In this document: positions 1 to 64,000 of the stretch, piece by piece
How positions within the stretch are numbered: position 1 is the first letter of the stretch
Layout of the letters: every line of letters starts with the position of its first letter
Assembly (NCBI GenBank): GCA_035293765.1
Contig: DATGMF010000079.1
Location: 1-64,000 of the forward strand
Direction: 5' to 3'
Source: Ktedonosporobacter sp.
GTDB lineage: Bacteria; Chloroflexota; Ktedonobacteria; Ktedonobacterales; Ktedonobacteraceae
DNA length: 64,000 nucleotides
The notes under the pieces: generated by a model
Told to the model about the DNA's origin: nothing
The model's database searches: none
What the model saw: only the letters and a program-made list of their open reading frames with translations
Made by a program: the position numbers and the translations under genes

Positions 1-208
1 TATCTTGCGGGTGGCTGAGCAGGATTTCGATGACCACAATATGCCCGTGGTAGTAGCTGGCGATCAAGTGGCTCGTGCCGCCATGCCCCATATCCGCATC
101 CAGTTGCGAGAGCCGCCCATCGCCATAGTGCCATTGGTCGGCGGTGGCAGTCACGAACGGCAGAACCACCTGCTGACCCACGAGGAACAGCATGAGGCAG
201 AGCGCCAT
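1..208 (-). CDS. hypothetical protein, partial (runs off window start); hydrophobic N-terminus
   Basis: Minus-strand frame from ATG at 208 reads MALCLMLFLVGQQVVLPFVTATADQWHYGDGRLSQLDADMGHGG... with no stop before position 1. It is absent from the ORF track because there is no in-window stop. Confidence 0.3.
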   Translation of the reverse strand, partial: MALCLMLFLVGQQVVLPFVTATADQWHYGDGRLSQLDADMGHGGTSHLIASYYHGHIVVIEILLSHPQD

Positions 209-762
209 CCCAACTAGAAAGCTGCCCCACGGGTGCTGCTGGAGCAGAAACGGCGGCGTTGGTGCGGGCGTTGCCGCGTGCTGATCTTCCGTCTGGCGCA
301 CCTGCTGGCAGGAGTGGGACGGGTGCTGCTGGTCGGGGAGCGCCTGGGAGACGCGCGGGCGATTGGCGCGTGGAGGAACGGGTGAGCGGCCTTTAGGCGG
401 GATGAACCGGAACGGTTGGGTCGGAAACTCGGGCAGTACGCCGTCTTCACCCTCTTCGAGGTGCTCATTATCGCGCAGGGCATCATCATCGGCAGGGACA
501 GGTCGTTTGGTCTGTTGCATCATAGCACATCCTGCTTTCTTGCTTGCATGCTTGACACGGCCTGCCTGCTGTGGTATGAAGAAGGCAGACCGTTGGACAG
601 TGTATGGAAGTTTTACGAGAGACGGCCTACAACAACGACGGTTCATGCGCGTGGGTCTGTCTTGCTTGCAATGGGGACAGGCTCACGTTCTGCTTTCAGC
701 GGCCTCCTTTCTTATCAGTAAGTGGCTTTCATGATCAATTGCACTTGGTAAGCGGCCTCTTA

Positions 763-972
763 CTATCTGATATTAAGTCCTTCAATTTCCCAAGATTTGA
801 TTTCGCGTCCATAAGCTTTGCTGAGAGCATCTGCAATGGCCTTTGCAGTATCTGCTTGGATTAATGCCCCTCTCTCTGCTGCTGCTACGGACTGCCGCGC
901 TATCTGCGCCTCTTCTGCTAGCTTACTTACAGTCCAGCCGAGGTCAAGTCTATACTGACGTAAAGTTGCCAT
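763..972 (-). CDS. XRE-family helix-turn-helix transcriptional regulator (small)
   Basis: MATLRQYRLDLGWTVSKLAEEAQIARQSVAAAERG... matches HTH_3/XRE signature. The internal Met is the likely start; the track ORF is 5'-extended. Confidence 0.7.
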   Translation of the reverse strand: MATLRQYRLDLGWTVSKLAEEAQIARQSVAAAERGALIQADTAKAIADALSKAYGREIKSWEIEGLNIR

Positions 973-1779
973 AAATTCCTCCCACGAAAATAAGCGTCGC
1001 CGTAAGAGTACAAAAACTGGCAACTCCTGTCAATAAGTACTGATCCTGTAGAGAGTATACGAAAATTAACAACAATTGTCAAGTCTTAACGTAAGCTGTT
1101 GATATCACACGAAAGATAGCAACAGTGATAGCTAGCGAAGTTTGCTATTTCAGCAGAAGCAAAGCTTTACTGAGTGCTTGAACAGAACCGAAATAGTTTC
1201 TTTTTTACTTGTTCCCAAAGATTCGTCCAAGTCTATCGTATTTCTCTCTCATTGTAATCACTGGCTTTGAGGGAGTAGAGACGGTAGCCCTCGCAGTTTC
1301 TTTCCGTGCATGAGCAATCTCTTTGGTCAACATACATTGATGGTGTTTAGGGATGCAAACAAAGTGATAGGGTAATATGTAGGTGGCATGTTTGGTGTGT
1401 TGTACGTCCATACACCGCATTAGCACATGTGTTCTCACTGTCTGGAGAACCACGGCGGGCCGCCTTGCCCCTAGATGAATCGTAGGGTAAGGCGGCCCTT
1501 TCATGAACCTCTATCGCTCCGGTGGAGCGAAACAAATTTGCAAATCGAATTGCCCCAATAGCTTTCTATGTATGTCAAGAAATTTATTGGGTTTCTTAGA
1601 TATTGGTGTCCATTTTTATGTATTTTTAACGAAGCATGCTGTATAATCTATACTGAACAGTAAAGCATTTCTGGGCATATACAGTGCCTGGGTGCCAGTT
1701 CTAATGCGAGAGACTGTTGATAGGTAGCGGTAAGGGGCGATTGATGGGGAGGTAGCGCCACGCCGCAAGGAACGCTGGC

Positions 1780-2223
1780 ATGTTTATCGTAACTTCGTCG
1801 CCTTTTGCTGACCGTAAAGGAGCAGAACAGAGCATGGATGCATCTCTTTTGAGGACGAGTTTTGATCAGGTTGCACCCAACAAAGAAAAGTTTGCCGCAG
1901 CCTTCTATGATCGACTATTTGCCTCGTTCCCTGAGACGAAACAATTGTTCGCGAAGACCGACATGAGGAAGCAGCAGGCCACATTGATGGCAGCCATTGC
2001 TATGGTTGTATCAGGAGTGGAAAAAGGCGAGAATGTTGTTCCGGTGCTCCAAGAACTGGGCCAGCGCCACAAAACGTATGGCGTGACAGCAGAGCACTAT
2101 CCGCAAGTTGCGCAGGCGCTGTTGGAGACATTCAGCGAATTCCTGGGGCCTCAATGGACCCCTGAAGTGAAAGGCGCGTGGGTTGACGCTTATACAGTGA
2201 TTGCCAGCACAATGCAGGGGTAA
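1780..2223 (+). CDS. single-domain bacterial (3-on-3) globin, Vgb/flavohemoglobin-N-domain-like
   Basis: FYDRLFASFPETKQLFAKTDMRKQQATLMAAIAMVV...LGQRHKTYGVTAEHYPQVAQALLETFSEFLG aligns motif-for-motif with the Hmp/Vhb globin domain (FYDRMF..P..K..F, HxxxGVxxxHYxxV). Start may be the internal Met at 1834. Confidence 0.75.
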   Translation: MFIVTSSPFADRKGAEQSMDASLLRTSFDQVAPNKEKFAAAFYDRLFASFPETKQLFAKTDMRKQQATLMAAIAMVVSGVEKGENVVPVLQELGQRHKTYGVTAEHYPQVAQALLETFSEFLGPQWTPEVKGAWVDAYTVIASTMQG

Positions 2224-2347
2224 TAAAACAGACGCAGACACCATTACCGACGTTACTCTGTTTTTTATATCACCCTCGTTGTAGTGTCTCAATAAAGGAG
2301 CCGCGTTATGTGATTGCCTGCACATAATGCGGCTCCTTTATTTGCCA

Positions 2348-3484
2348 TCAGGTCACGATGGTTTTATCGTCATCCTCACCCAGTAGCGGCGGAGCCTTGT
2401 ACAGGCGAGCGGGCGTCTCTGACATGCGAATCGGGGAGCCTGCCAGGCGAATCTGACCTGCTGTGGGGTGCTCGCACTCCCATACCAGCCCTCGATCCAC
2501 GATTTGCGGATCGCGAAAAACCTGGCTGACCGGATTAATCGAGCCGCAGGGAATACCAGCGGCCCGCAGCGCCTCCAGCCACTCTGCGCTTTTGCGCTGC
2601 AAGAACTGTTCCTGGAGTTGTGGCACCAGCTCGTTGCGATGGCGAACCCGCTCAGGGTTGGTCGCAAAGCGGGGGTCCGCGATCAAATCTTCTCGTCTCA
2701 GCACGTTGCAGAAGGCGCGGTACAGACGATCATTGCCACAGGCCACCACGACGTAGCCATCCTGAGTGCGAAATGCCTGATATGGCACAATGTTGGGATG
2801 TCCATTGGCGTAGCGAATGGCCTCCTCCCCGGAGATAAGATGGTTGGCCGAAACGTTGCCGAGGAAGGCGACGGCGGATTCCAGCAGAGAAATATCGATA
2901 TACTGGCCCTTTCCGGTGCGGCGACGATAATTTAGCGCAGCCAGAATCGCAACGCAGCTATACATGCCTGCTGAAATGTCCGCCACTGGCACGCCGACGC
3001 GCTGCGGCTCCCCGTCGGCCTCGCCTGTCACCGCCATCAGGCCGGACTCAGCCTGGGCCACAAAATCGTAGCCGGGTCGCAGCGCATACGGGCCTGTCTG
3101 CCCGTAGCCGCTGATGGAGCAATAGATCAGGCCGGGGTTGATGGCGTGCACGTCTTCGTAACTCAATCCCTGTTTTGCCAGAGTGCCGGGACGAAAATTT
3201 TCCACCAGCACCGTCGCGCTTTTCAATAGTTCGAGCAGGCGCTGCTTCCCCTCAGGCGTGCTGAAATCGAGCGTAATGCTATATTTGTTGCGATTCAGGC
3301 CCAGATAATAGGCGCTTTCGCCTGCTGTGTAGGGGGGACCAAACTGGCGCGTATCATCTCCCTTGCCCGGCTGTTCAACTTTGATGACGGTCGCGCCCAG
3401 ATCCCCCAGGATCATCGTGCAGTAGGGACCGGCAAAGATACGCGAGAGATCGACAACGACAACATCCGAGAGAGCTGCTTCCAT
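2348..3484 (-). CDS. family III CoA-transferase (CaiB/BaiF family)
   Basis: VVDLSRIFAGPYCTMILGDLGATVIKVEQPGKGDDTR...GLNRNKYSITLD...GYDFVAQAESGLMAVTG are typical CoA_transf_3 motifs. Confidence 0.85.
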   Translation of the reverse strand: MEAALSDVVVVDLSRIFAGPYCTMILGDLGATVIKVEQPGKGDDTRQFGPPYTAGESAYYLGLNRNKYSITLDFSTPEGKQRLLELLKSATVLVENFRPGTLAKQGLSYEDVHAINPGLIYCSISGYGQTGPYALRPGYDFVAQAESGLMAVTGEADGEPQRVGVPVADISAGMYSCVAILAALNYRRRTGKGQYIDISLLESAVAFLGNVSANHLISGEEAIRYANGHPNIVPYQAFRTQDGYVVVACGNDRLYRAFCNVLRREDLIADPRFATNPERVRHRNELVPQLQEQFLQRKSAEWLEALRAAGIPCGSINPVSQVFRDPQIVDRGLVWECEHPTAGQIRLAGSPIRMSETPARLYKAPPLLGEDDDKTIVT

Positions 3485-3510
3485 TACACCTCCATAAAAT
3501 AGTACATCCC

Positions 3511-4656
3511 TTAATTTTTATCGTCAAAATGTTCTTCTAATATTATAGTTCGTATCTGGATAACAATCTCTCTCATATCCCCATTCAAATAGAGGCCCGG
3601 GAACTGGGGCAGCGTCTGTTTCTGCTGCAAAAGTGCCTGCCCGCCGAAAGCCAGAAGAGGGCGAGGTTCTGGCAAGAGTTGTATTTGCTGGCCTAGCTGG
3701 ATCAGCTCTGGTAGATAACTCGACATGGTCAGAGAAATGCAGATCATTGCAGGGGTTACCTGTTTGATAGTGTGAAGCAGTCCAGCAGCCTCGATGCTCT
3801 GGCCCAGATAAGCGACCCGGATGCCGTTCCTTCTCAAGAACAGCGTCAGCATTAACGCCGCCAGCTCGTGTTGCTCTCCTGGAGCGCAACAGGTAATCAC
3901 CAGCGGTCCGGTCAGCGGGCTTGGCGTAACACGGAGCAGATTCGTCAACAGGCCACGAAAGAAGTTGCTGGCGAAATGTTCGACCGAGACCGTCAGCTCT
4001 CCCTCTGACCAGAGCTGCCCGATCTGCCATAAGGTTGGCGTAATCAGATCGGTGCAAACCTGCTCAAGGGGATAGATTGCCAGCATTGAACTCATCAATA
4101 TGCCGGCGCCAGCCTCATCGAAATGTTGAAAAGCTTCGATGATGCGCCAGCGAGCGGCCCGCATATTATGCACGGTGGGGTAGCCGCTGGCGGACTGCTC
4201 AATATCGGCCAGGGTCCAGTGCGGCTCGGTGAGCGGCCCCACAGCACTTTTGACAGCGGTTTCTTGTAACTCTTCCTGGGTAGAAGAGGTCACAATCACC
4301 CGGGATGGCCCCTGACTCTCGACCGGGGAAGGCGCCGAGGGCAGCGCTTTGTCGCAGTCTGTCCGGCGCTGGTACTCTTCGTACATGTGGCGAAAAAGCG
4401 CAACGGCGTGGCTAATCGCCACGCCCGCATCGACCCGCTCCTTTAGCCAGCGGATCAGAGCAATATCGCGCTGTGAATACAGGCGGTAAGCATTGTTAGC
4501 GCGTTCAGGCGCGACCAGCTTATAACGGCGTTCCCATGCCCTCAGCGTCGGAGCAGGTACGCCTGTTTGTTGCACGACGGCTTTGGTATTGAATATCGGA
4601 GCATCTGAGTAATGCTCGAAATCAAGCCACTCGATAGCGTTCTCTTGTGTGGTCAT
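3511..4656 (-). CDS. MerR-family regulator with C-terminal cobalamin (B12)-binding domain (CarH/LitR-like light-responsive repressor)
   Basis: N-terminal MerR HTH (IFNTKAVVQQTGVPAPTLRAWERRYKLVAP..YRLYSQRDIALIRWLKERVDAGVAISHAV). The C-terminus has a B12-binding fold with ExHELG-like motif (APGEQHELAALMLTLFLRRNGIRVAYLGQSIEAAGLLHTIKQVTPAMICISLTMS). Confidence 0.75.
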   Translation of the reverse strand: MTTQENAIEWLDFEHYSDAPIFNTKAVVQQTGVPAPTLRAWERRYKLVAPERANNAYRLYSQRDIALIRWLKERVDAGVAISHAVALFRHMYEEYQRRTDCDKALPSAPSPVESQGPSRVIVTSSTQEELQETAVKSAVGPLTEPHWTLADIEQSASGYPTVHNMRAARWRIIEAFQHFDEAGAGILMSSMLAIYPLEQVCTDLITPTLWQIGQLWSEGELTVSVEHFASNFFRGLLTNLLRVTPSPLTGPLVITCCAPGEQHELAALMLTLFLRRNGIRVAYLGQSIEAAGLLHTIKQVTPAMICISLTMSSYLPELIQLGQQIQLLPEPRPLLAFGGQALLQQKQTLPQFPGLYLNGDMREIVIQIRTIILEEHFDDKN

Positions 4657-5198
4657 GAATGTTCTCCACTACTACTCTAGTATTGAGGAGATAATTGTGT
4701 GTACGATATTTGTCAACAGTAATACGGCTCAATAAGCAGAACTATTTTCGACATTTTTCATACAATAGCATATTTGCTAGCGACTGGTCCATGCTTTGTT
4801 CATACTTTGTCGCAAACTGACGCTGTTGGATACATTTAAGATGCAGGGTAGAAGAGCAATGGGTAATACATGTAAAAAAAAGTGGGAGGATGTAGTACTT
4901 CTAGGGGATAGAAGAGAGGGAGCGATAGGCTTGACAAAAGAGGGAATCATTGCTATCATGACGGGGCTACAGTATGCCCACAGAGGCCATTGAGGGTTTT
5001 GTGGTTGATCCCCTACGCTTCGAGGAAAAGCCAACACTGTATGCTATCTATTCAGTTCTGGTTAGCAACCCTTCACGAGATTGAGCCTGAATTGATCGTC
5101 CAGGGTGTGGAACTGTGCGCAAGGCGAGCCACCCATGCCTGCCACGTATCCATCTGGAACTATGCGTAGGGATTGAAGAAGGAGATATGTGAAAAGAC

Positions 5199-5705
5199 AT
5201 GTTTGCTGTAATTAAAAGCGGTGGGCGACAATACAAAGTTTCCGTCGGCGAGCGGCTGGAAGTGAACCGGTTGCCGGTCGAAGAGGGGGCGCAGGTCGAG
5301 ATCGGGGAAGTGCTGCTGATCTCGGATGCCGATCAGACCATGATCGGTGCCCCGTTCGTGGACAACGCAAAGGTGGTAGCCACGGTTGGCGGCCATCCGC
5401 GCGGCAAAAAACTCATTGTTTTCAAGTACAAGTCAAAGAAGCGCTATCGCCACCGTCGGGGGCATCGCCAGGAGCTAACCTTGCTGACCATTGATGATAT
5501 TATCGCGAATGGCAAGAGCCTGGTGACGGGCGAGGCTCCGCGGGCGAAGGAGGACCGGCTGGAGTTAGAAGAGGTAGCCGCCCCGGAGGCAACTACCGAG
5601 CCAGCAGAAGCGGCACAGGAAACTCCTGCTGCTGAGGGCGAGAAGAAGACGCGCCGACGCCGCAGCGCGAAGGCTGAAACAACTGAAAGCGGTACGGAGG
5701 AGTAA
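5199..5705 (+). CDS. rplU: 50S ribosomal protein L21 with ~65-aa acidic/lysine-rich C-terminal extension
   Basis: [41 protein letters not shown]...[36 protein letters not shown] is canonical L21. The remaining ~65 aa are a low-complexity tail. Confidence 0.9.
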
Positions 5706-5707
5706 TT

Positions 5708-6028
5708 ATGGCGCATAAAAAAGGAATGGGTAGCTCTCGCAATGGTCGAGATAGCAAACCCAAGATGCTCGGTGTCAAGCGTTACGACGGCCAGTTAGTG
5801 ACTGCCGGTAGCATTATTGTTCGCCAGCGCGGCACCAAAATCAAGCCTGGTAAGCATGTAGGCGTGGGCCGAGATCATACGCTGTACGCCTTGATCGACG
5901 GCTATGTCAAGTTTGGACATGCTTCACGCACGAATCGAGCGGTGAGCATTGTCACAGAATTCCCCGGGCGACCATCTATAGCCGAGTTGCTGGGGATCGA
6001 ACAGCCAGAAGCAGTTGCAGGATCGTAA
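5708..6028 (+). CDS. rpmA: 50S ribosomal protein L27 (with ~20-aa C-terminal extension)
   Basis: [69 protein letters not shown] is canonical L27. Its start is 3 nt after the rplU stop. Confidence 0.9.
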
Positions 6029-6096
6029 CTGCCAGATAAACAAGAGGGTCCATGCCGCCCGGCATGGACCCTCTTGCTGTACTAAAGCCGGAGAAG

Positions 6097-7599
6097 TTAT
6101 GGTCCTGTTGGTGGCTTTTGCTGAGGCCCGGGCTGGGCAGCGGGGCAGGTAATGTTCAACTGCTGGGTAGCGGCATCCACTGCGAAGGAGCAGCTTTGCC
6201 CATTAATGGTAGCCGTCCCGGCGCAGTTCGGAATGGCGGTACCATTGACGGCGCAAGCGGTAATCGCCGGCCCACCGCCGATGGATGCACCCTGAATCGT
6301 CGCGTCAATAGCCACGCCATTGGCATCGGTTGTAACGACGATGGGGCTATTTGCATTCAGAATGCCCTGGCAGTTCAGACCGCCGGTCGCGCCCCACGAA
6401 GTGTTGAAGCGCTGCGCAAGGAAGGTGAAGAGACTGTTGGCTGCGTTGGGATCGGGTGATGCTGCTGCTTTCGTGAGCGGGGCATCAAACATCAACCGTT
6501 CCGGTGCGATATTCATCAGGTTGGTGCAGTACGTTTTTGTGCTGGCATCGGCCATATTGCGCGCCACCGGCTGGTCAACGGAGCGGCGGTAATCATTGAC
6601 CTTCTGCAAGTTGGGTTTGCCGTTGACCTGGACCATCGGATCTCCAGCGGGAACCAGGGCGATGGGATTGGCCTGGAAAGCTGCGGCCTGCAATTCGTTG
6701 AGTGGTAAGGCAGGAACGTTGTGGCCTGGATCGGCAAGATCGGGAGCCGTCCAGGGAGTGCAGCCCAGCGCGCCATCCAGAGCCACGGCTAACAGGCGCT
6801 CATCGCTACCGTTAGCCTGAACGTTAGCGTTTTGGAGCTGAGCGGAATTAGCGGCAGTCATCTGTGCGGTTTGACCATTAGCAGTAACCAGATACGTTGT
6901 TGTGACGTTATCGCTCTGGTCCTGGTCAATGACACTAAAGTCGCGGGTGCTGGGGCAGGTAAGGCCATCTTTGCCCTTGCCCAGCGGGGGCACTACTAGC
7001 TTGCCTGCTTTGATGGCGGCATTAGCGGCAGCGAAGAAGGCAGGAGCGTTACAGGCGGAGAATTGTCCAAAGATAGAACCGTTAAGACCGTTGACACAGT
7101 GCGCTTCGCTCAGATTACTATCGGTGCCCAGCAGCGAGAGCGTATTGCCATTAGAGCCGAACCAGAGCGCAACCACCGCGTTGGCGGGCAGCTTTGGCGC
7201 TGTCGGGGCAATGGCTGGCTGCGAACCTTGATCGATTACCAGCGGATTGTAAATAGAAATCTGGCCGGTAGCAGGATCAATGATTGCGCCCTGGACGAAG
7301 GCGGACTGGCCGGCATTGGCCTCGTTACATGGCCCATTGGCGGGATCTGTGGCTGTTAGCTGGTAAGGCGTCGCCAGCCCTTGCGCTGTCAGTGGCTGTG
7401 ATGGTAGGATCAAAGTACAATCGCCATTGACTCCTCCTGCTGCATGCGAGCCGAAGTGGGGACGCAGTATGAAGTAGGTGCCTGCCCCGAGGGCGATAAT
7501 CAGCGTTACTGCTGCGCCAATGAACATGAGCGGGGAGAAGCGTGGCCGTCTTCGTGACGGCCTGATACTTGATGGAGTCGGTCGTGTAAGCGTCTGCAT
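6097..7599 (-). CDS. hypothetical secreted / membrane-anchored protein (Ala/Asn/Gly/Thr-rich)
   Basis: 500-aa ORF. N-terminal Arg-rich segment is followed by a TM/signal helix (LMFIGAAVTLIIALGAGTYFIL). I recognise no catalytic motif. Confidence 0.5.
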   Translation of the reverse strand: MQTLTRPTPSSIRPSRRRPRFSPLMFIGAAVTLIIALGAGTYFILRPHFGSHAAGGVNGDCTLILPSQPLTAQGLATPYQLTATDPANGPCNEANAGQSAFVQGAIIDPATGQISIYNPLVIDQGSQPAIAPTAPKLPANAVVALWFGSNGNTLSLLGTDSNLSEAHCVNGLNGSIFGQFSACNAPAFFAAANAAIKAGKLVVPPLGKGKDGLTCPSTRDFSVIDQDQSDNVTTTYLVTANGQTAQMTAANSAQLQNANVQANGSDERLLAVALDGALGCTPWTAPDLADPGHNVPALPLNELQAAAFQANPIALVPAGDPMVQVNGKPNLQKVNDYRRSVDQPVARNMADASTKTYCTNLMNIAPERLMFDAPLTKAAASPDPNAANSLFTFLAQRFNTSWGATGGLNCQGILNANSPIVVTTDANGVAIDATIQGASIGGGPAITACAVNGTAIPNCAGTATINGQSCSFAVDAATQQLNITCPAAQPGPQQKPPTGP

Positions 7600-8228
7600 A
7601 CCAGAAACTCTCTTTCTTCCAGTCAGGTCCTTTTTGGGGTCAACTGGCCTGTATTTTTATGTAATGGGTGGGCTGAACCAGACCCCCCTGATTCAAAAAG
7701 CACTCACCCATGAGCTGGAATCCTTTTCCCGCTGCTGAAGCGGGTTGACTTGCTGCCGTAAGGGTAAGCATTTGCTCGATTTCTCATCTGCTACAGCGCA
7801 AGCTAGCCTGAAATATGAATGAGTAAAGTTCATCAGGCCCGACTATATACATAGAAAGAGTGGCAGTCACAGCGTGCAACGCGATGCGCTGTGAACTGAT
7901 ATGAGCTTTTTTGATACTTTTTGTGATATTGCTATCGATTGGGATAATACCATAGGTCTCGCGCATAGCTACGGATCTGATTAAAAGTTGGTAGGAAAGT
8001 ACTAACTTTCGGTTAAGATATTCACACTCCCCAGGTGTTCTCCCGGGGCCGTTTGACAAAGAGCATGAAGGGTTGAAATGCCGTGAAACGATCAGGGCAA
8101 AACTGCGTGTAGGTTAAGGAATGTGGAAATATTTTGTTTCTGCGTCCAGAGATGCTTATATTTGAGATATACTGTTAGAAGAGGCTTTCCCGACATGTTC
8201 CCGGCAACCCAGTCTGAAAGGATAACTC

Positions 8229-9797
8229 ATGCGAGCGATAATAAGTGTGGCTAACCGCGATGGGCTAACGCAGTTAGCAGGTGAGCTGCAAGCTCACAAT
8301 GTGACGATCTTCTCCACCAGCGGGACGCAGAGCTTTCTGGCGGCAGAGGGTATTCCAGCCGAGTCGGTGAGCGCGCTGACCCGGTTCCCCGCAATACTTG
8401 ACGGTCGCGTCAAAACGCTGCACCCGGCGATTCTCGGCGGTGTGCTGGCACGCCGCGATCTTCCCCGGCACGCGCAAGAACTTGCGGCTCACGAAATCGA
8501 GCCGATTGATATCGTGGTGGTGAATCTGTACCCCTTTGCCGCAACCGTGGCTCGTCCAGAAACGACGCTGACGGAGGCTCTGGAACAGATTGATATCGGT
8601 GGGGTGACGCTGGTGCGTGCCGCCGCCAAAAACTTCCAGGATGTGATTGTGCTGGTGCGTCCTGAGGATTATGCCCCTGTCATGCAAGAATGGCGCGAAC
8701 AGGGCGAGGTGAGCATAGAGACCCGTCGCCATCTGGCTGCTATCGCGTTTCAGCATACCGCTACCTACGATACGACCATCGCCGAGTATCTGCGCGGCCC
8801 GACTGGCGAGCTTTTCCCAGAAGAACTGACACTCCCATTAGAGCGCGTTCAGTCCCTACGCTATGGCGAAAATCCGCATCAGCAGGCGACATTTTATCGT
8901 TGGGGAGGCGTTACCAGGTCCTCAACCAGCCTGCCGACGGTCGCGGGCGCAGAGGTATTGCATGGCAAAGAGCTCTCCTTCAATAACCTGCTCGACCTGG
9001 ATGCAGCCCTCAGTGCTGTGCAGGATTTTACAGCTCCCACGGTTGCAATTATTAAGCACACTAACCCCTGCGGCTTGGCCTGCGATGATGTGCTGGTTGA
9101 GGCATATAAAAAGGCGCACGGCGGTGATCCCATCTCCGCCTATGGCGGCATCATCGGCTGCAACCGCCCCGTTGATGAAGCCGTCGCGCATGAGATCAGC
9201 CAGTTGTTCTATGAAGCGGTGATTGCTCCAGGGTTTACGCCCGAAGCTCTTGATATTTTACGCCGCAAGAAGAATCTGCGTCTGCTGGCGACCCGTTGTC
9301 CAATAGAGCCAAAGGCGGTCAGTACGCAGCTATTGCAAGCCGGGCGCCCCGATGTTCACGCTGTCAGCGGAGGGCTGCTTTTGCAAACCCCCGATGTGGA
9401 TGAGCGCGAGACCGAGTATAACGTGGTAACCGAGCGCGAACCCACGCTGGATGAAGTAACGGACCTGATGTTTGCCTGGAAGGTTGTGCGCTGCGTGAAG
9501 TCTAACGCGATTGTGCTGGCGCGCAAATTGACAGTGGTGGGGGTTGGAGCTGGACAGATGAACCGCGTCACCAGCGTTCACCTGGCGGTCTCGAAGGCCG
9601 GAGATCGCGCTCGCGGCTCCGTGCTGGCATCCGATGCCTACTTCCCCTTCGCCGACGGCGTCGAGACTGCCGCGAAGGCGGGCGTGACCGCGATTATTCA
9701 GCCAGGCGGCTCTATCCGCGACGAAGAGACGATCCGCATGGCGAACCAGCATGCCATCGCCATGATCTTCACCGGAAAGCGGCACTTCAGGCATTAA
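8229..9797 (+). CDS. purH: bifunctional AICAR transformylase / IMP cyclohydrolase
   Basis: N-terminal MGS-like domain (ISVANRDGL...IFSTSGT...GRVKTLHP..GG) and C-terminal AICARFT domain (VAIIKHTNPCG...AYGGII); 522 aa. Confidence 0.95.
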   Translation: MRAIISVANRDGLTQLAGELQAHNVTIFSTSGTQSFLAAEGIPAESVSALTRFPAILDGRVKTLHPAILGGVLARRDLPRHAQELAAHEIEPIDIVVVNLYPFAATVARPETTLTEALEQIDIGGVTLVRAAAKNFQDVIVLVRPEDYAPVMQEWREQGEVSIETRRHLAAIAFQHTATYDTTIAEYLRGPTGELFPEELTLPLERVQSLRYGENPHQQATFYRWGGVTRSSTSLPTVAGAEVLHGKELSFNNLLDLDAALSAVQDFTAPTVAIIKHTNPCGLACDDVLVEAYKKAHGGDPISAYGGIIGCNRPVDEAVAHEISQLFYEAVIAPGFTPEALDILRRKKNLRLLATRCPIEPKAVSTQLLQAGRPDVHAVSGGLLLQTPDVDERETEYNVVTEREPTLDEVTDLMFAWKVVRCVKSNAIVLARKLTVVGVGAGQMNRVTSVHLAVSKAGDRARGSVLASDAYFPFADGVETAAKAGVTAIIQPGGSIRDEETIRMANQHAIAMIFTGKRHFRH

Positions 9798-9820
9798 GAT
9801 ACTTCCCTAAAAATCACACA

Positions 9821-9860
9821 AAAGGAACAGGTTGTTTGTATAGAAGCAACCTGTTCCTTT
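9821..9860. terminator. 14-bp-stem hairpin between convergent purH and a membrane-protein gene (bidirectional terminator candidate)
   Basis: aaaggaacaggttg-(12 nt loop)-caacctgttccttt; a U-rich run follows on the minus-strand transcript. Confidence 0.5.
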
Positions 9861-9886
9861 TGCTGCTGTCTTAGCGTATATGCTGC

Positions 9887-10282
9887 TTAGCTTTGCGATA
9901 CGATAATCTCGTCGGAGAAGAAGCGTACCCAGAGGACGACAATTCCCAGACCGCCGATCAGGGCGAAGAAAGCGACGGCGCCGCCTGCGTCGTTTGCCGG
10001 GTCCTTGAAGGGATAGAAAATAATCAGGGAGAGCCAGCAGATGGTCAGCGCCGCTGTCAGGCTTAACTTGGTTGTCTCGGGGCTGGCCCGGTAGAGGATG
10101 TGGTAGAAAACGATGACCAGCAGGCCAATCAACACCACGACAAACTTGAAGTTGGTTGTGATAGAGCCATCGCCCACCCAGTCTATCACGAGCGTTGATT
10201 TAATAAATAAGAAGGTACACACCCACAGGATGGTGAGAACGACGCCTCCTATGACTTTACGCAGCTCTATAGGGCTATTCAC
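9887..10282 (-). CDS. hypothetical small integral membrane protein (4 predicted TM helices)
   Basis: 131 aa, very hydrophobic (VVLTILWVCTFLFI..., VVVLIGLLVIVFYHIL..., LTICWLSLIIFY..., LIGGLGIVVLWV). Confidence 0.45.
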   Translation of the reverse strand: MNSPIELRKVIGGVVLTILWVCTFLFIKSTLVIDWVGDGSITTNFKFVVVLIGLLVIVFYHILYRASPETTKLSLTAALTICWLSLIIFYPFKDPANDAGGAVAFFALIGGLGIVVLWVRFFSDEIIVSQS

Positions 10283-10399
10283 GGTATCAAGGCTCCTTTC
10301 AAGGAGGATATGTTAGCTGAAAAAAGGACTGGACAATACGCCTGTATGGTTTATTGTGCGTATTCGTATTGTAGTCTTAAAATCAACTTATGGCAAGAC

Positions 10400-10630
10400 C
10401 TAAGCAACCGCATGTGTTCGCGGCGCTGGAAGCGGTTCCTTGTTTTTTATTGCGTCATTGATGAGCATTTCGAGAACTTCTTTGCCGTTCTTGACCGCCT
10501 CCTCGTAGGTATTCCCGTGTGTAGCAGGCATATAGACCTGTTGTGCCCATTCTGGCAATGTCACGAGATATGCCTGATCTTCTTCTGACCATTCAATCAG
10601 CATAGAATACTGAATCGGTTGCATGCTCAT
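10400..10630 (-). CDS. HicB-family (UPF0150) antitoxin-like protein; no HicA partner visible
   Basis: MSMQPIQYSMLIEWSEEDQAYLVTLPEWAQQVYMPATHGNTYEEAVKNGKEVLEMLINDAIKNKEPLPAP has the typical HicB N-domain pattern. The track ORF is 5'-extended over the psuG 3' end. Confidence 0.6.
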   Translation of the reverse strand: MSMQPIQYSMLIEWSEEDQAYLVTLPEWAQQVYMPATHGNTYEEAVKNGKEVLEMLINDAIKNKEPLPAPRTHAVA

Positions 10631-10665
10631 GGCTTGTCCTCCTTTGCTCTTTTGATATCTGCGAG

Positions 10666-11580
10666 CTACTGGTAATACGCGCGAGCAAAACGAGCCGCCC
10701 ACATAGCATTATTAATAAGCAGCGCCTTGTTTGCACTGAGGCTCTCGCCGCCGGTCACTTTTGCTACGTGCGCCAGCAGAAATGGTGTGATGGCGGATCC
10801 GCGTATGCCCTGCTCGCGAGCCAGTTGCAAAGCTTCCGCAGTCGCTTTTTCCAGGGGCGCGCTCTCTATCTCGTACGGTCTGGGGATAGGGCAGGCTACG
10901 ACGAGGCCGTGCAGGTGGCATTCCCATTGGGCGCGTGCGATGGCGGCCAGCGTGGTGACATCATCGACGCGATGGGGGAGCGGGCGTCCGCTGCTGTAGG
11001 TATAGAAGGCGGGAAATTCGCTGCTTTGCCAGCCAATTACAGGGACACCCTGCGTTTCCAGATATTCCAGCGTCAGATCGAGATCAAGAATAGATTTGGC
11101 TCCGGCGCAGACCACGAGCACCGGCGTCCGACTCAACTCGGTCAGGTCGGCGGAAATATCCATCGTCGTCTCGGCGCCACGATGAACGCCGCCGATGCCA
11201 CCGGTGGCGAAGAAACGAATACCGGCCATGTTGGCGCAAAGCATCGTACCCGCAACGGTTGTCGCCCCCCATCGCCCGCTCGCCAGGGTAATAGCCAGGT
11301 CGCGGCGGCTGACCTTCAGGATATCGTGTGCTGTGCCCAGATGGGCAATTTCGTCTGGCGTCAGGCCAATTTTGATCTGACCATCATGGATGCCGATGGT
11401 TGCCGGGACAGCTCCTTCGGCGCGGACGGCCTGTTCCATTGCCTGGGCTACTTCAATATTGATAGGATACGGCAGGCCATGCGCGATAACGGTTGATTCC
11501 AGCGCCACCACCGCGCGCTGCTCATTGAGGGCCGCCCGAACCTCCTCGGAAAAAGTAAGATAAGATACCTGTTTGTGCAT
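10666..11580 (-). CDS. psuG: pseudouridine-5'-phosphate glycosidase (indigoidine synthase A-like)
   Basis: ESTVIAHGLPYP.N...GA.PATIGI..G...GL.......VSRRD....L.....GATTVAGTM..A..AGI..FATGGIGGVHRG..TMDISADL matches the PsuG family. Start is most likely the MHKQ Met at 11580. Confidence 0.85.
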   Translation of the reverse strand: MHKQVSYLTFSEEVRAALNEQRAVVALESTVIAHGLPYPINIEVAQAMEQAVRAEGAVPATIGIHDGQIKIGLTPDEIAHLGTAHDILKVSRRDLAITLASGRWGATTVAGTMLCANMAGIRFFATGGIGGVHRGAETTMDISADLTELSRTPVLVVCAGAKSILDLDLTLEYLETQGVPVIGWQSSEFPAFYTYSSGRPLPHRVDDVTTLAAIARAQWECHLHGLVVACPIPRPYEIESAPLEKATAEALQLAREQGIRGSAITPFLLAHVAKVTGGESLSANKALLINNAMWAARFARAYYQ

Positions 11581-11763
11581 GATTCCTCTGAGGAAGAGTA
11601 TACGCGTCACACTCTGAGGGCGTCAAGTGGAAATGTGCTATGAGGGCATGCTATATTACCTTTGGAAGGGGTAATACAACGACATCGTTATACCCTATAA
11701 CCTTGTCTTTGTCGCTCTTAATTGATGTTGGTGTTTGATAGAACAAGAATGTAGGAGTGATGT

Positions 11764-12732
11764 ATGAACTTGACAAAAAAGTTGCTTGCCACCGGTCTGC
11801 TTGTGGGCGGCGGGCTGGGCGCGCTGACTATTTTCAATAAGATGACCGAATCGATGGCGGGCGAACTTGATACTGTATTGACGGGGGAAGAGCGGCGCTA
11901 TCCGTGGAAATATGGTGATATGTTCTACGAGGTGAAGGGCGCGGCTGATGCAAAGCCCCTGGTGCTGATTCATAGCTTTGGGCCTGGCGCTTCGTCTTAT
12001 GAGTGGCGCAAAAACATCGATGCGCTGGCAGAGCAATTCCGCGTGTATGCCCTCGATCTGCTGGGATTCGGCCTGTCCGATCATCCAGCCATTGATTACA
12101 CGCCTGAAACCTTTACCGATCTGATTCATGATTTTCTCAAGGAGGTCATTGGTAAGCCCGCTGTGGTGGTGGCGCATGGCCTGCCCTGTGCGTATATCAT
12201 CGCCTGCGCGTATCGCCGTCCGCAGATGTTTGAGCGCCTGGTGCTGGTTGCTCCTCCGCCGACAATCCTGCAAGAGGCATTCCCGGGTCCGCTCAATGCC
12301 TTAGCAAAGGCGGTGCTGCGCGCGCCCGTTGTGGGTGAGTTTATCTATAACATGCTGAATTCGCGCCGGGCGATTCGCAACTACTACGACCAGCAAGGCT
12401 ATCACAACCTGGGGATGATTACCGATGAACTGGTTGAGTACATCTATACGAGCGCGCATCAGGAGAACAGCTACTACCCTGCGGCTTCGTTTTTCAGTAA
12501 CTATCTGACTCTGGACGTACATGAGCCATTTGCGCGTTTACAGATGCCCGTAGTCGCAATCTGGGGCCGTGAGAGTATGCTGACCCCATCGGAGGCCAGC
12601 GCAGCCTTTAAACGGGTCAATTCCCGCATAGAAGTACATATTCTCGACCGTTGCAGTTTCCAGTTGCAGGAAGAGCAGGCGGCAAGCTTCAATAACTTTG
12701 TGCGTGAATTTGCCGGTACAGCAGTAAAGTAG
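11764..12732 (+). CDS. alpha/beta-hydrolase-fold protein (nucleophile elbow lacks Ser: VAHGLPC)
   Basis: HSFGPGASSYEWRKNIDALAEQFRVYALDLLGFGLSD and VVVAHGLPCAYIIACAYRRPQMFERLVLVAPP follow the alpha/beta-hydrolase layout. The Sm-x-Nu-x-Sm position carries Gly instead of Ser/Cys/Asp. Confidence 0.7.
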   Translation: MNLTKKLLATGLLVGGGLGALTIFNKMTESMAGELDTVLTGEERRYPWKYGDMFYEVKGAADAKPLVLIHSFGPGASSYEWRKNIDALAEQFRVYALDLLGFGLSDHPAIDYTPETFTDLIHDFLKEVIGKPAVVVAHGLPCAYIIACAYRRPQMFERLVLVAPPPTILQEAFPGPLNALAKAVLRAPVVGEFIYNMLNSRRAIRNYYDQQGYHNLGMITDELVEYIYTSAHQENSYYPAASFFSNYLTLDVHEPFARLQMPVVAIWGRESMLTPSEASAAFKRVNSRIEVHILDRCSFQLQEEQAASFNNFVREFAGTAVK

Positions 12733-12787
12733 GTTTGTGCCGCCAGTCGTAGAGTAAGGGCTAAACGCGCGTTTTGTTCTAACGCGT

Positions 12788-14392
12788 TTAGCCTTTATCG
12801 TGTATCCATCCCCCTGGCGATAGATGATCTTCGTTTGCCGTATGTCCCCCTCGCTCCGGGTTCGATCTGGTTGCCTCGTGAGAGGGAACGCCTGCTTTAC
12901 TCCTTGCTTCGGCCTCACAAATTTTCGCCTGTTCATAGAGGTTATAGGCCGCCCGCTCGGCATCGAAGGGCACGCTCTGGTTTGCCTGGGGATCTCTGGC
13001 GATGGCCTCGAATTTCGCGGCGATCTCGCGGATCGTCTGCGGATCGGTGATTTTCCCGCTCTGTACTTCTTTATAAGCTTTGCTGAGTACTTCTTCTTTG
13101 GGCAGTACGGACGGGGTGTTTGGCGACGTTGACGGAGCAGATGTTGTTTGCGCTAATTGTACCGGCTGAGCGGGTTGCGCTGACTCTATCGTTGGAGCCG
13201 CGCTGGTTTCGGTCCTTCTACTGTCTGGTAAGGCGGCGTGCTGGGCTACTTTTTCGCTAACGTCAGGATTGTTGCCAATCGGGTCGGTATCGATAATAGT
13301 CATGCCGTGCGGCGCCAGGGAGACATCACGGATATGGACTTTATGGATCATTACTCCCCAGAGGGCCACTTTATCGCGTATTTGCTGGTGCAGATAGTCA
13401 TTGATGCGCTGCCAGCGTATTCCGCCATCGGACCCCATGTTGCTGGCGCCGCTGCCACGATTCATGGACGGGCGTACCTGCAAACCTTGCGGCCAGACGA
13501 TGAAATCCTCGGGCGTGAATGTGGTTGCAATGCTCTGAATGCAGGTCAGGAAAAGTTCGCGCAGCCCCTCTTCCCAGTTTTTAACCTGGGTTACGGCCAG
13601 GTGGGCATCTTCCGGCATCAATTGGTACGAGACGATGCCGCGCAGGATCACATCTTCAGTGCGCGACAATTGCACCCGCTGCGGCGGGCTGATCCATTGC
13701 GTCTCCTCCACATTGAGCTGTTGCACCGCTTTTTCCCAGGGGAGGAGAATATTGAAGCCGGAGTAGAGGGTCCGGCTGTATTTGCTGAACGCGTAGACGA
13801 TATCAACATAGCCTTCTGGAACCGGGTGGATGTAGAGCCGGGCCAGGAAAATAATGGCGACCAGGATGAGCACAAGGAGGATGAAGCCTGCGGTCAGGCC
13901 AAAAATAGTAAAGCCACCGATGAGCAGGAAAATGAAGAATCCGCCAACCGTAGCCAGCGCCCAGAAGCCATTGTTTTCGCCGGCATAATAGACGGCGATT
14001 CCCTGCATAATGGTGACAGCGATGATGAGAAAAGTGACCAGCCAGAGCGCCTCGGGCGGCGCACTTGCGCGACCGGTCGCCACCAGTGGCAGGACGAACA
14101 GGCAGGTCAGCGCGCCAAAGAGCAGGGGGGCAAGGATAAGGGTGAAATATTGCCAGAGTTGCTTTACCAGGTCTGATGGGGCCGAAGAGGTATCCAGCGG
14201 GACATCTTCCTGGTTGTTAGTCTGTGGGGAGATTCCCAGGTGCAATGCCTCCTCTTGCTGTTGAGGGACGAGAGGCGGTGGCTCGCCCTGATCTGGTAGT
14301 TGAACTTGTTCGATAAACTGATTCCGGCCAGCATTGATGGGACCTTGCCAGATAGGACCGGAGTCATTTCCGTCTGCCGACATATTTTTCAT
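12788..14392 (-). CDS. membrane protein with Pro/Gln-rich N-terminus, multiple TM helices and an SPFH/band-7-like region; function unknown
   Basis: 534 aa. TM block FTLILAPLLFGALTCLFVLPLV...LIIAVTIMQG...GGFFIFLLIGGFTIFGLTAGFILLVLILVAIIF. The domain assignment is weak. Confidence 0.45.
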   Translation of the reverse strand: MKNMSADGNDSGPIWQGPINAGRNQFIEQVQLPDQGEPPPLVPQQQEEALHLGISPQTNNQEDVPLDTSSAPSDLVKQLWQYFTLILAPLLFGALTCLFVLPLVATGRASAPPEALWLVTFLIIAVTIMQGIAVYYAGENNGFWALATVGGFFIFLLIGGFTIFGLTAGFILLVLILVAIIFLARLYIHPVPEGYVDIVYAFSKYSRTLYSGFNILLPWEKAVQQLNVEETQWISPPQRVQLSRTEDVILRGIVSYQLMPEDAHLAVTQVKNWEEGLRELFLTCIQSIATTFTPEDFIVWPQGLQVRPSMNRGSGASNMGSDGGIRWQRINDYLHQQIRDKVALWGVMIHKVHIRDVSLAPHGMTIIDTDPIGNNPDVSEKVAQHAALPDSRRTETSAAPTIESAQPAQPVQLAQTTSAPSTSPNTPSVLPKEEVLSKAYKEVQSGKITDPQTIREIAAKFEAIARDPQANQSVPFDAERAAYNLYEQAKICEAEARSKAGVPSHEATRSNPERGGHTANEDHLSPGGWIHDKG

Positions 14393-14435
14393 GCACCTTC
14401 CTCTCGCATTAAACCAGGATCATATACATGCTCTA

Positions 14436-15392
14436 CTAAATTTTATTCTTTATACCACAAGAGCCGCAACTACCCGTTTTCGTCTGACAGCCCCCACTGC
14501 CGCAGGAGCCACAGCCGCCCGCTCTACTACATTTTCCGCTGCCGCAGCAACCGCCTTTGCCACAACTACTTTTGTTCGTTTGTTCTTCTACAGGGATCTG
14601 AATAGTGACGCCGCTTTCCAGCATCACGTCAACCGAGTTTTTAGGGACATTGATTGCTACGACCTTGCCGGGACCGCTGGGGGTAGTGAGGATAGCTCCG
14701 ATTTGCGGCATCAACTGCTTGGCCTGGATGTAGTTATCATTCTCATATGAAAGACAGCATAAAAGACGTCCGCAGACGCCAGAAATTTTGGAGGGATTAA
14801 GCGGGAGCCCCTGTTCCTTCGCCATTTTAATCGAGACCACGCCAAAGTCGGTAATCCACGAGCTGCAACAGAGGGTTTTGCCGCACGGTCCAACCCCCCC
14901 TTGCAATTTCGCCTGGTCGCGCGCACCAATCTGGCGTAGTTCGATGCGGGTGCGAAACGTTGCCGCCAGGTCACGTACCAGGGCGCGAAAGTCCACACGC
15001 TCGTCGGCAGTAAAATAGAAGGTCAGCCGACTCCCATCAAAGGTATATTCAGCCTCTACCAGCTTCATGGGCAGGTGATGTTGCTGGATGCGCTCGTGAC
15101 AACGCTGCAATGCCTCTTTTTCTTTGCTTTTGAAAGAGAGCATTGTGCGTAGCTCGTCCTCAGTTGCCAGACGTAACACGGGTTTGAGCGGATCGCTCAA
15201 GTCGCTCTCTGCCATCTTTTTTGAGGCAATCACTACGCGTCCGGCCTCGGTGCCGCGCACTGTCTCGACAATAACGTACTGGCCCGTAGTAAACGATTGC
15301 TCCTGCGGGTCAAAATAGTAAATTCGTCCCGCCGGACGAAAGCGAATGCCGACGATTGTAATTGTTTTGTCTCCATTTGTTGCCAGTGACAT
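14436..15392 (-). CDS. yaaT: PSP1 C-terminal domain protein (stage 0 sporulation YaaT/RicT-like) with Cys/Gly-rich tail
   Basis: IVGIRFRPAGRIYYFDP....GQYVIVETVRGTEAGRVV...YTFDGSRLTFYFTADERVDFRALVRDLAATFRTRIELRQIG is the PSP1 signature. The C-terminus is a CGSCGSGGC repeat. Confidence 0.85.
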   Translation of the reverse strand: MSLATNGDKTITIVGIRFRPAGRIYYFDPQEQSFTTGQYVIVETVRGTEAGRVVIASKKMAESDLSDPLKPVLRLATEDELRTMLSFKSKEKEALQRCHERIQQHHLPMKLVEAEYTFDGSRLTFYFTADERVDFRALVRDLAATFRTRIELRQIGARDQAKLQGGVGPCGKTLCCSSWITDFGVVSIKMAKEQGLPLNPSKISGVCGRLLCCLSYENDNYIQAKQLMPQIGAILTTPSGPGKVVAINVPKNSVDVMLESGVTIQIPVEEQTNKSSCGKGGCCGSGKCSRAGGCGSCGSGGCQTKTGSCGSCGIKNKI

Positions 15393-15561
15393 CGGCTGCT
15401 CTATCTTTTTTCAATCCCTCAAGTGGGTCGAGATAGCTCTACCGGCTCTCGCTGCCTCCCTTGAGGGGGAGTATAACATCAAACTGAAGATGTCAATTGG
15501 AAATGCAGCAGGCAAGAGAAGAGCGGAATGCAGCTTCGTTGCTACATTCATGCTTTTCTGC

Positions 15562-16134
15562 TTACATTTCGTTGGTCAAGAGAATTGCTTCCGCAACTTC
15601 GCGCATGGATTTGCGGTTATTCATGCTGGCCTTCTGAATTTTACGGAAAGCCTCATTCTCCGAAAGCCCTTGCTTTTCCATGAGAAGTCCCTTCGCGCGC
15701 TCTACCACCTTGCGCGTCTCTAGCTGTTCGTTCAGGGTTCGGGCCTTCTCTTCAAGGGAGCGGAATTCGTTGTAGCGTGCTAACGCTACCTCGATAGCGG
15801 GAGCAACCTCGCTCTCGCGTAAGGGCTTCACGATGTAGTTCACTACGCCCGCTTCTTTGGCTCGTTCGACCAGAGGCTGATCTCCAAAAGCTGTGAGCAG
15901 CAACACCGGGGCGACTTTTTCCTGGGTGAGGGTCTCGGCGGCGCTAATGCCGTCTATGTCGGGCATGCGAATATCCATGATGATCAGGTCTGGTCGTAAT
16001 TCGCGAGCCAGATTGATGGCGCTTTGCCCGTCGCCCGCCTCCCCAACGACAAGGTAGCCCTGTCTGGTCAAGACGTCCTTTAAATCCATGCGCTGAATGG
16101 CTTCGTCATCTGCAATAATAATACGTGTTGGCAT
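15562..16134 (-). CDS. ANTAR-domain response regulator (receiver + RNA-binding antiterminator domain, AmiR/NasT type)
   Basis: Receiver RIIIADDEAIQRMDLKDVL...DLIIMDIRMPDIDGISA. ANTAR domain LEEKARTLNEQLETRKVVERAKGLLMEKQGLSENEAFRKIQKASMNNRKSMREVAEAIL. Start Met at 16134 with an upstream RBS; the track ORF is 5'-extended. Confidence 0.85.
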   Translation of the reverse strand: MPTRIIIADDEAIQRMDLKDVLTRQGYLVVGEAGDGQSAINLARELRPDLIIMDIRMPDIDGISAAETLTQEKVAPVLLLTAFGDQPLVERAKEAGVVNYIVKPLRESEVAPAIEVALARYNEFRSLEEKARTLNEQLETRKVVERAKGLLMEKQGLSENEAFRKIQKASMNNRKSMREVAEAILLTNEM

Positions 16135-16260
16135 AGGTTTCACCTCAAAGCCTCTCATCTCTATCCACCCGGGTAGTACTAAATTCTCTCCCTGTACAAA
16201 GAGTATAACATACTCCATCGGGTGAGTCGATAGGGTGAGCAAAAAACCTGATCCTCACGA

Positions 16261-17328
16261 TCAGGCTACGTACGTCAGATCCGGCTCGTCTCGCAGGGTT
16301 AGAGCCAGCCGGCGCGTTTCGCAGACGATTTTATGCAACTGCTCAGGTGTAATGGATTGGCGTCCATCGCATAGGGCGCGATCAGGCTCAAGATGGGTTT
16401 CGATAATCAATCCTTCAGCCCCCGCGGCAATGCTGGCGCGCGACATGGTGGGAACGAGCTCGCGGCGTCCGGTGGCATGGCTGGGATCGACGATAACGGG
16501 AAGATGGGTCAGTTCGTGAAGCAGTGGCACACAGGAAAGGTCGAGAACGTTGCGCGTCTGGGGATCGTAGCTGCGAATGCCGCGCTCGCACAGGATCACA
16601 TTGGGATTGCCTGCCGCGACGATGTATTCCGCAGCCAGCAGCCATTCGTCGATGGTCGAGGCCAGACCACGTTTGAGCAAGACCGGACGTTGCAAGCTGT
16701 TGTTGCCGGCGGCACGCAGGAGAGGGAAGTTTTGCATGTTGCGGCTGCCGATTTGCAAGATATCAGCATGGTGTGCGACCGTCTCCACCATCTCAGGTTC
16801 CATCACTTCGGTAATGACCGGCAGCCCCGTCATCTCACGCGCTTCCGCTAACAAATGAAGCCCTTCGATGCCGAGCCCCTGGAACTGGTAAGGGGAAGTG
16901 CGGGGTTTGAAGGCTCCTCCGCGTAATATGTGCGCTCCCGCTGCCTGGACAGCCCGGGCAATGGAGAAAAGCTGTTCTTTACTCTCAACCGCACATGGTC
17001 CCGCCATGATGACCGGGTGTTCGCCTCCGATGGTTACAGGTGTGCAATTATGCCCATCCCCCACAACAATGGCGGTATTTTCAGCCTGGAAGGCCCGATT
17101 TACTAGCTGATACGGGGTCTTGATGGAAACCAGACGTTCGACCGCGCTTTGCTGGCTAATCAGGGCCTGCGCCTGCACGTCGATCTTGCCGCTATCCAGC
17201 GCGATCACCTCGCGCGCGCCAATCTGTGTGGTCGTGATGGGGGACAGACTATCGGTGATACGACATAGGAGCGTAATGAGTTGCGCTCGTTCATCGTTGG
17301 TGGCCTGATTACGAATGGTGATAATCAT
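16261..17328 (-). CDS. 3-deoxy-7-phosphoheptulonate (DAHP) synthase, type I-beta with N-terminal ferredoxin-like regulatory domain
   Basis: Catalytic core [18 protein letters not shown]...[21 protein letters not shown]...[14 protein letters not shown]. The N-terminal ~85 aa align with the Thermotoga-type regulatory domain ([17 protein letters not shown].. vs MIVVLKPGSTEEDI..). Start at MIIT (17328) is preferred over the track start at 17346, which would overlap the RBS AAAGGA. Confidence 0.9.
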
Positions 17329-17382
17329 AACACTGGATCCTTTCACTCTTCTAAATTTGGGAAACCGGCTCTCCTGAATTTG

Positions 17383-17414
17383 GGAAACAAAAAAGCAGAG
17401 GTTTTTTCCTCTGC
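17383..17414 (-). terminator. canonical intrinsic terminator hairpin in the DAHP-synthase 5' leader (minus strand)
   Basis: Minus-strand RNA reads GCAGAGG-AAAAAA-CCUCUGC followed by UUUUUUGUUU, ~70 nt upstream of the start codon. Confidence 0.55.
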
Positions 17415-17705
17415 TGCTCCAGCACGCTGGTGGTTAGTTTTCGCTCAGCCCAAAAGGCCCACCATCATGCTGGAGGGCTAAACCAATAATAAAAACTATA
17501 TTGTTGGGCAATTGGCTTGCTGAGCATAAACTCCGTCCCTTCCGTTAGTAACGTAAGGATAGAACTGCATCTTCGACTCTATTATAGAGTATACGCAACG
17601 CACCGAAATATGTCAAGGGGTAGAGACGGGCGCGAAGCGGGCAGGGCAACCAGTAGCTCCCCGAGTTGTGGCTCCCCGCTTCATCGTGGGAGGAGTTGCC
17701 CCTAC

Positions 17706-18473
17706 CTAGCGTTTTTTCTCGCGGCGCTGGCTGGCTTTATATTCCTGATAGAGCTTGTCGCCTGATGTTACCGCCGGTGGGGCCTGTTCTCTGGCCTTGG
17801 TCCTGGGTTTGGCGGCAGGGGTCGGGGTGGGGGCGCCACTCATGCCGGTAAGGCTGCGGGGAATGAGGTCCAGCTTAGCCAGGATGACGAGAACGATCAC
17901 AAGCGTTGCCAGGAAGAGTAGCGTCGATACCTTAATAGGAATTGATGCGCCGAAAAGGTTGAGCGTCGTTAATAGGCGCTCCAGGCCCGCATTGGTCAGG
18001 AATGCCTGTTCCAGGCCGCCGAGGTAGCTTGCGCCGATCAGGTAAATAGCCATACCGAGAATATAGCGTGTTTTGAATGTGCCGGTTGGCCGCGCCGGTG
18101 TTCTGCTGGTGCTGGTTGCCGCACGCGTTGTTTTCGTCTCGGTTTTTTTTGCGCTGGCAGCTTTTTCAGGTTGTGTGACTTTCCCACGGGTCGCACGCGC
18201 CAGGCGGGCCTGCGCGACATCCACCTCTTTTGTTTTATTCTCCTGGTCATTCTTGCCAACCGTGGAGAAGAAGCCGGGCAGGCGGCGCGGCCTGGGCGCG
18301 GCTACAGGCTCAGCGGCTGAACTGGTTTCAGCTATGTCAACGGCGAGTTTTTCAGTATCGGGTGCTAACGTAGCGGTTTCTGGCCCCTCAGTCCGCTCTG
18401 TTACCAATTTGGGACGGGTGCGCTGGCTGCGAGCTCTGACTTTTTTACTGGTGCCGGGCTGTTCCAGACTCAT
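17706..18473 (-). CDS. hypothetical protein: Lys/Arg/Thr-rich N-terminal half, C-terminal membrane segment(s)
   Basis: 255-aa ORF with a highly basic low-complexity N-terminus and hydrophobic YILGMAIYLIGASYLGG / LLFLATLVIVLVILA helices. I recognise no known motif. Confidence 0.4.
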   Translation of the reverse strand: MSLEQPGTSKKVRARSQRTRPKLVTERTEGPETATLAPDTEKLAVDIAETSSAAEPVAAPRPRRLPGFFSTVGKNDQENKTKEVDVAQARLARATRGKVTQPEKAASAKKTETKTTRAATSTSRTPARPTGTFKTRYILGMAIYLIGASYLGGLEQAFLTNAGLERLLTTLNLFGASIPIKVSTLLFLATLVIVLVILAKLDLIPRSLTGMSGAPTPTPAAKPRTKAREQAPPAVTSGDKLYQEYKASQRREKKR

Positions 18474-18599
18474 GATTTACCTCGTTTGCATCTTGCTTTT
18501 AACATTTCTATCCAATCAACCACAATCTTGTCAAGAGGGGCACTCTCTAAAAGAAAAGGCAAGTGTCCCCTTTACTATACCACGTCCCACGACACTTCG

Positions 18600-18800
18600 T
18601 CAGCCTGTGTAGGAGAAGTTTCTTTCGCAACGGGTTGACAGGAGGTCGGCGCATTTCTCTCCTATCATCATGCAGGTCATGCATGGGTTCACGCTGATCA
18701 TGGTGGGAAAGATCGAGGCGTCGGCAACTCTCAGGTGGTGAACGCCTTTGACGCGCAGTTGGGGGTCAACGACGGTCATTGGATGGTCACTTGCGCCCAT
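18600..18800 (-). pseudogene. C-terminal remnant of a GMC-family oxidoreductase (choline dehydrogenase-like)
   Basis: [49 protein letters not shown] matches the GMC_oxred_C signature (G..VVD..L.V.G...LRV.DAS..P.....N....IAE.AAD.I). Only ~60 aa are present, where a full gene would be ~500 aa. Confidence 0.6.
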
Positions 18801-19120
18801 GCGACACGTTCCCGCCGGATGGTAGACCGTGTTGGCGGTGCGCCGGGCGTACTCCGAAAGCTCGCACTCATCCTGTACATGATTGCCAGGAGCGAGTTCT
18901 CTTTTGATCCAGCGTTATTTCCACAGGAGAAACCTCAATGCTCTCGGCTCCTAGTGGAGCCCTTCCCGATTGCTAAAGTATATCTCAGCTTTGGGAACTC
19001 TAGCAAAGTGCGCCATTTAGTGGGTGATGGATACATAGAGTCCTGGTTGCGGCAGGAAATCGCAACCAGGACTACAGGCGCACTCAATAAGGTACTCACC
19101 AGGACGGTGGTGATAGCAGC

Positions 19121-20980
19121 CTAAAAGGACGGGTTAGCGTTTTGGACCAGCGTATCAAACCCGGCCTGGAACCAGGCACCAGAGACCGGAGCGTTAGCCA
19201 TAGCCCCCGTCGGCAGGTTGTTGTTCAGCGGATCGCCGCCAAACGTCGGGTCGCACATGCGGTCGAAGCCCTTGCCCGTGGGATTCTGAGGCCCCGTTGG
19301 AATCAGCGAGCTTGAGCCATCAGATTCGCCAGGCGGCTTGATCCAGACGAACGCGGCAATATTAGGCATCGGATTCGCTTGTGGGCGAGCCCCGATGCCA
19401 CCAGGCTGGTTGCACCAGTTGCCGCGGCCAATGCGCTTGTCGATCCTGGTGGCGTTAACGAATGTGTTCAGATCCGTTGAGGTGCTCGGTCCTGTCGGGC
19501 GAGCGGAGCCTCCCCAACCGTTACGCGACGTGTCGATTAACATGCCAATGGTGCTCGGGAAGCCGGCGGCGATAAACGCATTGCGCATATCGGTGTCATA
19601 GGTGGCCTCGTCGATGTAGGTGTTCCACTGGTAGAAGGTGGCGGAGCGCACCGGCTGACCGTTGATCTGCTGATTGGCGGTCATGAACGGCTCGGTCGTC
19701 GGCGTATAGTTGGCGGTGTTGCTGATGAAGCCATCCACACTATTGACGCCGGCGGTCGTGCCCTTGATCGTGTTGCTGATCAGGGTCACAGCGGGCTGGA
19801 AGTTGCTGGTCCAGCCGAGCCAGCCGTCGTGGGCAATATCGACGTAGTTGTATACGTTCGGGATCGCGTGCAGCTTGTTCAGTGCGTATTGGACGCCCTG
19901 CACGTAAGCGCCGCTGGAGTTTGCCTCAGCGCACTTGGCGATATTCAGGTTGGTGACCAGGTTGGGCAGCGAGTCCGGCTCGATGATCGCGACGATGCGC
20001 AAATTGCTATATTTCGGCAGACTGAACGTGGCCGCAATCGGGTCGATATACTGTGATTTGTAGATCGACAGACCGTTATTGGCGACAGTTAGCTCGCCGT
20101 TAGACGCCAGGGCTGCGCAATCGCGGTCAGGCAGGTCGTAGATGACGAAAGTGATCACGACGGGCTGGCTGCCGGTGGCCTGGGACAGTGCCGCATCCAG
20201 GTGCCCTGCCAGGCTTCTGGCGTAGCCCGGACCGCCGCTGATCGCGCCCATGCTGTCGAGCCAGACGGCTGTCGAGTACTGAGCGACTTTGGCCTCCTGC
20301 GTCCCGAGTGTGCCTCCTACCGAAGCTGCGCCCGCTTTAACGTTCGCGGCCCAATCAGGGTTGATGTATCCCTGAGCGCCAACGTAAGGATTGGCAACGT
20401 GCGTGCCAGGCGGTGGCGGCGGGGTAGGTGTAGGCGTATTCGTCGGCGTCTGGGTAGGCGTGGGTGTATTCGTCTGAGTCGGAGTTGGCGTATTCGTTGG
20501 CGGCGGTGGCGTGCCATTACAGGCATTACCATTGATGGTAAAGCTTGTAGGTGCGGTATTGCTACCACTCCAGTTGGCGTTAAAGCCAGGAGGAGAGGTC
20601 ACCGTCGCGCCCGCCGCAACGGCTCCATTATAGGACAGGCTGGTGATCGTCACCGCTGCGCCATTTTGCGTAAAGTTGCCATTCCACAACTGCGTGATCG
20701 TCTGGCCGTTGGGGAACGAGAACTGCAAGCTCCAGCTCGTCCATGCTGAGGCGCTGGTATTTTGAATGGTGAAACTTGCCCCGAAGCCAGTGTTCCACTG
20801 GTTTGTTACTGTGTAGGTCACCACACAGGATGAATCTGCATGCGTAGCCGTAGCCTCTATGAACAAGCTGCTGATGAGCAAAGTCAGCACGCTCGCGAGC
20901 AAGACCAGACTTCGTAGCTTGTTTTTAGCGAGCAAACCTGGAAGTCTACTCTGTGAGATGCGACGCTTGATATCGCGCAT
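19121..20980 (-). CDS. GH6 cellulase (cellobiohydrolase/endoglucanase) with N-terminal CBM2 and Pro/Thr linker
   Basis: N-terminal CBM2 ([23 protein letters not shown]...[18 protein letters not shown]). PT-linker TPTPTQTNTPTPT. GH6 catalytic signature VIYDLPDRDCAA. RBS aaaggaggg precedes the Met at 20980; the track ORF is 5'-extended. Confidence 0.9.
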   Translation of the reverse strand: MRDIKRRISQSRLPGLLAKNKLRSLVLLASVLTLLISSLFIEATATHADSSCVVTYTVTNQWNTGFGASFTIQNTSASAWTSWSLQFSFPNGQTITQLWNGNFTQNGAAVTITSLSYNGAVAAGATVTSPPGFNANWSGSNTAPTSFTINGNACNGTPPPPTNTPTPTQTNTPTPTQTPTNTPTPTPPPPPGTHVANPYVGAQGYINPDWAANVKAGAASVGGTLGTQEAKVAQYSTAVWLDSMGAISGGPGYARSLAGHLDAALSQATGSQPVVITFVIYDLPDRDCAALASNGELTVANNGLSIYKSQYIDPIAATFSLPKYSNLRIVAIIEPDSLPNLVTNLNIAKCAEANSSGAYVQGVQYALNKLHAIPNVYNYVDIAHDGWLGWTSNFQPAVTLISNTIKGTTAGVNSVDGFISNTANYTPTTEPFMTANQQINGQPVRSATFYQWNTYIDEATYDTDMRNAFIAAGFPSTIGMLIDTSRNGWGGSARPTGPSTSTDLNTFVNATRIDKRIGRGNWCNQPGGIGARPQANPMPNIAAFVWIKPPGESDGSSSLIPTGPQNPTGKGFDRMCDPTFGGDPLNNNLPTGAMANAPVSGAWFQAGFDTLVQNANPSF

Positions 20981-21018
20981 TCTACCCTCCTTTGGGTGCA
21001 ACTAAGAAAAACGATGCT

Positions 21019-21176
21019 AGAAAGATACTTCCTCGCCGAGCGACAGAGCGGAGCTAGCTGTGCTAACAGCGTTGTCGCTCGGAATAGAAAGATACTTCCT
21101 TGCCGAGCGACACTCCCACGATGAGTCGGGGAGCTACAACGCTCAGTCGCTCGGCAAAGAAAGATCAGGAAGTACT
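21019..21176. repeat. three copies (2 direct, 1 inverted, plus a partial) of a ~27-bp element AGAAAGATACTTCC(T/C)(C/T)GCCGAGCGACA forming two GC-rich hairpins in the GH48-GH6 intergenic spacer
   Basis: Copies at 21019-21045 and 21086-21112; inverted copy at 21146-21176; partial inverted copy at 21071-21085. Arms ttgccgagcgac/gtcgctcggcaa pair across a 34-nt loop, starting 8 nt past the GH48 stop. Confidence 0.6.
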
Positions 21177-23687
21177 ACAGGACGAACCATTCAAAGTGAA
21201 TGCAGTAGGAGGTGAATTACTGCCACTCCAGTTGGCATTAAAGCCAGGAGGAGAGCTCAGCGTGGCCCCTGCCGGGATCGAGCCGTTGTAGGACAGGTTG
21301 GTAATCGTCACCTTCGCGCCATTTTGCGTAAAGTTGCCGTTCCACAGTTGCGTGATTGTCTGGCCGTTGGGGAAGCTAAATTGCAAGCTCCAGCCATTGA
21401 TCGCCGTCGTTCCGGTGTTGGTAATCGTGAAGCTGGCCCCGAAGCCGGTGTTCCACTGGTTCGTCACCGTGTAGATCACCTTACAAGTCGCGCTCGGGTT
21501 CGGAGTGGGACTTGGCGTCGGGCTCGGCGTGGGCGTAGGTGTTGATGTTTGTGTGGGCGTAGGTGTCGGTGTTGATGTCTGCGTGGGCGTGGGTGTAGGC
21601 GTCCCTCCTGATGGTGGGAACAGGATATCAACATCAGCCATTGCCATAGCGATATCGGCCTGAGCCCAGAAACGATGGTAGTTAAAGGTTGGCGCCGGAC
21701 CCCCATTCAGGTAGGCTTGCACCTTTGGAAAGGCGGGATCTGACGTATACTTGGGCCGCTCGGTAAGAAACGTCGTGGACGAATTGAGCGTCGCGCCCTG
21801 TGCATTGGTGCCTACCCAGTTCGCAGGAATAGAGACCGAGTCGTTGAACTGGTTATAGTCCTTGCGAGTTTCGGGGTTGGAGACGCCGATGCTGTCAGCA
21901 AAGTTGGCCCACATATCGGTCAGCAGTGTCTGAGCCAGGGTGCGCGACGTGGTGTCGCCAGATTTGGCGGCATAGTACAGCAGGGTCTTAGCCAGCGCAG
22001 CCGTGACGCCCACATCAGTAGTGGTGTCTACCACGGTCACATGCAGGCCCGCATTGTTCACCGAGGTCGTCCCGGCAGTCCAGTTCCCTCCCGGCTGACC
22101 GCTCCAGTTAAGGGTTGAGGGGATCGTGTAAGTGCCATTGGAGTTGACTGTCGTCTCTGACTTGGCCCAGGCGACCCATTTATCCAGGATCGACTTGGCC
22201 GTGGCATCGCCGGTCTCGAAGTAATACTCGGCAACCCGTTCCATTGACCATGCCTGGAAACCAAACCAGTTGTTGCTGGGCGGATCATGGTAGACCGGTT
22301 CGAAATCGTAGGCCATGCCGTAGAATGTGGGATCACCGGCAGGAGGCGTTCCATACTGTCCATTCCAACTATTGGTCGCGCCACCGGCGATGGCACCTTC
22401 AGCCGATTGCAGCCACTGATAGAACTGTAACATGCGTTGCAGGCTGGTGGCCCAGTCACCGGGAGCGGTTGGAGACTTGGGTTTGAGAGCGGGCACAGTG
22501 CTCAGCGCCCAGGCGGCCAGAGGGTTCTGGTAGCCCTGGTGGGCAGCGCTGGCACCGATACGCCAGGCCCAGCTACCGGCGGAAGGGAGCGCTCCGCCCC
22601 AGGCATAGTACCAGTCCAGCAAATAGGTTGAACTGTTTTTGCCGCTACCTGCCGGGCAACTCGTGCTTGTACAACCCATCGTCTTGAAGTATTTATCGTA
22701 GGTGCCATAGCGCAGATAGTCACCCATCTTCGATGCTTCGGCAACTTGAGATGCTATCGCGCTCCCCTGTCCTTGAGCAGTCGCCCAGGTATAGGCCCAA
22801 AAGGCTGCCTGGACCGTGCGCGCATCAGCATCAGGAGCATCGGTATAGCGCCACTGCTGCGAGTAGCCACCTCCTGAAGCCGAGGTGTTGAATAGCGTCA
22901 AAAAGCCGGTTCCATCGTTCCTGCCCCAGGTGAATGTCTCACATTCTGGTTGAACTACCGTCTTCCAGACCGACTCCGATGCGCCACGCTGGTACGAGTT
23001 GATGAAAGATGGCTTGGTCGTGCCATCCCCACAGTGACCGTAACCGTACCAGTTATCCGTGTCGAGCAGCCAGGGCATGCCAAAGATATCGGAAGTGCCG
23101 TAGGTCTGCTGGAGTTCGTTAGCCAGTGGATCTTGCCCCACCGACACAGATGTGGAGAGCTGGGTTGGATAATCGGTGATATTGGGTGACTCTGGCGCGT
23201 ACTGCGCGGGACTGCTGGGATTATAGCCGCTGTTGGTCGGCTGATCGGCGTGTGATGGAATCATATACTTATCCATCGTCGCCCAGGCGTTGATAAAGGG
23301 CTGCCAGTTCCCCGTCACCTGACCGTAGGTCGCCTCCAGCCAGATCCAGAAGCTGAACGTTTCTGACGTGGTTTCGTGGCCGTAGTCTGGCGCTTCTACT
23401 ATCAGGGTCTCCACTGAATGGTAGGGGATACCCAGAGGGCTAAAATACCCATTGGCCGGATTCTTGATCTCACCATAGAGAGTCAGGAAATGCTGGGTAT
23501 AGATGGATGTGGCATTTGCAGTTCGAGTAGCACTATGTGCTAGCGGAATACGTTGGCCTCCTAAAAATCCAGAGATCATCAGCGTCGTGACGATGATCCC
23601 CAGTAAAACATATTGAAAGATCCTCTTTGGAGTCACTCTAACCTCCTTTTTACACAATGCTAAACCCAGGTGGTATAGACCATCCAA
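21165..23687 (-). CDS. GH48 reducing-end cellobiohydrolase with C-terminal CBM2
   Basis: YFSPLGIPYHSVETLIVEAPDYGHETTSETFSFWIWLEATYG is the GH48 N-terminal signature (cf. Cel48/CelS). C-terminal PT-linker plus CBM2 ([25 protein letters not shown]...). Signal peptide present; TTG start. Confidence 0.9.
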   Translation of the reverse strand: MDGLYHLGLALCKKEVRVTPKRIFQYVLLGIIVTTLMISGFLGGQRIPLAHSATRTANATSIYTQHFLTLYGEIKNPANGYFSPLGIPYHSVETLIVEAPDYGHETTSETFSFWIWLEATYGQVTGNWQPFINAWATMDKYMIPSHADQPTNSGYNPSSPAQYAPESPNITDYPTQLSTSVSVGQDPLANELQQTYGTSDIFGMPWLLDTDNWYGYGHCGDGTTKPSFINSYQRGASESVWKTVVQPECETFTWGRNDGTGFLTLFNTSASGGGYSQQWRYTDAPDADARTVQAAFWAYTWATAQGQGSAIASQVAEASKMGDYLRYGTYDKYFKTMGCTSTSCPAGSGKNSSTYLLDWYYAWGGALPSAGSWAWRIGASAAHQGYQNPLAAWALSTVPALKPKSPTAPGDWATSLQRMLQFYQWLQSAEGAIAGGATNSWNGQYGTPPAGDPTFYGMAYDFEPVYHDPPSNNWFGFQAWSMERVAEYYFETGDATAKSILDKWVAWAKSETTVNSNGTYTIPSTLNWSGQPGGNWTAGTTSVNNAGLHVTVVDTTTDVGVTAALAKTLLYYAAKSGDTTSRTLAQTLLTDMWANFADSIGVSNPETRKDYNQFNDSVSIPANWVGTNAQGATLNSSTTFLTERPKYTSDPAFPKVQAYLNGGPAPTFNYHRFWAQADIAMAMADVDILFPPSGGTPTPTPTQTSTPTPTPTQTSTPTPTPSPTPSPTPNPSATCKVIYTVTNQWNTGFGASFTITNTGTTAINGWSLQFSFPNGQTITQLWNGNFTQNGAKVTITNLSYNGSIPAGATLSSPPGFNANWSGSNSPPTAFTLNGSSCSTS

Positions 23688-23837
23688 CTACTCTCCAGAC
23701 TGCGGTGTCGATGCCCCATGACAGAGCCAGCGTTGAGGAGAGCAACCGTTATCCGCTGCATAAGTTGTGGGTGGCGTCTCAGCCTGCTCTGCACCTCCTT
23801 CTCACTGTGATATTTCGAGCGTGAGTGAGGAAAAGAA

Positions 23838-23972
23838 TAATCGTAATCGTTTACGTGAACGTTTACATTAACGGGTAAGTAATGGTAAGATACGTGATGA
23901 ACTGGTTTTGATTGTAGTGTAGCTAATCATTTTTCTGCATACAACGACATCCACTAGACACACTATGGACAG
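23838..23972. promoter_or_regulatory. ~135-bp conserved upstream module (promoter + 5'-UTR operator candidates) of the GH48 gene; paralogous copy at 35455-35590
   Basis: Aligns with 35455-35590 at the same distance (~150-285 nt) from the respective start codons. Shared blocks: gtaatcgtt(t/c)acg..aacgtttaca, ctggttttg..tgtagtgtagctaatc, cactagacacact(a/g)tggacag. In gene orientation it gives TTGTAT-17-TACACT. Confidence 0.5.
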
Positions 23973-24080
23973 ATAGAAGCGGGCAGAACGGGAGTCAGGA
24001 GTACATTGTTGTGCTTAGGAGTTAGCGATCAAGACGTTACACAATCAGTTGTTACGACGAGGTCATTGGAGGACACGCGT

Positions 24081-25262
24081 ATGACACCGAATCGTCGTTT
24101 GAAACAGGCACGCGAACTACGAGGTTGGTCGCAGGCTAAAGTGGCGGAACAGCTTGGCACCGATGCTACCACAGTCAGCCGCTGGGAACGAGGTCTGTTT
24201 TCCCCCACCCCTTATTTTCGCGAGAAACTCTGCGCGCTCTTCGGCAAAAACGCTGCCGAATTAGGGCTGCTGGAAGGCGCAAACCAATCACAAGAGAGCA
24301 ATGGGAACGACTCCTCCCTACGCTCGTCTGCTTCCCTCCTCTTTCAAGCAGGTATAGAATGGCAGGCAAAGGAACTGCATGCAGGAAAAATCACTTCTCC
24401 CGTACCACCTTCCTGGCCGAAACGTACAGACACTTTCACCTACATTCTACAAAGTGCTACATACGATCAACAGGCTCATTTGCTGTGGGGAGAGGCATAT
24501 GTGCGAGCGTTGCAGGGGCAACACAAAGAAGCGCAACTGCTGGGCGAGGCCAGTCTGAGCGCGTTTGAAAGCGTCAATCATTTGAATGCGACAGCTATTC
24601 GTGAGTGGCTTGACCAGCGGGGGCTGGTCCCGCCCACGCCTCCTCCACCCAGTGGAGCCCCACCTCTGCCTGTGCTGCCAGAACAGCGCAAACGCGCTCC
24701 CAGCCAGATTTTGCGCGCAGGGGGCGTTAGCTTTGCTCTCATCCTGATCGTTATCGCATCACTTCTGCTCCCCGGCTTTTCTTTCAATCAGTTCCGCCTA
24801 CCAGCTCTGACCTCGTCAACGGCTCATGCTTTGTCTTCTATGAAGCAAGAGACACCGATGAGGCCGCTCACAGGAGTTGCCAGCATTGCCACTCCAACGC
24901 CCGTCATCGTTGCCACACCTACGCCTATGATCTCTCCTGCTCTGACGCCGCCGACCCCCTCTGCTCTGACGGCTGAGATTTCGCCGGCCAATTTAACGCC
25001 GCAGGATTGTATCCTGGAGGCGCTCGGCTATCGCTGTACACTGACGCTCTGGTTATATGGCAGCGGCCAGGGGCTATTTACCTGGGAGGCTAGCAGCTCA
25101 TTGGCGGCGCAATTCAATGCTAGCAAGGGAACCAGTATGCCAGGGCAGCCATCACAGGTAATTGTTTATATCAGAAGTTCTCCTGGTGAGAAAGGCCAGC
25201 TTATTTTTACTTTTACCTCGTCTGCGGATACATGTACGAAATCCGTCACCTGGCAGGGCTGA
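24081..25262 (+). CDS. membrane-anchored XRE-family HTH regulator with Pro-rich linker, one TM helix and ~170-aa extracytoplasmic C-terminal domain
   Basis: HTH: MTPNRRLKQARELRGWSQAKVAEQLGTDATTVSRWERG. TM: GVSFALILIVIASLLLPGFSF. Lies divergent from GH48 and upstream of GH9. Confidence 0.7.
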   Translation: MTPNRRLKQARELRGWSQAKVAEQLGTDATTVSRWERGLFSPTPYFREKLCALFGKNAAELGLLEGANQSQESNGNDSSLRSSASLLFQAGIEWQAKELHAGKITSPVPPSWPKRTDTFTYILQSATYDQQAHLLWGEAYVRALQGQHKEAQLLGEASLSAFESVNHLNATAIREWLDQRGLVPPTPPPPSGAPPLPVLPEQRKRAPSQILRAGGVSFALILIVIASLLLPGFSFNQFRLPALTSSTAHALSSMKQETPMRPLTGVASIATPTPVIVATPTPMISPALTPPTPSALTAEISPANLTPQDCILEALGYRCTLTLWLYGSGQGLFTWEASSSLAAQFNASKGTSMPGQPSQVIVYIRSSPGEKGQLIFTFTSSADTCTKSVTWQG

Positions 25263-25305
25263 ACCACCCCTGCCGGGTAATGCTGCTGACCATGTGCTTA
25301 GTAAC

Positions 25306-25351
25306 TGTCTAGTGTGTGTTCTTGTATCTGGATTATCATGCTAGGTACAGT
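25306..25351 (+). promoter_or_regulatory. candidate GH9 promoter sharing the TGTCTAGTGTGTG upstream box and TTGTAT -35 with the GH48 / GH-A modules
   Basis: tgtctagtgtgtg (25306-25318), TTGTAT (25322-25327), 18-nt spacer, TACAGT (25346-25351); ~80 nt upstream of the GH9 ATG. Confidence 0.4.
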
Positions 25352-25432
25352 ACATCATACGCTCTTGTTTTATTTGGGAACATCTATGAAAAGGGGATGG
25401 GTACCCTCTATACCCTGAAAGGACAGGGGAAT

Positions 25433-27892
25433 ATGATGCCGGTCAAGAAGCTCGGTACACACAGGTTGAAGCAACCATCTACCATCCTGCTGCTACCTCT
25501 GCTCTGCATGATTCTGCTGGCGACTGTTCTCATAAGCCCGCTACGCTCAGCGATTGTCCATGCCAGCCCAACGTTTAACTACGGGGAGGCATTGCAGAAG
25601 GCCATATACTTTTATGAAGAGCAGAGTTCTGGCCCTAAACCATCCTGGAACCGTGTGCCCTGGATCGGCAACTCAGCCATGAACGACGGCTCAGACGTTG
25701 GCCTTGATCTGACCGGTGGCTGGTATGACGCCGGGGACCACGTCAAATTTGGCTTGCCGATGGCCTGGTCTGTCACTATGCTCGGTTGGGGCGTCATTGC
25801 GAACCGCGACGCCTATGTGCAGGATGGTCAACTGCAGTATATCTTGAATAATATCAAATGGGCCACCGATTACTTCATCAAAGCGCATCCCTCTCCCGAT
25901 GTATTGTACGGACAGGTTGGTGACCCTAATGCGGATCACTCCTTCTGGGGACCGGCAGAGGTGATGCAGATGGCCCGTCCCGCTTACAAGATCGACGAGA
26001 GTTGTCCAGGCTCCGATCTGGCAGGGGAGACGGCTGCCGCAATGGCCTCGGCCTCGATGGTTTTCCAACCGACAGATCCAACGTACGCGAGTACCCTCCT
26101 CACTCATGCCAAGCAGCTCTACTCATTTGCCGACAATTTCCGTGGCAAGTACGACTCCTGTATTACCGCAGCCAGTGGCTTCTACACCTCATTCAGTGGC
26201 TATAACGACGAACTGGTCTGGGGAGCCATCTGGCTCTATCTGGCAACCGGTGATACTGCGTATCTGACCAAAGCTGAGAATTATTACGTCAATCTCAGCA
26301 ATCAGCCGCAGACGAATATCAAATCCTACCAGTGGACGATTAGCTGGGATGATCAATCTTATGGCTGCTATATTTTGCTGGCTGAGATCACCGGCCTACA
26401 GCAGTACAAGGATGACGCTCAGCGTTTCCTCGATTGGTGGACGGTTGGAGTAAACGGGCAGAAAGTCAGCTACTCGCCTGGAGGGGAGGCTTTTCTCAGC
26501 CCGTGGGGCTCGCTACGCTACGCGGCCAATACGGCCTTCTTAGCCCTGAATTATGCCGACTATCTGGGCACGAGCAACCCGCTGTACTCGCGCTATCATG
26601 ATTTTGCTGTGCAGCAGATCAACTACATCCTGGGGGCGAATCCGCGCAATTGCAGCTACATGGTCGGCTTCGGCTCCTGCTATCCTCAGACGCCGCACCA
26701 TCGCACCTCGCATGGTTCCTGGGATAATAACATCACGGACCCGGTCTATCAGCGTCATATCCTCTACGGGGCAATGGTGGGCGGACCCAGTTCTGCCGAC
26801 GACTCCTTTACCGACAATCGCCAGACGTTCCAGACCAACGAGCCTGCCGACGATTATAACGCGGCTCTTACAGGTGCATTAGCACGCCTGTACAAAGAGT
26901 TTGGCGGTAGCCCGGCGGCTTCGCTGCCGGACAAGGCCAAAGACGACGATGAAATTTACGCCATGGCCGCCGTCAATGCTTCGGGGACGAACTTCACGGA
27001 GATCAAGGCCATCTTCGTCAACAAGACCGGCTGGCCTGCTCGCGTCACCAGCAATCTCTCTCTGAACTACTACTTCACGCTGGAGCCGGGAGTGACGCCG
27101 AGCATGCTTACGTTGAACACGAATTATACCGAGTGTGGCAGCCACCTCTCCGGGCCAACGCAGTTCTCTGGCAACATCTACTACATCACGGTGAGCTGCG
27201 CTGGTACCCTCATTTATCCAGGTGGGCAAAGCAATTTCCAGAAGCAGGTGCAGTTCCGCATTACCAGCTCGGGCGCCTGGGACCCTACCAACGACTGGTC
27301 CTACCAGGGGGTAGCCACGCCGGCAGGTGCGCAACCGGTCAAAGTGACGAATATGCCCGTTTTTGATGGCAGTACGCAGGTCTGGGGCGCGACGCCTGGC
27401 AGTACCGGACCCACGCCGACGCCAACTCCTGGTGTGACCCCAACGGTCACGCCAACGCAAACGCCAGTGCCTACTCCAAATCCAACACCAGGCCCGACGC
27501 CGAGTCCGACGCCCATGCCAACTCCAACGCCGAACCCGACGCCAAGTCCGACGCCCACCCCAGGCGCGAGCTGCAAGGTGGTCTACACGGTGACGAATCA
27601 GTGGTCCACCGGCTTTGGGGCGAGCTTCACGATCACCAACACGGGCACGACGGCGATTAATGGCTGGAGCCTGCAATTCAGCTTCGCCAACGGGCAGACC
27701 ATCACGCAGTTATGGGGCGGTAACTTCACGCAGACAGGAGCGAAGGTGACCATTACCAATCTCTCCTATAACGGCGCAATCCCGGCGGGGGCGACGCTCA
27801 GTTCCCCTCCTGGCTTCAACGCCTCCTGGAGCGGCACCAATGCGCCTCCAACCGCGTTCACCCTGAACGGAGCATCTTGTAGTACTTCCTGA
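25433..27892 (+). CDS. GH9 processive endoglucanase with CBM3c, PT linker and C-terminal CBM2 (Cel9A/E4-like architecture)
   Basis: GH9 signature [25 protein letters not shown]3c-like block [45 protein letters not shown] linker [37 protein letters not shown]2 [25 protein letters not shown].... RBS gggga precedes ATGATG at 25433. Confidence 0.9.
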
Positions 27893-27900
27893 GAGCAGAG

Positions 27901-28234
27901 GGCAAGCGCAAGGCCCCCTCCCAGGCCCATGCACCTCCCCTTGCCCCTACCGGTTCAGGGTTTACGTACGTGTGGGGAGACGACGAACGTATGGGTAGGG
28001 GCAATGCCTTGCGCTTGCCCTGCTCGCTTCCCCGACCCATGCCCATCCCTGCGACCCATCCAAACGGTTTGTACAAGGTTCCACCGCAGGCCGTAGGGGC
28101 AAGGGGACGGGCAGACGGGGATGTGGGGGCCTTGCACTTGCTTGCCCTGCTGGCTGCACGAGGGGAAACGCAGGCCGTAGGGGCAAGGGGACGGGCAGAC
28201 GGGGATGTGGGGGCCTTGCACTTGCTTGCCCTGC
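27901..28234. repeat. GC-rich intergenic repeat cluster: two 65-bp tandem direct repeats plus imperfect inverted/partial copies
   Basis: Unit gcaggccgtaggggcaaggggacgggcagacggggatgtgggggccttgcacttgcttgccctgc at 28086-28150 and 28170-28234. An inverted relative lies at 27901-27955 (gcaagcgcaaggccccc...ccccttgcccctac) and a partial one at 27993-28040. Confidence 0.65.
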
Positions 28235-28256
28235 CAGACCTGAAAGGAGATACAAC

Positions 28257-29204
28257 TTGCTTGCACGAAATGCAAATGGCAGCCACTATGCTACTCGTTT
28301 ACGCGTCCTGTTGTTACTGGCGATCTTGCTTTTCCCCCTGCTTGTAAGCTGTGGTGCAGATTCTCAGAATACTCCTCTGTCCGATAAGCCAACTATGCAA
28401 GCCGGACAGGTCTCCGCGACGCAGCCTGTGCCAACCTCCGCACCTCTGTCACCCACCTCAACTGCACAGCCATCAATCCTGCAAGGGCCGACAAATTTTC
28501 TCCTCACCCCCCCTCTCGCCTTTTCCAGTGCGAGCGGAGCTACTATGGACAATAACGGGGCGATCACTCCACTGGACGCGAATACGATAAAAACACAGAT
28601 TACTGCGGAACTGAAACGCCTCCTTTTTGTGGTAGACAGCCATAATGGCGTCAAAGTCTACAGCCCGGGAACATCACCGGTCACAGCCCAGGTAACACAC
28701 AATGCCGACGGCAGCATAGCTATCAACTATCAACAGACGGTAGACTCTGAAGCGGGGTCTGTAGCCATCACATTCGATGGGGTGCTGCTCAAGCAGCAAA
28801 TAACCGTGACCTATGATCAACAATATTCGCCTTCAATACTCATTAATGCCAATGCCAGCGAGGTAACGGTTGCCCTGACCGCGGCTGTGCGCTGGGTATC
28901 AGCAAACCAGATACCCGCCGCACCGGGGAACGGGAGCTATCGGCTCACGAGTAGCGGTGGCATTGCTCTCGCCTGGTCGGCGGGCCAGAATGCTGCCGCG
29001 TATAATGTCTATCGTCTGATCTCTGACCGCGATCAGCAGTTTCAGCTCCTGGCTACGGTAAAAGCTACCGCATATACCGACAACTCAGCCGCCGCCGCAC
29101 AATATGTCAACTCCCCAAAGGGCATCACCTACGCGGTCTTCTCCATTGGGCCAACCAATGTCGAAAATCCCGGGGGGATGGTTATAGTTGTGGCGACACA
29201 GTAG
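28257..29204 (+). CDS. hypothetical lipoprotein (lipobox LVSC) with Ser/Thr/Pro-rich linker
   Basis: MLARNANGSHYATRLRVLLLLAILLFPLLVSCGADSQN.... TTG start preceded by RBS aaaggaga; no recognisable catalytic domain. Confidence 0.55.
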   Translation: MLARNANGSHYATRLRVLLLLAILLFPLLVSCGADSQNTPLSDKPTMQAGQVSATQPVPTSAPLSPTSTAQPSILQGPTNFLLTPPLAFSSASGATMDNNGAITPLDANTIKTQITAELKRLLFVVDSHNGVKVYSPGTSPVTAQVTHNADGSIAINYQQTVDSEAGSVAITFDGVLLKQQITVTYDQQYSPSILINANASEVTVALTAAVRWVSANQIPAAPGNGSYRLTSSGGIALAWSAGQNAAAYNVYRLISDRDQQFQLLATVKATAYTDNSAAAAQYVNSPKGITYAVFSIGPTNVENPGGMVIVVATQ

Positions 29205-29247
29205 GAAGTTTAGAGGAGTCAGGCTTCTCGAAGATAGGTGCATTTGC

Positions 29248-29287
29248 GAGTCACAATCCCCACGAAGCTTCGTGGGGATTGTGACTC
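29248..29287. promoter_or_regulatory. perfect 40-bp palindrome (20-bp arms) between convergent lipoprotein and anti-sigma genes
   Basis: gagtcacaatccccacgaag|cttcgtggggattgtgactc. Neither strand has a following U-tract, so it may be a protein-binding site rather than a simple intrinsic terminator. Confidence 0.5.
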
Positions 29288-29293
29288 AAAAAC

Positions 29294-30787
29294 TCAGGAA
29301 AGCTGCCAGATGCTGACTGTGTTCTGCAAGAGCTCCTTCTGACCCAGTTCAGCAGAAATGTTGGTCGTAGTGGCAAGCATTGTGCTGTCCGGTGACCAGG
29401 CCAGTGTCGGAATAAAAGCAGGCTTACTGGTCTTGCCAAAGGTCGCAACAATCTTTTGTGCTTTCACATCCCAGATGTGGATAGCGCTGCCGCTCTCAGC
29501 CAGATATTTCCCATTTGGTGACCAGGCCAGCGAGCCAATAACCTTTGCCCAGGTATCGCTATCTTTAAAGGATGCGGTGAGTTGACCGCTTGCAACCGAC
29601 CAGATTTGCACCTCGGGAGTATCAGGTAAGCCCAGTGCAAGAAAAGCTCCATCCGGTGACCAGGCCAGTGCGCTCACGCTCACCAGATTAGCAGGCTGGT
29701 GGTAAGCAATGCTGTTGACCAGGTTACCACTCGCAATATTCCAGATCTCCACGCCGCCATTTACCGTCTGTACAGCGACATACTTCCCATCGGGGGAGAT
29801 GGGTAACATGCCAACATTCTGACCCAGAAGCTTTTTACCAGGACTCAATGTGATCGTCGTGCGAATGAGCGCTCCGGTGCTGGCATTCCATATCTGCATG
29901 AGTATAGGGCTAGCGGTGCCCGATGCTGCGAAGTTACCGGCCTTCGGCGTGAATGTCTGGACGGCAGAAATTATTGTTTCATTGGATAACCATGCTGACT
30001 GCTCAATAGCATTGTTATGCCCATTCCCTTGAAAGCTGGCGATGACACGTCCAGTGGTGGCATCGAGCACTTCTGCTTCGTATGCCCCGGTCAGCACTAA
30101 CAGGCGTTTCCCATCTGGTGACCAGGCAGCCTGCTGCGCATACGGTAATAAGTTTGCGGATTTGGTTGCACAGTTTTGTGCGGATACCGTTTTGAGATTA
30201 TAATAGGTCACGGCAAGCTGGCCGGTAGGAGACCAGTCCAGCGTGGGCTGGTGCAGAAACGGATAGCCGGTCCCGTTATCTGAGAAACTACATAATAGCA
30301 TCCCGGAGCTCAATGCTTTTTGCACTGTACCCGTCTGCGTTGTCGGCTTGTTATGAGTAGTCGATTGCCGCAACGAGGAAGAGAGCAGTACCCAGCTCAC
30401 GATGATGATCAAAACGGCTGCTACAGCCACAGCAGTGCTTAATATATTGCGGAGAGCGTGACGAGAGCGCCTCGTAGACCATGAATCGGAAGTCGAGAAT
30501 CTCGTTCCCTGCGAAGTATCTTCTTGCATTGTTTTTCCTTTTCTCAAAAACTGCTCGCCTTCAGGTGACTTGTGCCGTGCCTCCTGAAGCAGAGCAGGAT
30601 GCCCCTGACTCTGAACAAAGCGATTCCATATTCGCTCCAAAGACTGCTCGTTTTCTCGGGCATAGGTCTGGGAACTCGCATACAAAGCCTGGATCAAGCG
30701 GCGCTCGTCCCGTGAAAGATCTTGTGACCAGCGTTTAGTCTGTGCATCTATTGCCTCTGGGGTAAAGCCGTTCTCATGTTCTTTCAT
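29294..30787 (-). CDS. anti-sigma-factor-like membrane protein with extracytoplasmic WD40/PD40 beta-propeller
   Basis: 125-aa cytoplasmic N-domain, TM helix AVAVAAVLIIIVSWVLL, then repeated AWSPDG / LAWSPNGKYLA / LAWSPDSTML propeller blades. Overlaps the upstream ECF sigma gene by 4 nt. Confidence 0.7.
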   Translation of the reverse strand: MKEHENGFTPEAIDAQTKRWSQDLSRDERRLIQALYASSQTYARENEQSLERIWNRFVQSQGHPALLQEARHKSPEGEQFLRKGKTMQEDTSQGTRFSTSDSWSTRRSRHALRNILSTAVAVAAVLIIIVSWVLLSSSLRQSTTHNKPTTQTGTVQKALSSGMLLCSFSDNGTGYPFLHQPTLDWSPTGQLAVTYYNLKTVSAQNCATKSANLLPYAQQAAWSPDGKRLLVLTGAYEAEVLDATTGRVIASFQGNGHNNAIEQSAWLSNETIISAVQTFTPKAGNFAASGTASPILMQIWNASTGALIRTTITLSPGKKLLGQNVGMLPISPDGKYVAVQTVNGGVEIWNIASGNLVNSIAYHQPANLVSVSALAWSPDGAFLALGLPDTPEVQIWSVASGQLTASFKDSDTWAKVIGSLAWSPNGKYLAESGSAIHIWDVKAQKIVATFGKTSKPAFIPTLAWSPDSTMLATTTNISAELGQKELLQNTVSIWQLS

Positions 30788-31332
30788 CGTTTCTCACCTT
30801 TTTCCCAGTCTTTGTAGAACCTCCGCAGGCTCTGGAGTGTACGGAACAGGATCATCCGTACTGCTCCCGCGCTTTTTTCGACAGCAGGGGCTATTTCCTC
30901 ACATTTCAGGCCATGGCCAAACCGCAAGCGCAACACCTCTTGCTGAAGTTCTGGCAGGGCTCGTATCGTGCTAGAAAGCCAGATGAACTCTTCGCGTTGA
31001 AGACTGATCTGCTCTGGAGCCTGGTGCTCGTCTTCACAAAATGACTCGGAGAGCCATTCTATGGGAACGTATGGGTGACGAATGGAACGCCGGTAGTAAT
31101 CCACAACTTTGTTGCGAGTAATGGTCCAGAGCCAGGCCTCTTGCTTTTTCGCATCGAAGGTCGGAAACCGTTTGTTCTGTAAAACAGAGAGAAAGACCTC
31201 TAGCACAATATCTTCAGCGTCTTCGCGTGATGCAGTTTGCTGATAGACATAGGCGAAAAGGCTCGAAGCATAATGGCGGTAGAGTTCCGCATAGAGTGAG
31301 TGCTCCAAAAGTTCAGCTTCCTTGTGTTGCAT
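30784..31332 (-). CDS. ECF-type RNA polymerase sigma-70 factor
   Basis: Region 2 YRHYASSLFAYVYQQTASREDAEDIVLEVFLSV and region 4 LPELQQEVLRLRFGHGLKCEEIAPAVEKSAGAVRMILFRTLQSLRRF. Confidence 0.85.
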   Translation of the reverse strand: MQHKEAELLEHSLYAELYRHYASSLFAYVYQQTASREDAEDIVLEVFLSVLQNKRFPTFDAKKQEAWLWTITRNKVVDYYRRSIRHPYVPIEWLSESFCEDEHQAPEQISLQREEFIWLSSTIRALPELQQEVLRLRFGHGLKCEEIAPAVEKSAGAVRMILFRTLQSLRRFYKDWEKGEKR

Positions 31333-31551
31333 ATCTATCCTCTAGAGGTTTTTGAGATCTCATCAGGTATCTCGTCCAGAAGCGAAAAATGTCACACACT
31401 CAAAAAGAGAAATCAAAAACGGAGAGAAAAATGATGAAGCTGCCGAGGAAAAAAGAGGATAAGAATCTACTCAGAAAGAGCAAGCTACAGAGCTATGAGC
31501 ATAGGCGCCCATAGCTCTGCATATACAAACCAGACCGTTCCGGTACAAAGA

Positions 31552-33087
31552 TTACGATGTACTACAGGCCGCTCCATTGAGCGTGAAGGCGGTGGGCACC
31601 GTGTTGCTGCCACTCCAGTTGGCATTAAAGCCTGGAGGCGAGCTCAGCGTCGCTCCCGCCGGAATAGAGCCGTTATAGGACAGGTTGGTGATCGTTACCG
31701 TTGCGCCACTTTGCGTAAAATTCCCATTCCACAGTTGCGTGATCGTCTGCCCATTGGCGAAGCTAAAGCGCAAAGTCCAGCCGTTGATCGCCGTCGTGCC
31801 CGTGTTGGTGATCGTGAAGCTCGCCCCAAAGCCGGTATTCCACTGATTGGTGATCGTATACACCACTTTGCAGCTCGCGCCGCCGGTTGGGGTCGGTGTC
31901 GGGCTTGGGGTAGAGGTGGGAGTTGCTGTTGGCGTATTCGTGGGCGTGTTTGTCGGTGTGGGCGTAGGCGTGCCGCCACCACCTAGAGAAAGAAGGTGGG
32001 CTTTATACCCTGCCCCATAGTTCGTGGGAGTGCCGGTATAGTCGGCAAGCAGCGACGGCGTGCCGCCGCAATTCCCCGTCACCGTCCAGGTCCAGGCCAT
32101 GTAGCCGGTGCTGTGCTGATCGAGCCAGGTCGTGAGCGTATTAATAAAGCCTGAGGCACAGTCATTCTCGCCGATCTCGCCAGCCAGAACGGGCACCTGT
32201 GCGATTACCGGCGCGATTTGTGAGTCCCAACAACTTGTATTAGAACAGGCATTAAAGTTGTAGATATGCGTCGAGGCCGCCAGATTGTTCTGCGGATCGC
32301 TAGGCTTGTTTGCCAGCCATTGCGAGAGATCATTGGAGAAGGCCAGTCCTCCCAGCATCAGTACGTTGGTCGCACCGGTCGCACGGACCGTATTGACCAG
32401 CGTTTGCATCCCCGCCACAGCGAAACCAACGCCTGAGCATGCGCCGGACTGGGGAGCCGTGCTGCCGTTGAGCCAGCAGGACCAGCTCACGTCGTGCGGC
32501 TCATTGTACAGATCGAAGATCACCGAAGAGTTGCTCTTAAATGTATTGGCAACCGAGGTCCAGAAGGCGGGAGCGTGATCCAGGTCTGGCATCATCTGCT
32601 GACCGGTGGACTGATTGGTACCGGAATTATTCCAGTGCAAATCCAGGATCACGATCTGGCCGTTGGCGTTTAGTAAATTCACCCAGTTGACAATATCTGA
32701 CTGATACTGGGCCGCGGTTTTGTTGTTGGCGGGAAATCCATTGATACCAAGCCAGCAGTCTTCGTTCAGGGGGACACGGACGATATTGGTGCCCCAGGCG
32801 ACCATAGCACTGACAGTAGCCTGATCAATTGGCCCATCAAAGTCGGTGGGAGCGTTGGTCGCGCTCTTGGTACACTGGTATTCTGTGCCCATGCGATCAA
32901 CGCCGTGAGGCACAATGACATGACCACTGCCATCCTCAAGTTTATTGCCAACGACGTGCAGCCCCGTCGGCACGCTGGCTGCTTTGACCGAGCCTGGCGG
33001 TCGTGATGTGAAGATCATTGCCGCCGAGCAGAGAAGCAGAGCTACAACGGCGAGCATCAATAGTCGAAAGCGTTTTTTGCTTTGCAT
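31552..33087 (-). CDS. GH5 endoglucanase with C-terminal CBM2
   Basis: GH5 acid/base motif VIFDLYNEPHD; nucleophile region VLAGEIGENDC. PT-linker plus CBM2 ([25 protein letters not shown]...). Signal peptide present; RBS aaggagga. Confidence 0.9.
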   Translation of the reverse strand: MQSKKRFRLLMLAVVALLLCSAAMIFTSRPPGSVKAASVPTGLHVVGNKLEDGSGHVIVPHGVDRMGTEYQCTKSATNAPTDFDGPIDQATVSAMVAWGTNIVRVPLNEDCWLGINGFPANNKTAAQYQSDIVNWVNLLNANGQIVILDLHWNNSGTNQSTGQQMMPDLDHAPAFWTSVANTFKSNSSVIFDLYNEPHDVSWSCWLNGSTAPQSGACSGVGFAVAGMQTLVNTVRATGATNVLMLGGLAFSNDLSQWLANKPSDPQNNLAASTHIYNFNACSNTSCWDSQIAPVIAQVPVLAGEIGENDCASGFINTLTTWLDQHSTGYMAWTWTVTGNCGGTPSLLADYTGTPTNYGAGYKAHLLSLGGGGTPTPTPTNTPTNTPTATPTSTPSPTPTPTGGASCKVVYTITNQWNTGFGASFTITNTGTTAINGWTLRFSFANGQTITQLWNGNFTQSGATVTITNLSYNGSIPAGATLSSPPGFNANWSGSNTVPTAFTLNGAACSTS

Positions 33088-33273
33088 GTATTCCTCCTTA
33101 ATGCATTTCCGCTTGACATCTTCGGATTCGATGGTATACTTCCCCTCAAAAGGGGCGGCGGAAGCCAGTGGCTATCACGACCTGCTTGAGGGTACTGAAA
33201 ATTAATCAGGCGAGGTGAATGTGACGTCATAAAAAACCGCTGTACGTACATAGCTAGGGAAGCCCGTTACAAA

Positions 33274-33295
33274 GGCGACTGAGCATTCAGTCGCC
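33274..33295 (-). terminator. short hairpin downstream of the GH-A gene (weak U-tract)
   Basis: Minus RNA reads GGCGACUGA-AUGC-UCAGUCGCC-UUUGU, 21 nt after the stop. Confidence 0.4.
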
Positions 33296-33316
33296 TTGCC
33301 ACAAGCCAGGGATTGC

Positions 33317-35314
33317 TCATGAGGTGCTGCATGCAGCACCGTTGAGCGTAAACGAGGTCGGGTTGAGATTGCTGCCGCTCCAGGAGGCGTTGAAGCCAGG
33401 GGGGGAGCTCAAAGTGGCTCCCGCCGGGATCGAGCCGTTATAGGACAGGTTGCTGATCGTCACCGCCGCGCCATTTTGCGTAAAATTGCCGTTCCACAAT
33501 TGCGTAATTGTTTGCCCATTGGCGAAACTAAATTGCAAATTCCAACCGTTAATTGCCGTTGTGCCCGTATTGGTGATCGCGAAGCTCGCGCCAAAGCCGG
33601 TGTTCCACTGATTCGTCACTGTATACACTACCTTGCAGCTCACTCCTGAAGGCGTCGGGCTGGGCGTCGGACTCGGCGTATTGGTAGGTGTCGCTGTGGG
33701 CGTATTGGTGGGCGTGGGTGTGGGCGTTCCTCCCGTGCCTGGCTGTAAAACAATCGTCGTGAGCGAATACGGTGCGATACTGATGCCGCTGAGCGAGCCC
33801 TGGGCTGAGCTGATTGAGTTGCTGCTCTGACCGTAGGTGTAAAGCGTCGCGTTGGCAGCCGCGCTGTAGCCATTGAGCGAGAGAGCCACCGTGTACGTGG
33901 TACCAGGATCTTTGTTGATCAAGAGCAGTGCCAGATTGCCATTGGCCTGCTTGACCGCGTGGACCGCTACCAGGCTTTGATTAGACGAGGAGGAGACCAT
34001 CGTATCCCCCGGGCCAAACAGGTGAGAGAGCATCTGCAAGCCATAATATGGTGGGAATGGGGTATCTGCTGGCGGCTCAGTGATGCCTCCAGACGAACTG
34101 CCATTGGATAAGACGCCCATATCCCCGTAGTTGGCCGTGCCATAGAGGCTGGAGCTATTGTCCCCGCTGGTCACGATGCCATTGTGCTCCGCCCACCAGT
34201 CCACGTTGAAGACGCCGTTTTCCAGCCAGGTCATATACGCGTCGGCCAGAAAGAGGCCATTGACCAGGCTGACCGTTTGCTTACCAGGAGGGAAGCCGCC
34301 GCCGTTCGAGTTCATTTCGGTCACGGCAATGCCGACCTGGCTGGCTCTGGAGCCAAGATATTGCCCATAGAGCGAGCGCAGCGTCGCGACCTTGCCGGCA
34401 ATTTCCGCCGGACTGCCGAGCAAGCCAGCGTCGCTGTAGTTGCCGCCAGAGGCGTAATCGGTGTACCAGTGAATGTCGCCGAAGTCTATAAAGGGGCCGG
34501 CGATAGAGAGCACGGTATGATTCCAGTCCATCGTATCGCCATCATTAGTATCAACGACCCCATCAGGCCAATCGCCAGGAGTCGTCAGCACCACACCAAC
34601 CTTGATGGTCGGGTCAACAGCTTTCATGGCCTGGATGATCTGTACAGCATTCTGAGCGTAGGCGGTGGCTCCCTTCTTCGAATGGATGTCATATTCCCAG
34701 TTGGCGGTATAACTGCCATTGCCGTAAACTTCGTTGCCAACCTCCCAGTATTTGATACCGTAGGTATGGCCTGTACTGCTGCCTCCTGTATAGGTGGGAA
34801 CCGGACCATTATAGCCAGGACCCCCTTTGTTAGCGTACTGCACCCAGTTGGCGGCTTCCTGCGCTGTGCCTGAGCCATAGTTCACGGTAACGATTGGCTG
34901 CGCATCGGACCCGACCGCCTGAACAGCGCCCATGAAGGCATCAAAGGTATTGCTGGGATTGGCAAAGCTCTGGCCCGGTACCGTTGTATTCGACTGCCAA
35001 TGGTAGACATCCGAGGTCGAGCCGCCGGGATAGCGTATGGTTTTGACGTTGGCGCTCTTGAGCAAGGTGGCCGCTGTAGCATCGAGCATATTCCCATTCC
35101 AGACGGCGGTATTGATGCCCTCGCTTGCAGTGGTGAAAGTGCCAAGCGACTGGCCGGCATTGATAGTGATCTGGGCGCTGGTGGCTGCGACCGCGTGCCC
35201 CAATGGGCTAAATAGCACGATGGAGAAGATCAAAATGCAACACATTGCCGCGCAAGCAATCACTGTGTTGCTCCTGGGGGACAGATACGAACTGACGAAC
35301 AACTTCCTTGTCAT
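33317..35314 (-). CDS. clan GH-A (beta/alpha)8 glycoside hydrolase (GH5/GH30/GH44/GH51-like; family unassigned) with C-terminal CBM2
   Basis: IRYPGGSTSDVYHWQ and GIKYWEVGNEVYG (acid/base NE motif) are typical of clan GH-A. C-terminal PT-linker plus CBM2 ([25 protein letters not shown]...). Confidence 0.8.
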   Translation of the reverse strand: MTRKLFVSSYLSPRSNTVIACAAMCCILIFSIVLFSPLGHAVAATSAQITINAGQSLGTFTTASEGINTAVWNGNMLDATAATLLKSANVKTIRYPGGSTSDVYHWQSNTTVPGQSFANPSNTFDAFMGAVQAVGSDAQPIVTVNYGSGTAQEAANWVQYANKGGPGYNGPVPTYTGGSSTGHTYGIKYWEVGNEVYGNGSYTANWEYDIHSKKGATAYAQNAVQIIQAMKAVDPTIKVGVVLTTPGDWPDGVVDTNDGDTMDWNHTVLSIAGPFIDFGDIHWYTDYASGGNYSDAGLLGSPAEIAGKVATLRSLYGQYLGSRASQVGIAVTEMNSNGGGFPPGKQTVSLVNGLFLADAYMTWLENGVFNVDWWAEHNGIVTSGDNSSSLYGTANYGDMGVLSNGSSSGGITEPPADTPFPPYYGLQMLSHLFGPGDTMVSSSSNQSLVAVHAVKQANGNLALLLINKDPGTTYTVALSLNGYSAAANATLYTYGQSSNSISSAQGSLSGISIAPYSLTTIVLQPGTGGTPTPTPTNTPTATPTNTPSPTPSPTPSGVSCKVVYTVTNQWNTGFGASFAITNTGTTAINGWNLQFSFANGQTITQLWNGNFTQNGAAVTISNLSYNGSIPAGATLSSPPGFNASWSGSNLNPTSFTLNGAACSTS

Positions 35315-35454
35315 TGCAATTCTCTTTCCTTTAAACCTTACTTTGTAAGCTCACTGTGCAAGTTTTCGTAAGTCCCCTGCGGGGATGCTGCTATTCGCGG
35401 CGCCGAGAGGAGTTTTGGAACCCCCCCAGGCCCTGGGGTCACACTAAGAAGGAA

Positions 35455-35590
35455 ATGTAATCGTTCACGGTAACGTTTACAGTGAATGATAAAAACATGT
35501 AAGGTATCGAGCGGGCTGGTTTTGTCTGTAGTGTAGCTAATCTTTCGTTAACATACAATGACAGTCACTAGACACACTGTGGACAGAATG
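35455..35590. promoter_or_regulatory. paralogous copy of the conserved cellulase upstream module (see 23838-23972)
   Basis: Same blocks in the same order and at the same distance from the GH-A start codon. In gene orientation it gives TTGTAT-17-TACACT followed by a GTAAACGTTACCGTGAACG palindrome-like element. Confidence 0.5.
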
Positions 35591-35686
35591 TTGCTGTGCA
35601 TAAATATGAGCACCTGAGGGGAGCTTGAGGCTGGCTCCGTCAGGTGCTCATTTGTGGGTCTCGCGCTATGACTTTTCAGGGGTTGT

Positions 35687-36652
35687 TTACGGGCCTGTCA
35701 TGACACAACTGCCTCTGGCATTATCCCATTCTCTCTGGACCTCATAGGTATGGCCATTGACGGTGAGATCGCCATTGTTTGCGTTGAGCGGACCAAAGTT
35801 GAAATTACACTTGTCGCCGATCTCATTGCCATTCCTGTCAAACCAGGCGTTGAGCAATGGGTCAGTGGCCGTTTCGATCTCCTCGTGCGAACTGACATTG
35901 ATCGTCAGGTCAGCGTCGTCGTTGTTCGGTTCGGTCTGACCTGGCGCACGGCAGCTAAAGCTCGCAGCATAGGGCATCGCGGCATACTGCGTGTTCGTGC
36001 CAAATGTGCTGTGATAGGCACAAAATACATTGCTTGCGCACTGTGAGAGCGTGCTGTCGAAGCACAGGTCCTGATTCCTTTGCAGGAAGACGAAGAATAC
36101 GTTATTGACCGCCGAGGCCCAGCCGTTGATACTCTGCGCGCGGCTCACCTCGTTCTGGATATCGCTGTCCAGCAAGGGGCTTTCAGGATACGCAATGGTA
36201 TCTACAAACGTTCCGGCTAGATGCGCATTGGAGGGAGCTCCTCCGCCCGTCTGGGTGTACTGGGTGTTGTTGTGGTACAGTCCGGTACTGCCTATATCGC
36301 CGAAGAACTGCTGAAGCAGGCTATTGTACCGCGCAGATACGTTACCCGTGGGCTCCCAGAAAATCGCAAAGATATTGGCCGTTCCTGCCTGGACTGGTCC
36401 GCCGTGATACGTCAGGTTGTTCCGCGCAAGCGGCTGACTTGCCTGCGCATGCTGCACCACTACATGCGTCTGGAAGTGCGCAGTATGAAGCGGTGCGACT
36501 GATGCATTTACGCTCAATGGTGACGCAAATGCAAGCAACAGGAGGGCCAGGGTAACAAAAGGTGTGAGAAGAAGCATACGTGCTGTCTGTTTCACCGAGA
36601 AACTCCTTGTGTCTTTTGGCATGGCGACACGCACCAGTATGGTAGAGGGCAA
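35687..36652 (-). CDS. secreted PHI-1/EXORDIUM-like (Phi_1 family) protein
   Basis: LTYHGGPVQAGTANIFAIFWEPTG parallels plant EXO [23 protein letters not shown]. The later CAYH... and PNNDDADLTINVSSHEE parallel EXO CAWPFH / PNNDVGVDGMVIN. N-terminal signal peptide present. Confidence 0.55.
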   Translation of the reverse strand: MPSTILVRVAMPKDTRSFSVKQTARMLLLTPFVTLALLLLAFASPLSVNASVAPLHTAHFQTHVVVQHAQASQPLARNNLTYHGGPVQAGTANIFAIFWEPTGNVSARYNSLLQQFFGDIGSTGLYHNNTQYTQTGGGAPSNAHLAGTFVDTIAYPESPLLDSDIQNEVSRAQSINGWASAVNNVFFVFLQRNQDLCFDSTLSQCASNVFCAYHSTFGTNTQYAAMPYAASFSCRAPGQTEPNNDDADLTINVSSHEEIETATDPLLNAWFDRNGNEIGDKCNFNFGPLNANNGDLTVNGHTYEVQREWDNARGSCVMTGP

Positions 36653-36860
36653 GAGGGCAAATAGGCCTCAATAAGCTGTCCCATAGGAAGACCAGCTCTA
36701 TTTATCCATAAAAATAAGTATATGCATCGTGACTTCGCTGCGGCTTACACAGAGAAGACACCTCTTTCCCGTATCTGAGTGAACAAGCTGAAGATTGGTA
36801 TAAGATTATCTTGTATAAGAAACGCGGTCAAATCAGCTTTCTCAAACTTTCAGGCTGACT

Positions 36861-37421
36861 TTGCAATCTAACCTGCGCAACCTACTGTATAAGTTGCGTA
36901 AGGCCCTGCCCGTGATTGATCACTTTCTCATTTTGCAAGAGGAGGAACAGGACCTTTCCGCGGCTATCGAGACTGCTCAACGGTTGCTGCGTTCCGACCC
37001 GCTTCAAGAGACAGCTTATAGCCATTTGATGCGCCTCTACGTAGCGCATGGGGACCGAGCTGCTGCGCTGCGTACCTATCACGCGTGTACCACTGTACTG
37101 GAACGCGAACTGAGTGTTGCGCCTGGCGTGGTAATCCGAGAGAGCTACGCGCGTTTGCTCCAGGCAGAAAAACGAGTAGCTCCTCCAAGAACTACACCGT
37201 CTACCAGGTTGAAAGGGAGAGCCCCTCTGGTCGGGCGCGAGTCGGAGTGGGCCCGGCTTCGGGTGTCCTGGCAACGTACACTGGCTGGTCGCTCGCACAT
37301 GGTCCTGCTCATCGGAGAAGCCGGCATGGGTAAAACCTATCTGGTCGAGGAACTGCAAGCCTGGGTGGAGCGGCAAGGGATAGCCACTGCTAGGCAATGG
37401 TGCATCTTTGAGCAAGCATAG
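36861..37421 (+). pseudogene. fragment of a SARP/AfsR-type regulator (BTAD domain + start of P-loop NTPase), lacking DNA-binding and C-terminal domains
   Basis: BTAD: AIETAQRLLRSDPLQETAYSHLMRLYVAHGDRAAALRTYHACTTVLERELSVAPG. P-loop: LVGRESEWARLRVSWQRTLAGRSHMVLLIGEAGMGKTYLVEEL. No wHTH upstream. The ORF stops after 186 aa, then the frame shifts into 37408-37902. Confidence 0.6.
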
Positions 37422-37905
37422 TGGGAGCACTGATCCCATTCGCTTTATTCAGCGCCTGGCAGCCTGTGGCTATCCTCTCGTAGAGAATGCCTGTATTTCC
37501 CTGTTTCTCTTGCATCCAGATCTTGCGCCATCCGTTGTGGCCGCGCTCCAGTGCAGTGAGCCTGCCGTCGCGGAACATATCGCGGTACTCACACTGGCTA
37601 CTCTCTACCTCCAACAATGGTGGTTCTTTCGCTTGGCATTTGCCTTTGGCCGTCTCCCGTGCTTTCCTGAACCCCCGTTTGTGGCCCTTTGGGAGGAACG
37701 TGGTTTACCCTCCCCTGATTCTGGGTACGGATTGCATGGACTGCTGGCATTGCAAGAGTATCAGCGCCAGAGATACGGCGTTCCCCTGAACTTTCTCGGC
37801 GACTGGCAGAATCAGATCAATCATCTGCTTGCTCAAGAGGAAGCCTATCGTCGTGAACTGCCAGGCGAACTGAAGGAAGCACTGGTACAACTTAGCGCCT
37901 GAGGA

Positions 37906-38463
37906 ATGACTTCCATGAGCATGCGACAGCGCGTTGGGCGACAGGAAATCGAGCAATTTCTCATTCAGGTGGGTCGCACACAGCAGCCAGGACGGTTATA
38001 TTTCACAGGGGGAGCTGCGCTGGTTCATAGAGGCATTCGCCTTGGTCAAACGCTTGATATCTATATTCAGATTACCATCGATCCAGCCAATCTCACCACG
38101 CAGATTGCACAGTTGAAGCAGAAGATGAATATTGATATCGAATTTGCATCTCCAGGTGATTTCATCCCTTTGCCAACGCAATGGGAAGCACGATCAGAGT
38201 TCATCAAGCGGTACAATCAGGTTGATGTGTTCTACTTTGACTGGTATAGTATCGCATTATCCAAAATGCAGCGAGCAAATCGTCAGGATGTAGTAGATGT
38301 GCAGCTTTTAATTCGTCAGGGGGTTGTTGATGTAACGGAACTAGATCGGTTGTGTCAGGATGTCCTGAGCAAAATTGGTAGACCTCCTTATGATAGGTTT
38401 CTTCCGAACCTCTCATCGCAACAGTTTGCGCAACCTTATCAGGCTGTTCGCCAACTTCTCTAG
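37906..38463 (+). CDS. putative nucleotidyltransferase-fold protein (AbiEii/MNT-like), uncertain
   Basis: RLYFTGGAALVHRGIRLGQTLDIYIQI resembles the hhKGGtAL...DhD NTase core. Weak, motif-level only. Confidence 0.3.
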   Translation: MTSMSMRQRVGRQEIEQFLIQVGRTQQPGRLYFTGGAALVHRGIRLGQTLDIYIQITIDPANLTTQIAQLKQKMNIDIEFASPGDFIPLPTQWEARSEFIKRYNQVDVFYFDWYSIALSKMQRANRQDVVDVQLLIRQGVVDVTELDRLCQDVLSKIGRPPYDRFLPNLSSQQFAQPYQAVRQLL

Positions 38464-38728
38464 TACATTTCAAACCGCTTGCAATACTCGTGGTGGCATT
38501 CCTTCGGCAGGCTATTTATAGGAGACCGAGGGACTGCCTTCGATAAACTCCAAGCTTTGTGCTCCTTCCCTGGTCGCGACGGCTCACGTCTTGATATTCA
38601 TCGCTGCTTCCCTGCTCAAAAGTCCGAAGGGCTTGCTAACAAAGGCTGGAACATGTACAGTAAGGGTGCCATCTGGCAAATAACTCATCCAACCATAACA
38701 GGAAATGCATGGACTGTGGAGGAGAGGC

Positions 38729-40036
38729 ATGTCGAAAAAATCAAAGCGAGCAAAGAGGCAGGCACAATCATCAAGGCCAGGAATACCATTACCACAACGA
38801 GTATCGATACCTTTGCGGATGTACGAGCGTGTTGAGTATGCCAGACAGCAGATGTTTATGGGCGACTTTGTGGGCTGCATTCGTACCTGCGAGCCGCTCC
38901 TTGCTCCCCTGCCCAAACGGAGCCATGAACGTCTGGAGGTTCTCATGCTGTTGGGACTGGCTCATGGGATGTTGCAACAGTACCAGCAAAGCTATGATAT
39001 TTTCAGTGAGGCGATTGCTCTCGAACCCACCTTTGCAGAGTCATGGTATAACCGTGGTCTGGCCTGTCACTATCTGGCCCGTCCCGGTGAGGCTGTGCAG
39101 AATTTTGAGCGTGCAGTTGAGCTTTCAAAAGACGAGCCGGGTGAAATGGCTCGCAAATTCGCGCTGCAGTTAGAGGAAGGTCGGCGGGAACTGCAAGAGG
39201 CGATGCTGGCGCATGGAACGGACATCACGTTCGAACAATACCTGGAGAGGGAGGAGTGGTTCACTCAGGCACTGCGTCTGGTGAAGCAAGAACAATGGCA
39301 TGAGGCCGAAGGGCTGTTCCGACAACTCACCGAGATGGGGAGCCGCATCCCCTCGTATTGGGGGAACCTGGGAGTTTGCTTGCTGATGCAATTGCGCTAT
39401 GAAGAGGCAGAAGCAGCGCTCAAACAAGCCCTTGCCGTTGATCCTGACTATTCCATTGCACGGGACAACTTGAAGAAGCTGCCGGAGCTCCGGCGCTCAA
39501 AGAGGCCTGTTGGGCATAAGTTGATCAACCCCCATCGAGAGGCGGAGGCGAAACAATCGCTTACGCTGTATGAGAAAGATAGCGAGGGGGAAGTGATCGC
39601 CTCCACCGTGATCGAGAAGGTTGGGCACGCTGTGACAAGCAGTGGGAGACGGCTTGGGAAACAACCCCCACGCTACGATTTTCTGCTGAACCCGTACCCG
39701 GATCTCCGTTTTACCACCTGTCCACGGTGTCAGGGTAAAACGCACCTGCGCAAGTTCTCCCTGGTGGTGCATGTGAACCCCGATCATACAGCCATCCTGG
39801 ACAAACGATGCCGTTTCTGCGACGCCTGTGATCTGCTGATGGTTCATCAGCGTCAACTAGAAGGGCAGCTTACCACCGAGTGTATGGTCAGCAATCCGAA
39901 GGTCATTGGCAATAACTATCAAGTGGTGGGGACGCTCGATAGAGCGAAGTGGGACCAGGGGAAGCAAGCCACAGTATCTTTTGAGCATCTGAGAGAGCAC
40001 CTCCACGATTTTAAAGAGGTTGTCACGTTGCAGTGA
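38729..40036 (+). CDS. TPR-repeat protein with C-terminal CxxC...CxxC zinc-ribbon
   Basis: Multiple TPR-like A..W.N.G......G...EA...F..A..L.P units (AESWYNRGLACHYLARPGEAVQNFERAVEL; SYWGNLGVCLLMQLRYEEAEAALKQALAVDPDY). C-terminal CPRCQGK...CRFCDAC. Start at the MSKKSK Met with RBS ggagga. Confidence 0.6.
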   Translation: MSKKSKRAKRQAQSSRPGIPLPQRVSIPLRMYERVEYARQQMFMGDFVGCIRTCEPLLAPLPKRSHERLEVLMLLGLAHGMLQQYQQSYDIFSEAIALEPTFAESWYNRGLACHYLARPGEAVQNFERAVELSKDEPGEMARKFALQLEEGRRELQEAMLAHGTDITFEQYLEREEWFTQALRLVKQEQWHEAEGLFRQLTEMGSRIPSYWGNLGVCLLMQLRYEEAEAALKQALAVDPDYSIARDNLKKLPELRRSKRPVGHKLINPHREAEAKQSLTLYEKDSEGEVIASTVIEKVGHAVTSSGRRLGKQPPRYDFLLNPYPDLRFTTCPRCQGKTHLRKFSLVVHVNPDHTAILDKRCRFCDACDLLMVHQRQLEGQLTTECMVSNPKVIGNNYQVVGTLDRAKWDQGKQATVSFEHLREHLHDFKEVVTLQ

Positions 40037-40098
40037 GAGTCTGCGGAGAAGTCCTGTCTGGGACAGCTGTAGAAGAATGTATGAGAGAAGGACACAGT

Positions 40099-41004
40099 AT
40101 GCGTTTACCGCCCCAGGAAACCGAACGCTTTTACCGCATCTGGTTTGCGTTATTGCACTACGTTAATAGTCAGTTGCACCTCGTTCCAGCTTTTCCTGCG
40201 ACGTGTGATGAGGAACAGGTCTCCACCGACATTGTGATCCAATTGCGTGATGCGCTCTGGGCCAATGATGCTCTGCGTGAACAGTTCATCGCGGACAATC
40301 CAGCTCAATTGTCGGCTGCCGATCTCGCACTCGTTGCTAGCTGGCAATATCGCGTTGCTGGAACATTTTATATCTTTCGCTCCTTGCAAAAATATACCAT
40401 TTTTCTCTCCGAGACCACCCCGACTCATGCCTACGGCGTTCTGGGCCTGGTGAGCTCGATTGAAGAGACCGTTCCTCTCCCCTTGCCAGTGTACACCAAC
40501 GCCGTCTTGCTCCCCTTTGGGCATGAGATTATCTATGATAGCCTGCTCATCTCTTACAATGTCGTCTTTGGTTCTGGCATCCGTCGTGAGCTCCAGGAGA
40601 CGTACCGCGCGGTCCAGGAGCGGGAAGGGATCATGACCAGTTTATTGCCGGAAGATCACCTGTTGGCAGATCGCAGCAAAGATATCAGTACACGCAATCG
40701 CAAGGTCTTGACGGCCTTTCGACGTGAGCTAGGTAAGGCCGGACTGAGCACGCATATGATCGAAGTTCACGCCCACACCATCGAAGACTTCTCACAGACG
40801 GTCCTGTTGCATGCTGAACCTCCACGAGGGATACTTGATCTCACGCTGGCCGATATCCAATCCTATTTGAACGAGAAGCCAGGGAAGCAGCCGGTGACCA
40901 GCTTCAAACGGTTTGTGCGCTTTCTCATCAATACGGGACGCATAGACTATGAGGTGGGAGAGGAGATATATGATGTCCTCAAGCAGATGAGTAAAGGGAG
41001 CTGA
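40099..41004 (+). CDS. hypothetical protein
   Basis: 302-aa ORF with RBS gagaagga; no motif recognised. Confidence 0.4.
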   Translation: MRLPPQETERFYRIWFALLHYVNSQLHLVPAFPATCDEEQVSTDIVIQLRDALWANDALREQFIADNPAQLSAADLALVASWQYRVAGTFYIFRSLQKYTIFLSETTPTHAYGVLGLVSSIEETVPLPLPVYTNAVLLPFGHEIIYDSLLISYNVVFGSGIRRELQETYRAVQEREGIMTSLLPEDHLLADRSKDISTRNRKVLTAFRRELGKAGLSTHMIEVHAHTIEDFSQTVLLHAEPPRGILDLTLADIQSYLNEKPGKQPVTSFKRFVRFLINTGRIDYEVGEEIYDVLKQMSKGS

Positions 41005-41151
41005 GGCTTGCGAAAAGTCGCAACACGAATTTCCAGAAGGTATAGCATAGCGGGAAGGGAGCAGAAGATGTCCCTTTGCATCTGCTATACTACTGAGTGA
41101 CATCATTGACGATCCAATAGTCCACGGTGGTCATTGTTTAGGAGGAGAAAA

Positions 41152-41520
41152 ATGGCCCGCATTGCTAAAGATGACACACGAGAAAAACGGATTCATAACG
41201 AGATTATTGTCGATGCCTATGGGCCTGAAGAGCAAGCTGCTGCCTGGTATACGGTACTTGATGATACCCTGCACTTCCCCTTTACGGCAAAGTGTATCGC
41301 AGTCCGGGCGATATCACCCCTGGAACTGGGAGAAGAAGTCGAAGTCGTGGGGATGGCTCCCGATGCGGAATGTGAGCATGACATGTTGGTGCTCATTGTC
41401 TGGAAACAGCGTCGGTTTGCTGTTCCCTTGAGCCAGTTAGAGGGGCTTGATCTTGATCCAGAAACTCGACAGGTCATCGAAGATTGGCATTATTGGGTGA
41501 AAAGAGGCTATACCTTGTAA
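41152..41520 (+). CDS. CcbP-like (cyanobacterial Ca2+-binding protein family) small acidic protein
   Basis: REKRIHNEIIVDAYGPEEQAAAWYTVLDDTLHFPFTAKCIAVRAISPLELGEEVEVVGMAPDAECEHDMLV follows the CcbP pattern (IVDAY..EEQA.GWY..L.D.L.FPF.AKC). RBS ggagga. Confidence 0.5.
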   Translation: MARIAKDDTREKRIHNEIIVDAYGPEEQAAAWYTVLDDTLHFPFTAKCIAVRAISPLELGEEVEVVGMAPDAECEHDMLVLIVWKQRRFAVPLSQLEGLDLDPETRQVIEDWHYWVKRGYTL

Positions 41521-42144
41521 ATGACGTATGACCAAATCATGGAGGCATTACAGCAAGAGGCCAGCCCTCAAGCAGTCGAAGGGATGGCCAGATTTGGCAT
41601 CAGAGGGACCCAGGTATTAGGCATTTCGATCCCTGTCCTGCGAAAGATAGCAAAAGCTGTGGGAAAGGATCACCAGCTCGCCTTGCAACTCTGGGACTCT
41701 GGTCTGCATGAGGCAAGGATTCTCGCCTCGATGGTAGCTGAGCCGCAACGCATGAGCGAGCAACAGATAGAGGCGTGGGTGAGTACCTTTGACTCGTGGG
41801 ATATCTGCGATCAGGTGTGTGGGAATCTGTTCGATAAAACGCCTTTTGCGTACCAAAAAGCCTGTGAGTGGTGTCAGCGAGAGCCTGAGTTTGTGCGCCG
41901 AGCGGGCTTTGTGATGATGGCAGAACTGGCCGTTCATGACAAAACCGCACCAGATGAAGCCTTTCTGCCATTTTTTCCCCTCATCAAACAATATGCGACC
42001 GATGAGCGTAATTTTGTGAAAAAAGCCGTCAACTGGGCGCTGCGCCAGATCGGAAAGCGCAATGCTCATCTGCGACAGTATGCATTGCAGTGGGCAGAAG
42101 AGATGAAAGTAGCCGCGCGTCTGCTGGAAGAAGTTGGTCAGTAG
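41521..42144 (+). CDS. DNA alkylation repair protein (AlkD/AlkC HEAT-like-repeat glycosylase family)
   Basis: ARFGIRGTQVLGISIPVLRKIAKAVGKDHQLALQLWDSGLHEARILASMV...WDICDQVC..LFDK matches the DNA_alkylation family. The ATG follows the ccbP-like stop directly. Confidence 0.75.
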   Translation: MTYDQIMEALQQEASPQAVEGMARFGIRGTQVLGISIPVLRKIAKAVGKDHQLALQLWDSGLHEARILASMVAEPQRMSEQQIEAWVSTFDSWDICDQVCGNLFDKTPFAYQKACEWCQREPEFVRRAGFVMMAELAVHDKTAPDEAFLPFFPLIKQYATDERNFVKKAVNWALRQIGKRNAHLRQYALQWAEEMKVAARLLEEVGQ

Positions 42145-42609
42145 CCGCGCCTGTTCCTCGCTATAGTGCTGCGGGATCTTGAGCCGGGTGAGCAGGTCGG
42201 GGGTGATAGGTTCGGGCAGGTGCGATGGTTCTGGTGGCTTTGGGGCCAGAAACTGTTCCCACTGCCTCTGCGACCGGTTCGTCTTCTGCTCCGGAGGAAT
42301 TTCAGGATCGAAGCCGCCGAGAAACTCCACGTCGAAATCGTCGTCGTAGGTATCTTCTTTGCGCTTCTTGATGGAGAGCAGGCTGACGTAGGGGGCTTGA
42401 AAGGTGTAAAAGATGCGATAGTCGCCGCAGCGGATGCGATGCAAACGTGGATCGATATATTTTAGCTGCTTTTTGGTTTTCGCGTCCGGCGTGGGATCTT
42501 CTGTGAGCAGATTGATCTTGTCGAGAATATGCAGCACCTCTTTTGGCGGCAGCGCCAACCATTCAGCGGTAAAACTGGGCTTCATAGAGATGGTCCATTG
42601 CTTGCTCAT
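42145..42609 (-). CDS. RelE/ParE-superfamily toxin-domain protein with C-terminal extension; 3' end undefined (possible pseudogene)
   Basis: LHILDKINLLTEDPTP..KQLKYIDPRLHRIRCGDYRIFYTFQAPYVSLLSIKKRKEDTY is a clear RelE/ParE motif. The ORF has no stop and continues antisense through alkD to 41617, so the distal part is probably artefactual. Confidence 0.4.
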
Positions 42610-42903
42610 ACATCGACCCTTTCCAAACAGACCTTCTGGCACCTATTGTGTCGATCAGGATGATTGGTCAATCCCTCCATAAAATTTTTACATGAAAAGC
42701 GTTTCATTTGCAATATAACATGTTATACTCATTCTCTGTTTTGCGTTGTCTGTATATTTTTTTATTCCAACTGCTATCTATCTACTCCAACGCTTTTCAA
42801 CGTATACCTACTGCTTTTATGCTTATCCTATCTATTTTTACAATTAAATAGTACAAATGTTTTATTAGAACTTATGTATCATATATAACATCAATACTTA
42901 TCT

Positions 42904-42933
42904 ATTGACAAGTAGATCGATAAATACCTACAA
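42904..42933 (+). promoter_or_regulatory. consensus sigma70-like promoter inside a ~300-bp AT-rich spacer, oriented toward the defence operon
   Basis: TTGACA (42904-42909), 18-nt spacer, TACAAT (42928-42933); 135 nt upstream of the GTG start at 43068. The surrounding 42650-42960 is ~25-30% GC in a >60% GC genome. Confidence 0.45.
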
Positions 42934-43067
42934 TATATAAAAACCTCCTTTAATCGTAATTGCCTCTCTCATTCGTTCTACTCGCCAAGAGCGTGGTATT
43001 GTATAACGAAGGTGAAGCAGGTCCTGCTCAGCCTCCATGAGGCTGAGTTTCTAGAAGGTGGAAGTGT

Positions 43068-48265
<5,198 letters not shown>

Positions 48266-48266
<1 letters not shown>

Positions 48267-51235
48267 TGAATTTTACTGTTGGCTCGCTGGTCAAAGCACG
48301 CGGACGCGAGTGGGTCGTCCTGCCGGAATCCGATGATCAGGTGTTGGTCCTGCGCCCGCTGGGAGGGAGCGAGCAGGAAGTGACCGGCATTTATCGCGGC
48401 CTGGAGGAGGTGGAGGCGGCTTCGTTTGCCCTGCCCGATCCGCAGGCGCTGGGCGATTATCGTTCGTGTCGCCTGTTGCGAGACGCGGTCCGCCTGGGCT
48501 TTCGGACCAGCGCCGGTCCTTTCCGCTCGTTCTCCCATATCGGGGTAGAGCCGCGCCCCTACCAGTTTGTGCCGCTGCTGCTGGCCCTCAAGCTCGATCC
48601 GGTGCGCCTGTTGATCGCCGATGACGTGGGCATTGGCAAAACCGTCGAAGCCTGCCTGATTGGTCGCGAACTGCTGGATCGCGGCGAGATCGAGCGCATG
48701 GCAGTGCTCTGTCCGCCGCACCTGGCCGAACAGTGGCAGGTGGAACTGCGCGAGAAATTTCATATCGAGGCGGTGCTGGTGCTGGCGAGTACGGCGACAC
48801 AGCTTCAACGGACCTGCCGCTTTGACGAGTCGATTTTCGAGCGCTATCCCTTTGTGATCGTCTCAACCGATTTCATCAAAGCCGACCGCAGGCGCGACGA
48901 ATTCCTGCGCACCTGCCCCGAATTCGTGATCGTGGACGAGGCGCATACCTGCACGGATGCCGGCGCTGGACGCGGACGCCAGCAGCGCTACGATCTGGTG
49001 GCAAGTCTGGCTGCTCATGCTGAACGGCATCTGGTGCTGGTCACGGCCACGCCCCATAGCGGCAACGAAGCGGCCTTCCGCTCGCTACTCAGCCTGCTCA
49101 AGCCAGAGTTCGCGGCCCTGCCCGAAGATTTGACCGGCCAGCAGCATGAACGCGAGCGGCGCACGCTGGCGGCCCATTTTGTGCAGCGGCGACGCGCTGA
49201 TATCACCGCCTATCTTCACACCAATACTCCCTTCCCTGACCGCAAGGAGAGCGAGCAGCACTACACGCTCACCCCCGCGTACCGGCGGCTCTTTGAGCGC
49301 GTGTTGCACTACGCCCGCGAGACGATTAGCGATCCGGCGGATGGCAACAGGCATCGCCAGCGGGTGCGCTGGTGGTCGGCCCTGGCCTTGCTCCGCTCCC
49401 TGGCCTCCAGTCCGGCGGCGGCGGCTGCCACCCTGCGCAATCGCGCCAGCACGGCTGATACTTCCGACGAAGCTGAGGCCGACCGGATCGGACGCCATAC
49501 GGTGATGGATCTGCTGGACAACGAGTCGAGCGAAGGGGTCGATATTGTGCCGGGCAGCGATTACGAGGAGCAGCAGGCGGGCGAGTCAAGTTTGCGCAAG
49601 CGTTTGCAGGCGATGGCTCGTGAGGCCGAGGCGCTCAAAGGCGCGCAGGATGCCAAACTGTTGCAGGCGGTGAAGATCGTCAACGACCTGCTCAAAGATG
49701 GCTTTCAGCCGATCCTCTTCTGCCGCTTTATTCCCACGGCTGAATATGTGGCGCAGGAGCTGAGTACGCGCCTGCCAAAAGATATCCAGGTCGAGGCGGT
49801 GACGGGCCTGCTGCCGCCGGTGGAGCGCGAAAACCGCATCCTGCAACTGGCGGAGCAGCCCAGGCGCGTGCTTGTTTGCACCGATTGCTTGAGCGAGGGC
49901 ATCAACCTGCAAGAGCATTTTAACGCGGTCATCCACTACGATCTTTCATGGAACCCCACGCGCCATGAACAGCGCGAAGGGCGGGTGGACCGCTATGGTC
50001 AGGCCAGCCCCCAGGTGCGCGTGGTGACGTACTACGGCCACGATAATCCAGTTGATGGCATTGTGCTGGAAGTCCTGATCAAAAAGCATCATACCATTCG
50101 CACCTCGCTGGGTATCTCGGTGCCGGTACCGGTCAATAGCGAGCAGGTGCTGGAAGCGATCTTGGAGGGCGCATTGCTGCGCGGCCATAGTAGCTCGCCT
50201 TCCAGCCTGCAAATGACCCTGCCGGGCCTGGAAGACCCGCGCGAGGAGCAGTTCTGGTTGCAATGGGAGGCCAACGCGGCCCGCGAGAAGCGTTCGCGTA
50301 CCATGTTCGCCCAGGAGAGCATTAAGCCCGACGAGGTTGCGGCGGAACTGGCGGCCATGCGCTCGGCGATGGGGTCCGCTATCGACGTCGAGCACTTTAT
50401 CCGCGATGCGTTGAGCGAATACGGTGCTGCCGTCTCGCCGCTCAACAATGGTGCGCTCCAGGTGGATTACAGCACCATGCGGGGTCCGCAACCAGCACAG
50501 AGCGTACACGAGGCTCGCGGCTTGAAAGAGACCCTTCAGGCGGTACTGCGCCACGATCAGAAGGACAGGCGTTTCAGGGCGCGCTTCGAACTGCCTGTTC
50601 GTGAGGGAGAATTGTATTTGAGCCGCACGCACCCGCTGGTCGAGAGCGTGGCGGCGTACGTGATGGATGCCGCGCTCGATTCGACGACTGGCAGCGAGAG
50701 CATCGCCAAACGCTGCGGTGTGATGCGCACCAGCCAGGTTGAGCGGCGCACCACTCTGCTGCTGCTCCGCCTGCGCTACCATATCGTGACCACGCAGCGC
50801 GGACAGGCTGAACGGACGCTGCTGGCCGAGGATTGCCAGGTGCTGGCCTTCCAGGGTTCACCCATGAGTGCCCGCTGGCTTGACGATAAAACCCTGGTCG
50901 AACGCCTGCTTGAGGCGCGGCCCGATGGCAATATCTATGAAGATCAGGCGCGGCAATTTCTGTGCCAGTTGCTTGCAGAGATCGAGCATGTGCAGCCATA
51001 TCTGACCGAGATAGCCGAGCAGCGAGCGCAGGAACTCGCGACCGCGCATCGCCGTGTGCGCCAGGCCGCCCAGGCGCGCGGCCTGCAATACCGCGTCGAG
51101 CCGCAAATGCCGGTTGACATCCTGGGCATCTATCTCTATTTGCCCAAGATCGCGTCAACCCCACAAGGCAAGAGCGAAGCACCGTCGTATCGACCTGATT
51201 ATGAGCATGAACGACCAAGATCGGCAAGGTCGTAG
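48266..51235 (+). CDS. SNF2-family helicase/ATPase (DrmD-like), translationally coupled to upstream gene (TGATG overlap)
   Basis: SNF2_N: RPYQFVPLLLALKLDPVRLLIADDVGIGKTVEA; DEAH box FVIVDEAHTC. Helicase_C: VLVCTDCLSEGINLQEHFNAVIHYDLSWNPTRHEQREGRVDRYGQ. Confidence 0.85.
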
Positions 51236-51389
51236 GGACCCGATTATATCGCGTCCGATTTATCGCCCGTCCCCGTTGGCGACCGGTCGGCAGCGAGCAG
51301 AAGTCGAAAAAGGAACGGGTTCGACAAGGGGAAAGGAGAGGCGATGGCGAGGGGGAGCGCTGAAGCGGACGCGATATAATCGGGTCGCT
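51236..51389. repeat. intergenic element with 27-bp near-perfect inverted repeats flanking ~108 nt (MITE-like or large RNA stem) between SNF2 and methyltransferase genes
   Basis: cgtagGgacccgattatatcgcgtccg (51232-51258) vs the reverse complement of 51367-51393 (cgtagCgacccgattatatcgcgtccg); 1 mismatch. Confidence 0.6.
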
Positions 51390-51469
51390 ACGAAGGCCCA
51401 AGGTCGCGTCGTTCCCAACCCATTGGCGTTCATCATCTTACATCACAACCTGGAAAAGGAAAAGTAGTC

Positions 51470-54400
51470 ATGGTAGCATACCAGAAGCGACAGCAAACCA
51501 TCTTCTCGACCATCCATAGCGAGGGGGCGATCCTGCCGATGGACCTGCTGCAACGCATCAGCGACCCGCAGAACGCCCAGCTTGAGGGTCTGACCCCCGA
51601 CGCCTATCACCTCGAAACGATCAAGCTGAACGAGGCGATTAACCGCGCGTGGACCAGCCTGCTGGGCGTCTGGCAGCGGTTCCGGCATGAACAGAAGCGG
51701 TTGACGGAGCACGAGAGTGGGACGACGCTGACACGCGAACGCTGGCTGCTGCCATTATTTCAAGAACTGGGCTATGGTCGCCTGCAAACGAAATCCCCCC
51801 TGGTGGTGAGCGAGCGCAGCTACGCGATCTCGCACGGCTGGGAAGGCACGCCGATTCACCTCGTGAGCTACAAGGTGGCGCTGGACCATAGCGTACACTT
51901 TGAGAGTGGCGCGCGGCGTAGCAGCCCTCACAGCCTGCTACAAGAACTACTCAACCGTTCAAAAGAGCATCTGTGGGGCATCGTCTCCAACGGGCTGCGC
52001 TTGCGTCTGCTGCGCAATAATGTGAGCCTGACGCGCCAGGCGTATGTCGAGTTTGATCTGGAGGCGATGTTCAACAACGAGGTCTATGCCGATTTTGTGC
52101 TGCTCTGGCTGCTGTGCCATCAATCGCGGATGGAGGGGGAGCGCCCGGCGGATTGCTGGCTGGAGAAGTGGTCGCAGGAGGCTCATACGACCGGGACGCG
52201 CGTGCTCGAAGATCTGCGCGAGAACGTCGAACACGCCATCAAGGAACTGGGCAGCGGCTTTCTGACCCACCCGGCCAACGGCCAGTTGCGCGAGCAACTG
52301 AGTACGGGGACGCTGAGCGCGATGGATTACTACAAGCAGCTCCTGCGTATCGTGTACCGCCTGCTGGTGCTCTTCGTGGCCGAGGATCGCGGCATCCTCT
52401 TCGACCCAGCCGCGCCCCAGTCCGCCCGCGAGCTGTACACCCGCTATTACTCGACGATGAAGTTGCGCTTCCAGGCTGACCGGCAACTGGGGACGCGCCA
52501 CAGCGACCTGTACTATGGCCTCAAGCTGGTGATGGAGAAGCTGGGCCAGGAGCGCGGCTGCCCGGAGCTGGGTCTGCCCGCGCTCAACGGCTTTCTCTTC
52601 TCGCCCAGAGCGGTCAGCGATCTTCAGGAGTGCCAGCTCGCCAACTATGCCCTGCTGGCGGCGGTGCGTCACCTGGCCTATACCGAACGCGGGCGCACAC
52701 GGCGCATCATCGATTACAAAAACCTGGGCTCCGAAGAACTGGGCAGCGTCTACGAATCGCTGCTGGAGCTGCACCCGGTCTTCCATCTCGATACCGGTAC
52801 ATTCGAGCTTGCCAGCGCCAGCGGCAACGAGCGCAAGACCAGCGGCAGCTACTACACTCCCACCAGCCTGATCACCTGCCTGCTCGACTCGGCCCTCGAT
52901 CCCGTGCTGGACGAAGCGGCGAACAAGCCCAATGCCGAAGCTGCCATTCTCAGCCTCAAAGTCTGCGATCCCGCCTGTGGCAGCGGTCACTTCCTGGTTG
53001 CCGCCGCGCATCGCATCGCCAAACGGCTGGCCGCCGTGCGCACCGGAGACGAGGAGCCAGCGCCGGAAGCGCGCCGCCACGCCCTGCGCGATGTCGTCGG
53101 ACGCTGTATCTACGGCGTGGACATGAACCCGATGGCGGTGGAACTGTGCAAGGTCAGCCTGTGGATGGAGGCTATCGAGCCAGGCAAGCCGTTCTCCTTC
53201 CTCGATGCCCACATCCAATGCGGCAATAGCCTGCTGGGCGCGACTCCGGCCCTGCTCAAAGCGGGCATCCCTGACGCGGCCTTTGAGCCGATAGAGGGCG
53301 ATGATAAGAAGGTCTGTGGGGAATTTAAGAAGCTGAACAGACAGCAGCGCGAGGGCAACGTCAGCCTCTTCCGCGAGGACCGCGGCGAGCCGATCTGGGA
53401 GCAGCAAGGGACGCTGCTGCATTCGATGCTGGAAGTTGAAGCGATGCCCGACGACAACTTCGCGCACATTCACCGCAAAGATGCCTCCTTTGACAAACTG
53501 CGCAAGTCGGAAATCTACCAGAACGCCCTGCTGTGGGCCAACGCCTGGTGCGCCGCCTTCGTCTGGAAGAAGACCGCCGAGATGCGCCCGCCGATCACCG
53601 ACGAAGAGTTCCGCGACATCGGCAAAAATCCCTTCACGCTCCCGGGCTGGCGCAAAGCCGAAATCAAGCGGCTGGCCGCGCAATACCAGTTCTTCCACTG
53701 GCACCTCGCCTTCCCCGACGTCTTCCGCGTCCCTCCCCGAGGTAAGCCGCCCGAGAGCGAGCAGGCAGACTGGTCCGGCGGCTTCGATGTGGTGCTGGGG
53801 AATCCGCCGTGGGAACGCATCAAACTTCAAGAGAAAGAGTGGTTTGCCAGTCGCCAACCGGAGATCGCCAATGCCGCCAACGCCGCCCTGCGCCGCAAAA
53901 AGATCGCGGCCCTGAAGGACGAAAATCCCGCGCTGTTCCAGGCATTTATGGACGACCAGCGCAAAGCCACCGGCGAAAGCCATATCGTGCGCGATAGTGG
54001 CCGCTACCCCCTCTGTGGTCGCGGCGATGTCAATACCTACTCGATTTTCGCTGAGAACATGCGAACAATCATCTCTTCTCAAGGGCGCGTGGGATGTATT
54101 GTGCCTTCAGGAGTGGCAACGGATGATACAACAAAGGTTTTCTTTCAAGATTTGATGCAATCCAGGTCTTTGCTTTCACTATATGATTTTGAGAATCGAG
54201 ATGCTATCTTTTCTGGAGTTCATCGAAGCTATAAATTTTGCCTGTTAACCTTAACTGGTTCGGCTCGCCCTGCCTCTCGTGGAGCAGAATTCTTCTTCTT
54301 CGCTCATGATACTGCCGATTTGCAAGAGAAAGAGCGGCGTTTTGTTCTCTCGGCCCGCGATATTGAGTTGCTGAACCCGAACACGCGCACTTGCCCGATC

Positions 54401-55468
54401 TTCCGTACAAAGAGAGATATGACAATCACAAAATCTGTCTATTCTCGTGTACCAGTGCTGATTAAGGAAGGCTCAACAGGGTATAACGTGTGGAACGTTT
54501 CCTTTGCCTCAATGTTTCATATGACAAATGACTCCCACCTTTTCCAGATGCGTGAGCAGCTAGAGAACGAGGGCTGGAGGCTGGTTGGCAATGCTTTCCA
54601 GAAGGATGGGGAAGTGTGCCTGCCTTTATACGAGGGCAAGATGATTTCACATTTTGACCATCGCTTTGCCGCTTATGGTGAGGAACAGGGAGACCATGAA
54701 AGTATAGCGGGTGCCGCGCAAAATGCTGACCCTCACAAGCTCAATCTGCCGCGCTACTGGGTGCATGCATCCCACATGCCGACTCTAACACAGCGCAGAA
54801 AGGTATTGCTGGCTTTTCGGAGCATTGCTCGCTCTACAGATATACGCACAATCATATCTAGTATTGTCCCCAATACTCCTTGTGGCAATAGCTTAATCGT
54901 CGCTTTAATTAATGAGCACAGCTCAAAACTGCTGTTTCTGCCTGTTTCTATCTCATCATTTGTGTTTGATTATATTGCGAGACAAAAGACTGGCGGAGCC
55001 AATTTAAACTTTTTCATCCTCAAGCAACTCCCCGTTCCTCCACCCGATACCTACAAAGCCGCGTGTGGGTGGGATCACCAACATACTATCGGCGAATGGA
55101 TAGTGCCGCGAGCGATGGAACTCACGTACACCGCCTGGGACCTCGCGGCGTTCGCCAGAGATTGCGGCTATGATGGGCCGCCTTTCAGGTGGGATGAGGC
55201 GCGGCGCTTCCTGCTGCGCTGCGAGCTGGACGCGGCGTACTTTCACCTGTATGGGATTGAGCGGGAGGATGTGGACTATATTATGGACACGTTCCCCATT
55301 GTCAAGCGCGGGGATGAGAAGCAACACGGGGAGTATCGCACGAAGCGGGTGATTCTGGAGATGTATGATGAGATGCGGCGGGCGATGGAGACGGGGGAGG
55401 CGTATCGGACGCGGCTGGTGCCAGAACCGGCAGGTGCGGGGGTGCGGCATGAGGGGAAGAACGAGTAG
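51470..55468 (+). CDS. large gamma-class N6-adenine DNA methyltransferase (DrmMI / PglX / type IIG-IIL family) with N-terminal unassigned domain and C-terminal TRD
   Basis: Motif I VCDPACGSGHFLVAAAHRI (~52966). Motif IV VVLGNPPWERIK (~53800). Motif order I then IV means gamma class; 1332 aa. The ~54080-55010 portion is markedly AT-richer than the rest of the gene. Confidence 0.85.
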   Translation: MVAYQKRQQTIFSTIHSEGAILPMDLLQRISDPQNAQLEGLTPDAYHLETIKLNEAINRAWTSLLGVWQRFRHEQKRLTEHESGTTLTRERWLLPLFQELGYGRLQTKSPLVVSERSYAISHGWEGTPIHLVSYKVALDHSVHFESGARRSSPHSLLQELLNRSKEHLWGIVSNGLRLRLLRNNVSLTRQAYVEFDLEAMFNNEVYADFVLLWLLCHQSRMEGERPADCWLEKWSQEAHTTGTRVLEDLRENVEHAIKELGSGFLTHPANGQLREQLSTGTLSAMDYYKQLLRIVYRLLVLFVAEDRGILFDPAAPQSARELYTRYYSTMKLRFQADRQLGTRHSDLYYGLKLVMEKLGQERGCPELGLPALNGFLFSPRAVSDLQECQLANYALLAAVRHLAYTERGRTRRIIDYKNLGSEELGSVYESLLELHPVFHLDTGTFELASASGNERKTSGSYYTPTSLITCLLDSALDPVLDEAANKPNAEAAILSLKVCDPACGSGHFLVAAAHRIAKRLAAVRTGDEEPAPEARRHALRDVVGRCIYGVDMNPMAVELCKVSLWMEAIEPGKPFSFLDAHIQCGNSLLGATPALLKAGIPDAAFEPIEGDDKKVCGEFKKLNRQQREGNVSLFREDRGEPIWEQQGTLLHSMLEVEAMPDDNFAHIHRKDASFDKLRKSEIYQNALLWANAWCAAFVWKKTAEMRPPITDEEFRDIGKNPFTLPGWRKAEIKRLAAQYQFFHWHLAFPDVFRVPPRGKPPESEQADWSGGFDVVLGNPPWERIKLQEKEWFASRQPEIANAANAALRRKKIAALKDENPALFQAFMDDQRKATGESHIVRDSGRYPLCGRGDVNTYSIFAENMRTIISSQGRVGCIVPSGVATDDTTKVFFQDLMQSRSLLSLYDFENRDAIFSGVHRSYKFCLLTLTGSARPASRGAEFFFFAHDTADLQEKERRFVLSARDIELLNPNTRTCPIFRTKRDMTITKSVYSRVPVLIKEGSTGYNVWNVSFASMFHMTNDSHLFQMREQLENEGWRLVGNAFQKDGEVCLPLYEGKMISHFDHRFAAYGEEQGDHESIAGAAQNADPHKLNLPRYWVHASHMPTLTQRRKVLLAFRSIARSTDIRTIISSIVPNTPCGNSLIVALINEHSSKLLFLPVSISSFVFDYIARQKTGGANLNFFILKQLPVPPPDTYKAACGWDHQHTIGEWIVPRAMELTYTAWDLAAFARDCGYDGPPFRWDEARRFLLRCELDAAYFHLYGIEREDVDYIMDTFPIVKRGDEKQHGEYRTKRVILEMYDEMRRAMETGEAYRTRLVPEPAGAGVRHEGKNE

Positions 55469-55564
55469 CAGTCTTTTTAGAAGGCGATGATGTGGGCATT
55501 CCCTCTGTGGCTGCTGTGATAGTCAGAGTATAATAGATGTGTCTATGGTAGAAAGGGATTGTGT

Positions 55565-58198
55565 ATGGCAACTCAGGGATCGCTAACCCGCGAAGGGATG
55601 CTTGCGGGAATGCAGCAGGCTCTTGATGAAGAGATCGCAGAAAAGATCGCCAGACCGAATATTAAGCATAGTGCCGTGGACGGCAAACTCGTTTCTGTAG
55701 GCAACGGCCAGTATATTTACCAGTTTACTTTGCTCGAACCCTGGACGCCCGACGATGATACGTCGCTCTCCATTGTGAACGCAGAAGCAAAAAGTATCAA
55801 GTGTAGCGTCGTTACCTCGACCGGCACCTTGCTGACCATCGCTTCAGATCAAGCATTGCCTCCAGCTCAGCTGAGCCAGATCAATCTGAGCGACGACTCG
55901 ACTGAACTCCTCAAGCGCCAGAAGGAAGCTTTGAAACATGTCGAGGAAGGGAAAAATCAGCTTGCCTCGAAATGCTTTGGCCTGATCGCGTATCGGTATA
56001 TAACCGCTGCGAGCGACAAACGCTTTGGAAAGTGGAAGCTGCGTAACAACCAATATATGGCGGCACAGAGGACCCTGGGCGGTGAGATCGCTTTTATTGT
56101 CGGCCCTCCTGGCACTGGCAAGACCCTGACGCTGGCCGCTATCGCCGCGCATAACAATATCGCCATCGATAATGCGATCATGAAGCCCTGTGAGTTGTGC
56201 AAAAGCGCGGGCAGGCCGGATCTGCTCAGAGATGGGCAGGTTGTGCGCTTTGGTGCAGTGCAAAAAGCCGAACTCAAAGATAATGCCGAGTACGCGGAAG
56301 TCTATCTGCCCAAAATCGCTCACTCCCTGGGCGTTGCGACCCAGGAGCGCCAGAAGGCCGTTAAAGCTGAATTGGATCAGATCACGCAAAAGCTGACAAG
56401 CATACTGCAACAGCGGCGAGGGAGCAGCGGACCATTAGAGCAGCAATTGAGCGAAATAACTGCTCAAATCGCGCGCTGGAATCAGGAACTGGCTCCCCTG
56501 GAGCAGGAAGGGCAGCGCCATATTGCCTCCCTGCAAGCTCAGCAGAAGCAATATACAGCAAACCACGGCCGCCTGCAACGGGAGGCTACTCAAGCCGGAC
56601 AGCAGCTTGCCAGGGCGAAAGCGCAAGAGGAGGAGCGGAAACGCGAACTTGAGCACTGGAAGCAACAGAAGCAGCAGACAGTGACACGGCTGGTTGAAGC
56701 GCGAGCGATGAGCGGTATCAAGCGTCTCTTCAAAGGTCCCAGCCTGAAGGCGCTGGAAGACCAGGTCGCGCAATGCAGCCATAAAGTCTATGTAACCCGG
56801 CAAGCACTGGATGCCCTTCAACCAGAAGTGAAGCGCGTGCAAAAGGCGTTTTCCCAGCACACGCAAGAGTTGGAGATGAGCGAGCAACAGTTAAAGGCCA
56901 TCCTGGAACAGTTACATACACCCACCGAACGAGCGCAACGAATAGCAGAGCTGAGGGAGCAGAAAGCTTATGCAGGGCAGCGAACCACCAGCATCCAGGC
57001 AACATTGAAGCAAAAGAAAGCAGGCGCTGCTGCGGAGACGCAAGCTTTGCAGGCTCAAAAGAACCGCCTGGAGACAGCGTTGGCGGAGCTGGATCAGCAA
57101 TTGCGAGACATCGAGAAGAGCATCGTCGAGAAGGCCCTGGTTGTTGGCACAACGCTCACCAAAACCTACATGAATCAAGCCGTTGCGAGCAGGCGTTTTG
57201 ATGCCGTCATTCTCGATGAGGTCTCGATGGCACCTATGCCGCTTGTCTATCTGGCAGCTACTCACGCCGAACGCTCCGTAACCCTCATTGGCGATCCACG
57301 GCAGCTCGCACCAACAGTCTCATCTGACAAGCCAGCGGCTCGGCAGTGGTTGGGCAAAGATATTTTCGATCTCAGAGGAATTTCTTTAGAAGCTGCCGAT
57401 CAACTTTTCCAGCATAGCATCTTGCTGAATGTGCAATCACGTATGCACCCTGACATTTCGCGTATAGCGAGGGAACTGATCTACGACGATAAATTGCATG
57501 ACGATCCAACATTGCCAAAAGAGGCGCAACCGCTGTTCCCACTGCCCACATCCCCGCTGGTGCTCTGTGATACGCAAGACGCTTCCCCGCTTGCAACACG
57601 ACCCTCTCGTGGGCGATCATGGAAAAATTACTATCATGCGCTCTGCTGCATCACTCTGGCGCGTAAGATGCTAGAGGAGCACTCCGATCTCAAGAAAAAA
57701 AGAAACGAACCGGCTATCGGCATTGTCACGCCTTATCGTGCGCAGGCGCAACTATTACAAAGCCTCTTGAAGGATGCTGGATTGCAAACCCATGTACAGG
57801 CGGGGACGATACACCGTTTCCAGGGCCTGGAATTTGAGATCATCCTATTTGATACGGTTGCCTCTACTGGCTCCCATGCGAGCGAGTTTATTGCTGGCGG
57901 CCATGGCTCAAATTCGATGCGCCTCTTGAATGTCGCGGTCACGCGTGCGAAACAAAAACTCGTCATCGTTGCTAATCCAGGCTTTATCCAGGAACAGTTC
58001 CAGGAGAGTCCCATCATGCACCAGGTTGTACTGATGGCTGCAGGAACTGCTACTATTCCCTCGCTCAATGTGGCGGGCACGTCATTCTCCTCTCTTGTCG
58101 CGAAAGCACGTCGTGCGCATCCAGAAGTCACTGCTCCAGAGGTGATCCTGGCTCTACTCGATATGAAATTTACGGCGCGTAAAGCGAGACCCATATAG
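55565..58198 (+). CDS. Upf1/DNA2-like SF1B helicase (AAA_11/AAA_12) with ~290-aa coiled-coil insertion between Walker A and Walker B
   Basis: Walker A FIVGPPGTGKTLT. Long Q/E/K/R/A-rich heptad region (~aa 230-520). Walker B VILDEVSMAP, III LIGDPRQLAPTV, IV VQSRMHPDISR, V IGIVTPYRAQAQ, VI LNVAVTRAKQKLVIV. ATG at 55565 with RBS gaaaggga; the track used an upstream TTG. Confidence 0.8.
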   Translation: MATQGSLTREGMLAGMQQALDEEIAEKIARPNIKHSAVDGKLVSVGNGQYIYQFTLLEPWTPDDDTSLSIVNAEAKSIKCSVVTSTGTLLTIASDQALPPAQLSQINLSDDSTELLKRQKEALKHVEEGKNQLASKCFGLIAYRYITAASDKRFGKWKLRNNQYMAAQRTLGGEIAFIVGPPGTGKTLTLAAIAAHNNIAIDNAIMKPCELCKSAGRPDLLRDGQVVRFGAVQKAELKDNAEYAEVYLPKIAHSLGVATQERQKAVKAELDQITQKLTSILQQRRGSSGPLEQQLSEITAQIARWNQELAPLEQEGQRHIASLQAQQKQYTANHGRLQREATQAGQQLARAKAQEEERKRELEHWKQQKQQTVTRLVEARAMSGIKRLFKGPSLKALEDQVAQCSHKVYVTRQALDALQPEVKRVQKAFSQHTQELEMSEQQLKAILEQLHTPTERAQRIAELREQKAYAGQRTTSIQATLKQKKAGAAAETQALQAQKNRLETALAELDQQLRDIEKSIVEKALVVGTTLTKTYMNQAVASRRFDAVILDEVSMAPMPLVYLAATHAERSVTLIGDPRQLAPTVSSDKPAARQWLGKDIFDLRGISLEAADQLFQHSILLNVQSRMHPDISRIARELIYDDKLHDDPTLPKEAQPLFPLPTSPLVLCDTQDASPLATRPSRGRSWKNYYHALCCITLARKMLEEHSDLKKKRNEPAIGIVTPYRAQAQLLQSLLKDAGLQTHVQAGTIHRFQGLEFEIILFDTVASTGSHASEFIAGGHGSNSMRLLNVAVTRAKQKLVIVANPGFIQEQFQESPIMHQVVLMAAGTATIPSLNVAGTSFSSLVAKARRAHPEVTAPEVILALLDMKFTARKARPI

Positions 58199-58672
58199 AT
58201 ACCGGTTCAGCTTGTCTGTTCTGTCAATAATAATCTGTCGACTGATAGATATCATGCCTTGCAAACAGCAAAGATGCCTCTGGCACCCTGTAATTGCGCA
58301 CCTATGTGTGATGAGCAGGGGATGTACGACCTGGCGATGGAAGCGGCTTTTCAGGAGAGAGATGCAAGTAATATATATTGAAGTGCATAAAAGTTCTATT
58401 TTGACCTGTTTTCCTCAGGGTTTCTCAAAAGTCCCACGAGTAGCGCAACGAGGAGGTAGCAGAGTTTGTGCAGGCTGATGAGAGGTGACAAGTGGCCTAA
58501 GGAGAATGTTGCACTCCTGAGAGGTGGAGCAGCAGCGCAAGAGCAACCGAAATGAGCATCAGATGAACGAAAAAGCGGAGAAGCTAGGGAAAGAAGCCAT
58601 GAGGGGCCACTCGGCACAGAAGGCTGAGCCGAGGAAGGGAACCCGCAAGGCCCTGGAAGGCTGGTTAGTGGG

Positions 58673-59745
58673 CTATGAGTCCCAGAAAGGCTGCGCACTG
58701 AGCTCTCCATCAGGGGGCAGATGCAGCCGAGCCTGGACGAGGGGGTGATCGAGCACGGTGTAGTCCTTGCCCCGTGTCACAAACCCGTAGCCTGCCAGAT
58801 CCGAGAGGACGGCTCCCGTGCCATACGCTCCATCCAGGCGCAGGAGGGCCTGCCCTCCTGGGAAGCGGTGCGCAGCAAGATAGGCGCTGATGGCCTCGAC
58901 CGCACGACGCACTTCCTCGCGATACCGCCCGTTCCCACGGTTGCCGAAACTGCCGAGCCACTGATGGCTGTGGGCCTGCAAGACAGTCGTGCGGGTACGC
59001 ACCACCTCACCCCGTTTGCGTCCGGTGTAGCCAGGGGCACACACCTCAGTCAGGCGACGCTGCGGCTCTGGAAGATGATCTCCACCGGGCAAGGCGCGTT
59101 GGCGGGCCGCCTCACGGGTCCCGTCGATGTCGAAGACCCTCCATTGCTGCCCCTGCCGATCCCAGAGTCCGGCGACCTCGGCGTCTGCACCCAGAGATCG
59201 GACCAACAGATCGGCCAGAAACAGGGTACGCAAGGTTTCGATCACTGGCGCTGTCAGAGCCGCCAACGCCCGCGAGAGAGCCGAACGAGAGGGCAGCTGC
59301 TCCCGTCCAAAGAGCGCCATAAAGGGCTGTCCCCAGGGCCGCAGAACCTCGTAGAATCTCTCTAGGGTAGGCTCGGCACTGACAGCGTAGCCAAAGAGCA
59401 CGACGAGAAAGTCGATCAGCTCATCGTGTCCACAGCGTCGTCGCTCAAAGCGCATGCTTTCGGCGCTGGGTCAGGATGCCCTGCTGCCGAAGATGCTGCG
59501 ACAGAAGTACGAGTTCGCCCCACCAGGGCGGCGGACAGGGCAGAGCGTCGGCAGACGTTTGGATCATCACCGATCCGTCGGCGATACTATTCATATGCTC
59601 CTCCTTGATGGGAAAACATTGATTCTTCTCCATCAGGGAGGCATATTCTTTGGCTGGCTGGCTAGCTGTCAGCTCGTTGCGCTACTCGTGGGAAAGGGGA
59701 TGCTCTGGTGTGGTACGCTTTTTCTTAGGTACAGACATAGTTCCC
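58673..59745 (-). mobile_element. degraded IS element: DDE transposase (IS4/IS701-like) split over >=3 frames and C-terminally truncated
   Basis: ORF 58673-59455 (260 aa; ...WRVFDIDGTREAARQRALPGG...). Upstream N-terminal piece 59445-59633 in another frame. 18-codon stub MSVPKKKRTTPEHPLSHE with RBS aaggaggg at ~59744. A full IS4-type transposase would be >400 aa. Confidence 0.55.
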
Positions 59746-60032
59746 TCCTTATGGGGATGTGAAGTCGGTACATGCGCTGTTCCAAATGAACAGCCTATGC
59801 CTGTAGTATCATCTCTGAAGTGCTTTGTTTACTACTTCCCCTCTACACATAACTCGAAATGGCATCTACTTGGGCAGATTTTTCCGATGCTGATGAAATC
59901 GAGCGAGTTATTAACGTATTGTCCATAATCTGAGCAGATATTGTCTAGAATCTGGTCAGAGCTTGTCTATCTCATATAAATATACTTCTACCAGATAACC
60001 AAGGAAGTTGCTAACCGTTGAGAGGAGGTCAA

Positions 60033-60212
60033 ATGATGAACTGTATCAAGCGTTATCTGGCTCCCCTAATATTTCTAGCGGTCCTTATCTGGAACAGGTA
60101 TTTAGTGAGTTCCATTGTATTTAGAGGTATGCTGGTGAGTCTGGTATTGATGATAGTGATTTATGTAACGTCTGGTACAGTAGATGGCCCAGGGCCTCCT
60201 CCATGGCCATAA
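60033..60212 (+). CDS. small two-TM membrane protein (59 aa)
   Basis: Strong RBS gagaggaggt 6 nt before ATGATG. MMNCIKRYLAPLIFLAVLIWNRYLVSSIVFRGMLVSLVLMIVIYVTSG... ends with a PGPPPWP tail. Confidence 0.4.
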   Translation: MMNCIKRYLAPLIFLAVLIWNRYLVSSIVFRGMLVSLVLMIVIYVTSGTVDGPGPPPWP

Positions 60213-60247
60213 ACATACTGATGTAGCACGGGAGGAAAGAAAGTTTT

Positions 60248-60469
60248 ATGTCTTGGAAAATTATCAACCGCATTCTCGGTCTGGCAACTATCGATCAAGA
60301 TTTTGCTCAAAAACTGTTAACCGATCCATTACCCGCAATTCAGGACAAAGGTTTTCAACTTACGAATAGGGAACGAGAGGTTTTCAGTGAAATCTCTGCA
60401 AGTACGCTCAATGAACTCAGCCAACAGCTCATGCAAAAGCTGAGTCATGACGATGTTGATCGGAGTTGA
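60248..60469 (+). CDS. small soluble protein (73 aa) with NHLP/Nif11-leader-like N-terminus; function unknown
   Basis: RBS gggaggaaag. ...IDQDFAQKLLTDPLPAIQDKGFQLTNREREVF... resembles the W.D..F...LL.DP..A....G..L leader pattern. It lacks a GG site or a Cys-rich core. Confidence 0.35.
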   Translation: MSWKIINRILGLATIDQDFAQKLLTDPLPAIQDKGFQLTNREREVFSEISASTLNELSQQLMQKLSHDDVDRS

Positions 60470-60497
60470 AATATAGGTGTGATTATAAGGAGGTAAG

Positions 60498-61481
60498 ATG
60501 AAGCAATCTCTCGCTCCGCTACGGGTGTACCTGTTCGGCCACTTCTCTGCCGAACGTGGTGGGCATGTCATCGCGGGCTTGGAGCCACGACGCCTGCAAG
60601 AGCTCTTTAGCTATCTCCTCCTCAACCGTCATCGCCGCTGTTCTCGTGAACTACTGGCAAGCCTTTTCTGGGGAGAGAGTTCTACAGAGCAAGCAAAGAG
60701 AAATTTGCGCCAGGTGCTATGGCAACTGCAGACAGCGCTAGAGGCAGAAATATCCACAGATACAGCATCTATTCTTACTATTACCGCCGACTGGTTACAG
60801 GTCAATCCGAACGCTGAGCTCTGGCTGGATGTAGATTGCTTTGAACAAGCCTGGAATAAAACCAGATATATCTCTGGAAAAGATTTAGATGCTTCGCAGG
60901 CACAATTGCTACGGAACGCTATCGGGCTGCATCAGGAGGTATTATTACTCGGCAATTACGAGAATTGGTGTCTCCGCGAGCGTGAACGGCTACGCGAGTG
61001 CTCTGTAGAGATGCTAGACAAATTGATGGAGTATAGTGAGTTCCACCATGATTACGAGGCCGCTCTAAGCGCCGGTTCTCGCATTCTGGACTACGACCGT
61101 GCCCACGAGGCTACTTATCAACACATTATGCGTCTCTACTACTTTTTAGGTCAAAGGGTGGAGGCACTCAAGCAGTATCAGCGCTGTAAAGCCGCTCTTC
61201 TGGAAGAATTGGGAGCCTTGCCCAGTAGAAGCACCCGTACTCTCTATCAGCACATCTTTCTGGAGCAAATGGAGGTCGAGACGGATGGGAAGGGGATGAC
61301 CGAGTATGTACAGCAGGAAACACCTCTGCTTGCACATATCTTGCATGAATTGCAACAAGTTCAAGCCATTCAAGCCAATGCGCAACGACAGGTGGACTTT
61401 CATATTCGCAAAATCGAGCAGGCTCTCCAGACATTTGTGGGAGCCTCAAAAGAGCCGATAACCAGTAAGCTCACTTTGTAA
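60498..61481 (+). CDS. SARP-family transcriptional activator (OmpR-type winged helix + BTAD)
   Basis: LRVYLFGHFSAERGGHVIAGLEPRRLQELFSYLLLNRHRRCSRELLASLFWGESSTEQAKRNLRQVLWQLQ is the SARP DNA-binding domain. BTAD: ...ATYQHIMRLYYFLGQRVEALKQYQRCKAALLEELGALPS. RBS aaggaggt. Confidence 0.8.
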   Translation: MKQSLAPLRVYLFGHFSAERGGHVIAGLEPRRLQELFSYLLLNRHRRCSRELLASLFWGESSTEQAKRNLRQVLWQLQTALEAEISTDTASILTITADWLQVNPNAELWLDVDCFEQAWNKTRYISGKDLDASQAQLLRNAIGLHQEVLLLGNYENWCLRERERLRECSVEMLDKLMEYSEFHHDYEAALSAGSRILDYDRAHEATYQHIMRLYYFLGQRVEALKQYQRCKAALLEELGALPSRSTRTLYQHIFLEQMEVETDGKGMTEYVQQETPLLAHILHELQQVQAIQANAQRQVDFHIRKIEQALQTFVGASKEPITSKLTL

Positions 61482-61674
61482 AAGTTGGAGTTTAGAGTGG
61501 GTCGTATCGTTACCCTTTTTCCGACCCGCTCTAAACTCCAATAAAAGAAAAAGTGTAGGACGAGAAATTGGCTGTAAAAAGACGCCGTCAAAGATAGTTA
61601 GTTAACGCCCTGGCAGACAGCCCTGCGCTATCATCATAGTAACACCGTGTGCCGATATATAAGGAGTTGATAGC

Positions 61675-62631
61675 GTGTCCTTCTTTTCAGTTCAACTGAG
61701 GCAGTTGCGTAAATCACTCTTTGGAATCGCGTTGGAAGAGACAACATTTGCCAAGCGAGGATTTTACAGAGGGGATTCAGATGCGCAATACAGGTTGGAG
61801 CAGATCGGGGCAACCTTCGTCCAGGGATATCATGCAGCGCTCGAAGATGATTGCTTTGAAGTCCTGGTACCTTCCCTTCAAAACCTTGAAGCCGAGTTAC
61901 AGGGTTTCGCTTTTGAAGGAGCTGCGATGGGACTCGCTCTGCTCGACTACTTTCTGCCTCCAAAACAACGCCTGATCTCTTTTATGCAAGGACCAGGGAA
62001 AAACCACATTTACATGTTGCATGTCGGAGCTGGCTGGACGCTTGGAAGGCTTCCCAGGAGCGCCCGCAGGCTGATGCGACAGTTCGATCCACTGCTGTGC
62101 TGGTTAGTTCTGGACGGTTACGGGTTCCATCAAGGCTTTTTCTCCTGGCGTCACTTTATCGATAACCAGGCTCTTCCAGCGCGTCTTTCTGGCGATGCTC
62201 TCCATGTTTTTGATCAGGGACTGGGCCGAAGCCTCTGGTTTGTGAGAGGGGCCGATGTTGCTCAAGTTAGCTCCACCATTGATGCGTTTCCTGCAGAACG
62301 TAGGGGCGATCTCTGGAGCGGAATCGGACTGGCTTGTGCATATGCAGGCGGAACTGAACGGGGTGCGATAGAGGCGCTCTGTAACGCGGCAGGAAAAGAT
62401 CGATGGCACCTTGCGCAAGGGGCAGCCTTCGCGGCGAAAGCCCGGCAAAGAGCAGGGAATCCAGCGCCGCATACTGATCTTGCCTGCAAGGTTTTCAGCG
62501 GTCGCTCAAGTGACGAGGCGACAAGACTGACAGATGAATGCTTGAACGATTTACCCCCGGGTGAGCAGGCTTACGCGCTCTGGCGTCTACGATTGCGAAC
62601 GCAACTGGCCCAGCAGGATGAACGCGTTTAG
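61675..62631 (+). CDS. conserved hypothetical protein immediately upstream of the PKS (possibly enediyne-cassette UnbL/DUF1702-like; unverified)
   Basis: 318-aa soluble protein. The UnbL/DUF1702 assignment rests on genomic context only; I could not match a motif from memory. Confidence 0.4.
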   Translation: MSFFSVQLRQLRKSLFGIALEETTFAKRGFYRGDSDAQYRLEQIGATFVQGYHAALEDDCFEVLVPSLQNLEAELQGFAFEGAAMGLALLDYFLPPKQRLISFMQGPGKNHIYMLHVGAGWTLGRLPRSARRLMRQFDPLLCWLVLDGYGFHQGFFSWRHFIDNQALPARLSGDALHVFDQGLGRSLWFVRGADVAQVSSTIDAFPAERRGDLWSGIGLACAYAGGTERGAIEALCNAAGKDRWHLAQGAAFAAKARQRAGNPAPHTDLACKVFSGRSSDEATRLTDECLNDLPPGEQAYALWRLRLRTQLAQQDERV

Positions 62632-62751
62632 CAAGCTCTTTCAGCTTGTTTCCTTCTGCGCGAAGGGCCTGTATCAACGAAACTGGCTGGCGAGATATGT
62701 TCCCGGCTATAAAAGTAACTCTCCAACCCACAATGATGAGGAGAAGTAATT

Positions 62752-64000: not shown

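Follow-up and report, generated by a model that had tools for sequence, protein, structure and literature searches.

A probable divergent promoter region in the AT-rich spacer of an ARMADA type I-like defence module from a Ktedonobacteraceae genome

[quoted passage not shown] The window analyzed here is a 64-kb stretch of DNA that is identical to a contig of the metagenome-assembled genome GCA_037025245.1, and the nearest named relatives of its genes belong to Ktedonobacteraceae and Ktedonobacteria. It contains a plus-strand operon resembling ARMADA type I and, transcribed in the opposite direction, a remnant of an ArmD-like gene, with an AT-rich spacer between them. We consider, with a probability of about 0.8, that the AT-rich tract serves as a divergent control region within this ARMADA type I-like defence module and that the module was acquired horizontally by a Ktedonobacteraceae genome.

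The first gene of the operon (43068–48266, plus strand) was assigned to a YprA-like DEAD/DEAH helicase of 1732 aa (ArmC-like), with matches to DEAD (1e-25), Helicase_C (4e-13) and MZB/DUF1998 (MZB, 1.4e-10) and, at residues 1669–1713 near the C-terminus, to DUF559 (22.7 bits against a cut-off of 20.6), which we take to be a Vsr-type nuclease. The second gene (48266–51235, plus strand) encodes a SNF2/RapA-like helicase (DrmD/DpdE/BrxHII-like, ArmA-like) with SNF2-rel_dom and Helicase_C domains and matches to DrmD, DpdE and BrxH models; those to the DpdE and DrmD models are full-length, with all NCBIfam DrmD and DpdE scores lying under the curated cut-offs. The third (51470–55468, plus strand) encodes an N6-adenine DNA methyltransferase (Eco57I/DrmMI/PglX-like, ArmB-like) with Eco57I/N6_Mtase domains, DrmMI matches and weak PglX matches. 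Downstream of it lies a gene for an SF1 helicase with AAA_11/AAA_12 domains (MkoA-like; 55559–58198, plus strand), a putative member of the operon. Within the methylase gene, whose GC content is otherwise 0.62, a block of low GC (0.44–0.52) was found at 53950–55100 and may be an exchanged target-recognition region. The central part of the SF1 helicase (about residues 260–520) gave weak matches to SMC-type coiled coils.

[quoted passage not shown] Unlike in the published system, the ArmD-like gene of the window is divergent and decayed, not the last gene of the operon, and the methylase gene is followed by that for the unrelated SF1 helicase, which is absent from the published core. By gene content and order the operon appears to be ARMADA type I-like. 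Similarities to other systems were also found. DISARM class 1 and Druantia are related to the locus by SNF2 (DrmD-like) and N6-adenine methylase (DrmMI-like) partners and by a DUF1998 helicase that resembles a fusion of DrmA and DrmB and has its best PADLOC matches to DruE models. In contrast to these systems, the window has neither a separate DrmB nor the PLD nuclease DrmC, and its nuclease is of the Vsr type.

The gene on the other side of the spacer (42160–42609, minus strand, ATG at 42609) has an intact frame and encodes a RelE/ParE-like N-terminal domain plus the linker of an ArmD-like (RelE-UvrD helicase) protein. In its homologues the linker connects the domain to a UvrD-type helicase bearing a Walker A motif, and these RelE-UvrD genes are clustered with SNF2, MmeI/Eco57I-type methylase and MZB genes. 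Alignment with one of them, at locus L093, indicates that the loss of about 790 bp from within the gene fused the RelE part (42626–42163) to a 56-bp piece of the UvrD helicase (42101–42156, minus strand), and that homology ends at 42101. The helicase part of this gene has been lost in both the window (42101–42609) and locus L092 (1795–2334), with different breakpoints. Compared with L092 over 150 codons, the RelE-like part gave a dN/dS of 0.12, a sign of purifying selection, which suggests that the remnant is expressed now or was until recently; a stand-alone RelE-like protein may have been retained by selection. An ORF of 341 codons continuing past the UvrD remnant was rejected as not credible, as it runs antisense through the well-supported alkD gene (see below).

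The divergent intergenic spacer between this remnant and the helicase gene is 458 bp long (42610–43067) and has a GC content of 0.354, with an AT-rich core (42714–42904) of 0.267. In the initial annotation some 300 bp of this region were described as having about 25–30% GC, and the quantitative profile bears this out: 42650–42960, with a GC of 0.286, is the lowest-GC stretch of the whole window. The minimum is 0.20 for 100-bp segments (at 42815) and 0.277 for 300-bp segments, as compared with a mean of 0.552 (sd 0.059) for the 300-bp segments of the window. From about 0.49 at 42600 the profile falls to 0.23–0.24 around 42800–42950 and recovers to 0.48 by 42950–43050. No 200-bp stretch below 0.36 occurs elsewhere in the window, and its remaining non-coding gaps range from 0.39 to 0.54. 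The host genome had also been taken to exceed 60% GC, which was wrong: the background is about 54% (0.543 for 1–42100 and 0.529 for 55500–64000), and it is the operon alone (43068–53900) that reaches 0.621. The equivalent spacers in L092, L093 and closer relatives are likewise AT-rich relative to their own coding DNA; with values of 0.42 (L092) and 0.37 (L093) against 0.27–0.35 for the window, the tract studied here is the more extreme, and neutral drift alone does not explain its extra AT-richness.

A near-consensus promoter, here called P1, had been proposed within the tract, and it was recovered as TTGACA (-35, 42905–42910), an 18-nt spacer and TACAAT (-10, 42929–42934), matching the consensus at 11 of 12 positions; the initial annotation had the site right and its coordinates (42904–42933) one base too low. 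P1 was scored against the sigma-70 consensus, with the sigma preferences of Ktedonobacteria assumed to be sigma-70-like. It was the one site found in a consensus scan of 42000–43600, and only 5 sites matching at 11 or more of 12 positions exist on both strands of the window. Transcription from P1 is predicted to start near 42941 on the plus strand. The GTG at 43068, likewise proposed before, is backed as the start codon of the helicase gene by a Shine-Dalgarno sequence, AAGGTGG, six bases upstream and by orthologues that start with MNTIFDF at the same place; together with the predicted transcription start it would give the mRNA a 5' untranslated region of about 127 nt. As in housekeeping (sigma-70/sigma-A) divergent promoter regions, P1 combines a consensus -35, a -10 matching at 5 of 6 positions, AT-rich surroundings, a spacer within 16–18 nt, a leadered mRNA and a promoter-like element on the opposite strand about 190 bp away. 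It differs from such promoters in that its spacer is one nucleotide over the optimum and its transcription start is a predicted one.

Conservation was examined in loci fetched from reference genomes and metagenomes by homology to the 1732-aa helicase, with one more obtained via the upstream gene. The P1 element is kept in about 14 loci (the window, L008, L009, L010, L012, L092 and L013–L020). Among the five closest ones (L008, L009, L010, L012 and L092), in which the helicase shows 79–82% protein identity, the hexamers and their spacing (TTGACAA-N16-CTACAAT) are identical in L008 (Ktedonobacteria bacterium brp13), L009, L012 and L092, and the -10 of L010 reads TAGAAT (CTAGAAT). In the next clade (L013–L020; 66–70% identity), whose leaders cannot be aligned with those of the first, TTGACA is found with TAGAAT in L013–L018 (66–70% protein identity) and near variants occur in L019 and L020. 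Relative to the start codon the element lies at -155 to -390 for the set of loci as a whole, and in L013–L020 it precedes the codon by 85–250 nt. Among the remaining, more distant loci a relaxed pattern was matched in only 4, and viral contigs searched for the promoter pattern gave 47 chance promoters, none of which had the leader.

Upstream of about -45 the loci are unrelated in sequence. For L012 and L008, homology to the window begins just some 10 bp upstream of the -35; immediately beyond the conserved promoter on this side, L012 carries an ISL3-type transposase gene (1396–2631, minus strand) and L008 a tyrosine-recombinase-like (integrase) fragment (4873–5415, minus strand). Between the window and L092, dS is about 0.76 for each flanking gene, and the spacer is unrecognisable apart from the promoter. 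Since neutral DNA would be unalignable at such a dS, the retained promoter represents a phylogenetic footprint. The presence of the same promoter in about 14 loci, with the DNA further upstream unalignable, argues that it is the operon's own promoter, and the earlier proposal that it is aimed at the defence operon is borne out by its conserved position and sequence at the orthologous loci. P1 is thus very probably a genuine promoter belonging to the operon, judging from these sequence comparisons.

On the minus strand of the spacer a consensus scan gave no strong site. Alignment of the window with L092 and L093 revealed a candidate promoter, P2, consisting of a -35 TTGCAA (42713–42708), a 17-nt spacer and TG-TAAAAA(T) (42692–42684), with the counterparts TTGCCA-17-TAAAAT in L092 and TTGTAA-17-TAAAAT in L093. 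P2 sits in the best-conserved block shared by the spacers of the window and L093. Its match to the consensus is poor (8–9 of 12) and the alignment comprises three sequences; whether TTGCAA-17-TAAAAA(T) would serve as the divergent promoter of the armD-like gene is a matter of about even odds. Taken together, these elements suggest the following arrangement. A promoter for a housekeeping sigma factor (TTGACA-18-TACAAT, 42905–42934) would start, on the plus strand at about 42941, an mRNA with a 127-nt 5' untranslated region followed by the YprA helicase-nuclease, SNF2 helicase, methylase and SF1 helicase genes; on the minus strand, the weaker TTGCAA-17-TAAAAAT (42713–42684) would probably drive the ArmD-like RelE-UvrD remnant; and the approximately 190 bp between the two promoters would be an unconstrained AT-rich spacer. 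The feature is, on this evidence, an ordinary AT-rich divergent promoter region in a defence module whose type was named only recently. For work on the expression or regulation of an ARMADA type I-like system from Chloroflexota, it offers a promoter and leader that are native and well supported; it opens no new question.

AT-rich tracts frequently flank genomic islands, and the tract had been read as an island boundary. With its sharp AT-richness next to DNA of non-host composition and the GC step from about 0.54 to about 0.62 across it, it does resemble a junction scar that separates host DNA on the left from a horizontally acquired island on the right. Comparison with related genomes, however, places the break elsewhere. 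To the left of the armD-like remnant lies alkD (41521–42144, plus strand; DNA_alkylation, E = 7e-41), encoding a DNA alkylation repair protein that is truncated at its 3' end: the window AlkD has 207 aa, as compared with 219–230 aa in homologues, and its last residues are unaligned. The island remnant supplies the last 12 or so codons, which lie on the strand opposite to the 56-bp UvrD fragment. In the sister genome GCA_037025425.1 (locus L095), which has an intact AlkD of 228 aa, homology extends over 41392–42107 only (83.5% identity). As homology ends at 42107 on the host side and at 42101 on the island side, the real left boundary of the island is at 42101–42108, about 550 bp to the left of the tract, where it cuts the host alkD gene.

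Several further observations speak against a junction within the tract. The gene to its left is itself of the defence-island type (the ArmD-like RelE-UvrD remnant), and L092 keeps the same divergent pair together, with nucleotide identities of 82.5% for the RelE-like remnant and 82.1% for the helicase and a spacer of 517 bp as compared with 458 bp. In addition, two blocks of the window spacer are collinear with the one that precedes the RelE-UvrD gene of L093, namely 42686–42759 (P = 0.017 against shuffles) and 42881–42911, the latter spanning the -35 and its flank. Unlike known island junctions, the tract has no att-like repeat (direct repeats of this kind were at chance level), no tRNA and no integrase; the tRNA/tmRNA scan of the whole window was negative, the ORFs inspected from 35.7 to 62.6 kb included no integrase, and the tract has neither tandem or significant direct repeats nor another copy in the window or the fetched loci. 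We therefore regard a junction scar as very unlikely: the AT-rich dip and GC step that look like an island edge belong here to a promoter spacer flanked by two island genes, and the tract appears from its alignments to be an inherited part of the module. As L095 is not a clean empty site, the event at 42101–42108 could have been a deletion or rearrangement and not the original insertion. To the right of the operon no match to L095 was found and synteny does not resume; with homology confined to 41392–42107, the comparison with L095 gives no right end for the island.

The promoter match itself might be a chance product of AT-rich sequence, with the operon being transcribed from elsewhere. AT-rich DNA readily yields -10-like hexamers, and a loose scan showed no excess of promoter-like sites over shuffles (1 found and 1.9 expected). 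The match of 11/12, however, was obtained by chance with P = 0.03 in dinucleotide shuffles of a 455-bp spacer stretch and, as the stronger argument, about 14 orthologous loci keep the element in the same position amid diverged surroundings, which makes a fortuitous match extremely improbable. Instead of being an ordinary promoter spacer, the AT-rich DNA might also act as a regulatory platform, curved or bound by a silencer, that represses both promoters until relieved, as in xenogeneic silencing. Like the targets of H-NS, Lsr2, MvaT and Rok, the tract is sharply AT-rich beside compositionally different DNA (0.29 as compared with 0.55 for the window); equivalent spacers in L092, L093 and closer relatives are AT-rich too, and that of the window is more extreme than theirs. 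On the other hand, the approximately 190 bp between the promoters have diverged past alignment in the relatives, promoters normally lie in AT-rich intergenic DNA, promoter-like sites are no denser than in the shuffles, and we know of no xenogeneic silencer for Chloroflexota. A silencing role of the tract is accordingly rather unlikely.

The predicted 5' leader (42941–43067, plus strand, about 127 nt), with a CCTCC box at 42944–42948 and the Shine-Dalgarno sequence at 43055–43061, could likewise be a cis-regulatory RNA that gates a toxic helicase-nuclease by means of an attenuator hairpin with a U-run or of anti-Shine-Dalgarno pairing. The leader is conserved in 5 loci (nhmmer E values of 1e-30 to 1e-38); about 110 nt are alignable in 4 of the 5 closest loci, and in L092 conservation is limited to the promoter and a short stretch close to the ribosome-binding site. 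The second clade (clade B) has a set of conserved leader blocks of its own, and most orthologous leaders share a CCTC box near +10. The minimum free energy of the window leader, -42.7 kcal/mol (z = -2.95), is lower than those of all 200 shuffles, and in this fold the 5' CCUCCUUU is paired with the Shine-Dalgarno sequence. Moreover, a stable hairpin with a perfect 10-bp stem (GCTCAGCCTC-CAT-GAGGCTGAGT, 43026–43048, plus strand, -16.6 kcal/mol), followed by TTTCT (UUUCU in the RNA), ends 7 nt before the Shine-Dalgarno sequence. Against a regulatory RNA, i) only a 4-bp core of the hairpin is kept in relatives and it was not called in a terminator scan; ii) RNAalifold gave consensus energies of only -2.7 and -0.7 kcal/mol and averaged pair probabilities a single 3-bp helix, with the six alignable sequences giving these structure tests low power; iii) anti-Shine-Dalgarno pairing by the 5' CCUC box was rejected, cognate duplexes being no better than non-cognate ones (P = 0.70); iv) no Rfam match was found in 40–46 kb at E <= 1; and v) in L009 (5760–5980) and L010 (850–1050) about 220 nt are inserted into the leader, separating the conserved blocks TGCTCA and TGAGTT. 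The leader is thus conserved in sequence, a regulatory role for it is not supported, and we consider such an RNA improbable. Should the leader nevertheless contain a control element, the CCUC box near +10 and the hairpin plus U-run before the ribosome-binding site could be candidate parts of it. Less probable still is the combined proposal that the leader (about 110–127 nt) is a new cis-acting element silencing the ARMADA helicase-nuclease operon, at the level of translation or of transcription, until a signal arrives and that the RelE-like domain has been kept as a stand-alone protein following loss of the helicase in two lineages. The divergent promoter region thus remains the preferred reading of the tract.

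Short direct repeats had also been noted in the tract; these proved to be at chance level. Tandem Repeats Finder detected no repeats there, and the repeat search returned only two-copy families of 9–13 nt. An interpretation of these repeats as decayed tandem copies of the promoter was dropped, as the promoter unit aligned locally to the rest of the tract with a top score of 18, no better than in shuffles (17.2 ± 2.5; P = 0.40). The sole support for a promoter duplication is that the 13-nt ATGCTTATCCTAT (42819–42831) is identical to the -35 flank of L093 and that the window exceeds L093 by about 80 bp between the conserved spacer blocks. This word and the 11-nt ATTTTTACAAT, both in mid-tract (42819–42844), are exact matches to pieces of the two promoter flanks of L093, where the counterparts lie on the reverse strand at about 215–329. 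These matches and the extra length could reflect an old internal duplication, a possibility without statistical support.

The motif CTATCTAT occurs in 4 copies on one strand within 130 bp, and similar words cluster at 42774–42905. It was dropped as a repeated element, as its excess over the whole window is modest (49 matches, as compared with 29 ± 5.5 expected) and it is not repeated upstream of the relatives' promoter, where only the copy abutting the -35 (TCTATTGACA) is kept. A mobile element or MITE was likewise dropped, since neither the window nor the roughly 140 loci fetched contain a second copy of the tract. The small ORFs of the tract and leader had no Pfam match, and the leader ORF keeps neither its frame nor its start codon in relatives. 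Around the island, the following were also observed: 36861–37421 encodes a SARP-type regulator fragment (the C-terminal half of BTAD and the start of AAA_16), 38705–40036 a TPR protein, and 60498–61481 a complete Trans_reg_C+BTAD protein. They may represent parts of AfsR-like regulator genes that have been rearranged.

What the first reader, a model, noticed from the sequence alone, without database searches (positions are those of the whole stretch)
51232..51393. 27-bp near-perfect inverted repeats bracketing ~108 nt between the SNF2 and MTase genes (MITE-like insertion or large regulatory RNA stem)
cgtagGgacccgattatatcgcgtccg (51232-51258) is mirrored, with one mismatch, by the reverse complement of 51367-51393. 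The element fills most of the 234-nt gap inside an otherwise tightly packed, translationally coupled operon.

As RNA it would form a long stem sequestering the region just downstream of the SNF2 stop. As DNA it resembles a miniature inverted-repeat element. Either way it could decouple or regulate MTase expression relative to the helicases.
Basis: seen in the sequence. Interest (0 to 1): 0.6.

Follow-up and report, generated by a model that had tools for sequence, protein, structure and literature searches.

The report
Palindromic repeat pair inside defence operon
The inverted repeat is real: it is one copy of a short palindromic repeat family scattered through this soil bacterium's genome, it landed between two genes of an anti-phage operon and now supplies the stop codon of the upstream gene, and it is an ordinary kind of bacterial junk-like repeat rather than a new device.

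Summary
Arms 51231-51257 and 51366-51392 are complementary with one mismatch and bracket 108 nt. Looser pairing extends to 51230-51275 / 51348-51393, and the fold is far more stable than shuffles.

It is not unique. Each arm is a ~27-45-nt unit: GTAG, then the imperfect palindrome GGAC-c-CGAT/ATCG-c-GTCC, then a tail. At least 9 more units lie in 20.7 kb of what is almost certainly the same Ktedonosporobacter population. Others occur in a related Ktedonobacteraceae-like MAG and two soil contigs. They appear as singletons, GTAG-outward inverted pairs, nested pairs and tandem arrays, all between genes or at gene 3' ends.

The closest orthologous operon (90% aa identity) lacks it. There, about 67 nt stand where the window has 294 nt (51147-51440). 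The SNF2 gene lost its native stop, gained about 25 codons, and now ends at the TAG of the left unit's GTAG.

Best reading: a head-to-head dimer of GTAG-type REP units (BIME/REPIN-like). Mobilisation by a RAYT-type transposase is inferred, not tested. Operon regulation is possible but unsupported, because orthologous spacers range from 17 to 181 nt. It is a new member of a known kind.

The parts
51231..51257 (+). Left arm, the core of REP-like unit 1 (CGTAG-GGACcCGAT-TAT-ATCGcGTCC-G). With its tail the unit runs to about 51275.
   Evidence: Exact pattern match. nhmmer hit 51231-51266, E=1.2e-11, against a 12-unit profile. Alignment with 18 other units.
51366..51392 (-). Right arm, the core of REP-like unit 2 in inverted orientation (GTAG facing outward). 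With its tail the unit spans about 51348-51395.
   Evidence: One-mismatch match. nhmmer hit 51392-51356, E=6e-11. 88% identical over 50 nt to unit L004:3319-3368.
51258..51365 (.). The 108 nt between the arms. The outer parts (51258-51275, 51348-51365) are the unit tails and still pair. The central ~72 nt (51276-51347) is a unique spacer.
   Evidence: No similarity of the central part to any other locus.
51233..51235 (+). TAG stop codon of the SNF2/DrmD-like gene, supplied by the GTAG tag of unit 1.
   Evidence: ORF 48167-51235. Gene call 48266-51235 = P0001, 989 aa. Sequence.
51147..51440 (.). Lineage-specific 294-nt segment. It replaces about 67 nt of the closest orthologous operon (L022). 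It holds the two units, the spacer and flanks of unknown origin.
   Evidence: Pairwise alignment of the window with L022. Homology ends after TTGCCCA (51146) and resumes at ATCACAA (about 51441).
51146..51232 (+). Codons for the novel C-terminal tail of the SNF2 protein (KIASTPQGKSEAPSYRPDYEHERPRSARS). Twenty-one orthologues all end 2-4 residues after ...YLP.
51196..51218 (+). Outer weak inverted repeat, left half. It pairs with 51423-51446 and may be a decayed outer unit pair.
   Evidence: Inverted repeat I3. Local alignment score reached by 3 of 300 shuffles. Marginal nhmmer hit 51186-51202, E=5.5, not significant.
51423..51446 (-). Outer weak inverted repeat, right half.
51455..51472 (+). 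Purine-rich ribosome-binding region (AAAAGGAAAAG) and the ATG of the DrmMI-like methyltransferase, downstream of the element. This stretch is conserved with L022.
   Evidence: The MTase N-terminus MVAYQKRQQ is conserved in L016 and L022.
48266..51235 (+). SNF2 helicase gene (DpdE/DrmD-like), 989 aa.
   Evidence: Pfam SNF2-rel_dom and Helicase_C. PADLOC DpdE 888 bits, DrmD 278 bits. Gene call in L006.
51470..55468 (+). Eco57I/N6-type DNA methyltransferase gene (DrmMI-like), 1332 aa.
43068..48266 (+). 1732-aa DEAD/Helicase_C/MZB(DUF1998)/DUF559 helicase (DruE/DrmA-like), the first gene of the operon. Its end overlaps the SNF2 start by 1 nt.
55565..58198 (+). AAA_11/AAA_12 (MkoA-like) helicase gene, 877 aa, the last gene of the operon.

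Best explanation
The element is a head-to-head (GTAG-outward) dimer of two copies of a short palindromic repeat unit. This is a GTAG-tagged REP-type unit, and the pair has a BIME/REPIN-like architecture. The unit is dispersed through the genome of this Ktedonosporobacter population and some Ktedonobacteraceae relatives.

Shown here:
- The unit (GTAG, then GGAC-c-CGAT / 2-3-nt loop / ATCG-c-GTCC, then a tail of about 15-20 nt) recurs in intergenic DNA.
- It occurs as singletons, inverted pairs, nested pairs and tandem arrays.
- The copy in the window sits in a 294-nt segment that the closest orthologous operon lacks.
- Its arrival removed the native stop of the SNF2 gene. That gene now reads about 25 extra codons and stops at the TAG of the left unit's GTAG.

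Inferred from what is known of GTAG REPs:
- The units are spread, or were once spread, by a RAYT-type HUH tyrosine transposase. Such an enzyme acts on the single-stranded hairpin and uses GTAG as a guide or cleavage signal. That would explain the absence of target-site duplications.
- The element is essentially selfish or neutral here.

Inferred side effects:
- In the operon mRNA the two units pair into a ~27-bp near-perfect stem, about -86 kcal/mol for the whole fold, that begins 2 nt before the stop codon.
- This stem could slow termination of the SNF2 ORF, block 3'-exonucleases, or be cut by RNase III. Any of these would uncouple the helicase half from the methyltransferase half of the transcript.
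- The methyltransferase keeps its own ribosome-binding site downstream of the stem.
For: Family membership:
- An exact 19-21-mer of the core is found in two contigs of one MAG and in three metagenome contigs.
- A profile of 12 units finds 9 units in L027 (20.7 kb), 5 in L002 (8 kb), and 1-2 each in L001, L003 and L005.
- L027/L004 carries a protein named Ktedonosporobacter sp. and comes from at least 5 of the same samples as the window's contigs.
- The window's arms are most similar to L004 units, at 88-91% over 43-50 nt including tail and flank.

REP-like anatomy:
- GTAG is present in 16 of 19 units. Two units have GTAC and one has ATAG.
- The stem is 96.5% paired. One A-T to G-C compensatory change occurs, and the other sequence differences fall mostly in the loop centre and the GTAG-proximal positions.

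Arrangements:
- GTAG-outward pairs occur in the window, L002, L005 and L027.
- A nested 2+2 palindrome lies at L004 3215-3684.
- A 3x tandem array with 61-nt period lies in L002.
- Published GTAG REPs show exactly these arrangements: singletons, HH dimers 20-100 bp apart and clusters. They occur in Chloroflexi (PMC3733652).

Derived insertion:
- Orthologous SNF2 proteins all end at ...YLP plus 2-4 aa.
- The L022 alignment shows the replacement.
- Spacers in orthologues are 17-181 nt and unrelated.

No target-site duplication: where flanks resemble each other they are inverted, not direct.

Stability and reality. No U-tract terminator and no + strand promoter lie in the element.
Against: - No RAYT (Y1_Tnp) gene was seen in the roughly 200 kb of related DNA examined. 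The genome could not be scanned, so the mobilisation step is untested.
- The single-unit hairpin is weak: DNA dG -4.9 kcal/mol, z -1.2.
- Covariation support is not significant. There is one compensatory pair, and 99 of 500 shuffles score as high.
- The published search rule of a fully paired basal stem of at least 7 bp (PMC6006769) is not met, because of the C.C mismatch.
- Spacers of different pairs are unrelated. So the pair as a whole is not a replicating REPIN 'master copy' in the sampled copies.
- Only this one pair occurs in about 81 kb around the window, whereas L027 has 9 units in 20.7 kb. Density is therefore very uneven.
- The boundary with the ancestral sequence is a replacement, not a clean insertion.
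Confidence: 0.6

Rival explanations
1. It is a classical MITE. In this reading it is a deletion derivative of a DDE-type insertion sequence, its 27-bp arms are the transposase-binding terminal inverted repeats, and it is moved in trans by a full-length element elsewhere in the genome.
For: There are near-perfect terminal inverted repeats, a small size (about 164 nt), an intergenic location and multiple copies in the genome. Short-read contigs break inside the repeat cluster, as they do at mobile repeats (L030 and L031 end inside the L027 13.2-13.6 kb cluster).
Against: - No direct target-site duplication flanks the window pair or the L002, L005 or L004 pairs. Where flanks resemble each other they are inverted.
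- The 'TIR' occurs alone (L001, L003, L027 15831 and 18822) and in same-orientation tandem arrays (L002), which transposase ends do not normally do.
- Arm-to-arm distances vary from about 35 to about 430 nt, with unrelated interiors.
- No pair of units 0.7-3 kb apart enclosing a transposase ORF was found in the sampled loci.
Confidence: 0.15
2. It is a selected cis-regulatory RNA structure, possibly an exapted repeat. In this reading the long intercistronic stem is kept because it sets the ratio of helicases to methyltransferase. It could do so by RNase III processing, by protecting the upstream mRNA from 3' exonucleases, or by damping termination or re-initiation at the SNF2 stop.
For: - The fold is very stable on the sense strand: -85.8 kcal/mol, z -6, about 6 kcal/mol better than the antisense strand.
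- The stop codon is embedded in the stem.
- The sequence is invariant in 10 contigs drawn from ten sample or assembly accessions.
- Other orthologues also carry unrelated hairpins in this spacer, for example the 20-bp perfect stem in L018 (z -6.2).
- From established knowledge of E. coli REP/BIME elements, REP stems can stabilise upstream mRNA, and stems close to stop codons can lower expression of the upstream gene.
Against: - No conservation. The nearest orthologue has an 81-nt spacer without the element. L021 has a 17-nt spacer with no hairpin, and the L016 and L019 spacers fold no better than about z -2.
- The same units sit next to unrelated genes: usp, hsdR, an aminoacyl-tRNA synthetase, an ABC permease and a response regulator. 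The sequence is therefore not specific to this operon.
- No Rfam family matches.
- There is no terminator-like U-tract and no internal promoter.
- The identity of the 10 contigs may simply reflect one clonal population.
Confidence: 0.15
3. It is an array of binding sites for a sequence-specific DNA-binding protein (a nucleoid, partition or regulator protein). In this reading the palindromic core GGACcCGAT-N3-ATCGcGTCC is the operator, and pairs arise because such sites are often duplicated.
For: The 25-nt core is 100% identical between genomes whose MurD proteins are only about 80% identical, which suggests strong constraint on the sequence itself. The core is a dyad-symmetric motif.
Against: - The asymmetric GTAG tag and the asymmetric tail are conserved together with the dyad.
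- The sites lie mostly at 3' ends of genes rather than in promoters.
- An orthologous unit in a close strain has diverged much faster than its flanks, which is unlike a conserved operator.
Confidence: 0.05
4. It is a chance palindrome or an assembly artefact.
For: None found.
Against: 0 of 100 shuffles give even one match. 0 of 200 shuffles fold as well. The sequence is identical in ten assemblies. Related copies exist elsewhere.
Confidence: 0.01

Closest known systems
GTAG-tagged REP families (Di Nocera et al. 2013, PMC3733652), including the E. coli REP/BIME elements and the GTAG-23 family of the Chloroflexi member Thermomicrobium roseum
   Same: A short stem-loop is tagged at one end by an unpaired GTAG. 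The stem falls within the 5-13 bp range and the loop is 2-3 nt. Units occur as singletons, as HH dimers (GTAG outside) tens of bp apart, and as clusters or tandem groups. They lie mostly downstream of ORFs and sometimes overlap gene ends. Distribution among related species is patchy.
   Different: The sequence is unrelated to any family I could check. The stem is AT-rich in its inner half and interrupted by a C.C mismatch, so the single-unit hairpin is weak. The unit carries a conserved 15-20-nt tail. The 25-nt core is identical across genera. No RAYT was found because none could be searched for.
REPINs of Pseudomonas fluorescens (Bertels & Rainey 2011, PMC3116915)
   Same: [quoted passage not shown] Singlets coexist with doublets. 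The elements are presumed non-autonomous and lack target duplications.
   Different: In REPINs the whole doublet, spacer included, is the replicating unit, so copies share the spacer. Here the spacers of the sampled pairs are unrelated and range from about 35 to about 250 nt. The window pair (164 nt) is longer than typical REPINs.
Classical bacterial MITEs (for example Correia elements of Neisseria, and IS630- or IS5-derived MITEs)
   Same: Small, non-coding, with terminal inverted repeats, intergenic or at gene ends. They can be co-transcribed and form RNase III-sensitive stems, and they can change gene ends.
   Different: There is no target-site duplication. Solo 'ends' and head-to-tail arrays occur. 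No parent IS with the same termini was seen.
Subterminal hairpins of IS200/IS605 elements and their PATE derivatives
   Same: An imperfect hairpin plus an adjacent short guide or cleavage tetranucleotide would be recognised as single-stranded DNA by an HUH Y1 transposase. This is the mechanistic model I infer.
   Different: IS200/IS605 left and right hairpins lie on the same strand, not inverted. A TnpB gene lies a few kb left of the window (L023), but no unit of this family is near it.

Membership tests
GTAG-type REP (repetitive extragenic palindrome) | GTAG (or GTGG/GTRG) tetranucleotide, unpaired, 0-2 nt 5' of the stem-loop | tested here: met
   16 of 19 aligned units have GTAG directly abutting the stem. 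Two have GTAC and one has ATAG.
GTAG-type REP (repetitive extragenic palindrome) | Each unit is itself a stem-loop (stem 5-13 bp, loop 2-20 nt in PMC3733652; fully paired basal stem of at least 7 bp in the search rule of PMC6006769) | tested here: inconclusive
   GGAC-c-CGAT / TAT / ATCG-c-GTCC is 96.5% paired across 18 distinct units, with one compensatory A-T to G-C change. This is not significant against shuffles (99/500). The hairpin is weak (dG -4.9 kcal/mol, z -1.2). The C.C mismatch breaks the rule of at least 7 bp fully paired.
GTAG-type REP (repetitive extragenic palindrome) | Many copies per genome, extragenic, mainly downstream of ORFs | tested here: met
   There are 9 units in 20.7 kb (L027) and 2 in the window, from what is very probably one population. 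There are 5 units in 8 kb of L002. All lie between ORFs or touch a 3' end. The genome-wide count was not obtainable.
GTAG-type REP (repetitive extragenic palindrome) | Occurs as singletons, HH/TT dimers and clusters | tested here: met
   Singletons occur in L001, L003 and at L027 15831 and 18822. HH pairs occur in the window, L002, L005 and L027. A nested 2+2 arrangement lies at L004 3215-3684. A head-to-tail x3 array lies in L002.
GTAG-type REP (repetitive extragenic palindrome) | A RAYT (Y1 HUH transposase) gene in the genome, typically flanked by the REPs | not testable with these tools
No Y1_Tnp was seen among the window ORFs of 150 aa or more that were scanned or among the called genes of the fetched loci.
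REPIN (REP doublet forming hairpin) | Two inverted REPs with a spacer that fold into one long hairpin | tested here: met
REPIN (REP doublet forming hairpin) | The whole doublet replicates, so copies share the spacer sequence and spacing | tested here: not met
   The window spacer 51276-51347 matches nothing in any other locus. Pair spacings differ from about 35 to about 250 nt. Only a few pairs were sampled.
Classical MITE (DDE-transposon derivative) | Terminal inverted repeats | tested here: met
   27 nt with 1 mismatch.
Classical MITE (DDE-transposon derivative) | Target-site duplication flanking the element | tested here: not met
   No direct repeat abuts the arms in the window, L002, L005 or L004. 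Flank similarity is inverted. The comparison with L022 shows a replacement, not an insertion with a TSD. A 22-nt 82% direct repeat (51142-51163 / 51396-51417) is not adjacent to both arms and remains unexplained.
Classical MITE (DDE-transposon derivative) | A full-length autonomous element with the same termini | tested here: inconclusive
   None was found in about 200 kb of sampled loci. The genome could not be scanned.
Intrinsic (Rho-independent) terminator | GC-rich stem followed by a U-tract | tested here: not met
   0 terminator-like sites in 50900-51700. CTACGAAGGCCC follows the stem.
Any curated RNA family (Rfam 15) | Covariance-model match at or near the gathering score | tested here: not met
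   The only hit is a chance SNORD88 match outside the element, E=3.4.

The most novel reading that the evidence does not exclude
The repeat may be more than a passenger, in either of two ways.

(a) This GTAG-unit family may preferentially land on, or be retained at, stop codons. In 3 of the roughly 13 loci sampled, the TAG of GTAG is the stop codon of the upstream gene (the SNF2 gene here, hsdR in L002, and an aminoacyl-tRNA synthetase in L027). That would imply either target specificity for gene ends or a selected role in translation termination and mRNA 3'-end formation.

(b) The long stem may have been exapted in this DISARM/Dpd-like operon as an RNase III processing site or exonuclease barrier that sets the helicase:methyltransferase ratio. 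That would make it a repeat-derived regulator of a defence system whose toxicity depends on that ratio.
Probability: 0.12. Interest if true: 0.5.

Novelty: new member of a known kind. Interest (0 to 1): 0.3.

Why it matters
REP/REPIN-type repeats are well studied in Proteobacteria but hardly described in Ktedonobacteria. Two full-text searches pairing Ktedonobacteria or Chloroflexi with REP terms found no report of such a family in Ktedonobacteria.

Recognising the family has four practical uses:
- It explains assembly breaks in these very large genomes.
- It explains a lineage-specific C-terminal tail on a defence helicase.
- It warns annotators that the 234-nt 'gap' and the odd protein end are repeat-derived.
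- It gives a concrete, testable case of a selfish palindrome inserted between the helicase and methyltransferase modules of a DISARM/Dpd-like system, where altered stoichiometry could matter.

It does not reveal a new mechanism.

Tried and rejected
1. Rfam scan of 50800-51900 at E up to 10 found nothing relevant.
2. An exact-pattern scan of viral contigs gave 0 hits. blastn of the element against plasmids and phages gave no match. There is therefore no sign of a plasmid or phage origin.
3. I looked for an empty site.
   - brp13 (L016), L017/L018, L019, L021 and L022 all lack the element.
   - Their spacers are mutually unrelated, so only an approximate boundary (51147-51440) could be drawn. 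No TSD could be assessed cleanly.
4. I tested whether the flank motif conserved upstream of the MAG units (GAAATGATGCAT.AAAAA...) is also present in the window. It is not significant.
5. I tested a possible third, degenerate unit at 51186-51202. nhmmer gives E=5.5, which is not significant. The outer inverted repeat 51196-51218 / 51423-51446 is only marginal (3 of 300 shuffles).
6. I tested covariation in the single-unit hairpin. One compensatory pair is present but it is not significant.
7. I checked whether the L001 unit is absent from a near-identical contig (L035), which would have given a filled/empty pair. It is present but heavily diverged.
8. I considered a CRISPR-like array for the L002 tandem units. 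This was rejected because the 'spacers' are identical, so it is a tandem duplication with 61-nt period.
9. I considered a promoter for the MTase or a terminator inside the element. Neither was found on the + strand.
10. I searched for a RAYT or other transposase among the window's genes. None was found. A TnpB gene lies a few kb beyond the left end of the window, but no unit is near it.
Full report
**1. Observation**

The sequence CGTAGGGACCCGATTATATCGCGTCCG lies at 51231-51257 on the + strand. Its reverse complement, with one mismatch (G to C at the sixth base), lies at 51366-51392.

- None of 100 dinucleotide-preserving shuffles of the 64-kb window produced even a single match at up to 3 mismatches.
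- The complementarity continues inward to 46-nt arms, 51230-51275 / 51348-51393, 83% complementary.
- As RNA, 51225-51400 folds at -85.8 kcal/mol on the sense strand (z -6.0) and -79.5 kcal/mol on the antisense strand (z -7.1). No shuffle did as well.
- The SNF2 ORF ends at TAG 51233-51235, which is inside the left arm. The methyltransferase ATG is at 51470.
- The junction 51100-51480 is identical in ten contigs from ten sample or assembly accessions (NCBI, JGI and Logan). It is therefore not an assembly artefact.

**2. Context**

The window is chromosomal DNA of a Ktedonosporobacter sp. population. The SNF2 product is 100% identical to NCBI HLG64837.1. The window carries housekeeping genes, a cellulase cluster and a four-gene defence-type operon:

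- a 1732-aa DEAD/MZB/DUF559 helicase (DruE/DrmA-like);
- a 989-aa SNF2 helicase (DpdE/DrmD-like);
- a 1332-aa Eco57I-type methyltransferase (DrmMI-like);
- an 877-aa AAA_11/12 helicase.

**3. It is one copy of a repeat family**

An exact scan for the core of the arm found two loci in one MAG (L001, L002) and three metagenome contigs (L003-L005). Viral contigs, plasmids and phages gave nothing.

Aligning the copies defines a unit. It reads (C/G)GTAG, then GGAC-c-CGAT, a 2-3-nt loop, ATCG-c-GTCC, and a semi-conserved tail of 15-20 nt.

A profile of 12 units then found further, more diverged copies:

- 9 units in the 20.7-kb locus L027, which contains L004;
- 5 in the 8 kb of L002;
- one or two each in L001, L003 and L005.

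L027 very probably belongs to the same organism as the window:

- Its dienelactone hydrolase is named Ktedonosporobacter sp.
- It is found in at least five of the same samples as the window's contigs: 3300005607, 3300039487, SRR24677572, SRR24677575 and SRR24677604.
- G+C content is similar.
- The window's arms are most similar to the L004/L027 units, at 88-91% over 43-50 nt including the tail and the CCTTC flank.

The MAG titled 'Chloroflexia' has a MurD that is 80-94% identical to Ktedonobacteraceae proteins. All taxonomically placed carriers are therefore Ktedonobacteria; L003 and L005 were not placed. The 25-nt core is identical across carriers whose MurD proteins are about 80% identical.

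About 100 kb from five orthologous operon loci of other relatives (L016-L022) contain no unit. The roughly 17 kb flanking the window also contain none. The distribution is thus patchy between genomes and uneven within one.

**4. Anatomy and arrangement**

- Units occur alone: L001, L003, and L027 at 15831 and 18822.
- They occur as inverted pairs with GTAG outward: the window, L002 at 4799/4886, L005, and L027 at 6044/6211.
- They occur as a nested 2+2 palindrome of about 460 nt, at L004 3215-3684.
- They occur as a three-fold head-to-tail array with 61-nt period, directly after hsdR in L002.
- All lie between ORFs or touch a 3' end.
- Short-read contigs L030 and L031 end inside the L027 cluster.
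- No direct target-site duplication flanks any pair. Where flanks resemble each other they are inverted.
- The interiors of different pairs are unrelated.

These are the arrangements published for GTAG-tagged REPs: singletons, head-head dimers 20-100 bp apart and clusters, predominantly downstream of ORFs. Such REPs are also present in Chloroflexi (PMC3733652).

The intra-unit hairpin is the weak point.

- It is 96.5% paired across 18 distinct units.
- It shows one compensatory A-T to G-C change (unit L027:6044).
- Much of the remaining variation is in the loop centre.
- The covariation is not significant (99 of 500 shuffles).
- The hairpin alone is no more stable than shuffles (dG -4.9 kcal/mol, z -1.2).

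**5. It is a derived insertion that rewrote a gene end**

Twenty-one orthologues, including the closest (P0123, 90% identical), end 2-4 residues after ...YLYLP. The window's protein instead continues KIASTPQGKSEAPSYRPDYEHERPRSARS.

Aligned with the P0123 locus (L022), homology stops after TTGCCCA (51146) and resumes at ATCACAA (about 51441). Here 294 nt of the window stand in place of about 67 nt.

Spacers at this position are 17 nt (L021), 81 nt (L022), 174 nt (L019) and 181 nt (L016). They are unrelated in sequence, and some carry other small palindromes. The methyltransferase ribosome-binding region and start are conserved and lie downstream of the element.

In two other loci the TAG of a unit's GTAG is likewise the stop codon of the upstream gene. 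These are hsdR in L002 and a class-I aminoacyl-tRNA synthetase in L027.

**6. Mechanism**

Shown: family membership, architecture, derived state, stop-codon donation and a stable predicted stem.

Inferred, by analogy with REP/RAYT systems (PMC3116915, PMC3733652, PMC6006769): the units are propagated as single-stranded hairpins by an HUH tyrosine transposase that reads the GTAG. That would account for the missing target duplications, the solo units and the clusters.

Possible but untested consequences in the operon:

- The stem starts 2 nt before the stop codon. It could hinder termination, act as a 3'-exonuclease barrier, or act as an RNase III site.
- It has no U-tract, and no + strand promoter follows it.
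- Orthologous operons work with spacers from 17 to 181 nt without this element. I therefore regard a selected regulatory role as unsupported rather than excluded.

**7. Comparison and verdict**

- The element works like a REP head-to-head dimer (BIME/REPIN-like).
- Membership in the GTAG-REP superfamily is met for the tag, copy dispersal, location and arrangements. It is inconclusive for the unit hairpin and untestable for the RAYT.
- The strict REPIN criterion of a shared spacer is not met.
- The classical MITE criterion of a TSD is not met.
- It is a new member of a known kind. It is of modest interest, mainly as an annotation caveat for a defence operon and as the first description, as far as my two targeted literature searches show, of such a family in Ktedonobacteria.

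Noticed in passing
window 51233-51235; L002 ~6006-6010 (- strand); L027 6271-6274 (- strand): In three separate loci the TAG of a repeat unit's GTAG is the stop codon of the upstream gene. The genes are the SNF2 helicase, the type I hsdR, and a class-I aminoacyl-tRNA synthetase. This may reflect retention of in-frame insertions at gene ends, or a target preference.
   Followed up: partly
window 51142-51163 and 51396-51417: A 22-nt direct repeat, 82% identical (GCCCAAG.TCGCGTC...CCCA), spaced 254 nt apart. The first copy starts where homology with orthologues ends, and the second lies just outside the right arm. It is not a clean target duplication, and its origin is unexplained.
   Followed up: partly
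L002 5850-6010 (- strand): Three head-to-tail copies of the unit plus an identical 23-nt 'spacer' (period 61 nt) lie directly after hsdR. The last copy ends in a short hairpin (GGGACCCGATT...AAATCGGGTCCC). It looks like a CRISPR array at first glance but is a tandem duplication.
   Followed up: yes
L018 5560-5620; L019 12900-13010; L016 12940-12990: The same SNF2-MTase spacer in orthologous operons holds other, unrelated palindromes. L018 has a perfect 20-bp hairpin, GTGTGTTTTTTCTCATCGCC / GGCGATGAGAAAAAACACAC. L019 has two copies of GATGATGCTCGCCATCATC. The spacer seems to be a sink for small palindromic repeats.
   Followed up: partly
window 43068-48266: The first operon gene fuses a DEAD/Helicase_C helicase, an MZB (DUF1998) zinc domain and a C-terminal DUF559 (Vsr-like endonuclease) domain in one 1732-aa protein. 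PADLOC scores it best as DruE (Druantia). Its neighbours score as DpdE/DrmD and DrmMI, so the system is a hybrid of DISARM-, Dpd- and Druantia-like parts.
   Followed up: partly
L023 14894-16192 and L024 15201-16571 (a few kb left of window position 1): A TnpB (OrfB_IS605 / Cas12f-like) gene lies just outside the window. The two assemblies differ in gene order beyond it, which suggests strain-level rearrangement at this IS. No unit of the repeat family is nearby.
   Followed up: no
window 19121-35314: There is a cluster of secreted cellulases, each with a CBM2 module (GH6, GH48, GH9+CBM3, GH5, and a 665-aa CBM2 protein with no recognised catalytic domain). It is interleaved with an HTH regulator, an ECF-type sigma factor and a WD40 protein.
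   Followed up: no
L001 4395-4510 versus L035 11395-11440: Next to the L001 unit is a second, unrelated tandem repeat of about 55 nt (...GTGTACCCCAAAAGATCCCGAATTTGACAAAA...). It has two copies in the MAG and one in the near-identical ENA contig.
   Followed up: no
L001 4311-4350 versus L035 ~11510-11550: At the orthologous site of two strains whose flanks are 97-99% identical, the repeat unit differs at about 7 of 25 core positions (GACCCGATTATA versus GTCCC-ACCACA). It has diverged much faster than its surroundings.
   Followed up: no
L001/L002 (CAVUVQ01, MFD01213.bin.2.17): The record title calls this MAG 'uncultured Chloroflexia bacterium'. Its MurD is 80-94% identical to proteins named Ktedonobacteraceae, Dictyobacter or Tengunoibacter, so it is a Ktedonobacteria-type organism.
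   Followed up: yes
L030 and L031 contig ends; L017/L018 contig ends: Short-read contigs stop inside the repeat cluster of L027, and they stop 130-150 nt after the SNF2 gene in another lineage. This is consistent with repeats breaking assemblies at these spacers.
   Followed up: no
L020 4502-7399: An SNF2 orthologue (83% identical) stands alone between an MFS transporter gene and an amino-acid permease gene, without the large helicase or the methyltransferase.
   Followed up: no

Follow-up and report, generated by a model that had tools for sequence, protein, structure and literature searches.

A low-GC block in an ArmB-like methyltransferase gene of Ktedonosporobacter sp. as a probable exchangeable specificity module of ARMADA type I

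The low-GC block within a DNA methyltransferase gene of Ktedonosporobacter sp. is, with a probability of roughly 75%, an exchangeable specificity module of ArmB from an ARMADA type I system, swapped throughout the protein family. This module would comprise catalytic motifs V-VIII, i.e. the catalytic half following the NPPW motif, together with the target-recognition domain (TRD). By analogy to BREX PglX, Type IIG/IIL and Type I/III enzymes, it would set the DNA motif recognised by ArmB. If so, a swap would re-target self-methylation and ARMADA defence together. The AT dip probably marks family-wide cassette swapping, not one recent import.

The gene occupies positions 51470 to 55468 of the analysed window of 64,000 nucleotides as an intact ORF; this and all features described below lie on the forward strand. 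Its 1332-aa product is an ArmB-like, PglX-like gamma-class N6-adenine DNA methyltransferase, identical to a database protein of a Ktedonosporobacter sp. MAG and on record in 8 contigs from several sources. According to a structure prediction for aa 440-1332 (pLDDT 84), the nearest folds are BREX PglX/BrxX, CamA, M.BseCI, M.TaqI, LlaBIII and DrdV. The SAM-binding motif I (DPACGSGHF, D500-F508, 52967-52993) falls into columns C499-F508, which are invariant in our alignment A1. The catalytic motif IV NPPW, placed at about 53800 by the first-pass annotation, indeed maps in the translation to 53801-53812 (aa 778-781) with N778, P780 and W781 invariant. PADLOC models of DrmMI match aa 450-782 (E 8e-65) without covering the module, for which a Type IIG model gives the best PADLOC match (aa 847-1190).

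A helical insertion follows motif IV (aa 783-848, 53816-54013; AF2 helices at model positions 349-403), and it is here that most 5' breakpoints of the family are located (main zone aa 780-809). The low-GC block itself extends over aa 849-1211 (54014-55102). Its first part, aa 849-946 (54014-54307; strands at model positions 429-506), carries motifs V-VIII with the invariant residues G852, N855, Y857, F860, E862, G872, G875, P879, G881, F891, L901, F907 and N909. This part consists of conserved Rossmann strands and lies outside the TRD, which spans aa ~948-1206 (54311-55087) with an HsdS/M.TaqI-like fold. Therefore, the segment coincides only partially with the TRD as originally proposed. The hypervariable TRD core (aa 1066-1166, 54665-54967) shows a mean pairwise identity of 0.34 and not a single invariant column. 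A helix at model positions 768-780 begins at aa 1207 in the predicted structure, and a fixed 3' recombination breakpoint lies at aa 1214-1216 (55109-55117), where the TRD gives way to a conserved helical domain at the C-terminus (aa 1217-1332, 55118-55468). In this domain, which serves as the 3' homology arm for exchange, GC3 is back up to 0.72-0.78.

The block limits result from fitting two breakpoints to the third codon positions by maximum likelihood (LLR 62.8), with a GC3 of 0.48 inside compared to 0.80 elsewhere in the gene. The fit to all positions gave nt 54026-55027 (GC 0.46 inside vs 0.62). None of 300 shufflings of the codon order within the ORF came near the observed LLR of 61.9 (maximum 14.3, mean 5.3), and values of 4.6-18.2 were obtained for seven further long genes in the window. 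In sliding windows GC values of 0.60-0.68 give way to 0.44-0.52 from ~53950 to about 55100, after which GC returns to about 0.60, so that the GC drop inside one ORF described previously was borne out. The limits given at that time, 54080-55010, are inside the block but miss about 70 nt on its 5' side and about 90 nt on its 3' side. As GC1 and GC2 remain nearly constant, the shift is one of codon choice and not of amino-acid composition. Compared to the host baseline (GC 0.54, GC3 0.62), the backbone of the gene lies above and the block below in GC3.

The methyltransferase gene is the last of the three genes (armC-armA-armB, 43068-55468) that make up a defence cassette of ARMADA type I. This assignment is based on the Pfam and PADLOC matches, on synteny in 65-72 of 81 homologous loci and on a gene order agreeing with the published type I. 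The first gene (43068-48266; DruE3-like in PADLOC) encodes an ArmC-like YprA-family helicase-nuclease of 1732 aa with the Pfam domains DEAD, Helicase_C, MZB/DUF1998 and a C-terminal DUF559 (Vsr-type) nuclease; an armC orthologue is found directly upstream in 65 of the 81 loci. An ArmA-like SNF2/RapA (BrxHII-like) helicase is encoded at 48167-51235 (Pfam SNF2-rel_dom and Helicase_C; PADLOC models DpdE, DrmD and BrxHII), and armA is kept in 72 of the 81 loci. As called, the armA ORF comprises 1022 aa and overlaps armC; the real start probably lies 3' of this overlap. Outside the conserved three-gene cassette follows an accessory SF1 helicase gene (55559-58198; AAA_11/AAA_12, UvrD_C), which is common only to the closest relatives and truncated compared to their helicase-PLD versions of 1146-1175 aa.

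Across the family the module is a DNA cassette exchanged through homologous recombination. Among 17,205 pairs, N-terminal identity correlates with that of the C-terminal tail (Spearman 0.71) better than with that of the module (0.53) or the hypervariable core (0.28). In extreme pairs, identities of 0.96 in the N-terminal part and 0.87 in the C-terminal part accompany 0.46 in the module or, conversely, 0.70 in the N-terminal part accompanies 0.93 in the module. At nucleotide level one pair (P0066 and P0092) has backbones 93-99% identical and a block of 41-69% identity with third positions at chance level, and another (P0002 and P0023) has a block of 90-97% identity at backbone identities of 63-82%. 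The crossovers sit in conserved sequence, just past motif IV and at the boundary between TRD and C-terminal domain: in 106 mosaic pairs, which are phylogenetically non-independent, the 5' breakpoint fell within aa 780-809 in 67 cases, with a second cluster at aa 880-899, and the 3' breakpoint within aa 1200-1219 in 80. All six clear mosaic pairs placed the maximum-likelihood 3' breakpoint at aa 1214-1216. The allele pool of modules is very large, with 178 module classes among 186 representatives. A second copy or a silent cassette of the module was not found in the window.

In nearly every host, the modules are systematically richer in AT than the backbone of the same gene and than the host DNA next to it. 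Of 72 homologues from across phyla, 69 showed a GC3 dip (sign test 2.6e-17; 75 of 79 genes in another count), also in hosts with a GC content of 31-32%, and no homologue of the 72 deviated in the opposite direction by more than +0.05. The GC content of the module was 0.048 below that of neighbouring DNA (41 of 45 loci) and that of the backbone 0.046 above it (37 of 45). Between aa ~781 and ~1230 the mean GC3 deviation of the family is negative. It nears its minimum in the TRD core (about -0.12 for aa 1081-1110, -0.18 to -0.19 for aa 1111-1170); the lowest GC3 of the family falls into the most variable sub-region. GC3 of the backbone directly beside the breakpoints is not elevated, which disfavours simple GC-biased conversion in the homology arms. 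The skew could originate from an AT-biased mobile allele pool. Alternatively, it could be that long-lived allele lineages accumulate AT-biased mutations without the homogenising, GC-favouring recombination of the backbone.

The armB gene of the experimentally validated ARMADA II of E. coli is built alike, with a GC3 of 0.35 at aa 1103-1444 vs 0.64 elsewhere. The six alleles examined, all of which possess the AT-rich block, are 96-100% identical outside it and 41-79% inside. Thus, E. coli armB diversity sits in an AT-rich block past NPPW, the positional homologue of the block in the window. In strain 2D the AT-rich zone and the divergence both begin at aa 961, and the GC3 of aa 961-1080 is 0.23-0.37 only in this strain, but 0.63-0.72 in the alleles sharing that stretch. 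For the same codons, composition therefore tracks the ancestry of the segment and not the position in the gene.

The first-pass annotation suggested a recent TRD replacement by recombination from a lower-GC donor. In such a one-off event, a homologous gene of a lower-GC organism would have supplied the TRD, and the low GC would be the un-ameliorated signature of the donor. The sharp compositional boundaries and the clear segment exchange in the family would fit such an event, the modA12 precedent argues alike (PMC3311624), and synonymous sites of the block are saturated (pS 0.73-0.78) against L001 and P0002, whose backbones are the next nearest, at an N-terminal backbone dS of 0.9-1.1. However, the closest relative (L081, 84% nucleotide identity), an independent assembly that is collinear over 6.5 kb and likewise built as backbone-module-backbone, shares the block at 80-85% nucleotide identity, dropping locally to 0.69-0.75 in the TRD core. 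Compared to the window gene, dS amounts to 0.70 for the block and to 0.60 and 0.45 for the two flanks, and L081 exhibits the same GC3 dip (0.74/0.40/0.76). A block shared at flank-like dS indicates that the event is older than ~0.3 synonymous substitutions per site and lineage, so that "recent" is not supported. The same applies to a particular lower-GC donor: a dip found in nearly all homologues, in hosts of 31-32% GC and in every E. coli allele is a one-way skew for which chance donor choice is insufficient, and no donor closer than 54% identity was found (best module match apart from L081 at most 63% among full-length matches and 52-54% among 1.84 billion representatives). Homologues with the same AT-rich segment, named beforehand as evidence against the proposal if their phylogeny was congruent, do exist, but the phylogeny is incongruent. 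Altogether a recent single import seems quite improbable. The window allele would rather have arrived by exchange after the backbone split from brp13/P0002 and before the split from L081 (dS ~0.6-0.7), a dating that uses saturated synonymous sites against two outgroup backbones only, of which P0002 is itself swapped. From that time on, purifying selection has acted on the allele (dN/dS 0.18).

In-situ divergence without recombination, in which a faster module drifts to AT at weakly constrained synonymous sites by mutation bias, is unlikely as well. It could explain the somewhat higher dN/dS of the block (0.18 vs 0.10), the skew in almost all hosts including those of low GC, as mutational bias predicts, and the match of the family's GC3 minimum with the most variable sub-region. 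The drop in module identity to L001 (0.58-0.60) fits a 1.9-fold faster amino-acid rate; about 0.60 is expected from a roughly 2-fold faster rate, which could thus account for much of the drop. But the synonymous rate of the block against L081 is not raised, saturation against L001 and P0002 is seen in the block but not in the flanks, and backbones of 93-99% identity around a block with chance-level third positions are impossible without recombination. Moreover, the GC3 minimum of the window gene (0.30, aa 876-925) lies on conserved catalytic motifs and not on variable residues. AT-ward drift may still contribute to the AT-richness of modules from one swap to the next. Selection favouring AT-rich codons or DNA specifically in this part of the gene, e.g. 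for translational pausing while the TRD folds co-translationally, for a promoter or regulatory site inside the gene or for binding of a nucleoid-associated silencer, would be in line with a dip that reappears at the corresponding position in different phyla as well as in ARMADA II. We consider it very improbable, because aa 961-1080 of E. coli are AT-rich only in strain 2D, about one fifth of the homologues (15 of 72, d > -0.05, mostly from very high-GC hosts) lack the dip while their ORFs are intact, and neither an Rfam family nor a repeat structure was found in the block. The window is part of a metagenome-assembled genome and allelic diversity in the family is very high, so that two co-occurring alleles or organisms might have been joined inside the gene. 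This is hardly credible for a protein found identically in 8 contigs, with the structure repeated in L081, an unbroken reading frame and every family-invariant residue kept. Most family sequences are likewise derived from MAGs and metagenome contigs, in which chimeric assembly of co-occurring alleles could imitate mosaics, but the same structure in complete E. coli genomes makes this unlikely as a general artefact.

ARMADA is a DISARM-related antiviral defence array, in which mutation of the ArmB NPPW motif abolishes ARMADA II protection (bioRxiv 10.1101/2025.09.15.676423). Type I as described there shares with the window a YprA-like helicase with DUF1998 and Vsr-type nuclease, followed by a BrxHII/RapA-like SNF2 protein and a PglX-like methyltransferase with NPPW. 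ArmD is not obligatory in type I, and the window cassette is followed by the unrelated, truncated SF1 helicase. The window ArmB shows only ~24% identity to the type II ArmB of E. coli, where island diversity in EHEC ARMADA II resides mostly in armB (PMC13463889). The ArmB TRD, module exchange, breakpoints and compositional skew are not described in these two reports. In DISARM class 1, DrmMI, whose models match the window ArmB, also occurs with an SNF2 helicase (DrmD) and a DUF1998 helicase, but DrmA and DrmB are separate proteins and the nuclease is the PLD protein DrmC, whereas in the window one protein combines the helicase, DUF1998 and a Vsr nuclease. The C-terminal TRD of BREX PglX determines the motif for methylation and defence alike (PMC11341690). 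PglX/BrxX (PDB 8c45, 8q56, 9ewz; PMC11341690) shares ~10% identity with the window ArmB, has long spacer helices past the TRD and acts with BrxB, BrxC, PglZ and BrxL instead of YprA/SNF2 helicases; a description of natural cassette exchange with AT skew was not found for PglX in the literature.

The modA alleles of Neisseria and Haemophilus, too, possess conserved 5' and 3' regions around a hypervariable recognition domain and move horizontally, en bloc and as mosaics (PMC3311624, PMC1557822). For modA12 the GC content of this domain is significantly below that of the flanks, from which the authors infer horizontal transfer (PMC3311624). ModA is a beta-class enzyme with a central TRD, from two naturally competent genera and phase-variable through repeats; the window ArmB, in contrast, is of the gamma class, its module includes motifs V-VIII, the pattern extends across many phyla, and phase-variation repeats were not found. 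In Helicobacter pylori, the "domain movement" of TRDs known from Type I hsdS as well as from Type IIG and Type III genes (PMC3077401, PMC3467074, PMC3983042) similarly replaces the TRD by recombination between alleles or genes via conserved flanks and alters specificity, but these events are intragenomic and intraspecies and often proceed through repeats within hsdS. TRD shuffling is thus a known phenomenon; the AT skew seen in the window ArmB stands out by being universal in its family.

In a sliding window, the GC content of the reading frame at 51470-55468 (+ strand), which encodes the ArmB-like methyltransferase, lies at about 0.60-0.68 up to about position 53950, falls to 0.44-0.52 until about 55100 and then returns to about 0.60. 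The AT-rich stretch inside this gene reported in the first-pass annotation (54080-55010) was hereby confirmed. GC3 decreases from 0.80 outside to 0.48 inside, with the optimum of a two-breakpoint fit at aa 849-1211 (nt 54014-55102, LLR 62.8), and the corresponding fit to all codon positions gave nt 54026-55027 (GC 0.46 vs. 0.62). The LLR never exceeded 14.3 in 300 shuffles of the codon order of this frame, and seven other long genes of the window reached 4.6-18.2 by the same procedure. GC1 and GC2 are nearly flat across the block, indicating that the low GC reflects codon choice and not amino-acid content. Compared to the host baseline (GC 0.54, GC3 0.62), the block lies lower (GC 0.47, GC3 0.48). 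The defence island at 43-54 kb exhibits a GC of 0.62 and a GC3 of 0.73-0.80; its part comprising armC, armA and the N-terminal portion of armB (43068-54013) is thereby GC-enriched versus the host.

The armB product is identical to an "N-6 DNA methylase" of a Ktedonosporobacter sp. MAG. Pfam profiles for Eco57I (74.1 bits, cut-off 25.3), N6_Mtase (39.4, cut-off 20.4) and MmeI_Mtase (28.6, cut-off 27) match it. Its motifs are arranged in the order DPACGSGHF (aa 500-508), NPPW (aa 778-781, nt 53801-53812, in agreement with the position of about 53800 noted before) and target-recognition domain (TRD, aa ~948-1206), the latter being C-terminal to the catalytic motifs as had been expected. By motifs, profiles and fold the protein fits a gamma-class N6-adenine DNA methyltransferase (Eco57I/PglX-like) with predicted m6A activity.

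An AlphaFold2 model of aa 440-1332 (pLDDT 84, pTM 0.81) was closest to BREX PglX/BrxX, CamA, M.BseCI, M.TaqI, LlaBIII and DrdV in Foldseek (probability 1.00, E 1e-12 to 3e-6). When the whole protein was compared by sequence with solved structures, the only match was a marginal one to a Type I M subunit, confined to motifs I-III, and nothing was gained for the block. In the model, NPPW is followed by a helical insertion (aa 788-842), by Rossmann strands carrying motifs V-VIII with many family-invariant residues (aa ~856-945), by the beta-rich TRD and, from aa 1207 onwards, by a conserved helical bundle. According to this layout the low-GC block corresponds to the final third of the catalytic domain plus the TRD, and its 3' edge is the boundary between TRD and C-terminal domain. 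The earlier equation of the AT-rich segment with the TRD is therefore right in that the TRD lies inside the block, and wrong in that the block also holds catalytic motifs V-VIII. The isolated TRD segment shows structural similarity to known TRDs (HsdS/M.TaqI-type fold), and its core (aa 1066-1166) has a mean pairwise identity of 0.34 in the family, where the N-terminal part reaches 0.60 and the C-terminal tail 0.65.

Upstream of armB, the gene at 43068-48266 encodes a protein of 1732 aa with DEAD, Helicase_C, MZB (DUF1998) and DUF559 domains, followed by a gene for a SNF2 helicase of 1022 aa (48167-51235). The three genes armC-armA-armB are co-directional, and of 81 homologous loci, drawn from many phyla, 65-72 keep their order. 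ARMADA type I is defined by a YprA homologue with a C-terminal Vsr nuclease, a BrxHII-like helicase and a PglX-like methyltransferase (bioRxiv 10.1101/2025.09.15.676423). Content and order of the trio fit this definition, so that the cassette matches a putative ARMADA type I defence system. In the two ARMADA papers (bioRxiv 10.1101/2025.09.15.676423, PMC13463889), type II is the only one for which anti-phage activity was put to experiment. The best PADLOC match of the YprA homologue was DruE3, which fits the closeness reported between ARMADA and Druantia; the PADLOC 2023 library is older than ARMADA. Druantia III was rejected as system identity on architecture, ARMADA type I being preferred. 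DISARM class 1 was rejected as well, since helicase and DUF1998 are fused in the 1732-aa protein with a Vsr-type nuclease instead of forming separate DrmA and DrmB, and the window holds no PLD gene (DrmC-like).

As called, the armA frame shares its first 100 nt with the end of armC (48167-48266). The alignment to the PADLOC DpdE model begins only at residue 35, suggesting that the true start is probably located more downstream. The gap between armA and armB is filled by an inverted repeat of 46 nt (51230-51275/51348-51393, 83% complementary, 72-nt spacer) just upstream of the methyltransferase start; it is unique in the window and has no Rfam match. It may act as a regulatory hairpin or terminator separating the two genes, or may be left over from a small mobile element. 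Downstream of armB, an SF1 helicase (55559-58198; AAA_11/AAA_12/UvrD_C) is common to the closest relatives only. It comprises 879 aa, and its orthologues on the relatives' contigs L081 and L085 1146-1175 aa including a C-terminal PLD nuclease domain, which is lost in the window; the homology to L081 stops at 58168. With a GC of 0.54 this gene is host-like, unlike the armC-armA-armB backbone. Two frames overlap on opposite strands before the cassette: 41521-42144 (+) has a strong match to DNA_alkylation repair (7e-41), and 41617-42642 (-), with merely a sub-threshold match to ParE_toxin, is probably spurious. At the edges of the defence island in the window we detected no tRNA, integrase or transposase, and neither Rfam families nor mobility genes. 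Among relatives, an IS4 transposase occupies the armA position upstream of the homologue P0066, P0018 has an IS605 OrfB/TnpB gene on its downstream side, and P0023 a HamA gene with a helicase (Hachiman-like); mobile or defence neighbours of this kind are located at L082:111-1553, L084:6280-7788 and L086:5218-7139.

Full-length homologues align nearly without gaps through the block. They are 42-63% identical there, the N-terminal part reaching 60-81% and the tail 64-85%; judged from this alignment, the block is not an unrelated insert. Among 186 full-length proteins, N-terminal identity correlated well with that of the tail (Spearman 0.71), less with that of the module, i.e. the segment after NPPW including motifs V-VIII and TRD (0.53), and least with that of the hypervariable core (0.28). 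Mosaic pairs occur in both directions: some pairs exhibit identities of 0.96 (N-terminal), 0.46 (module) and 0.87 (tail), and inverse pairs show 0.70 and 0.93 or 0.71 and 1.00 for N-terminal part and module, respectively. At nucleotide level, the backbones of P0066 and P0092 are 93-99% identical and their region aa ~900-1190 41-69%, with third positions at chance and both modules AT-rich; for P0002 and P0023 the values are 63-82% for the backbone and 90-97% for the module. In 106 pairs with near-identical backbone and divergent module, the 5' breakpoint was located at aa 780-809 in 67 and at aa 880-899 in 16 pairs, and the 3' breakpoint at aa 1200-1219 in 80 pairs. There are 178 module classes and 111 backbone classes, one backbone class with 40 members carrying about 40 different modules. 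The block is shown to be a recombining cassette with crossover zones in conserved sequence, containing the TRD and being AT-shifted nearly everywhere. Judged by equal lengths of the longest contigs, two ArmB paralogues appear to be present per contig for P0072/P0103, P0053/P0079 and P0004/P0101. The modules of P0072 and P0103 are more alike (0.77) than their backbones (0.62), as if paralogous ARMADA systems within one genome had converted each other's modules.

For a comparison of GC3, armB-like genes were extracted from 80 genomes of many phyla. The block-equivalent segment was below its flanks in 75 of 79 genes (mean -0.13, minimum -0.40). With the limits taken from the recombination analysis, the dip was found in 69 of 72 genes (sign test 2.6e-17); 24 were below -0.2 and none above +0.05. 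The mean GC3 profile of the family is negative from aa ~781 to ~1230, with a minimum of -0.18 to -0.19 at aa 1111-1170. At the 45 loci that offered 5 kb or more of DNA outside the cassette, module GC was 0.048 below the neighbouring DNA (41/45 loci) and backbone GC 0.046 above it (37/45), a pattern present also in hosts of 31-32% GC.

The ARMADA II armB of E. coli EDL933 (L088:25526-30460, NPPW at aa 971) shares only about 24% identity with the window protein and shows a GC3 of 0.35 in aa 1103-1444 compared to 0.64 elsewhere (LLR 46). We found armB in 526 of 5426 complete E. coli genomes, matches often being in pieces, and it was located on plasmids at 16 places. Five further alleles (L089-L093) are 96-100% identical to that of EDL933 outside the block and 41-79% inside, where they are mosaic at the level of sub-blocks and all of them are AT-rich. 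The dip is thus present in all six E. coli alleles and in nearly all homologues, and the anomaly is not special to the window gene. In strain 2D, divergence and AT-richness both start at aa 961, and the codons from aa 961 are GC-normal in the alleles that share this stretch. Composition thus tracks the descent of the DNA rather than the place a codon has in the protein. The allele of CFSAN061761 is 94-96% identical to EDL933 at aa 1200-1320 and 41-69% on both sides, which suggests two variable sub-blocks that can be exchanged independently of each other. For E. coli islands, "variations of the armB gene" were reported (PMC13463889). This variability maps to the AT-rich block after NPPW and is explained by module exchange.

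The sole close relative of the window module was found, via P0121, on contig L081, which is collinear with 51667-58168 at 84% nucleotide identity. Identity across the block is 0.80-0.85, apart from 0.69-0.75 at aa 1076-1125, and L081 exhibits the same dip (GC3 0.74, 0.40 and 0.76 for N-terminal part, block and C-terminal part). dS between both is 0.70 in the block, 0.60 N-terminally and 0.45 C-terminally, with a dN/dS of 0.18 in the block. L081 thus shares the block at a dS resembling that of the flanks, indicating that it was inherited together with them since that split, under purifying selection. The armB copy of L081 (1-3812) is broken by 1-nt indels into frames of 841 and 440 aa, and that of Dictyobacter kobayashii (L080:10001-14022) is also split; these copies are either pseudogenes or assembly errors. 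Compared with L001 (Ktedonobacteria bacterium brp13) and P0002, pS of the block is 0.73-0.78 (saturated) and dS of the N-terminal backbone 0.9-1.1. This is consistent with a replacement of the module between the split from L001/P0002 and that from L081. This replacement is the weakest step, as the P0002 module was demonstrably swapped itself and a 2-fold faster rate would account for roughly the amino-acid drop seen towards L001.

Regarding the origin of the skew, recent replacement from a lower-GC donor had been proposed initially. The mosaics and clustered breakpoints bear out the recombination for the family. L081 speaks against a recent import, and no donor was identified: except for L081, the full-length homologues and a module-only word-indexed search gave no match above ~63%, an exhaustive HMMER search of 1.84 billion representatives gave 52-54% at best, tblastn against plasmids gave 112 records, all below 50% identity, and tblastn against phages gave no match. 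The initial interpretation is therefore partly supported, being right about TRD and recombination and not about "recent" and "lower-GC donor". A site-specific shufflon or phase-variable switching by inversion of the hsdS type fails as well: flanking repeats of the low-GC block are just short ones at chance level without a shufflon or phase-variation signature, tblastn found no second or silent module copy within the window, and a recombinase is missing nearby. Amino-acid composition was ruled out as the cause, since the deviation of GC1+2 is small and the effect sits in GC3.

The skew may originate from an AT-biased mobile pool. Alternatively it might be an intrinsic equilibrium of allele lineages which are not homogenised. 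There is also a more far-reaching reading, which we consider rather unlikely at roughly three chances in ten: the AT skew would be a universal sub-genic hallmark of defence-specificity cassette evolution and perhaps not a donor signature at all. ArmB modules would then be ancient allele lineages kept by diversifying (frequency-dependent) selection and would travel only as whole units through a pan-phylum pool. They would escape the homogenising, GC-favouring recombination or selection acting on the backbone and so settle at an AT-shifted equilibrium in every host. Family GC3 is not raised beside the breakpoints, which disfavours a simple model of GC-biased gene conversion in the homology arms; such conversion is kept only within this speculative reading. 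If this reading is true, a GC3 dip within a gene and between conserved arms would predict specificity determinants and breakpoints from sequence only, for the methyltransferases of ARMADA and perhaps also for those of BREX, DISARM and Type IIG, and the modules would provide a natural experiment on the forces setting bacterial GC content.

By analogy with PglX and with what is generally known about Type I, IIG and III enzymes, the TRD would determine the recognised DNA sequence. In PglX, the C-terminal TRD sets the BREX motif for methylation and defence alike (PMC11341690). The module would accordingly be expected to set the ArmB motif and, with it, where ARMADA methylates self DNA and what it targets. 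That ARMADA II defence depends on the NPPW motif of ArmB (bioRxiv 10.1101/2025.09.15.676423) supports this together with the PglX analogy. ARMADA was described only in 2025-2026, and its target choice is without a published account; TRD, specificity and composition are absent from both ARMADA papers (bioRxiv 10.1101/2025.09.15.676423, PMC13463889). Our data place the probable specificity determinant at concrete, testable coordinates (aa ~783-1216 here, aa ~961/1081-1440 in EDL933), both ends being natural crossover points. The allele pool is very diverse, the number of module classes coming close to that of the 90%-identity clusters. The natural breakpoints offer ready junctions for chimeras retargeting methylation and defence, as was done with BREX PglX. 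The one-way skew in hosts of 31%-73% GC is an example against reading every compositional island as recent donor import, and it may serve to recognise specificity modules from sequence only.

The exchange of ArmB modules belongs to the well-known class of TRD shuffling, to which the "domain movement" in H. pylori and the DRD alleles of modA also belong. For the modA12 DRD a GC below the flanks was interpreted as horizontal gene transfer (PMC3311624). Peculiar to ArmB, compared with these cases, are the newly described system and the exchange unit, which starts directly after NPPW and includes catalytic motifs V-VIII. Furthermore, the AT skew of ArmB is broad and runs in one direction, and it is this breadth and single direction that argue against a particular low-GC donor.

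Follow-up and report, generated by a model that had tools for sequence, protein, structure and literature searches.

Long coiled-coil arms are the norm for a phage-defence family of Upf1-like helicase-nucleases, and the helicase gene studied here, found in a 64,000-nucleotide stretch of DNA (the window), is probably a decayed copy of such a protein, from a subclade linked to YprA-type systems in which the arm would act as a docking or dimerisation lever. The insertion that forms this arm had been described as unusual in a sequence-only reading of the window, a view that did not survive comparison with relatives: almost all of the 221 nearest helicases carry long inserts, and the majority of these end in a C-terminal PLD nuclease. 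The distance between Walker A and motif III was 133-187 aa in canonical Upf1, IGHMBP2 and Dna2-type hits and fell into classes of about 330, 408, 455 and 560 aa in the helicase-PLD proteins. The feature thus shifts from an odd ATPase-core insertion to a family trait, with Upf1-type prokaryotic defence helicases routinely extending the 1C prong into arms whose lengths are conserved and fall into discrete classes, in most cases alongside a PLD.

Assignment of the protein to the Upf1-like SF1B helicases, already proposed from the sequence, was borne out by structure and profile searches. Its AlphaFold2 (AF2) model, built from 64 sequences (mean pLDDT 89.4, pTM 0.77), retrieved SETX with Foldseek (1e-25), then Upf1, IGHMBP2, Sen1 and Dna2 (range 1e-25 to 1e-19), with target-normalised TM-scores of 0.5-0.7 to SETX/Upf1/IGHMBP2/Sen1-type structures, the best matches (1e-25 to 1e-20); phmmer against the PDB agreed on the family. 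Pfam AAA_11 (aa 160-587, 2.2e-19, 70.7 bits, the match being interrupted by a long unaligned segment) and AAA_12 (aa 616-804, 2.6e-35, 122.2 bits), the two domains that had been suggested for a search, both exceeded the gathering cut-off for membership of 27 bits. The model and Foldseek matches indicate two RecA domains and an N-terminal 1B beta-barrel with a helical stalk (in AF2, helix 9-29, six strands within 34-110 and helix 114-124), and SF1 motifs I, II, III, V and VI are visible in the translation. In the 64-sequence alignment, positions G, P, G, G and K of Walker A, D551 and E552 of Walker B, and G576, D577, Q580 and P583 of motif III are invariant. The gap between Walker A and Walker B, first put at about 370 residues, measures 371 aa (aa 180 to 551), and the later SF1B motifs said to be kept (GDPRQLAP, SRMHP, TPYRAQ and TRAKQ) were all found, RecA2 containing the last three plus an HRFQG segment. 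A TTG two codons upstream of the listed start is also possible. The coordinates of all features are collected in Table 1.

Table 1 Features of the helicase gene and its surroundings in the window.
Feature	Position	Strand	Details and basis
YprA/DruE-like SF2 helicase, 1732 aa	43068..48266	+	Pfam; PADLOC DruE3 3.5e-98
SNF2 helicase, BrxHII/DrmD/DpdE type	48167..51235	+	Pfam SNF2-rel_dom, Helicase_C
N6-adenine DNA methyltransferase, PglX/DrmMI type, 1332 aa	51470..55468	+	Pfam Eco57I, N6_Mtase
Methyltransferase-helicase spacer, 96 nt	55469..55564	+	Sequence
Truncated Upf1-like SF1B helicase ORF	55565..58198	+	877 aa
N-terminal domain, aa 1-160	55565..56044	+	Helix-flanked beta-barrel, Upf1 1B barrel and stalk type
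Walker A / motif I GPPGTGKT, aa 180-187	56102..56125	+	Translation
39-bp in-frame deletion junction	56139..56140	+	DNA alignment to L003 and L002
Coiled-coil insert, aa 257-523	56333..57133	+	AF2, heptad spacing, composition
Arm apex, aa 374-394, LVEARAMSGIKRLFKGPSLKA	56684..56746	+	Helix break 381-394, pLDDT dip
Walker B / motif II DEVS, aa 551-554	57215..57226	+	Translation
Motif III GDPRQLAP, aa 576-583	57290..57313	+	Translation
RecA2 domain, ~aa 601-810	57365..57994	+	Pfam AAA_12 616-804, AF2
Truncation breakpoint	58168..58169	+	Homology to full-length relatives stops
IS-like element, 1262 bp	58432..59693	.	Perfect 21-nt terminal inverted repeats
Transposase-like ORF in IS-like element, 260 aa	58673-59455	minus	Weak IS1380 transposase match, E 1.6e-4

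The insert in RecA1 is a coiled coil of about 267 aa, smaller than the approximately 290 aa first estimated. The AF2 model, a check proposed together with that estimate, places a helical hairpin-type arm at aa 257-523, with helices at 257-381, 384-390, 394-451 and 455-523: one helix of about 125 residues runs outbound to the apex and two run back (about 127 residues), giving roughly 18 nm per strand of about 125 residues, with pLDDT of 74-94 in the arms, dropping to 58-68 where they meet at the apex. The Q/E/R/K/A/L-rich composition and heptad character noted earlier both stood, as these residues make up 65% of the insert against 44% of the remaining protein, and conserved hydrophobic positions are spaced 3/4/7 across 45 family members reaching down to 27% identity. 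Insert length in the same 45 members mostly lies at 260-275 aa (mode 267), and the arm sequence is poorly conserved except for the hydrophobic core and the apex. Given the modelled helices and their pLDDT, the heptad spacing and the kept length, the arm is a real coiled coil, as opposed to low-complexity disorder; that its helices pack against each other we infer from the equal reach of the two arms, the heptad pattern and the confidence scores. The apex has the family consensus L-x2-A-x2-M-x4-R-x3-G in the 64-sequence alignment and is more conserved than the arms (1.92 bits versus 1.43-1.49); no CxxC zinc hook was found there in the translation. The Smc/Rad50-like reach once attributed to the insert proved to be a compositional likeness, the matches to SMC, JetC and LmuB HMMs being weak (E 1e-3 to 1e-5), all within aa 257-533 and far under curated cut-offs. 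An SMC/Rad50/MukB-type ATPase was rejected, the motor being of RecA-type SF1 and not an ABC-type head.

The return helix of the insert aligns, in phmmer searches against the PDB, to the Upf1/SETX helices that precede the 'ADVICCTC'-type strand, and on this alignment the insert is placed at the position of Upf1/Sen1 subdomain 1C ('prong'). The window helicase shares with Upf1, Sen1/SETX and IGHMBP2 the 1B barrel and stalk, both RecA domains and all motifs, but lacks the CH and other regulatory domains, lies in a prokaryotic defence context and carries its ~267-aa, 18-nm hairpin where 1C in those proteins spans a few tens of residues, as a short helical element. In Upf1 and Sen1 the 1C element lines the nucleic-acid channel, as seen in their structures, and Sen1 depends on its prong for function. 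The arm could by its position be an extended prong that handles nucleic acid, as a long pin, wedge or clamp guiding or measuring the strand in front of the 5'->3' motor, and not a protein-docking device; its strongly conserved length and its retention in solitary and PLD-less members also fit this. We nevertheless regard such a role as unlikely, since a two-helix coiled coil of this reach far exceeds what contact with a bound strand needs, conservation limited to the hydrophobic core and apex is what spacers ending in a functional tip typically show, and no nucleic-acid-binding motif was found in the arm. The arm is kept both in naturally PLD-less relatives of 850-900 aa (including P0097, P0100 and P0108-P0126) and in solitary genes (L001, L094 and L008-L014), and is therefore not dedicated solely to YprA docking or to the PLD in cis.

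Close homologues (49-81% identity) all extend beyond the helicase into a PLD nuclease and zinc ribbons, and the PLD of full-length relatives has one HKD motif per chain. This layout recalls Mokosh type II (MkoC), a single gene for a Upf1-like helicase with a C-terminal PLD, in which the ATPase and PLD sites are both essential (Millman et al. 2022, 10.1101/2022.05.11.491447). In P0002-P0013 the C-terminal PLD is likewise on the same polypeptide as the helicase, and these proteins and P0077-P0092 share the order Upf1-like helicase, then PLD HxK(x4)D. Full-length relatives matched the PADLOC MkoC model over RecA2 and PLD (1e-46 to 1e-49), as well as MkoA helicase models, but the MkoC match covers only positions ~770-1120 of 1136 (150-166 bits); the window helicase matched positions 823-955 only (1.4e-27), and the N-terminal two thirds of the model were matched by neither. 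The clade is therefore probably separate from Mokosh II, from which it also differs in two extra C-terminal zinc ribbons and in the operon linkage of part of its members to YprA systems, and the window copy further in having no PLD, a domain that is encoded nowhere else in the window either. Mokosh type I was rejected, as the window helicase has no Ser/Thr kinase domain (Pfam) and the window no PLD gene (tblastn).

The window copy is damaged by a truncation and a deletion, both of which had gone unnoticed in the sequence-only reading. Its collinearity with L003 (a single blastn HSP, 51667-58168, 84% identity) breaks off inside the ORF, whose last 9 codons (FTARKARPI*) are unrelated to relatives, and the IS-like element begins 264 nt further downstream. 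A tblastn search of the window with the PLD and zinc-ribbon portion of P0002 gave no match, and the HxK(x4)D motif is absent from the helicase, which ends at aa 877. The 39-bp deletion, flanked by ATCGCC microhomology, removes 13 aa, so that the post-P-loop helix loses its end and the RecA1 beta-strand that follows is gone, a segment that AF2 models in intact P0002 as helix 184-197 and strand 202-206 with pLDDT of about 96; confidence drops to 72 in the deletion block of the window copy. This gap right after Walker A is unique to the window copy among the 64 aligned sequences (63/63 others are ungapped), and the junction is closely followed by T197N (motif Ia) and L208P. Three positions conserved at >=90% are broken in the window copy, all within aa 192-208, with no such residue lost elsewhere. 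Between motifs I and Ia, the RecA1 core of the window helicase is thus incomplete, and the allele has most likely lost its function as a helicase-nuclease.

The truncated allele is genuine and fixed across many samples, the identical 877-aa protein (P0001) occurring in independent samples, on at least 24 contigs in all. Pairwise dN/dS between the window copy and L003 is 0.20, and therefore points to purifying selection over most of the history of the copy; the nonsynonymous branch of the window lineage, calculated from pairwise distances, has about 1.6 times the length of the L003 branch, which is weak evidence. The allele may have been damaged recently or may have retained some role. These data bear on whether it is instead a functional PLD-less helicase or scaffold subunit of the upstream module, its truncation adaptive and not a sign of decay. 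An ORF open over 877 codons and identical across so many contigs, the low dN/dS, the helicase motifs intact from II onward and the natural PLD-less family members of similar length all speak for it; we find it improbable in view of the loss of collinearity within the ORF and the unrelated final codons near an IS-like element, the deletion of a strand found in every other aligned sequence alongside two substitutions, the low model confidence in that block and, more weakly, the longer branch. We retain decay as the preferred reading, and for cloning the window copy, truncated and with a motor-core deletion, is unfit as a representative; intact P0012, its orthologue at L002, is preferable.

The description of the gene as appended to a defence operon was confirmed: it lies directly downstream of that operon in the same orientation, and the arrangement recurs in relatives. 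The operon had been likened to DISARM or Druantia; Pfam and PADLOC results fit ARMADA Type I better. Its first gene encodes a helicase with DEAD, Helicase_C, MZB/DUF1998 and C-terminal DUF559 (Vsr-like nuclease) domains, the last at aa 1669-1713 with 22.7 bits against a cut-off of 20.6. The second, a SNF2 helicase scoring 1.8e-267 with PADLOC DpdE and 3.7e-83 with DrmD, overlaps the YprA-like gene as listed, and its true start is possibly later; the third is a methyltransferase (DrmMI, 7.8e-65). ARMADA Type I has the order YprA, SNF2, methyltransferase (10.1101/2025.09.15.676423), and the operon matches it, as judged from gene content and order: it has a YprA-like helicase with DUF1998/MZB and a Vsr-type nuclease, a BrxHII-like SNF2 protein and a PglX-like methyltransferase. 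That the top PADLOC matches of the YprA-like protein are DruE models fits the statement that ARMADA YprA is closest to Druantia. The three core genes look intact. DISARM class 1 (DrmA, DrmB, DrmC, DrmD, DrmMI) likewise has a SNF2 helicase, an N6-methyltransferase and a DEAD/DUF1998 helicase, and the PLD nuclease that is the last component in intact relatives is functionally reminiscent of DrmC. In the window, however, helicase and DUF1998 are fused with a Vsr-like nuclease, an ARMADA/Druantia-like arrangement, and the PLD of relatives is attached to an SF1B helicase, in contrast to DrmC with its four-helix bundle; this PLD matched the Mokosh MkoB and MkoC models and, in PADLOC at E<=1e-5, no DrmC model. 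The TATAAT proposed to allow independent expression of the helicase gene does occur in the spacer, at 55529-55534, but a consensus scan called no sigma-70-like site on the + strand of 55469-55564.

In the clade at >=49% identity, the helicase-PLD gene lies behind a YprA-type system, on the same strand, at 7 of 8 informative loci, where it is always the last gene and immediately downstream. L002 has the same four-gene operon as the window; in L003, L007 and L093 the helicase-PLD gene comes directly after a methyltransferase gene, and in L004/L005 and L006 it follows a module of YprA, AAA_5 and a protein of unknown function (in L004 and L006 the AAA_5 gene is McrB-type and the next protein has no Pfam match). 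Such adjacency could reflect clustering in defence islands and not a functional link. The helicase-PLD gene could accordingly be an autonomous, Mokosh type II-like single-gene system merely located beside ARMADA, with the arm serving its own mechanism, which we hold to be possible if rather unlikely. Mokosh type II functions as a single gene; the copy at L001 (60% identity) is solitary among housekeeping genes and that at L094 adjoins a HEPN gene; tblastn found no YprA, SNF2 or methyltransferase neighbours at the more distant L008-L014 and L020; the spacer of 36-153 nt upstream of the gene at each locus could hold a promoter; and two different upstream modules precede the gene, which GmrSD also adjoins. 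The consistent terminal position behind YprA-type modules weighs against autonomy, as does the analogous fourth gene of ARMADA Type II, ArmD, an essential SF1 helicase fused to a nuclease-type domain (Bell et al. 2025, 10.1101/2025.09.15.676423). Autoinhibition and substrate sensing are among the roles suggested for the arm of an autonomous protein.

Like ArmD, the helicase-PLD gene is fourth, at the 3' end of the operon, and encodes an SF1 helicase fused to a nuclease-type domain; it differs in being SF1B Upf1-type with a C-terminal PLD and a coiled-coil arm. Identity with ArmD was rejected, as fold and HMMs are Upf1-like, GajB matched at just 1.9e-5 over 70 residues, and the N-terminus of the window helicase is modelled by AF2 as a beta-barrel with a stalk and is not RelE-like. 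A tentative and on balance doubtful proposal goes further and makes the helicase-PLD protein a dedicated fourth subunit of a variant of ARMADA Type I, and of the module with YprA, a McrB-like AAA_5 protein and the unknown protein, with its arm on the YprA finger. This proposal is set in Ktedonobacteria-type Chloroflexota, in which such an ARMADA variant is undescribed, and has the 18-nm arm dock tip first onto the coiled-coil 'finger' that follows RecA2 of ARMADA YprA; a candidate for this finger in the window YprA is a charged helical stretch at ~aa 1112-1225. If true, a 5'->3' SF1B motor and a PLD would be physically coupled to the SF2 YprA, SNF2 and methyltransferase machinery, and the protein would be the SF1B counterpart of ARMADA Type II ArmD and of CoCoNuT CnuH-CnuE coiled-coil coupling. 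The main text of the ARMADA preprint (10.1101/2025.09.15.676423) describes no helicase-PLD gene of this kind for Type I and does not contain the words Mokosh, Upf1 or SF1; our results suggest an unreported link of Mokosh-like genes with ARMADA/YprA systems.

Under the reading we favour, of a decayed helicase-nuclease with a lever-like arm, the intact form is a protein of ~1150 aa with an N-terminal 1B barrel, a Upf1-like SF1B motor, the arm, a single-HKD PLD and two zinc ribbons, its architecture being that of Mokosh type II and its antiparallel arm of ~267 aa replacing the short 1C prong of Upf1/Sen1. In a subclade centred on Ktedonobacteria, the gene comes last and co-oriented behind YprA-helicase defence modules, represented in the window by the ARMADA Type I set. 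The intact motor would presumably translocate 5'->3' on single-stranded nucleic acid exposed in infection, and the arm, projecting from the leading face of RecA1, may use its conserved apex as a docking or dimerisation lever that brings a second protomer or the coiled coil of a putative partner into register, whereupon two half-site PLD domains would form one active nuclease. PLD nucleases need two HKD motifs per active site, as in Nuc and Zucchini. The single HKD per chain and the purification of Mokosh II as a monomer (10.1101/2025.07.10.664194) both fit such conditional dimerisation. Arm length, apex motif and dimerisation of the single-HKD PLD together offer a handle on the activation of Mokosh-like helicase-nucleases.

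The CnuH helicases of CoCoNuT systems have a comparable helical insertion after Walker A, proposed to dock nuclease effectors; Type III-B has its effector fused to the helicase, and in Type III-C the effector is a PLD (Bell et al. 2024, PMC11090510). CnuH-CnuE (PMC11090510) is a precedent for a helical insertion that docks a nuclease effector. Compared by description, the window helicase has a similarly large coiled-coil insertion after Walker A, but the window has no CnuB/CnuC (McrB/McrC-type) partners and no SmpB-like, RelE-like or wHTH-effector modules, and among the neighbouring ORFs scanned from 38.7 to 62.6 kb no Pfam match to AAA_5 or McrBC-type genes was found. In the clade of the window helicase, the nuclease is instead a single PLD fused directly to the helicase. 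At L092, the relative P0014 is a kinase-helicase fusion accompanied by a separate PLDc_2 gene.

The helicase encoded in the window is a truncated form, with a deletion in its core, of a Mokosh-like protein in which an Upf1-like helicase is joined to a C-terminal PLD nuclease. The ORF is real and codes for 877 amino acids, and an identical protein was already recorded from a Ktedonosporobacter metagenome-assembled genome. Pfam placed AAA_11 at residues 160-587, within which a long segment stayed unaligned, and AAA_12 at residues 616-804, the combined signature of SF1B helicases of the Upf1/Dna2/Nam7 type. SETX, Upf1, Sen1, Dna2, IGHMBP2 and ZNFX1 were matched in a phmmer search against PDB sequences, and the AlphaFold2 model retrieved the same protein set with Foldseek (E 1e-25 to 1e-18), all of which bears out the Upf1-like identity proposed in the sequence-only reading. 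Walker A (GPPGTGKT, residues 180-187) and Walker B (DEVS, residues 551-554) have 371 residues between them, and the later motifs (III to VI) were found intact, as had been claimed.

Close homologues are all 1078-1182 residues long, with 81% identity for P0002, encoded on contig L003, and 49-61% for P0003-P0013. Every one carries a PLDc_2 domain C-terminal of the helicase (MHEKMVIID in P0002), followed in all except the shorter P0006 by two CxxC-type zinc ribbons. The AlphaFold2 model of P0002 (pLDDT 89.1) has the PLD at residues 890-1022 and the ribbons at 1044-1145, and tblastn found no match to this part anywhere in the 64-kb window. Over positions 51667-58168 the window DNA runs collinear with L003 (84% identity); similarity stops at 58168, and past this breakpoint the ORF reads nine unrelated codons, then a stop. 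An IS-like element lies nearby, but a simple IS insertion was rejected as the cause since the element begins 264 nt past the breakpoint; as nothing downstream of the breakpoint matches L003 either, the truncating event is therefore a deletion or replacement.

A second lesion affects the core, where a 39-bp in-frame deletion with flanking ATCGCC microhomology removed 13 residues directly after Walker A. In intact P0002 the corresponding segment comprises the last part of helix 184-197 together with beta-strand 202-206 (AlphaFold2, pLDDT ~96), and model confidence falls to 72 at the deletion site of the window protein. The gap is present in one of 64 aligned sequences, that of the window. Where the family is conserved at ≥90%, the window protein departs from it in three cases only, namely the deletion, T197N (motif Ia) and L208P, all within residues 192-208. 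In independent samples, at least 24 contigs carry this identical 877-residue protein in an unchanged gene neighbourhood, and the allele is not an assembly artefact. Pairwise dN/dS against L003 was 0.20 for the helicase, 0.28 for its coiled coil and 0.10 for the adjoining methyltransferase. Broad pseudogene-like decay was rejected, as no highly conserved residue was lost outside residues 192-208 and dN/dS was 0.20, a value from which the damage is probably recent or some function is left. Between loss and retention of helicase-nuclease function in this allele, we lean towards loss. The sequence-only reading thus held for the Upf1-like helicase, the coiled coil and the defence-operon link, erred in calling the insert unusual and missed the truncation and damage.

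Decay of this gene type has a parallel in E. coli, whose Mokosh type II-like helicase-PLD gene yjhR was N-terminally truncated or interrupted by IS3-/IS66-family elements in all E. coli genomes that were inspected (L088-L091); when the YjhR fragment was searched against a database, there were only partial proteins of ≤723 aa among the matches listed.

The long segment that splits RecA1 was modelled with AlphaFold2 on a 64-sequence family alignment (mean pLDDT 89.4, pTM 0.77). Residues 1-160 form a beta-barrel with flanking helices, equivalent to the 1B barrel and stalk of Upf1-type helicases. Beyond the first half of RecA1, a single outbound helix of 125 residues (257-381) reaches a short, broken apex (381-394, pLDDT 58-68), from which two return helices (394-451 and 455-523, together 127 residues) run directly into the beta-strand ahead of Walker B. 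That the outbound and return stretches are equally long points to an antiparallel hairpin, about 18 nm in length, whose two helices presumably pack against each other. Across 45 relatives, down to 27% identity, conservation of the insert was low (1.4-1.5 bits/column versus 2.6-2.9 for the RecA core), hydrophobic positions conserved within the insert were spaced by 3, 4 and 7 residues, and its length was usually 260-275 aa (mode 267, full range 236-289). The apex, with the motif L-x2-A-x2-M-x4-R-x3-G in the family alignment, was conserved above the arms (1.9 bits). This family-level heptad and length evidence does not depend on the model, and together the two confirm the coiled coil proposed earlier and speak against a disordered segment; they, and not the single-sequence heptad score, which by a home-made heuristic was only moderately above shuffles, carry the case.

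The C-terminal return helix aligned in phmmer to the Upf1 and SETX helices directly before the "ADVICCTC"-type strand, a region that we take to be subdomain 1C, the "prong" of Upf1 and Sen1 structures. Rather than a foreign stalk, the insert is best regarded as 1C in an extremely elongated form. Weak matches to SMC, JetC, LmuB and an archaeal SMC-related protein were confined to the insert and far below cut-offs, so homology to SMC/Rad50 was rejected and the likeness noted earlier reflects composition.

An arm of this length is normal in its clade. In the 221 nearest proteins from database searches (P0001-P0221), the spacing between Walker A and motif III was measured; it was 133-187 aa in canonical Upf1, IGHMBP2 and Dna2-type matches and about 200 aa in a few proteins, and the great majority belonged to discrete classes of ~325-335, 402-417, 452-459 and 550-566 aa, the window helicase family being that of 402-417 aa. 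The distances cluster at ~200, 330, 408, 455 and 560 aa with no continuum, and such discrete classes suggest that whole coiled-coil segments were gained step by step, in both hairpin strands. Most long-class proteins had, close to their C-terminal end, an HxK(x4)D PLD motif; P0100 and P0122 are naturally PLD-less. CoCoNuT helicases offer a direct published precedent for the insert, and AF2-multimer models suggest that theirs docks the nuclease effector CnuE (PMC11090510). Given this precedent, and as literature text searches for Mokosh together with coiled coil found nothing relevant, the trait looks under-described for Mokosh-like proteins, yet not new in kind; the arm is a family trait with published precedent and not an oddity.

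The three genes upstream, all co-oriented with the helicase, encode a helicase (1732 aa) that combines DEAD, Helicase_C, MZB/DUF1998 and DUF559 (Vsr-like) domains and has DruE models as its best PADLOC matches, a SNF2 helicase (PADLOC DpdE 1.8e-267, DrmD 3.7e-83) and a 1332-aa N6-methyltransferase of the PglX/DrmMI type. ARMADA Type I consists, in order, of a YprA homologue with a C-terminal Vsr nuclease, a BrxHII-like helicase and a PglX-like methyltransferase (10.1101/2025.09.15.676423), and the window operon, alike in gene content and order, is on those grounds classed as ARMADA Type I-like. For Type II, ArmD is described as an essential fourth gene, encoding a GajB-like UvrD helicase fused to a RelE-like domain, and the main text of the same paper makes no mention of an Upf1-like or Mokosh-like fourth gene for Type I (10.1101/2025.09.15.676423). 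No plus-strand promoter was called in the spacer upstream of the helicase, which is weak evidence either way on an independent promoter because the scan is sigma-70-centred and the host belongs to Chloroflexota.

Features of the window and of loci of relatives
Feature	Location	Strand	Remarks
Helicase ORF (P0001)	window 55565-58198	+
SNF2 ORF overlap with YprA-gene 3' end	window 48167-48266		100 nt
Charged stretch of YprA after RecA2	window 46401-46742		aa ~1112-1225; Q/E/K/R/A/L-rich, P/G-poor
IS-like element	window 58432-59693		1262 bp; perfect 21-nt terminal inverted repeats (TCCCACGAGTAGCGCAACGAG); only copy within window
Transposase-like ORF in the IS-like element	window 58673-59455	minus	260 aa; weak IS1380 match
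Stretch past the defence locus	window 60248-62631		small ORF, BTAD-domain regulator (60498-61481), DUF1702 protein (61675-62631)
Window's four-gene operon, intact	L002 (P0012)
Methyltransferase gene immediately upstream of helicase-PLD gene	L003 (P0002), L007 (P0009), L093 (P0010)
YprA helicase, AAA_5 (McrB-type), ~770-aa protein without Pfam match, upstream	L004/L005 (P0004), L006 (P0013)
Solitary helicase-PLD gene	L001 (P0003)		housekeeping genes around
YprA/AAA_5 module	L004 1-9891		YprA-like helicase (with YjiV_N), 922-aa DUF8426/AAA_5 (McrB-type), 788-aa protein without Pfam match
AAA_5 protein and Pfam-less protein	L006 4737-9940		976 and 758 aa
GmrSD-type gene	L002 13623-16016; L004 13541-15949; L005 5281-7689		DUF262/DUF1524
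Split methyltransferase orthologue	L003 2-3812		ORFs of 841 and 440 aa
P0014	L092 182-4522		45% identity
yjhR	L088 7016-8032

Among relatives of ≥49% identity, the gene follows a YprA-type system, as the last gene and on the same strand, in seven of the eight informative loci, the window included (L092, encoding P0014, was not counted as its contig ends), which upholds for this close subclade the earlier view of a helicase appended to a defence operon. The YprA gene of the YprA/AAA_5 module was seen in L004 only. Relatives of ≤42% identity were solitary among the matches listed, and a contig scan with the pattern GPPGTGKTx[TV], a sample and no census, gave distant relatives with no recognisable YprA, SNF2 or methyltransferase neighbours among the matches listed. 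That the helicase-PLD gene is autonomous, as is single-gene Mokosh type II, is a live alternative to operon attachment.

The intact protein would translocate 5'->3' along a single strand, as expected from the Upf1 family, and would deliver the PLD nuclease. PLD nucleases such as Nuc and Zucchini need two HKD motifs per active site, and helicase-PLD proteins have one per chain. Mokosh type II is monomeric in solution (10.1101/2025.07.10.664194), so that nuclease activation plausibly needs conditional pairing. The arm is proposed to be the pairing or docking lever, which would reach through its conserved tip to a second protomer or to the coiled coil of a partner. The main mechanistic rival is a nucleic-acid-handling "long prong"; solitary and PLD-less relatives keep the arm, which counts against a partner-specific role. 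Of modest novelty are the discrete conserved arm lengths, the distinct zinc-ribbon clade and the apparently unreported attachment to YprA systems.

Several minor features accompany these loci. The module of L004 and L006 may represent an as yet uncharacterised relative of CoCoNuT or Druantia II. At three loci the direct neighbour of the helicase-PLD gene is a Type IV restriction gene of the GmrSD type, oriented either way. In P0014 a Ser/Thr kinase is fused N-terminally to the coiled-coil helicase and the PLD domain is on a separate downstream gene; the layout of Mokosh type I is thus present in the same clade as the window helicase. The methyltransferase orthologue of L003 is split by a frameshift or assembly error, hence a damaged methyltransferase there versus a damaged helicase in the window. 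Since the SNF2 orthologue of L002 is 61 aa shorter, the true start of the window gene, which overlaps the YprA gene, is probably downstream of that listed. From its composition, the charged stretch of the window YprA is a candidate finger-like coiled-coil extension, such as is reported after RecA2 in ARMADA YprA helicases (10.1101/2025.09.15.676423). Past the defence locus, the small ORF, with a PF14407 (Frankia_peptide) annotation from the identical contig L095, and its two neighbours may constitute a small peptide or RiPP-like cluster.
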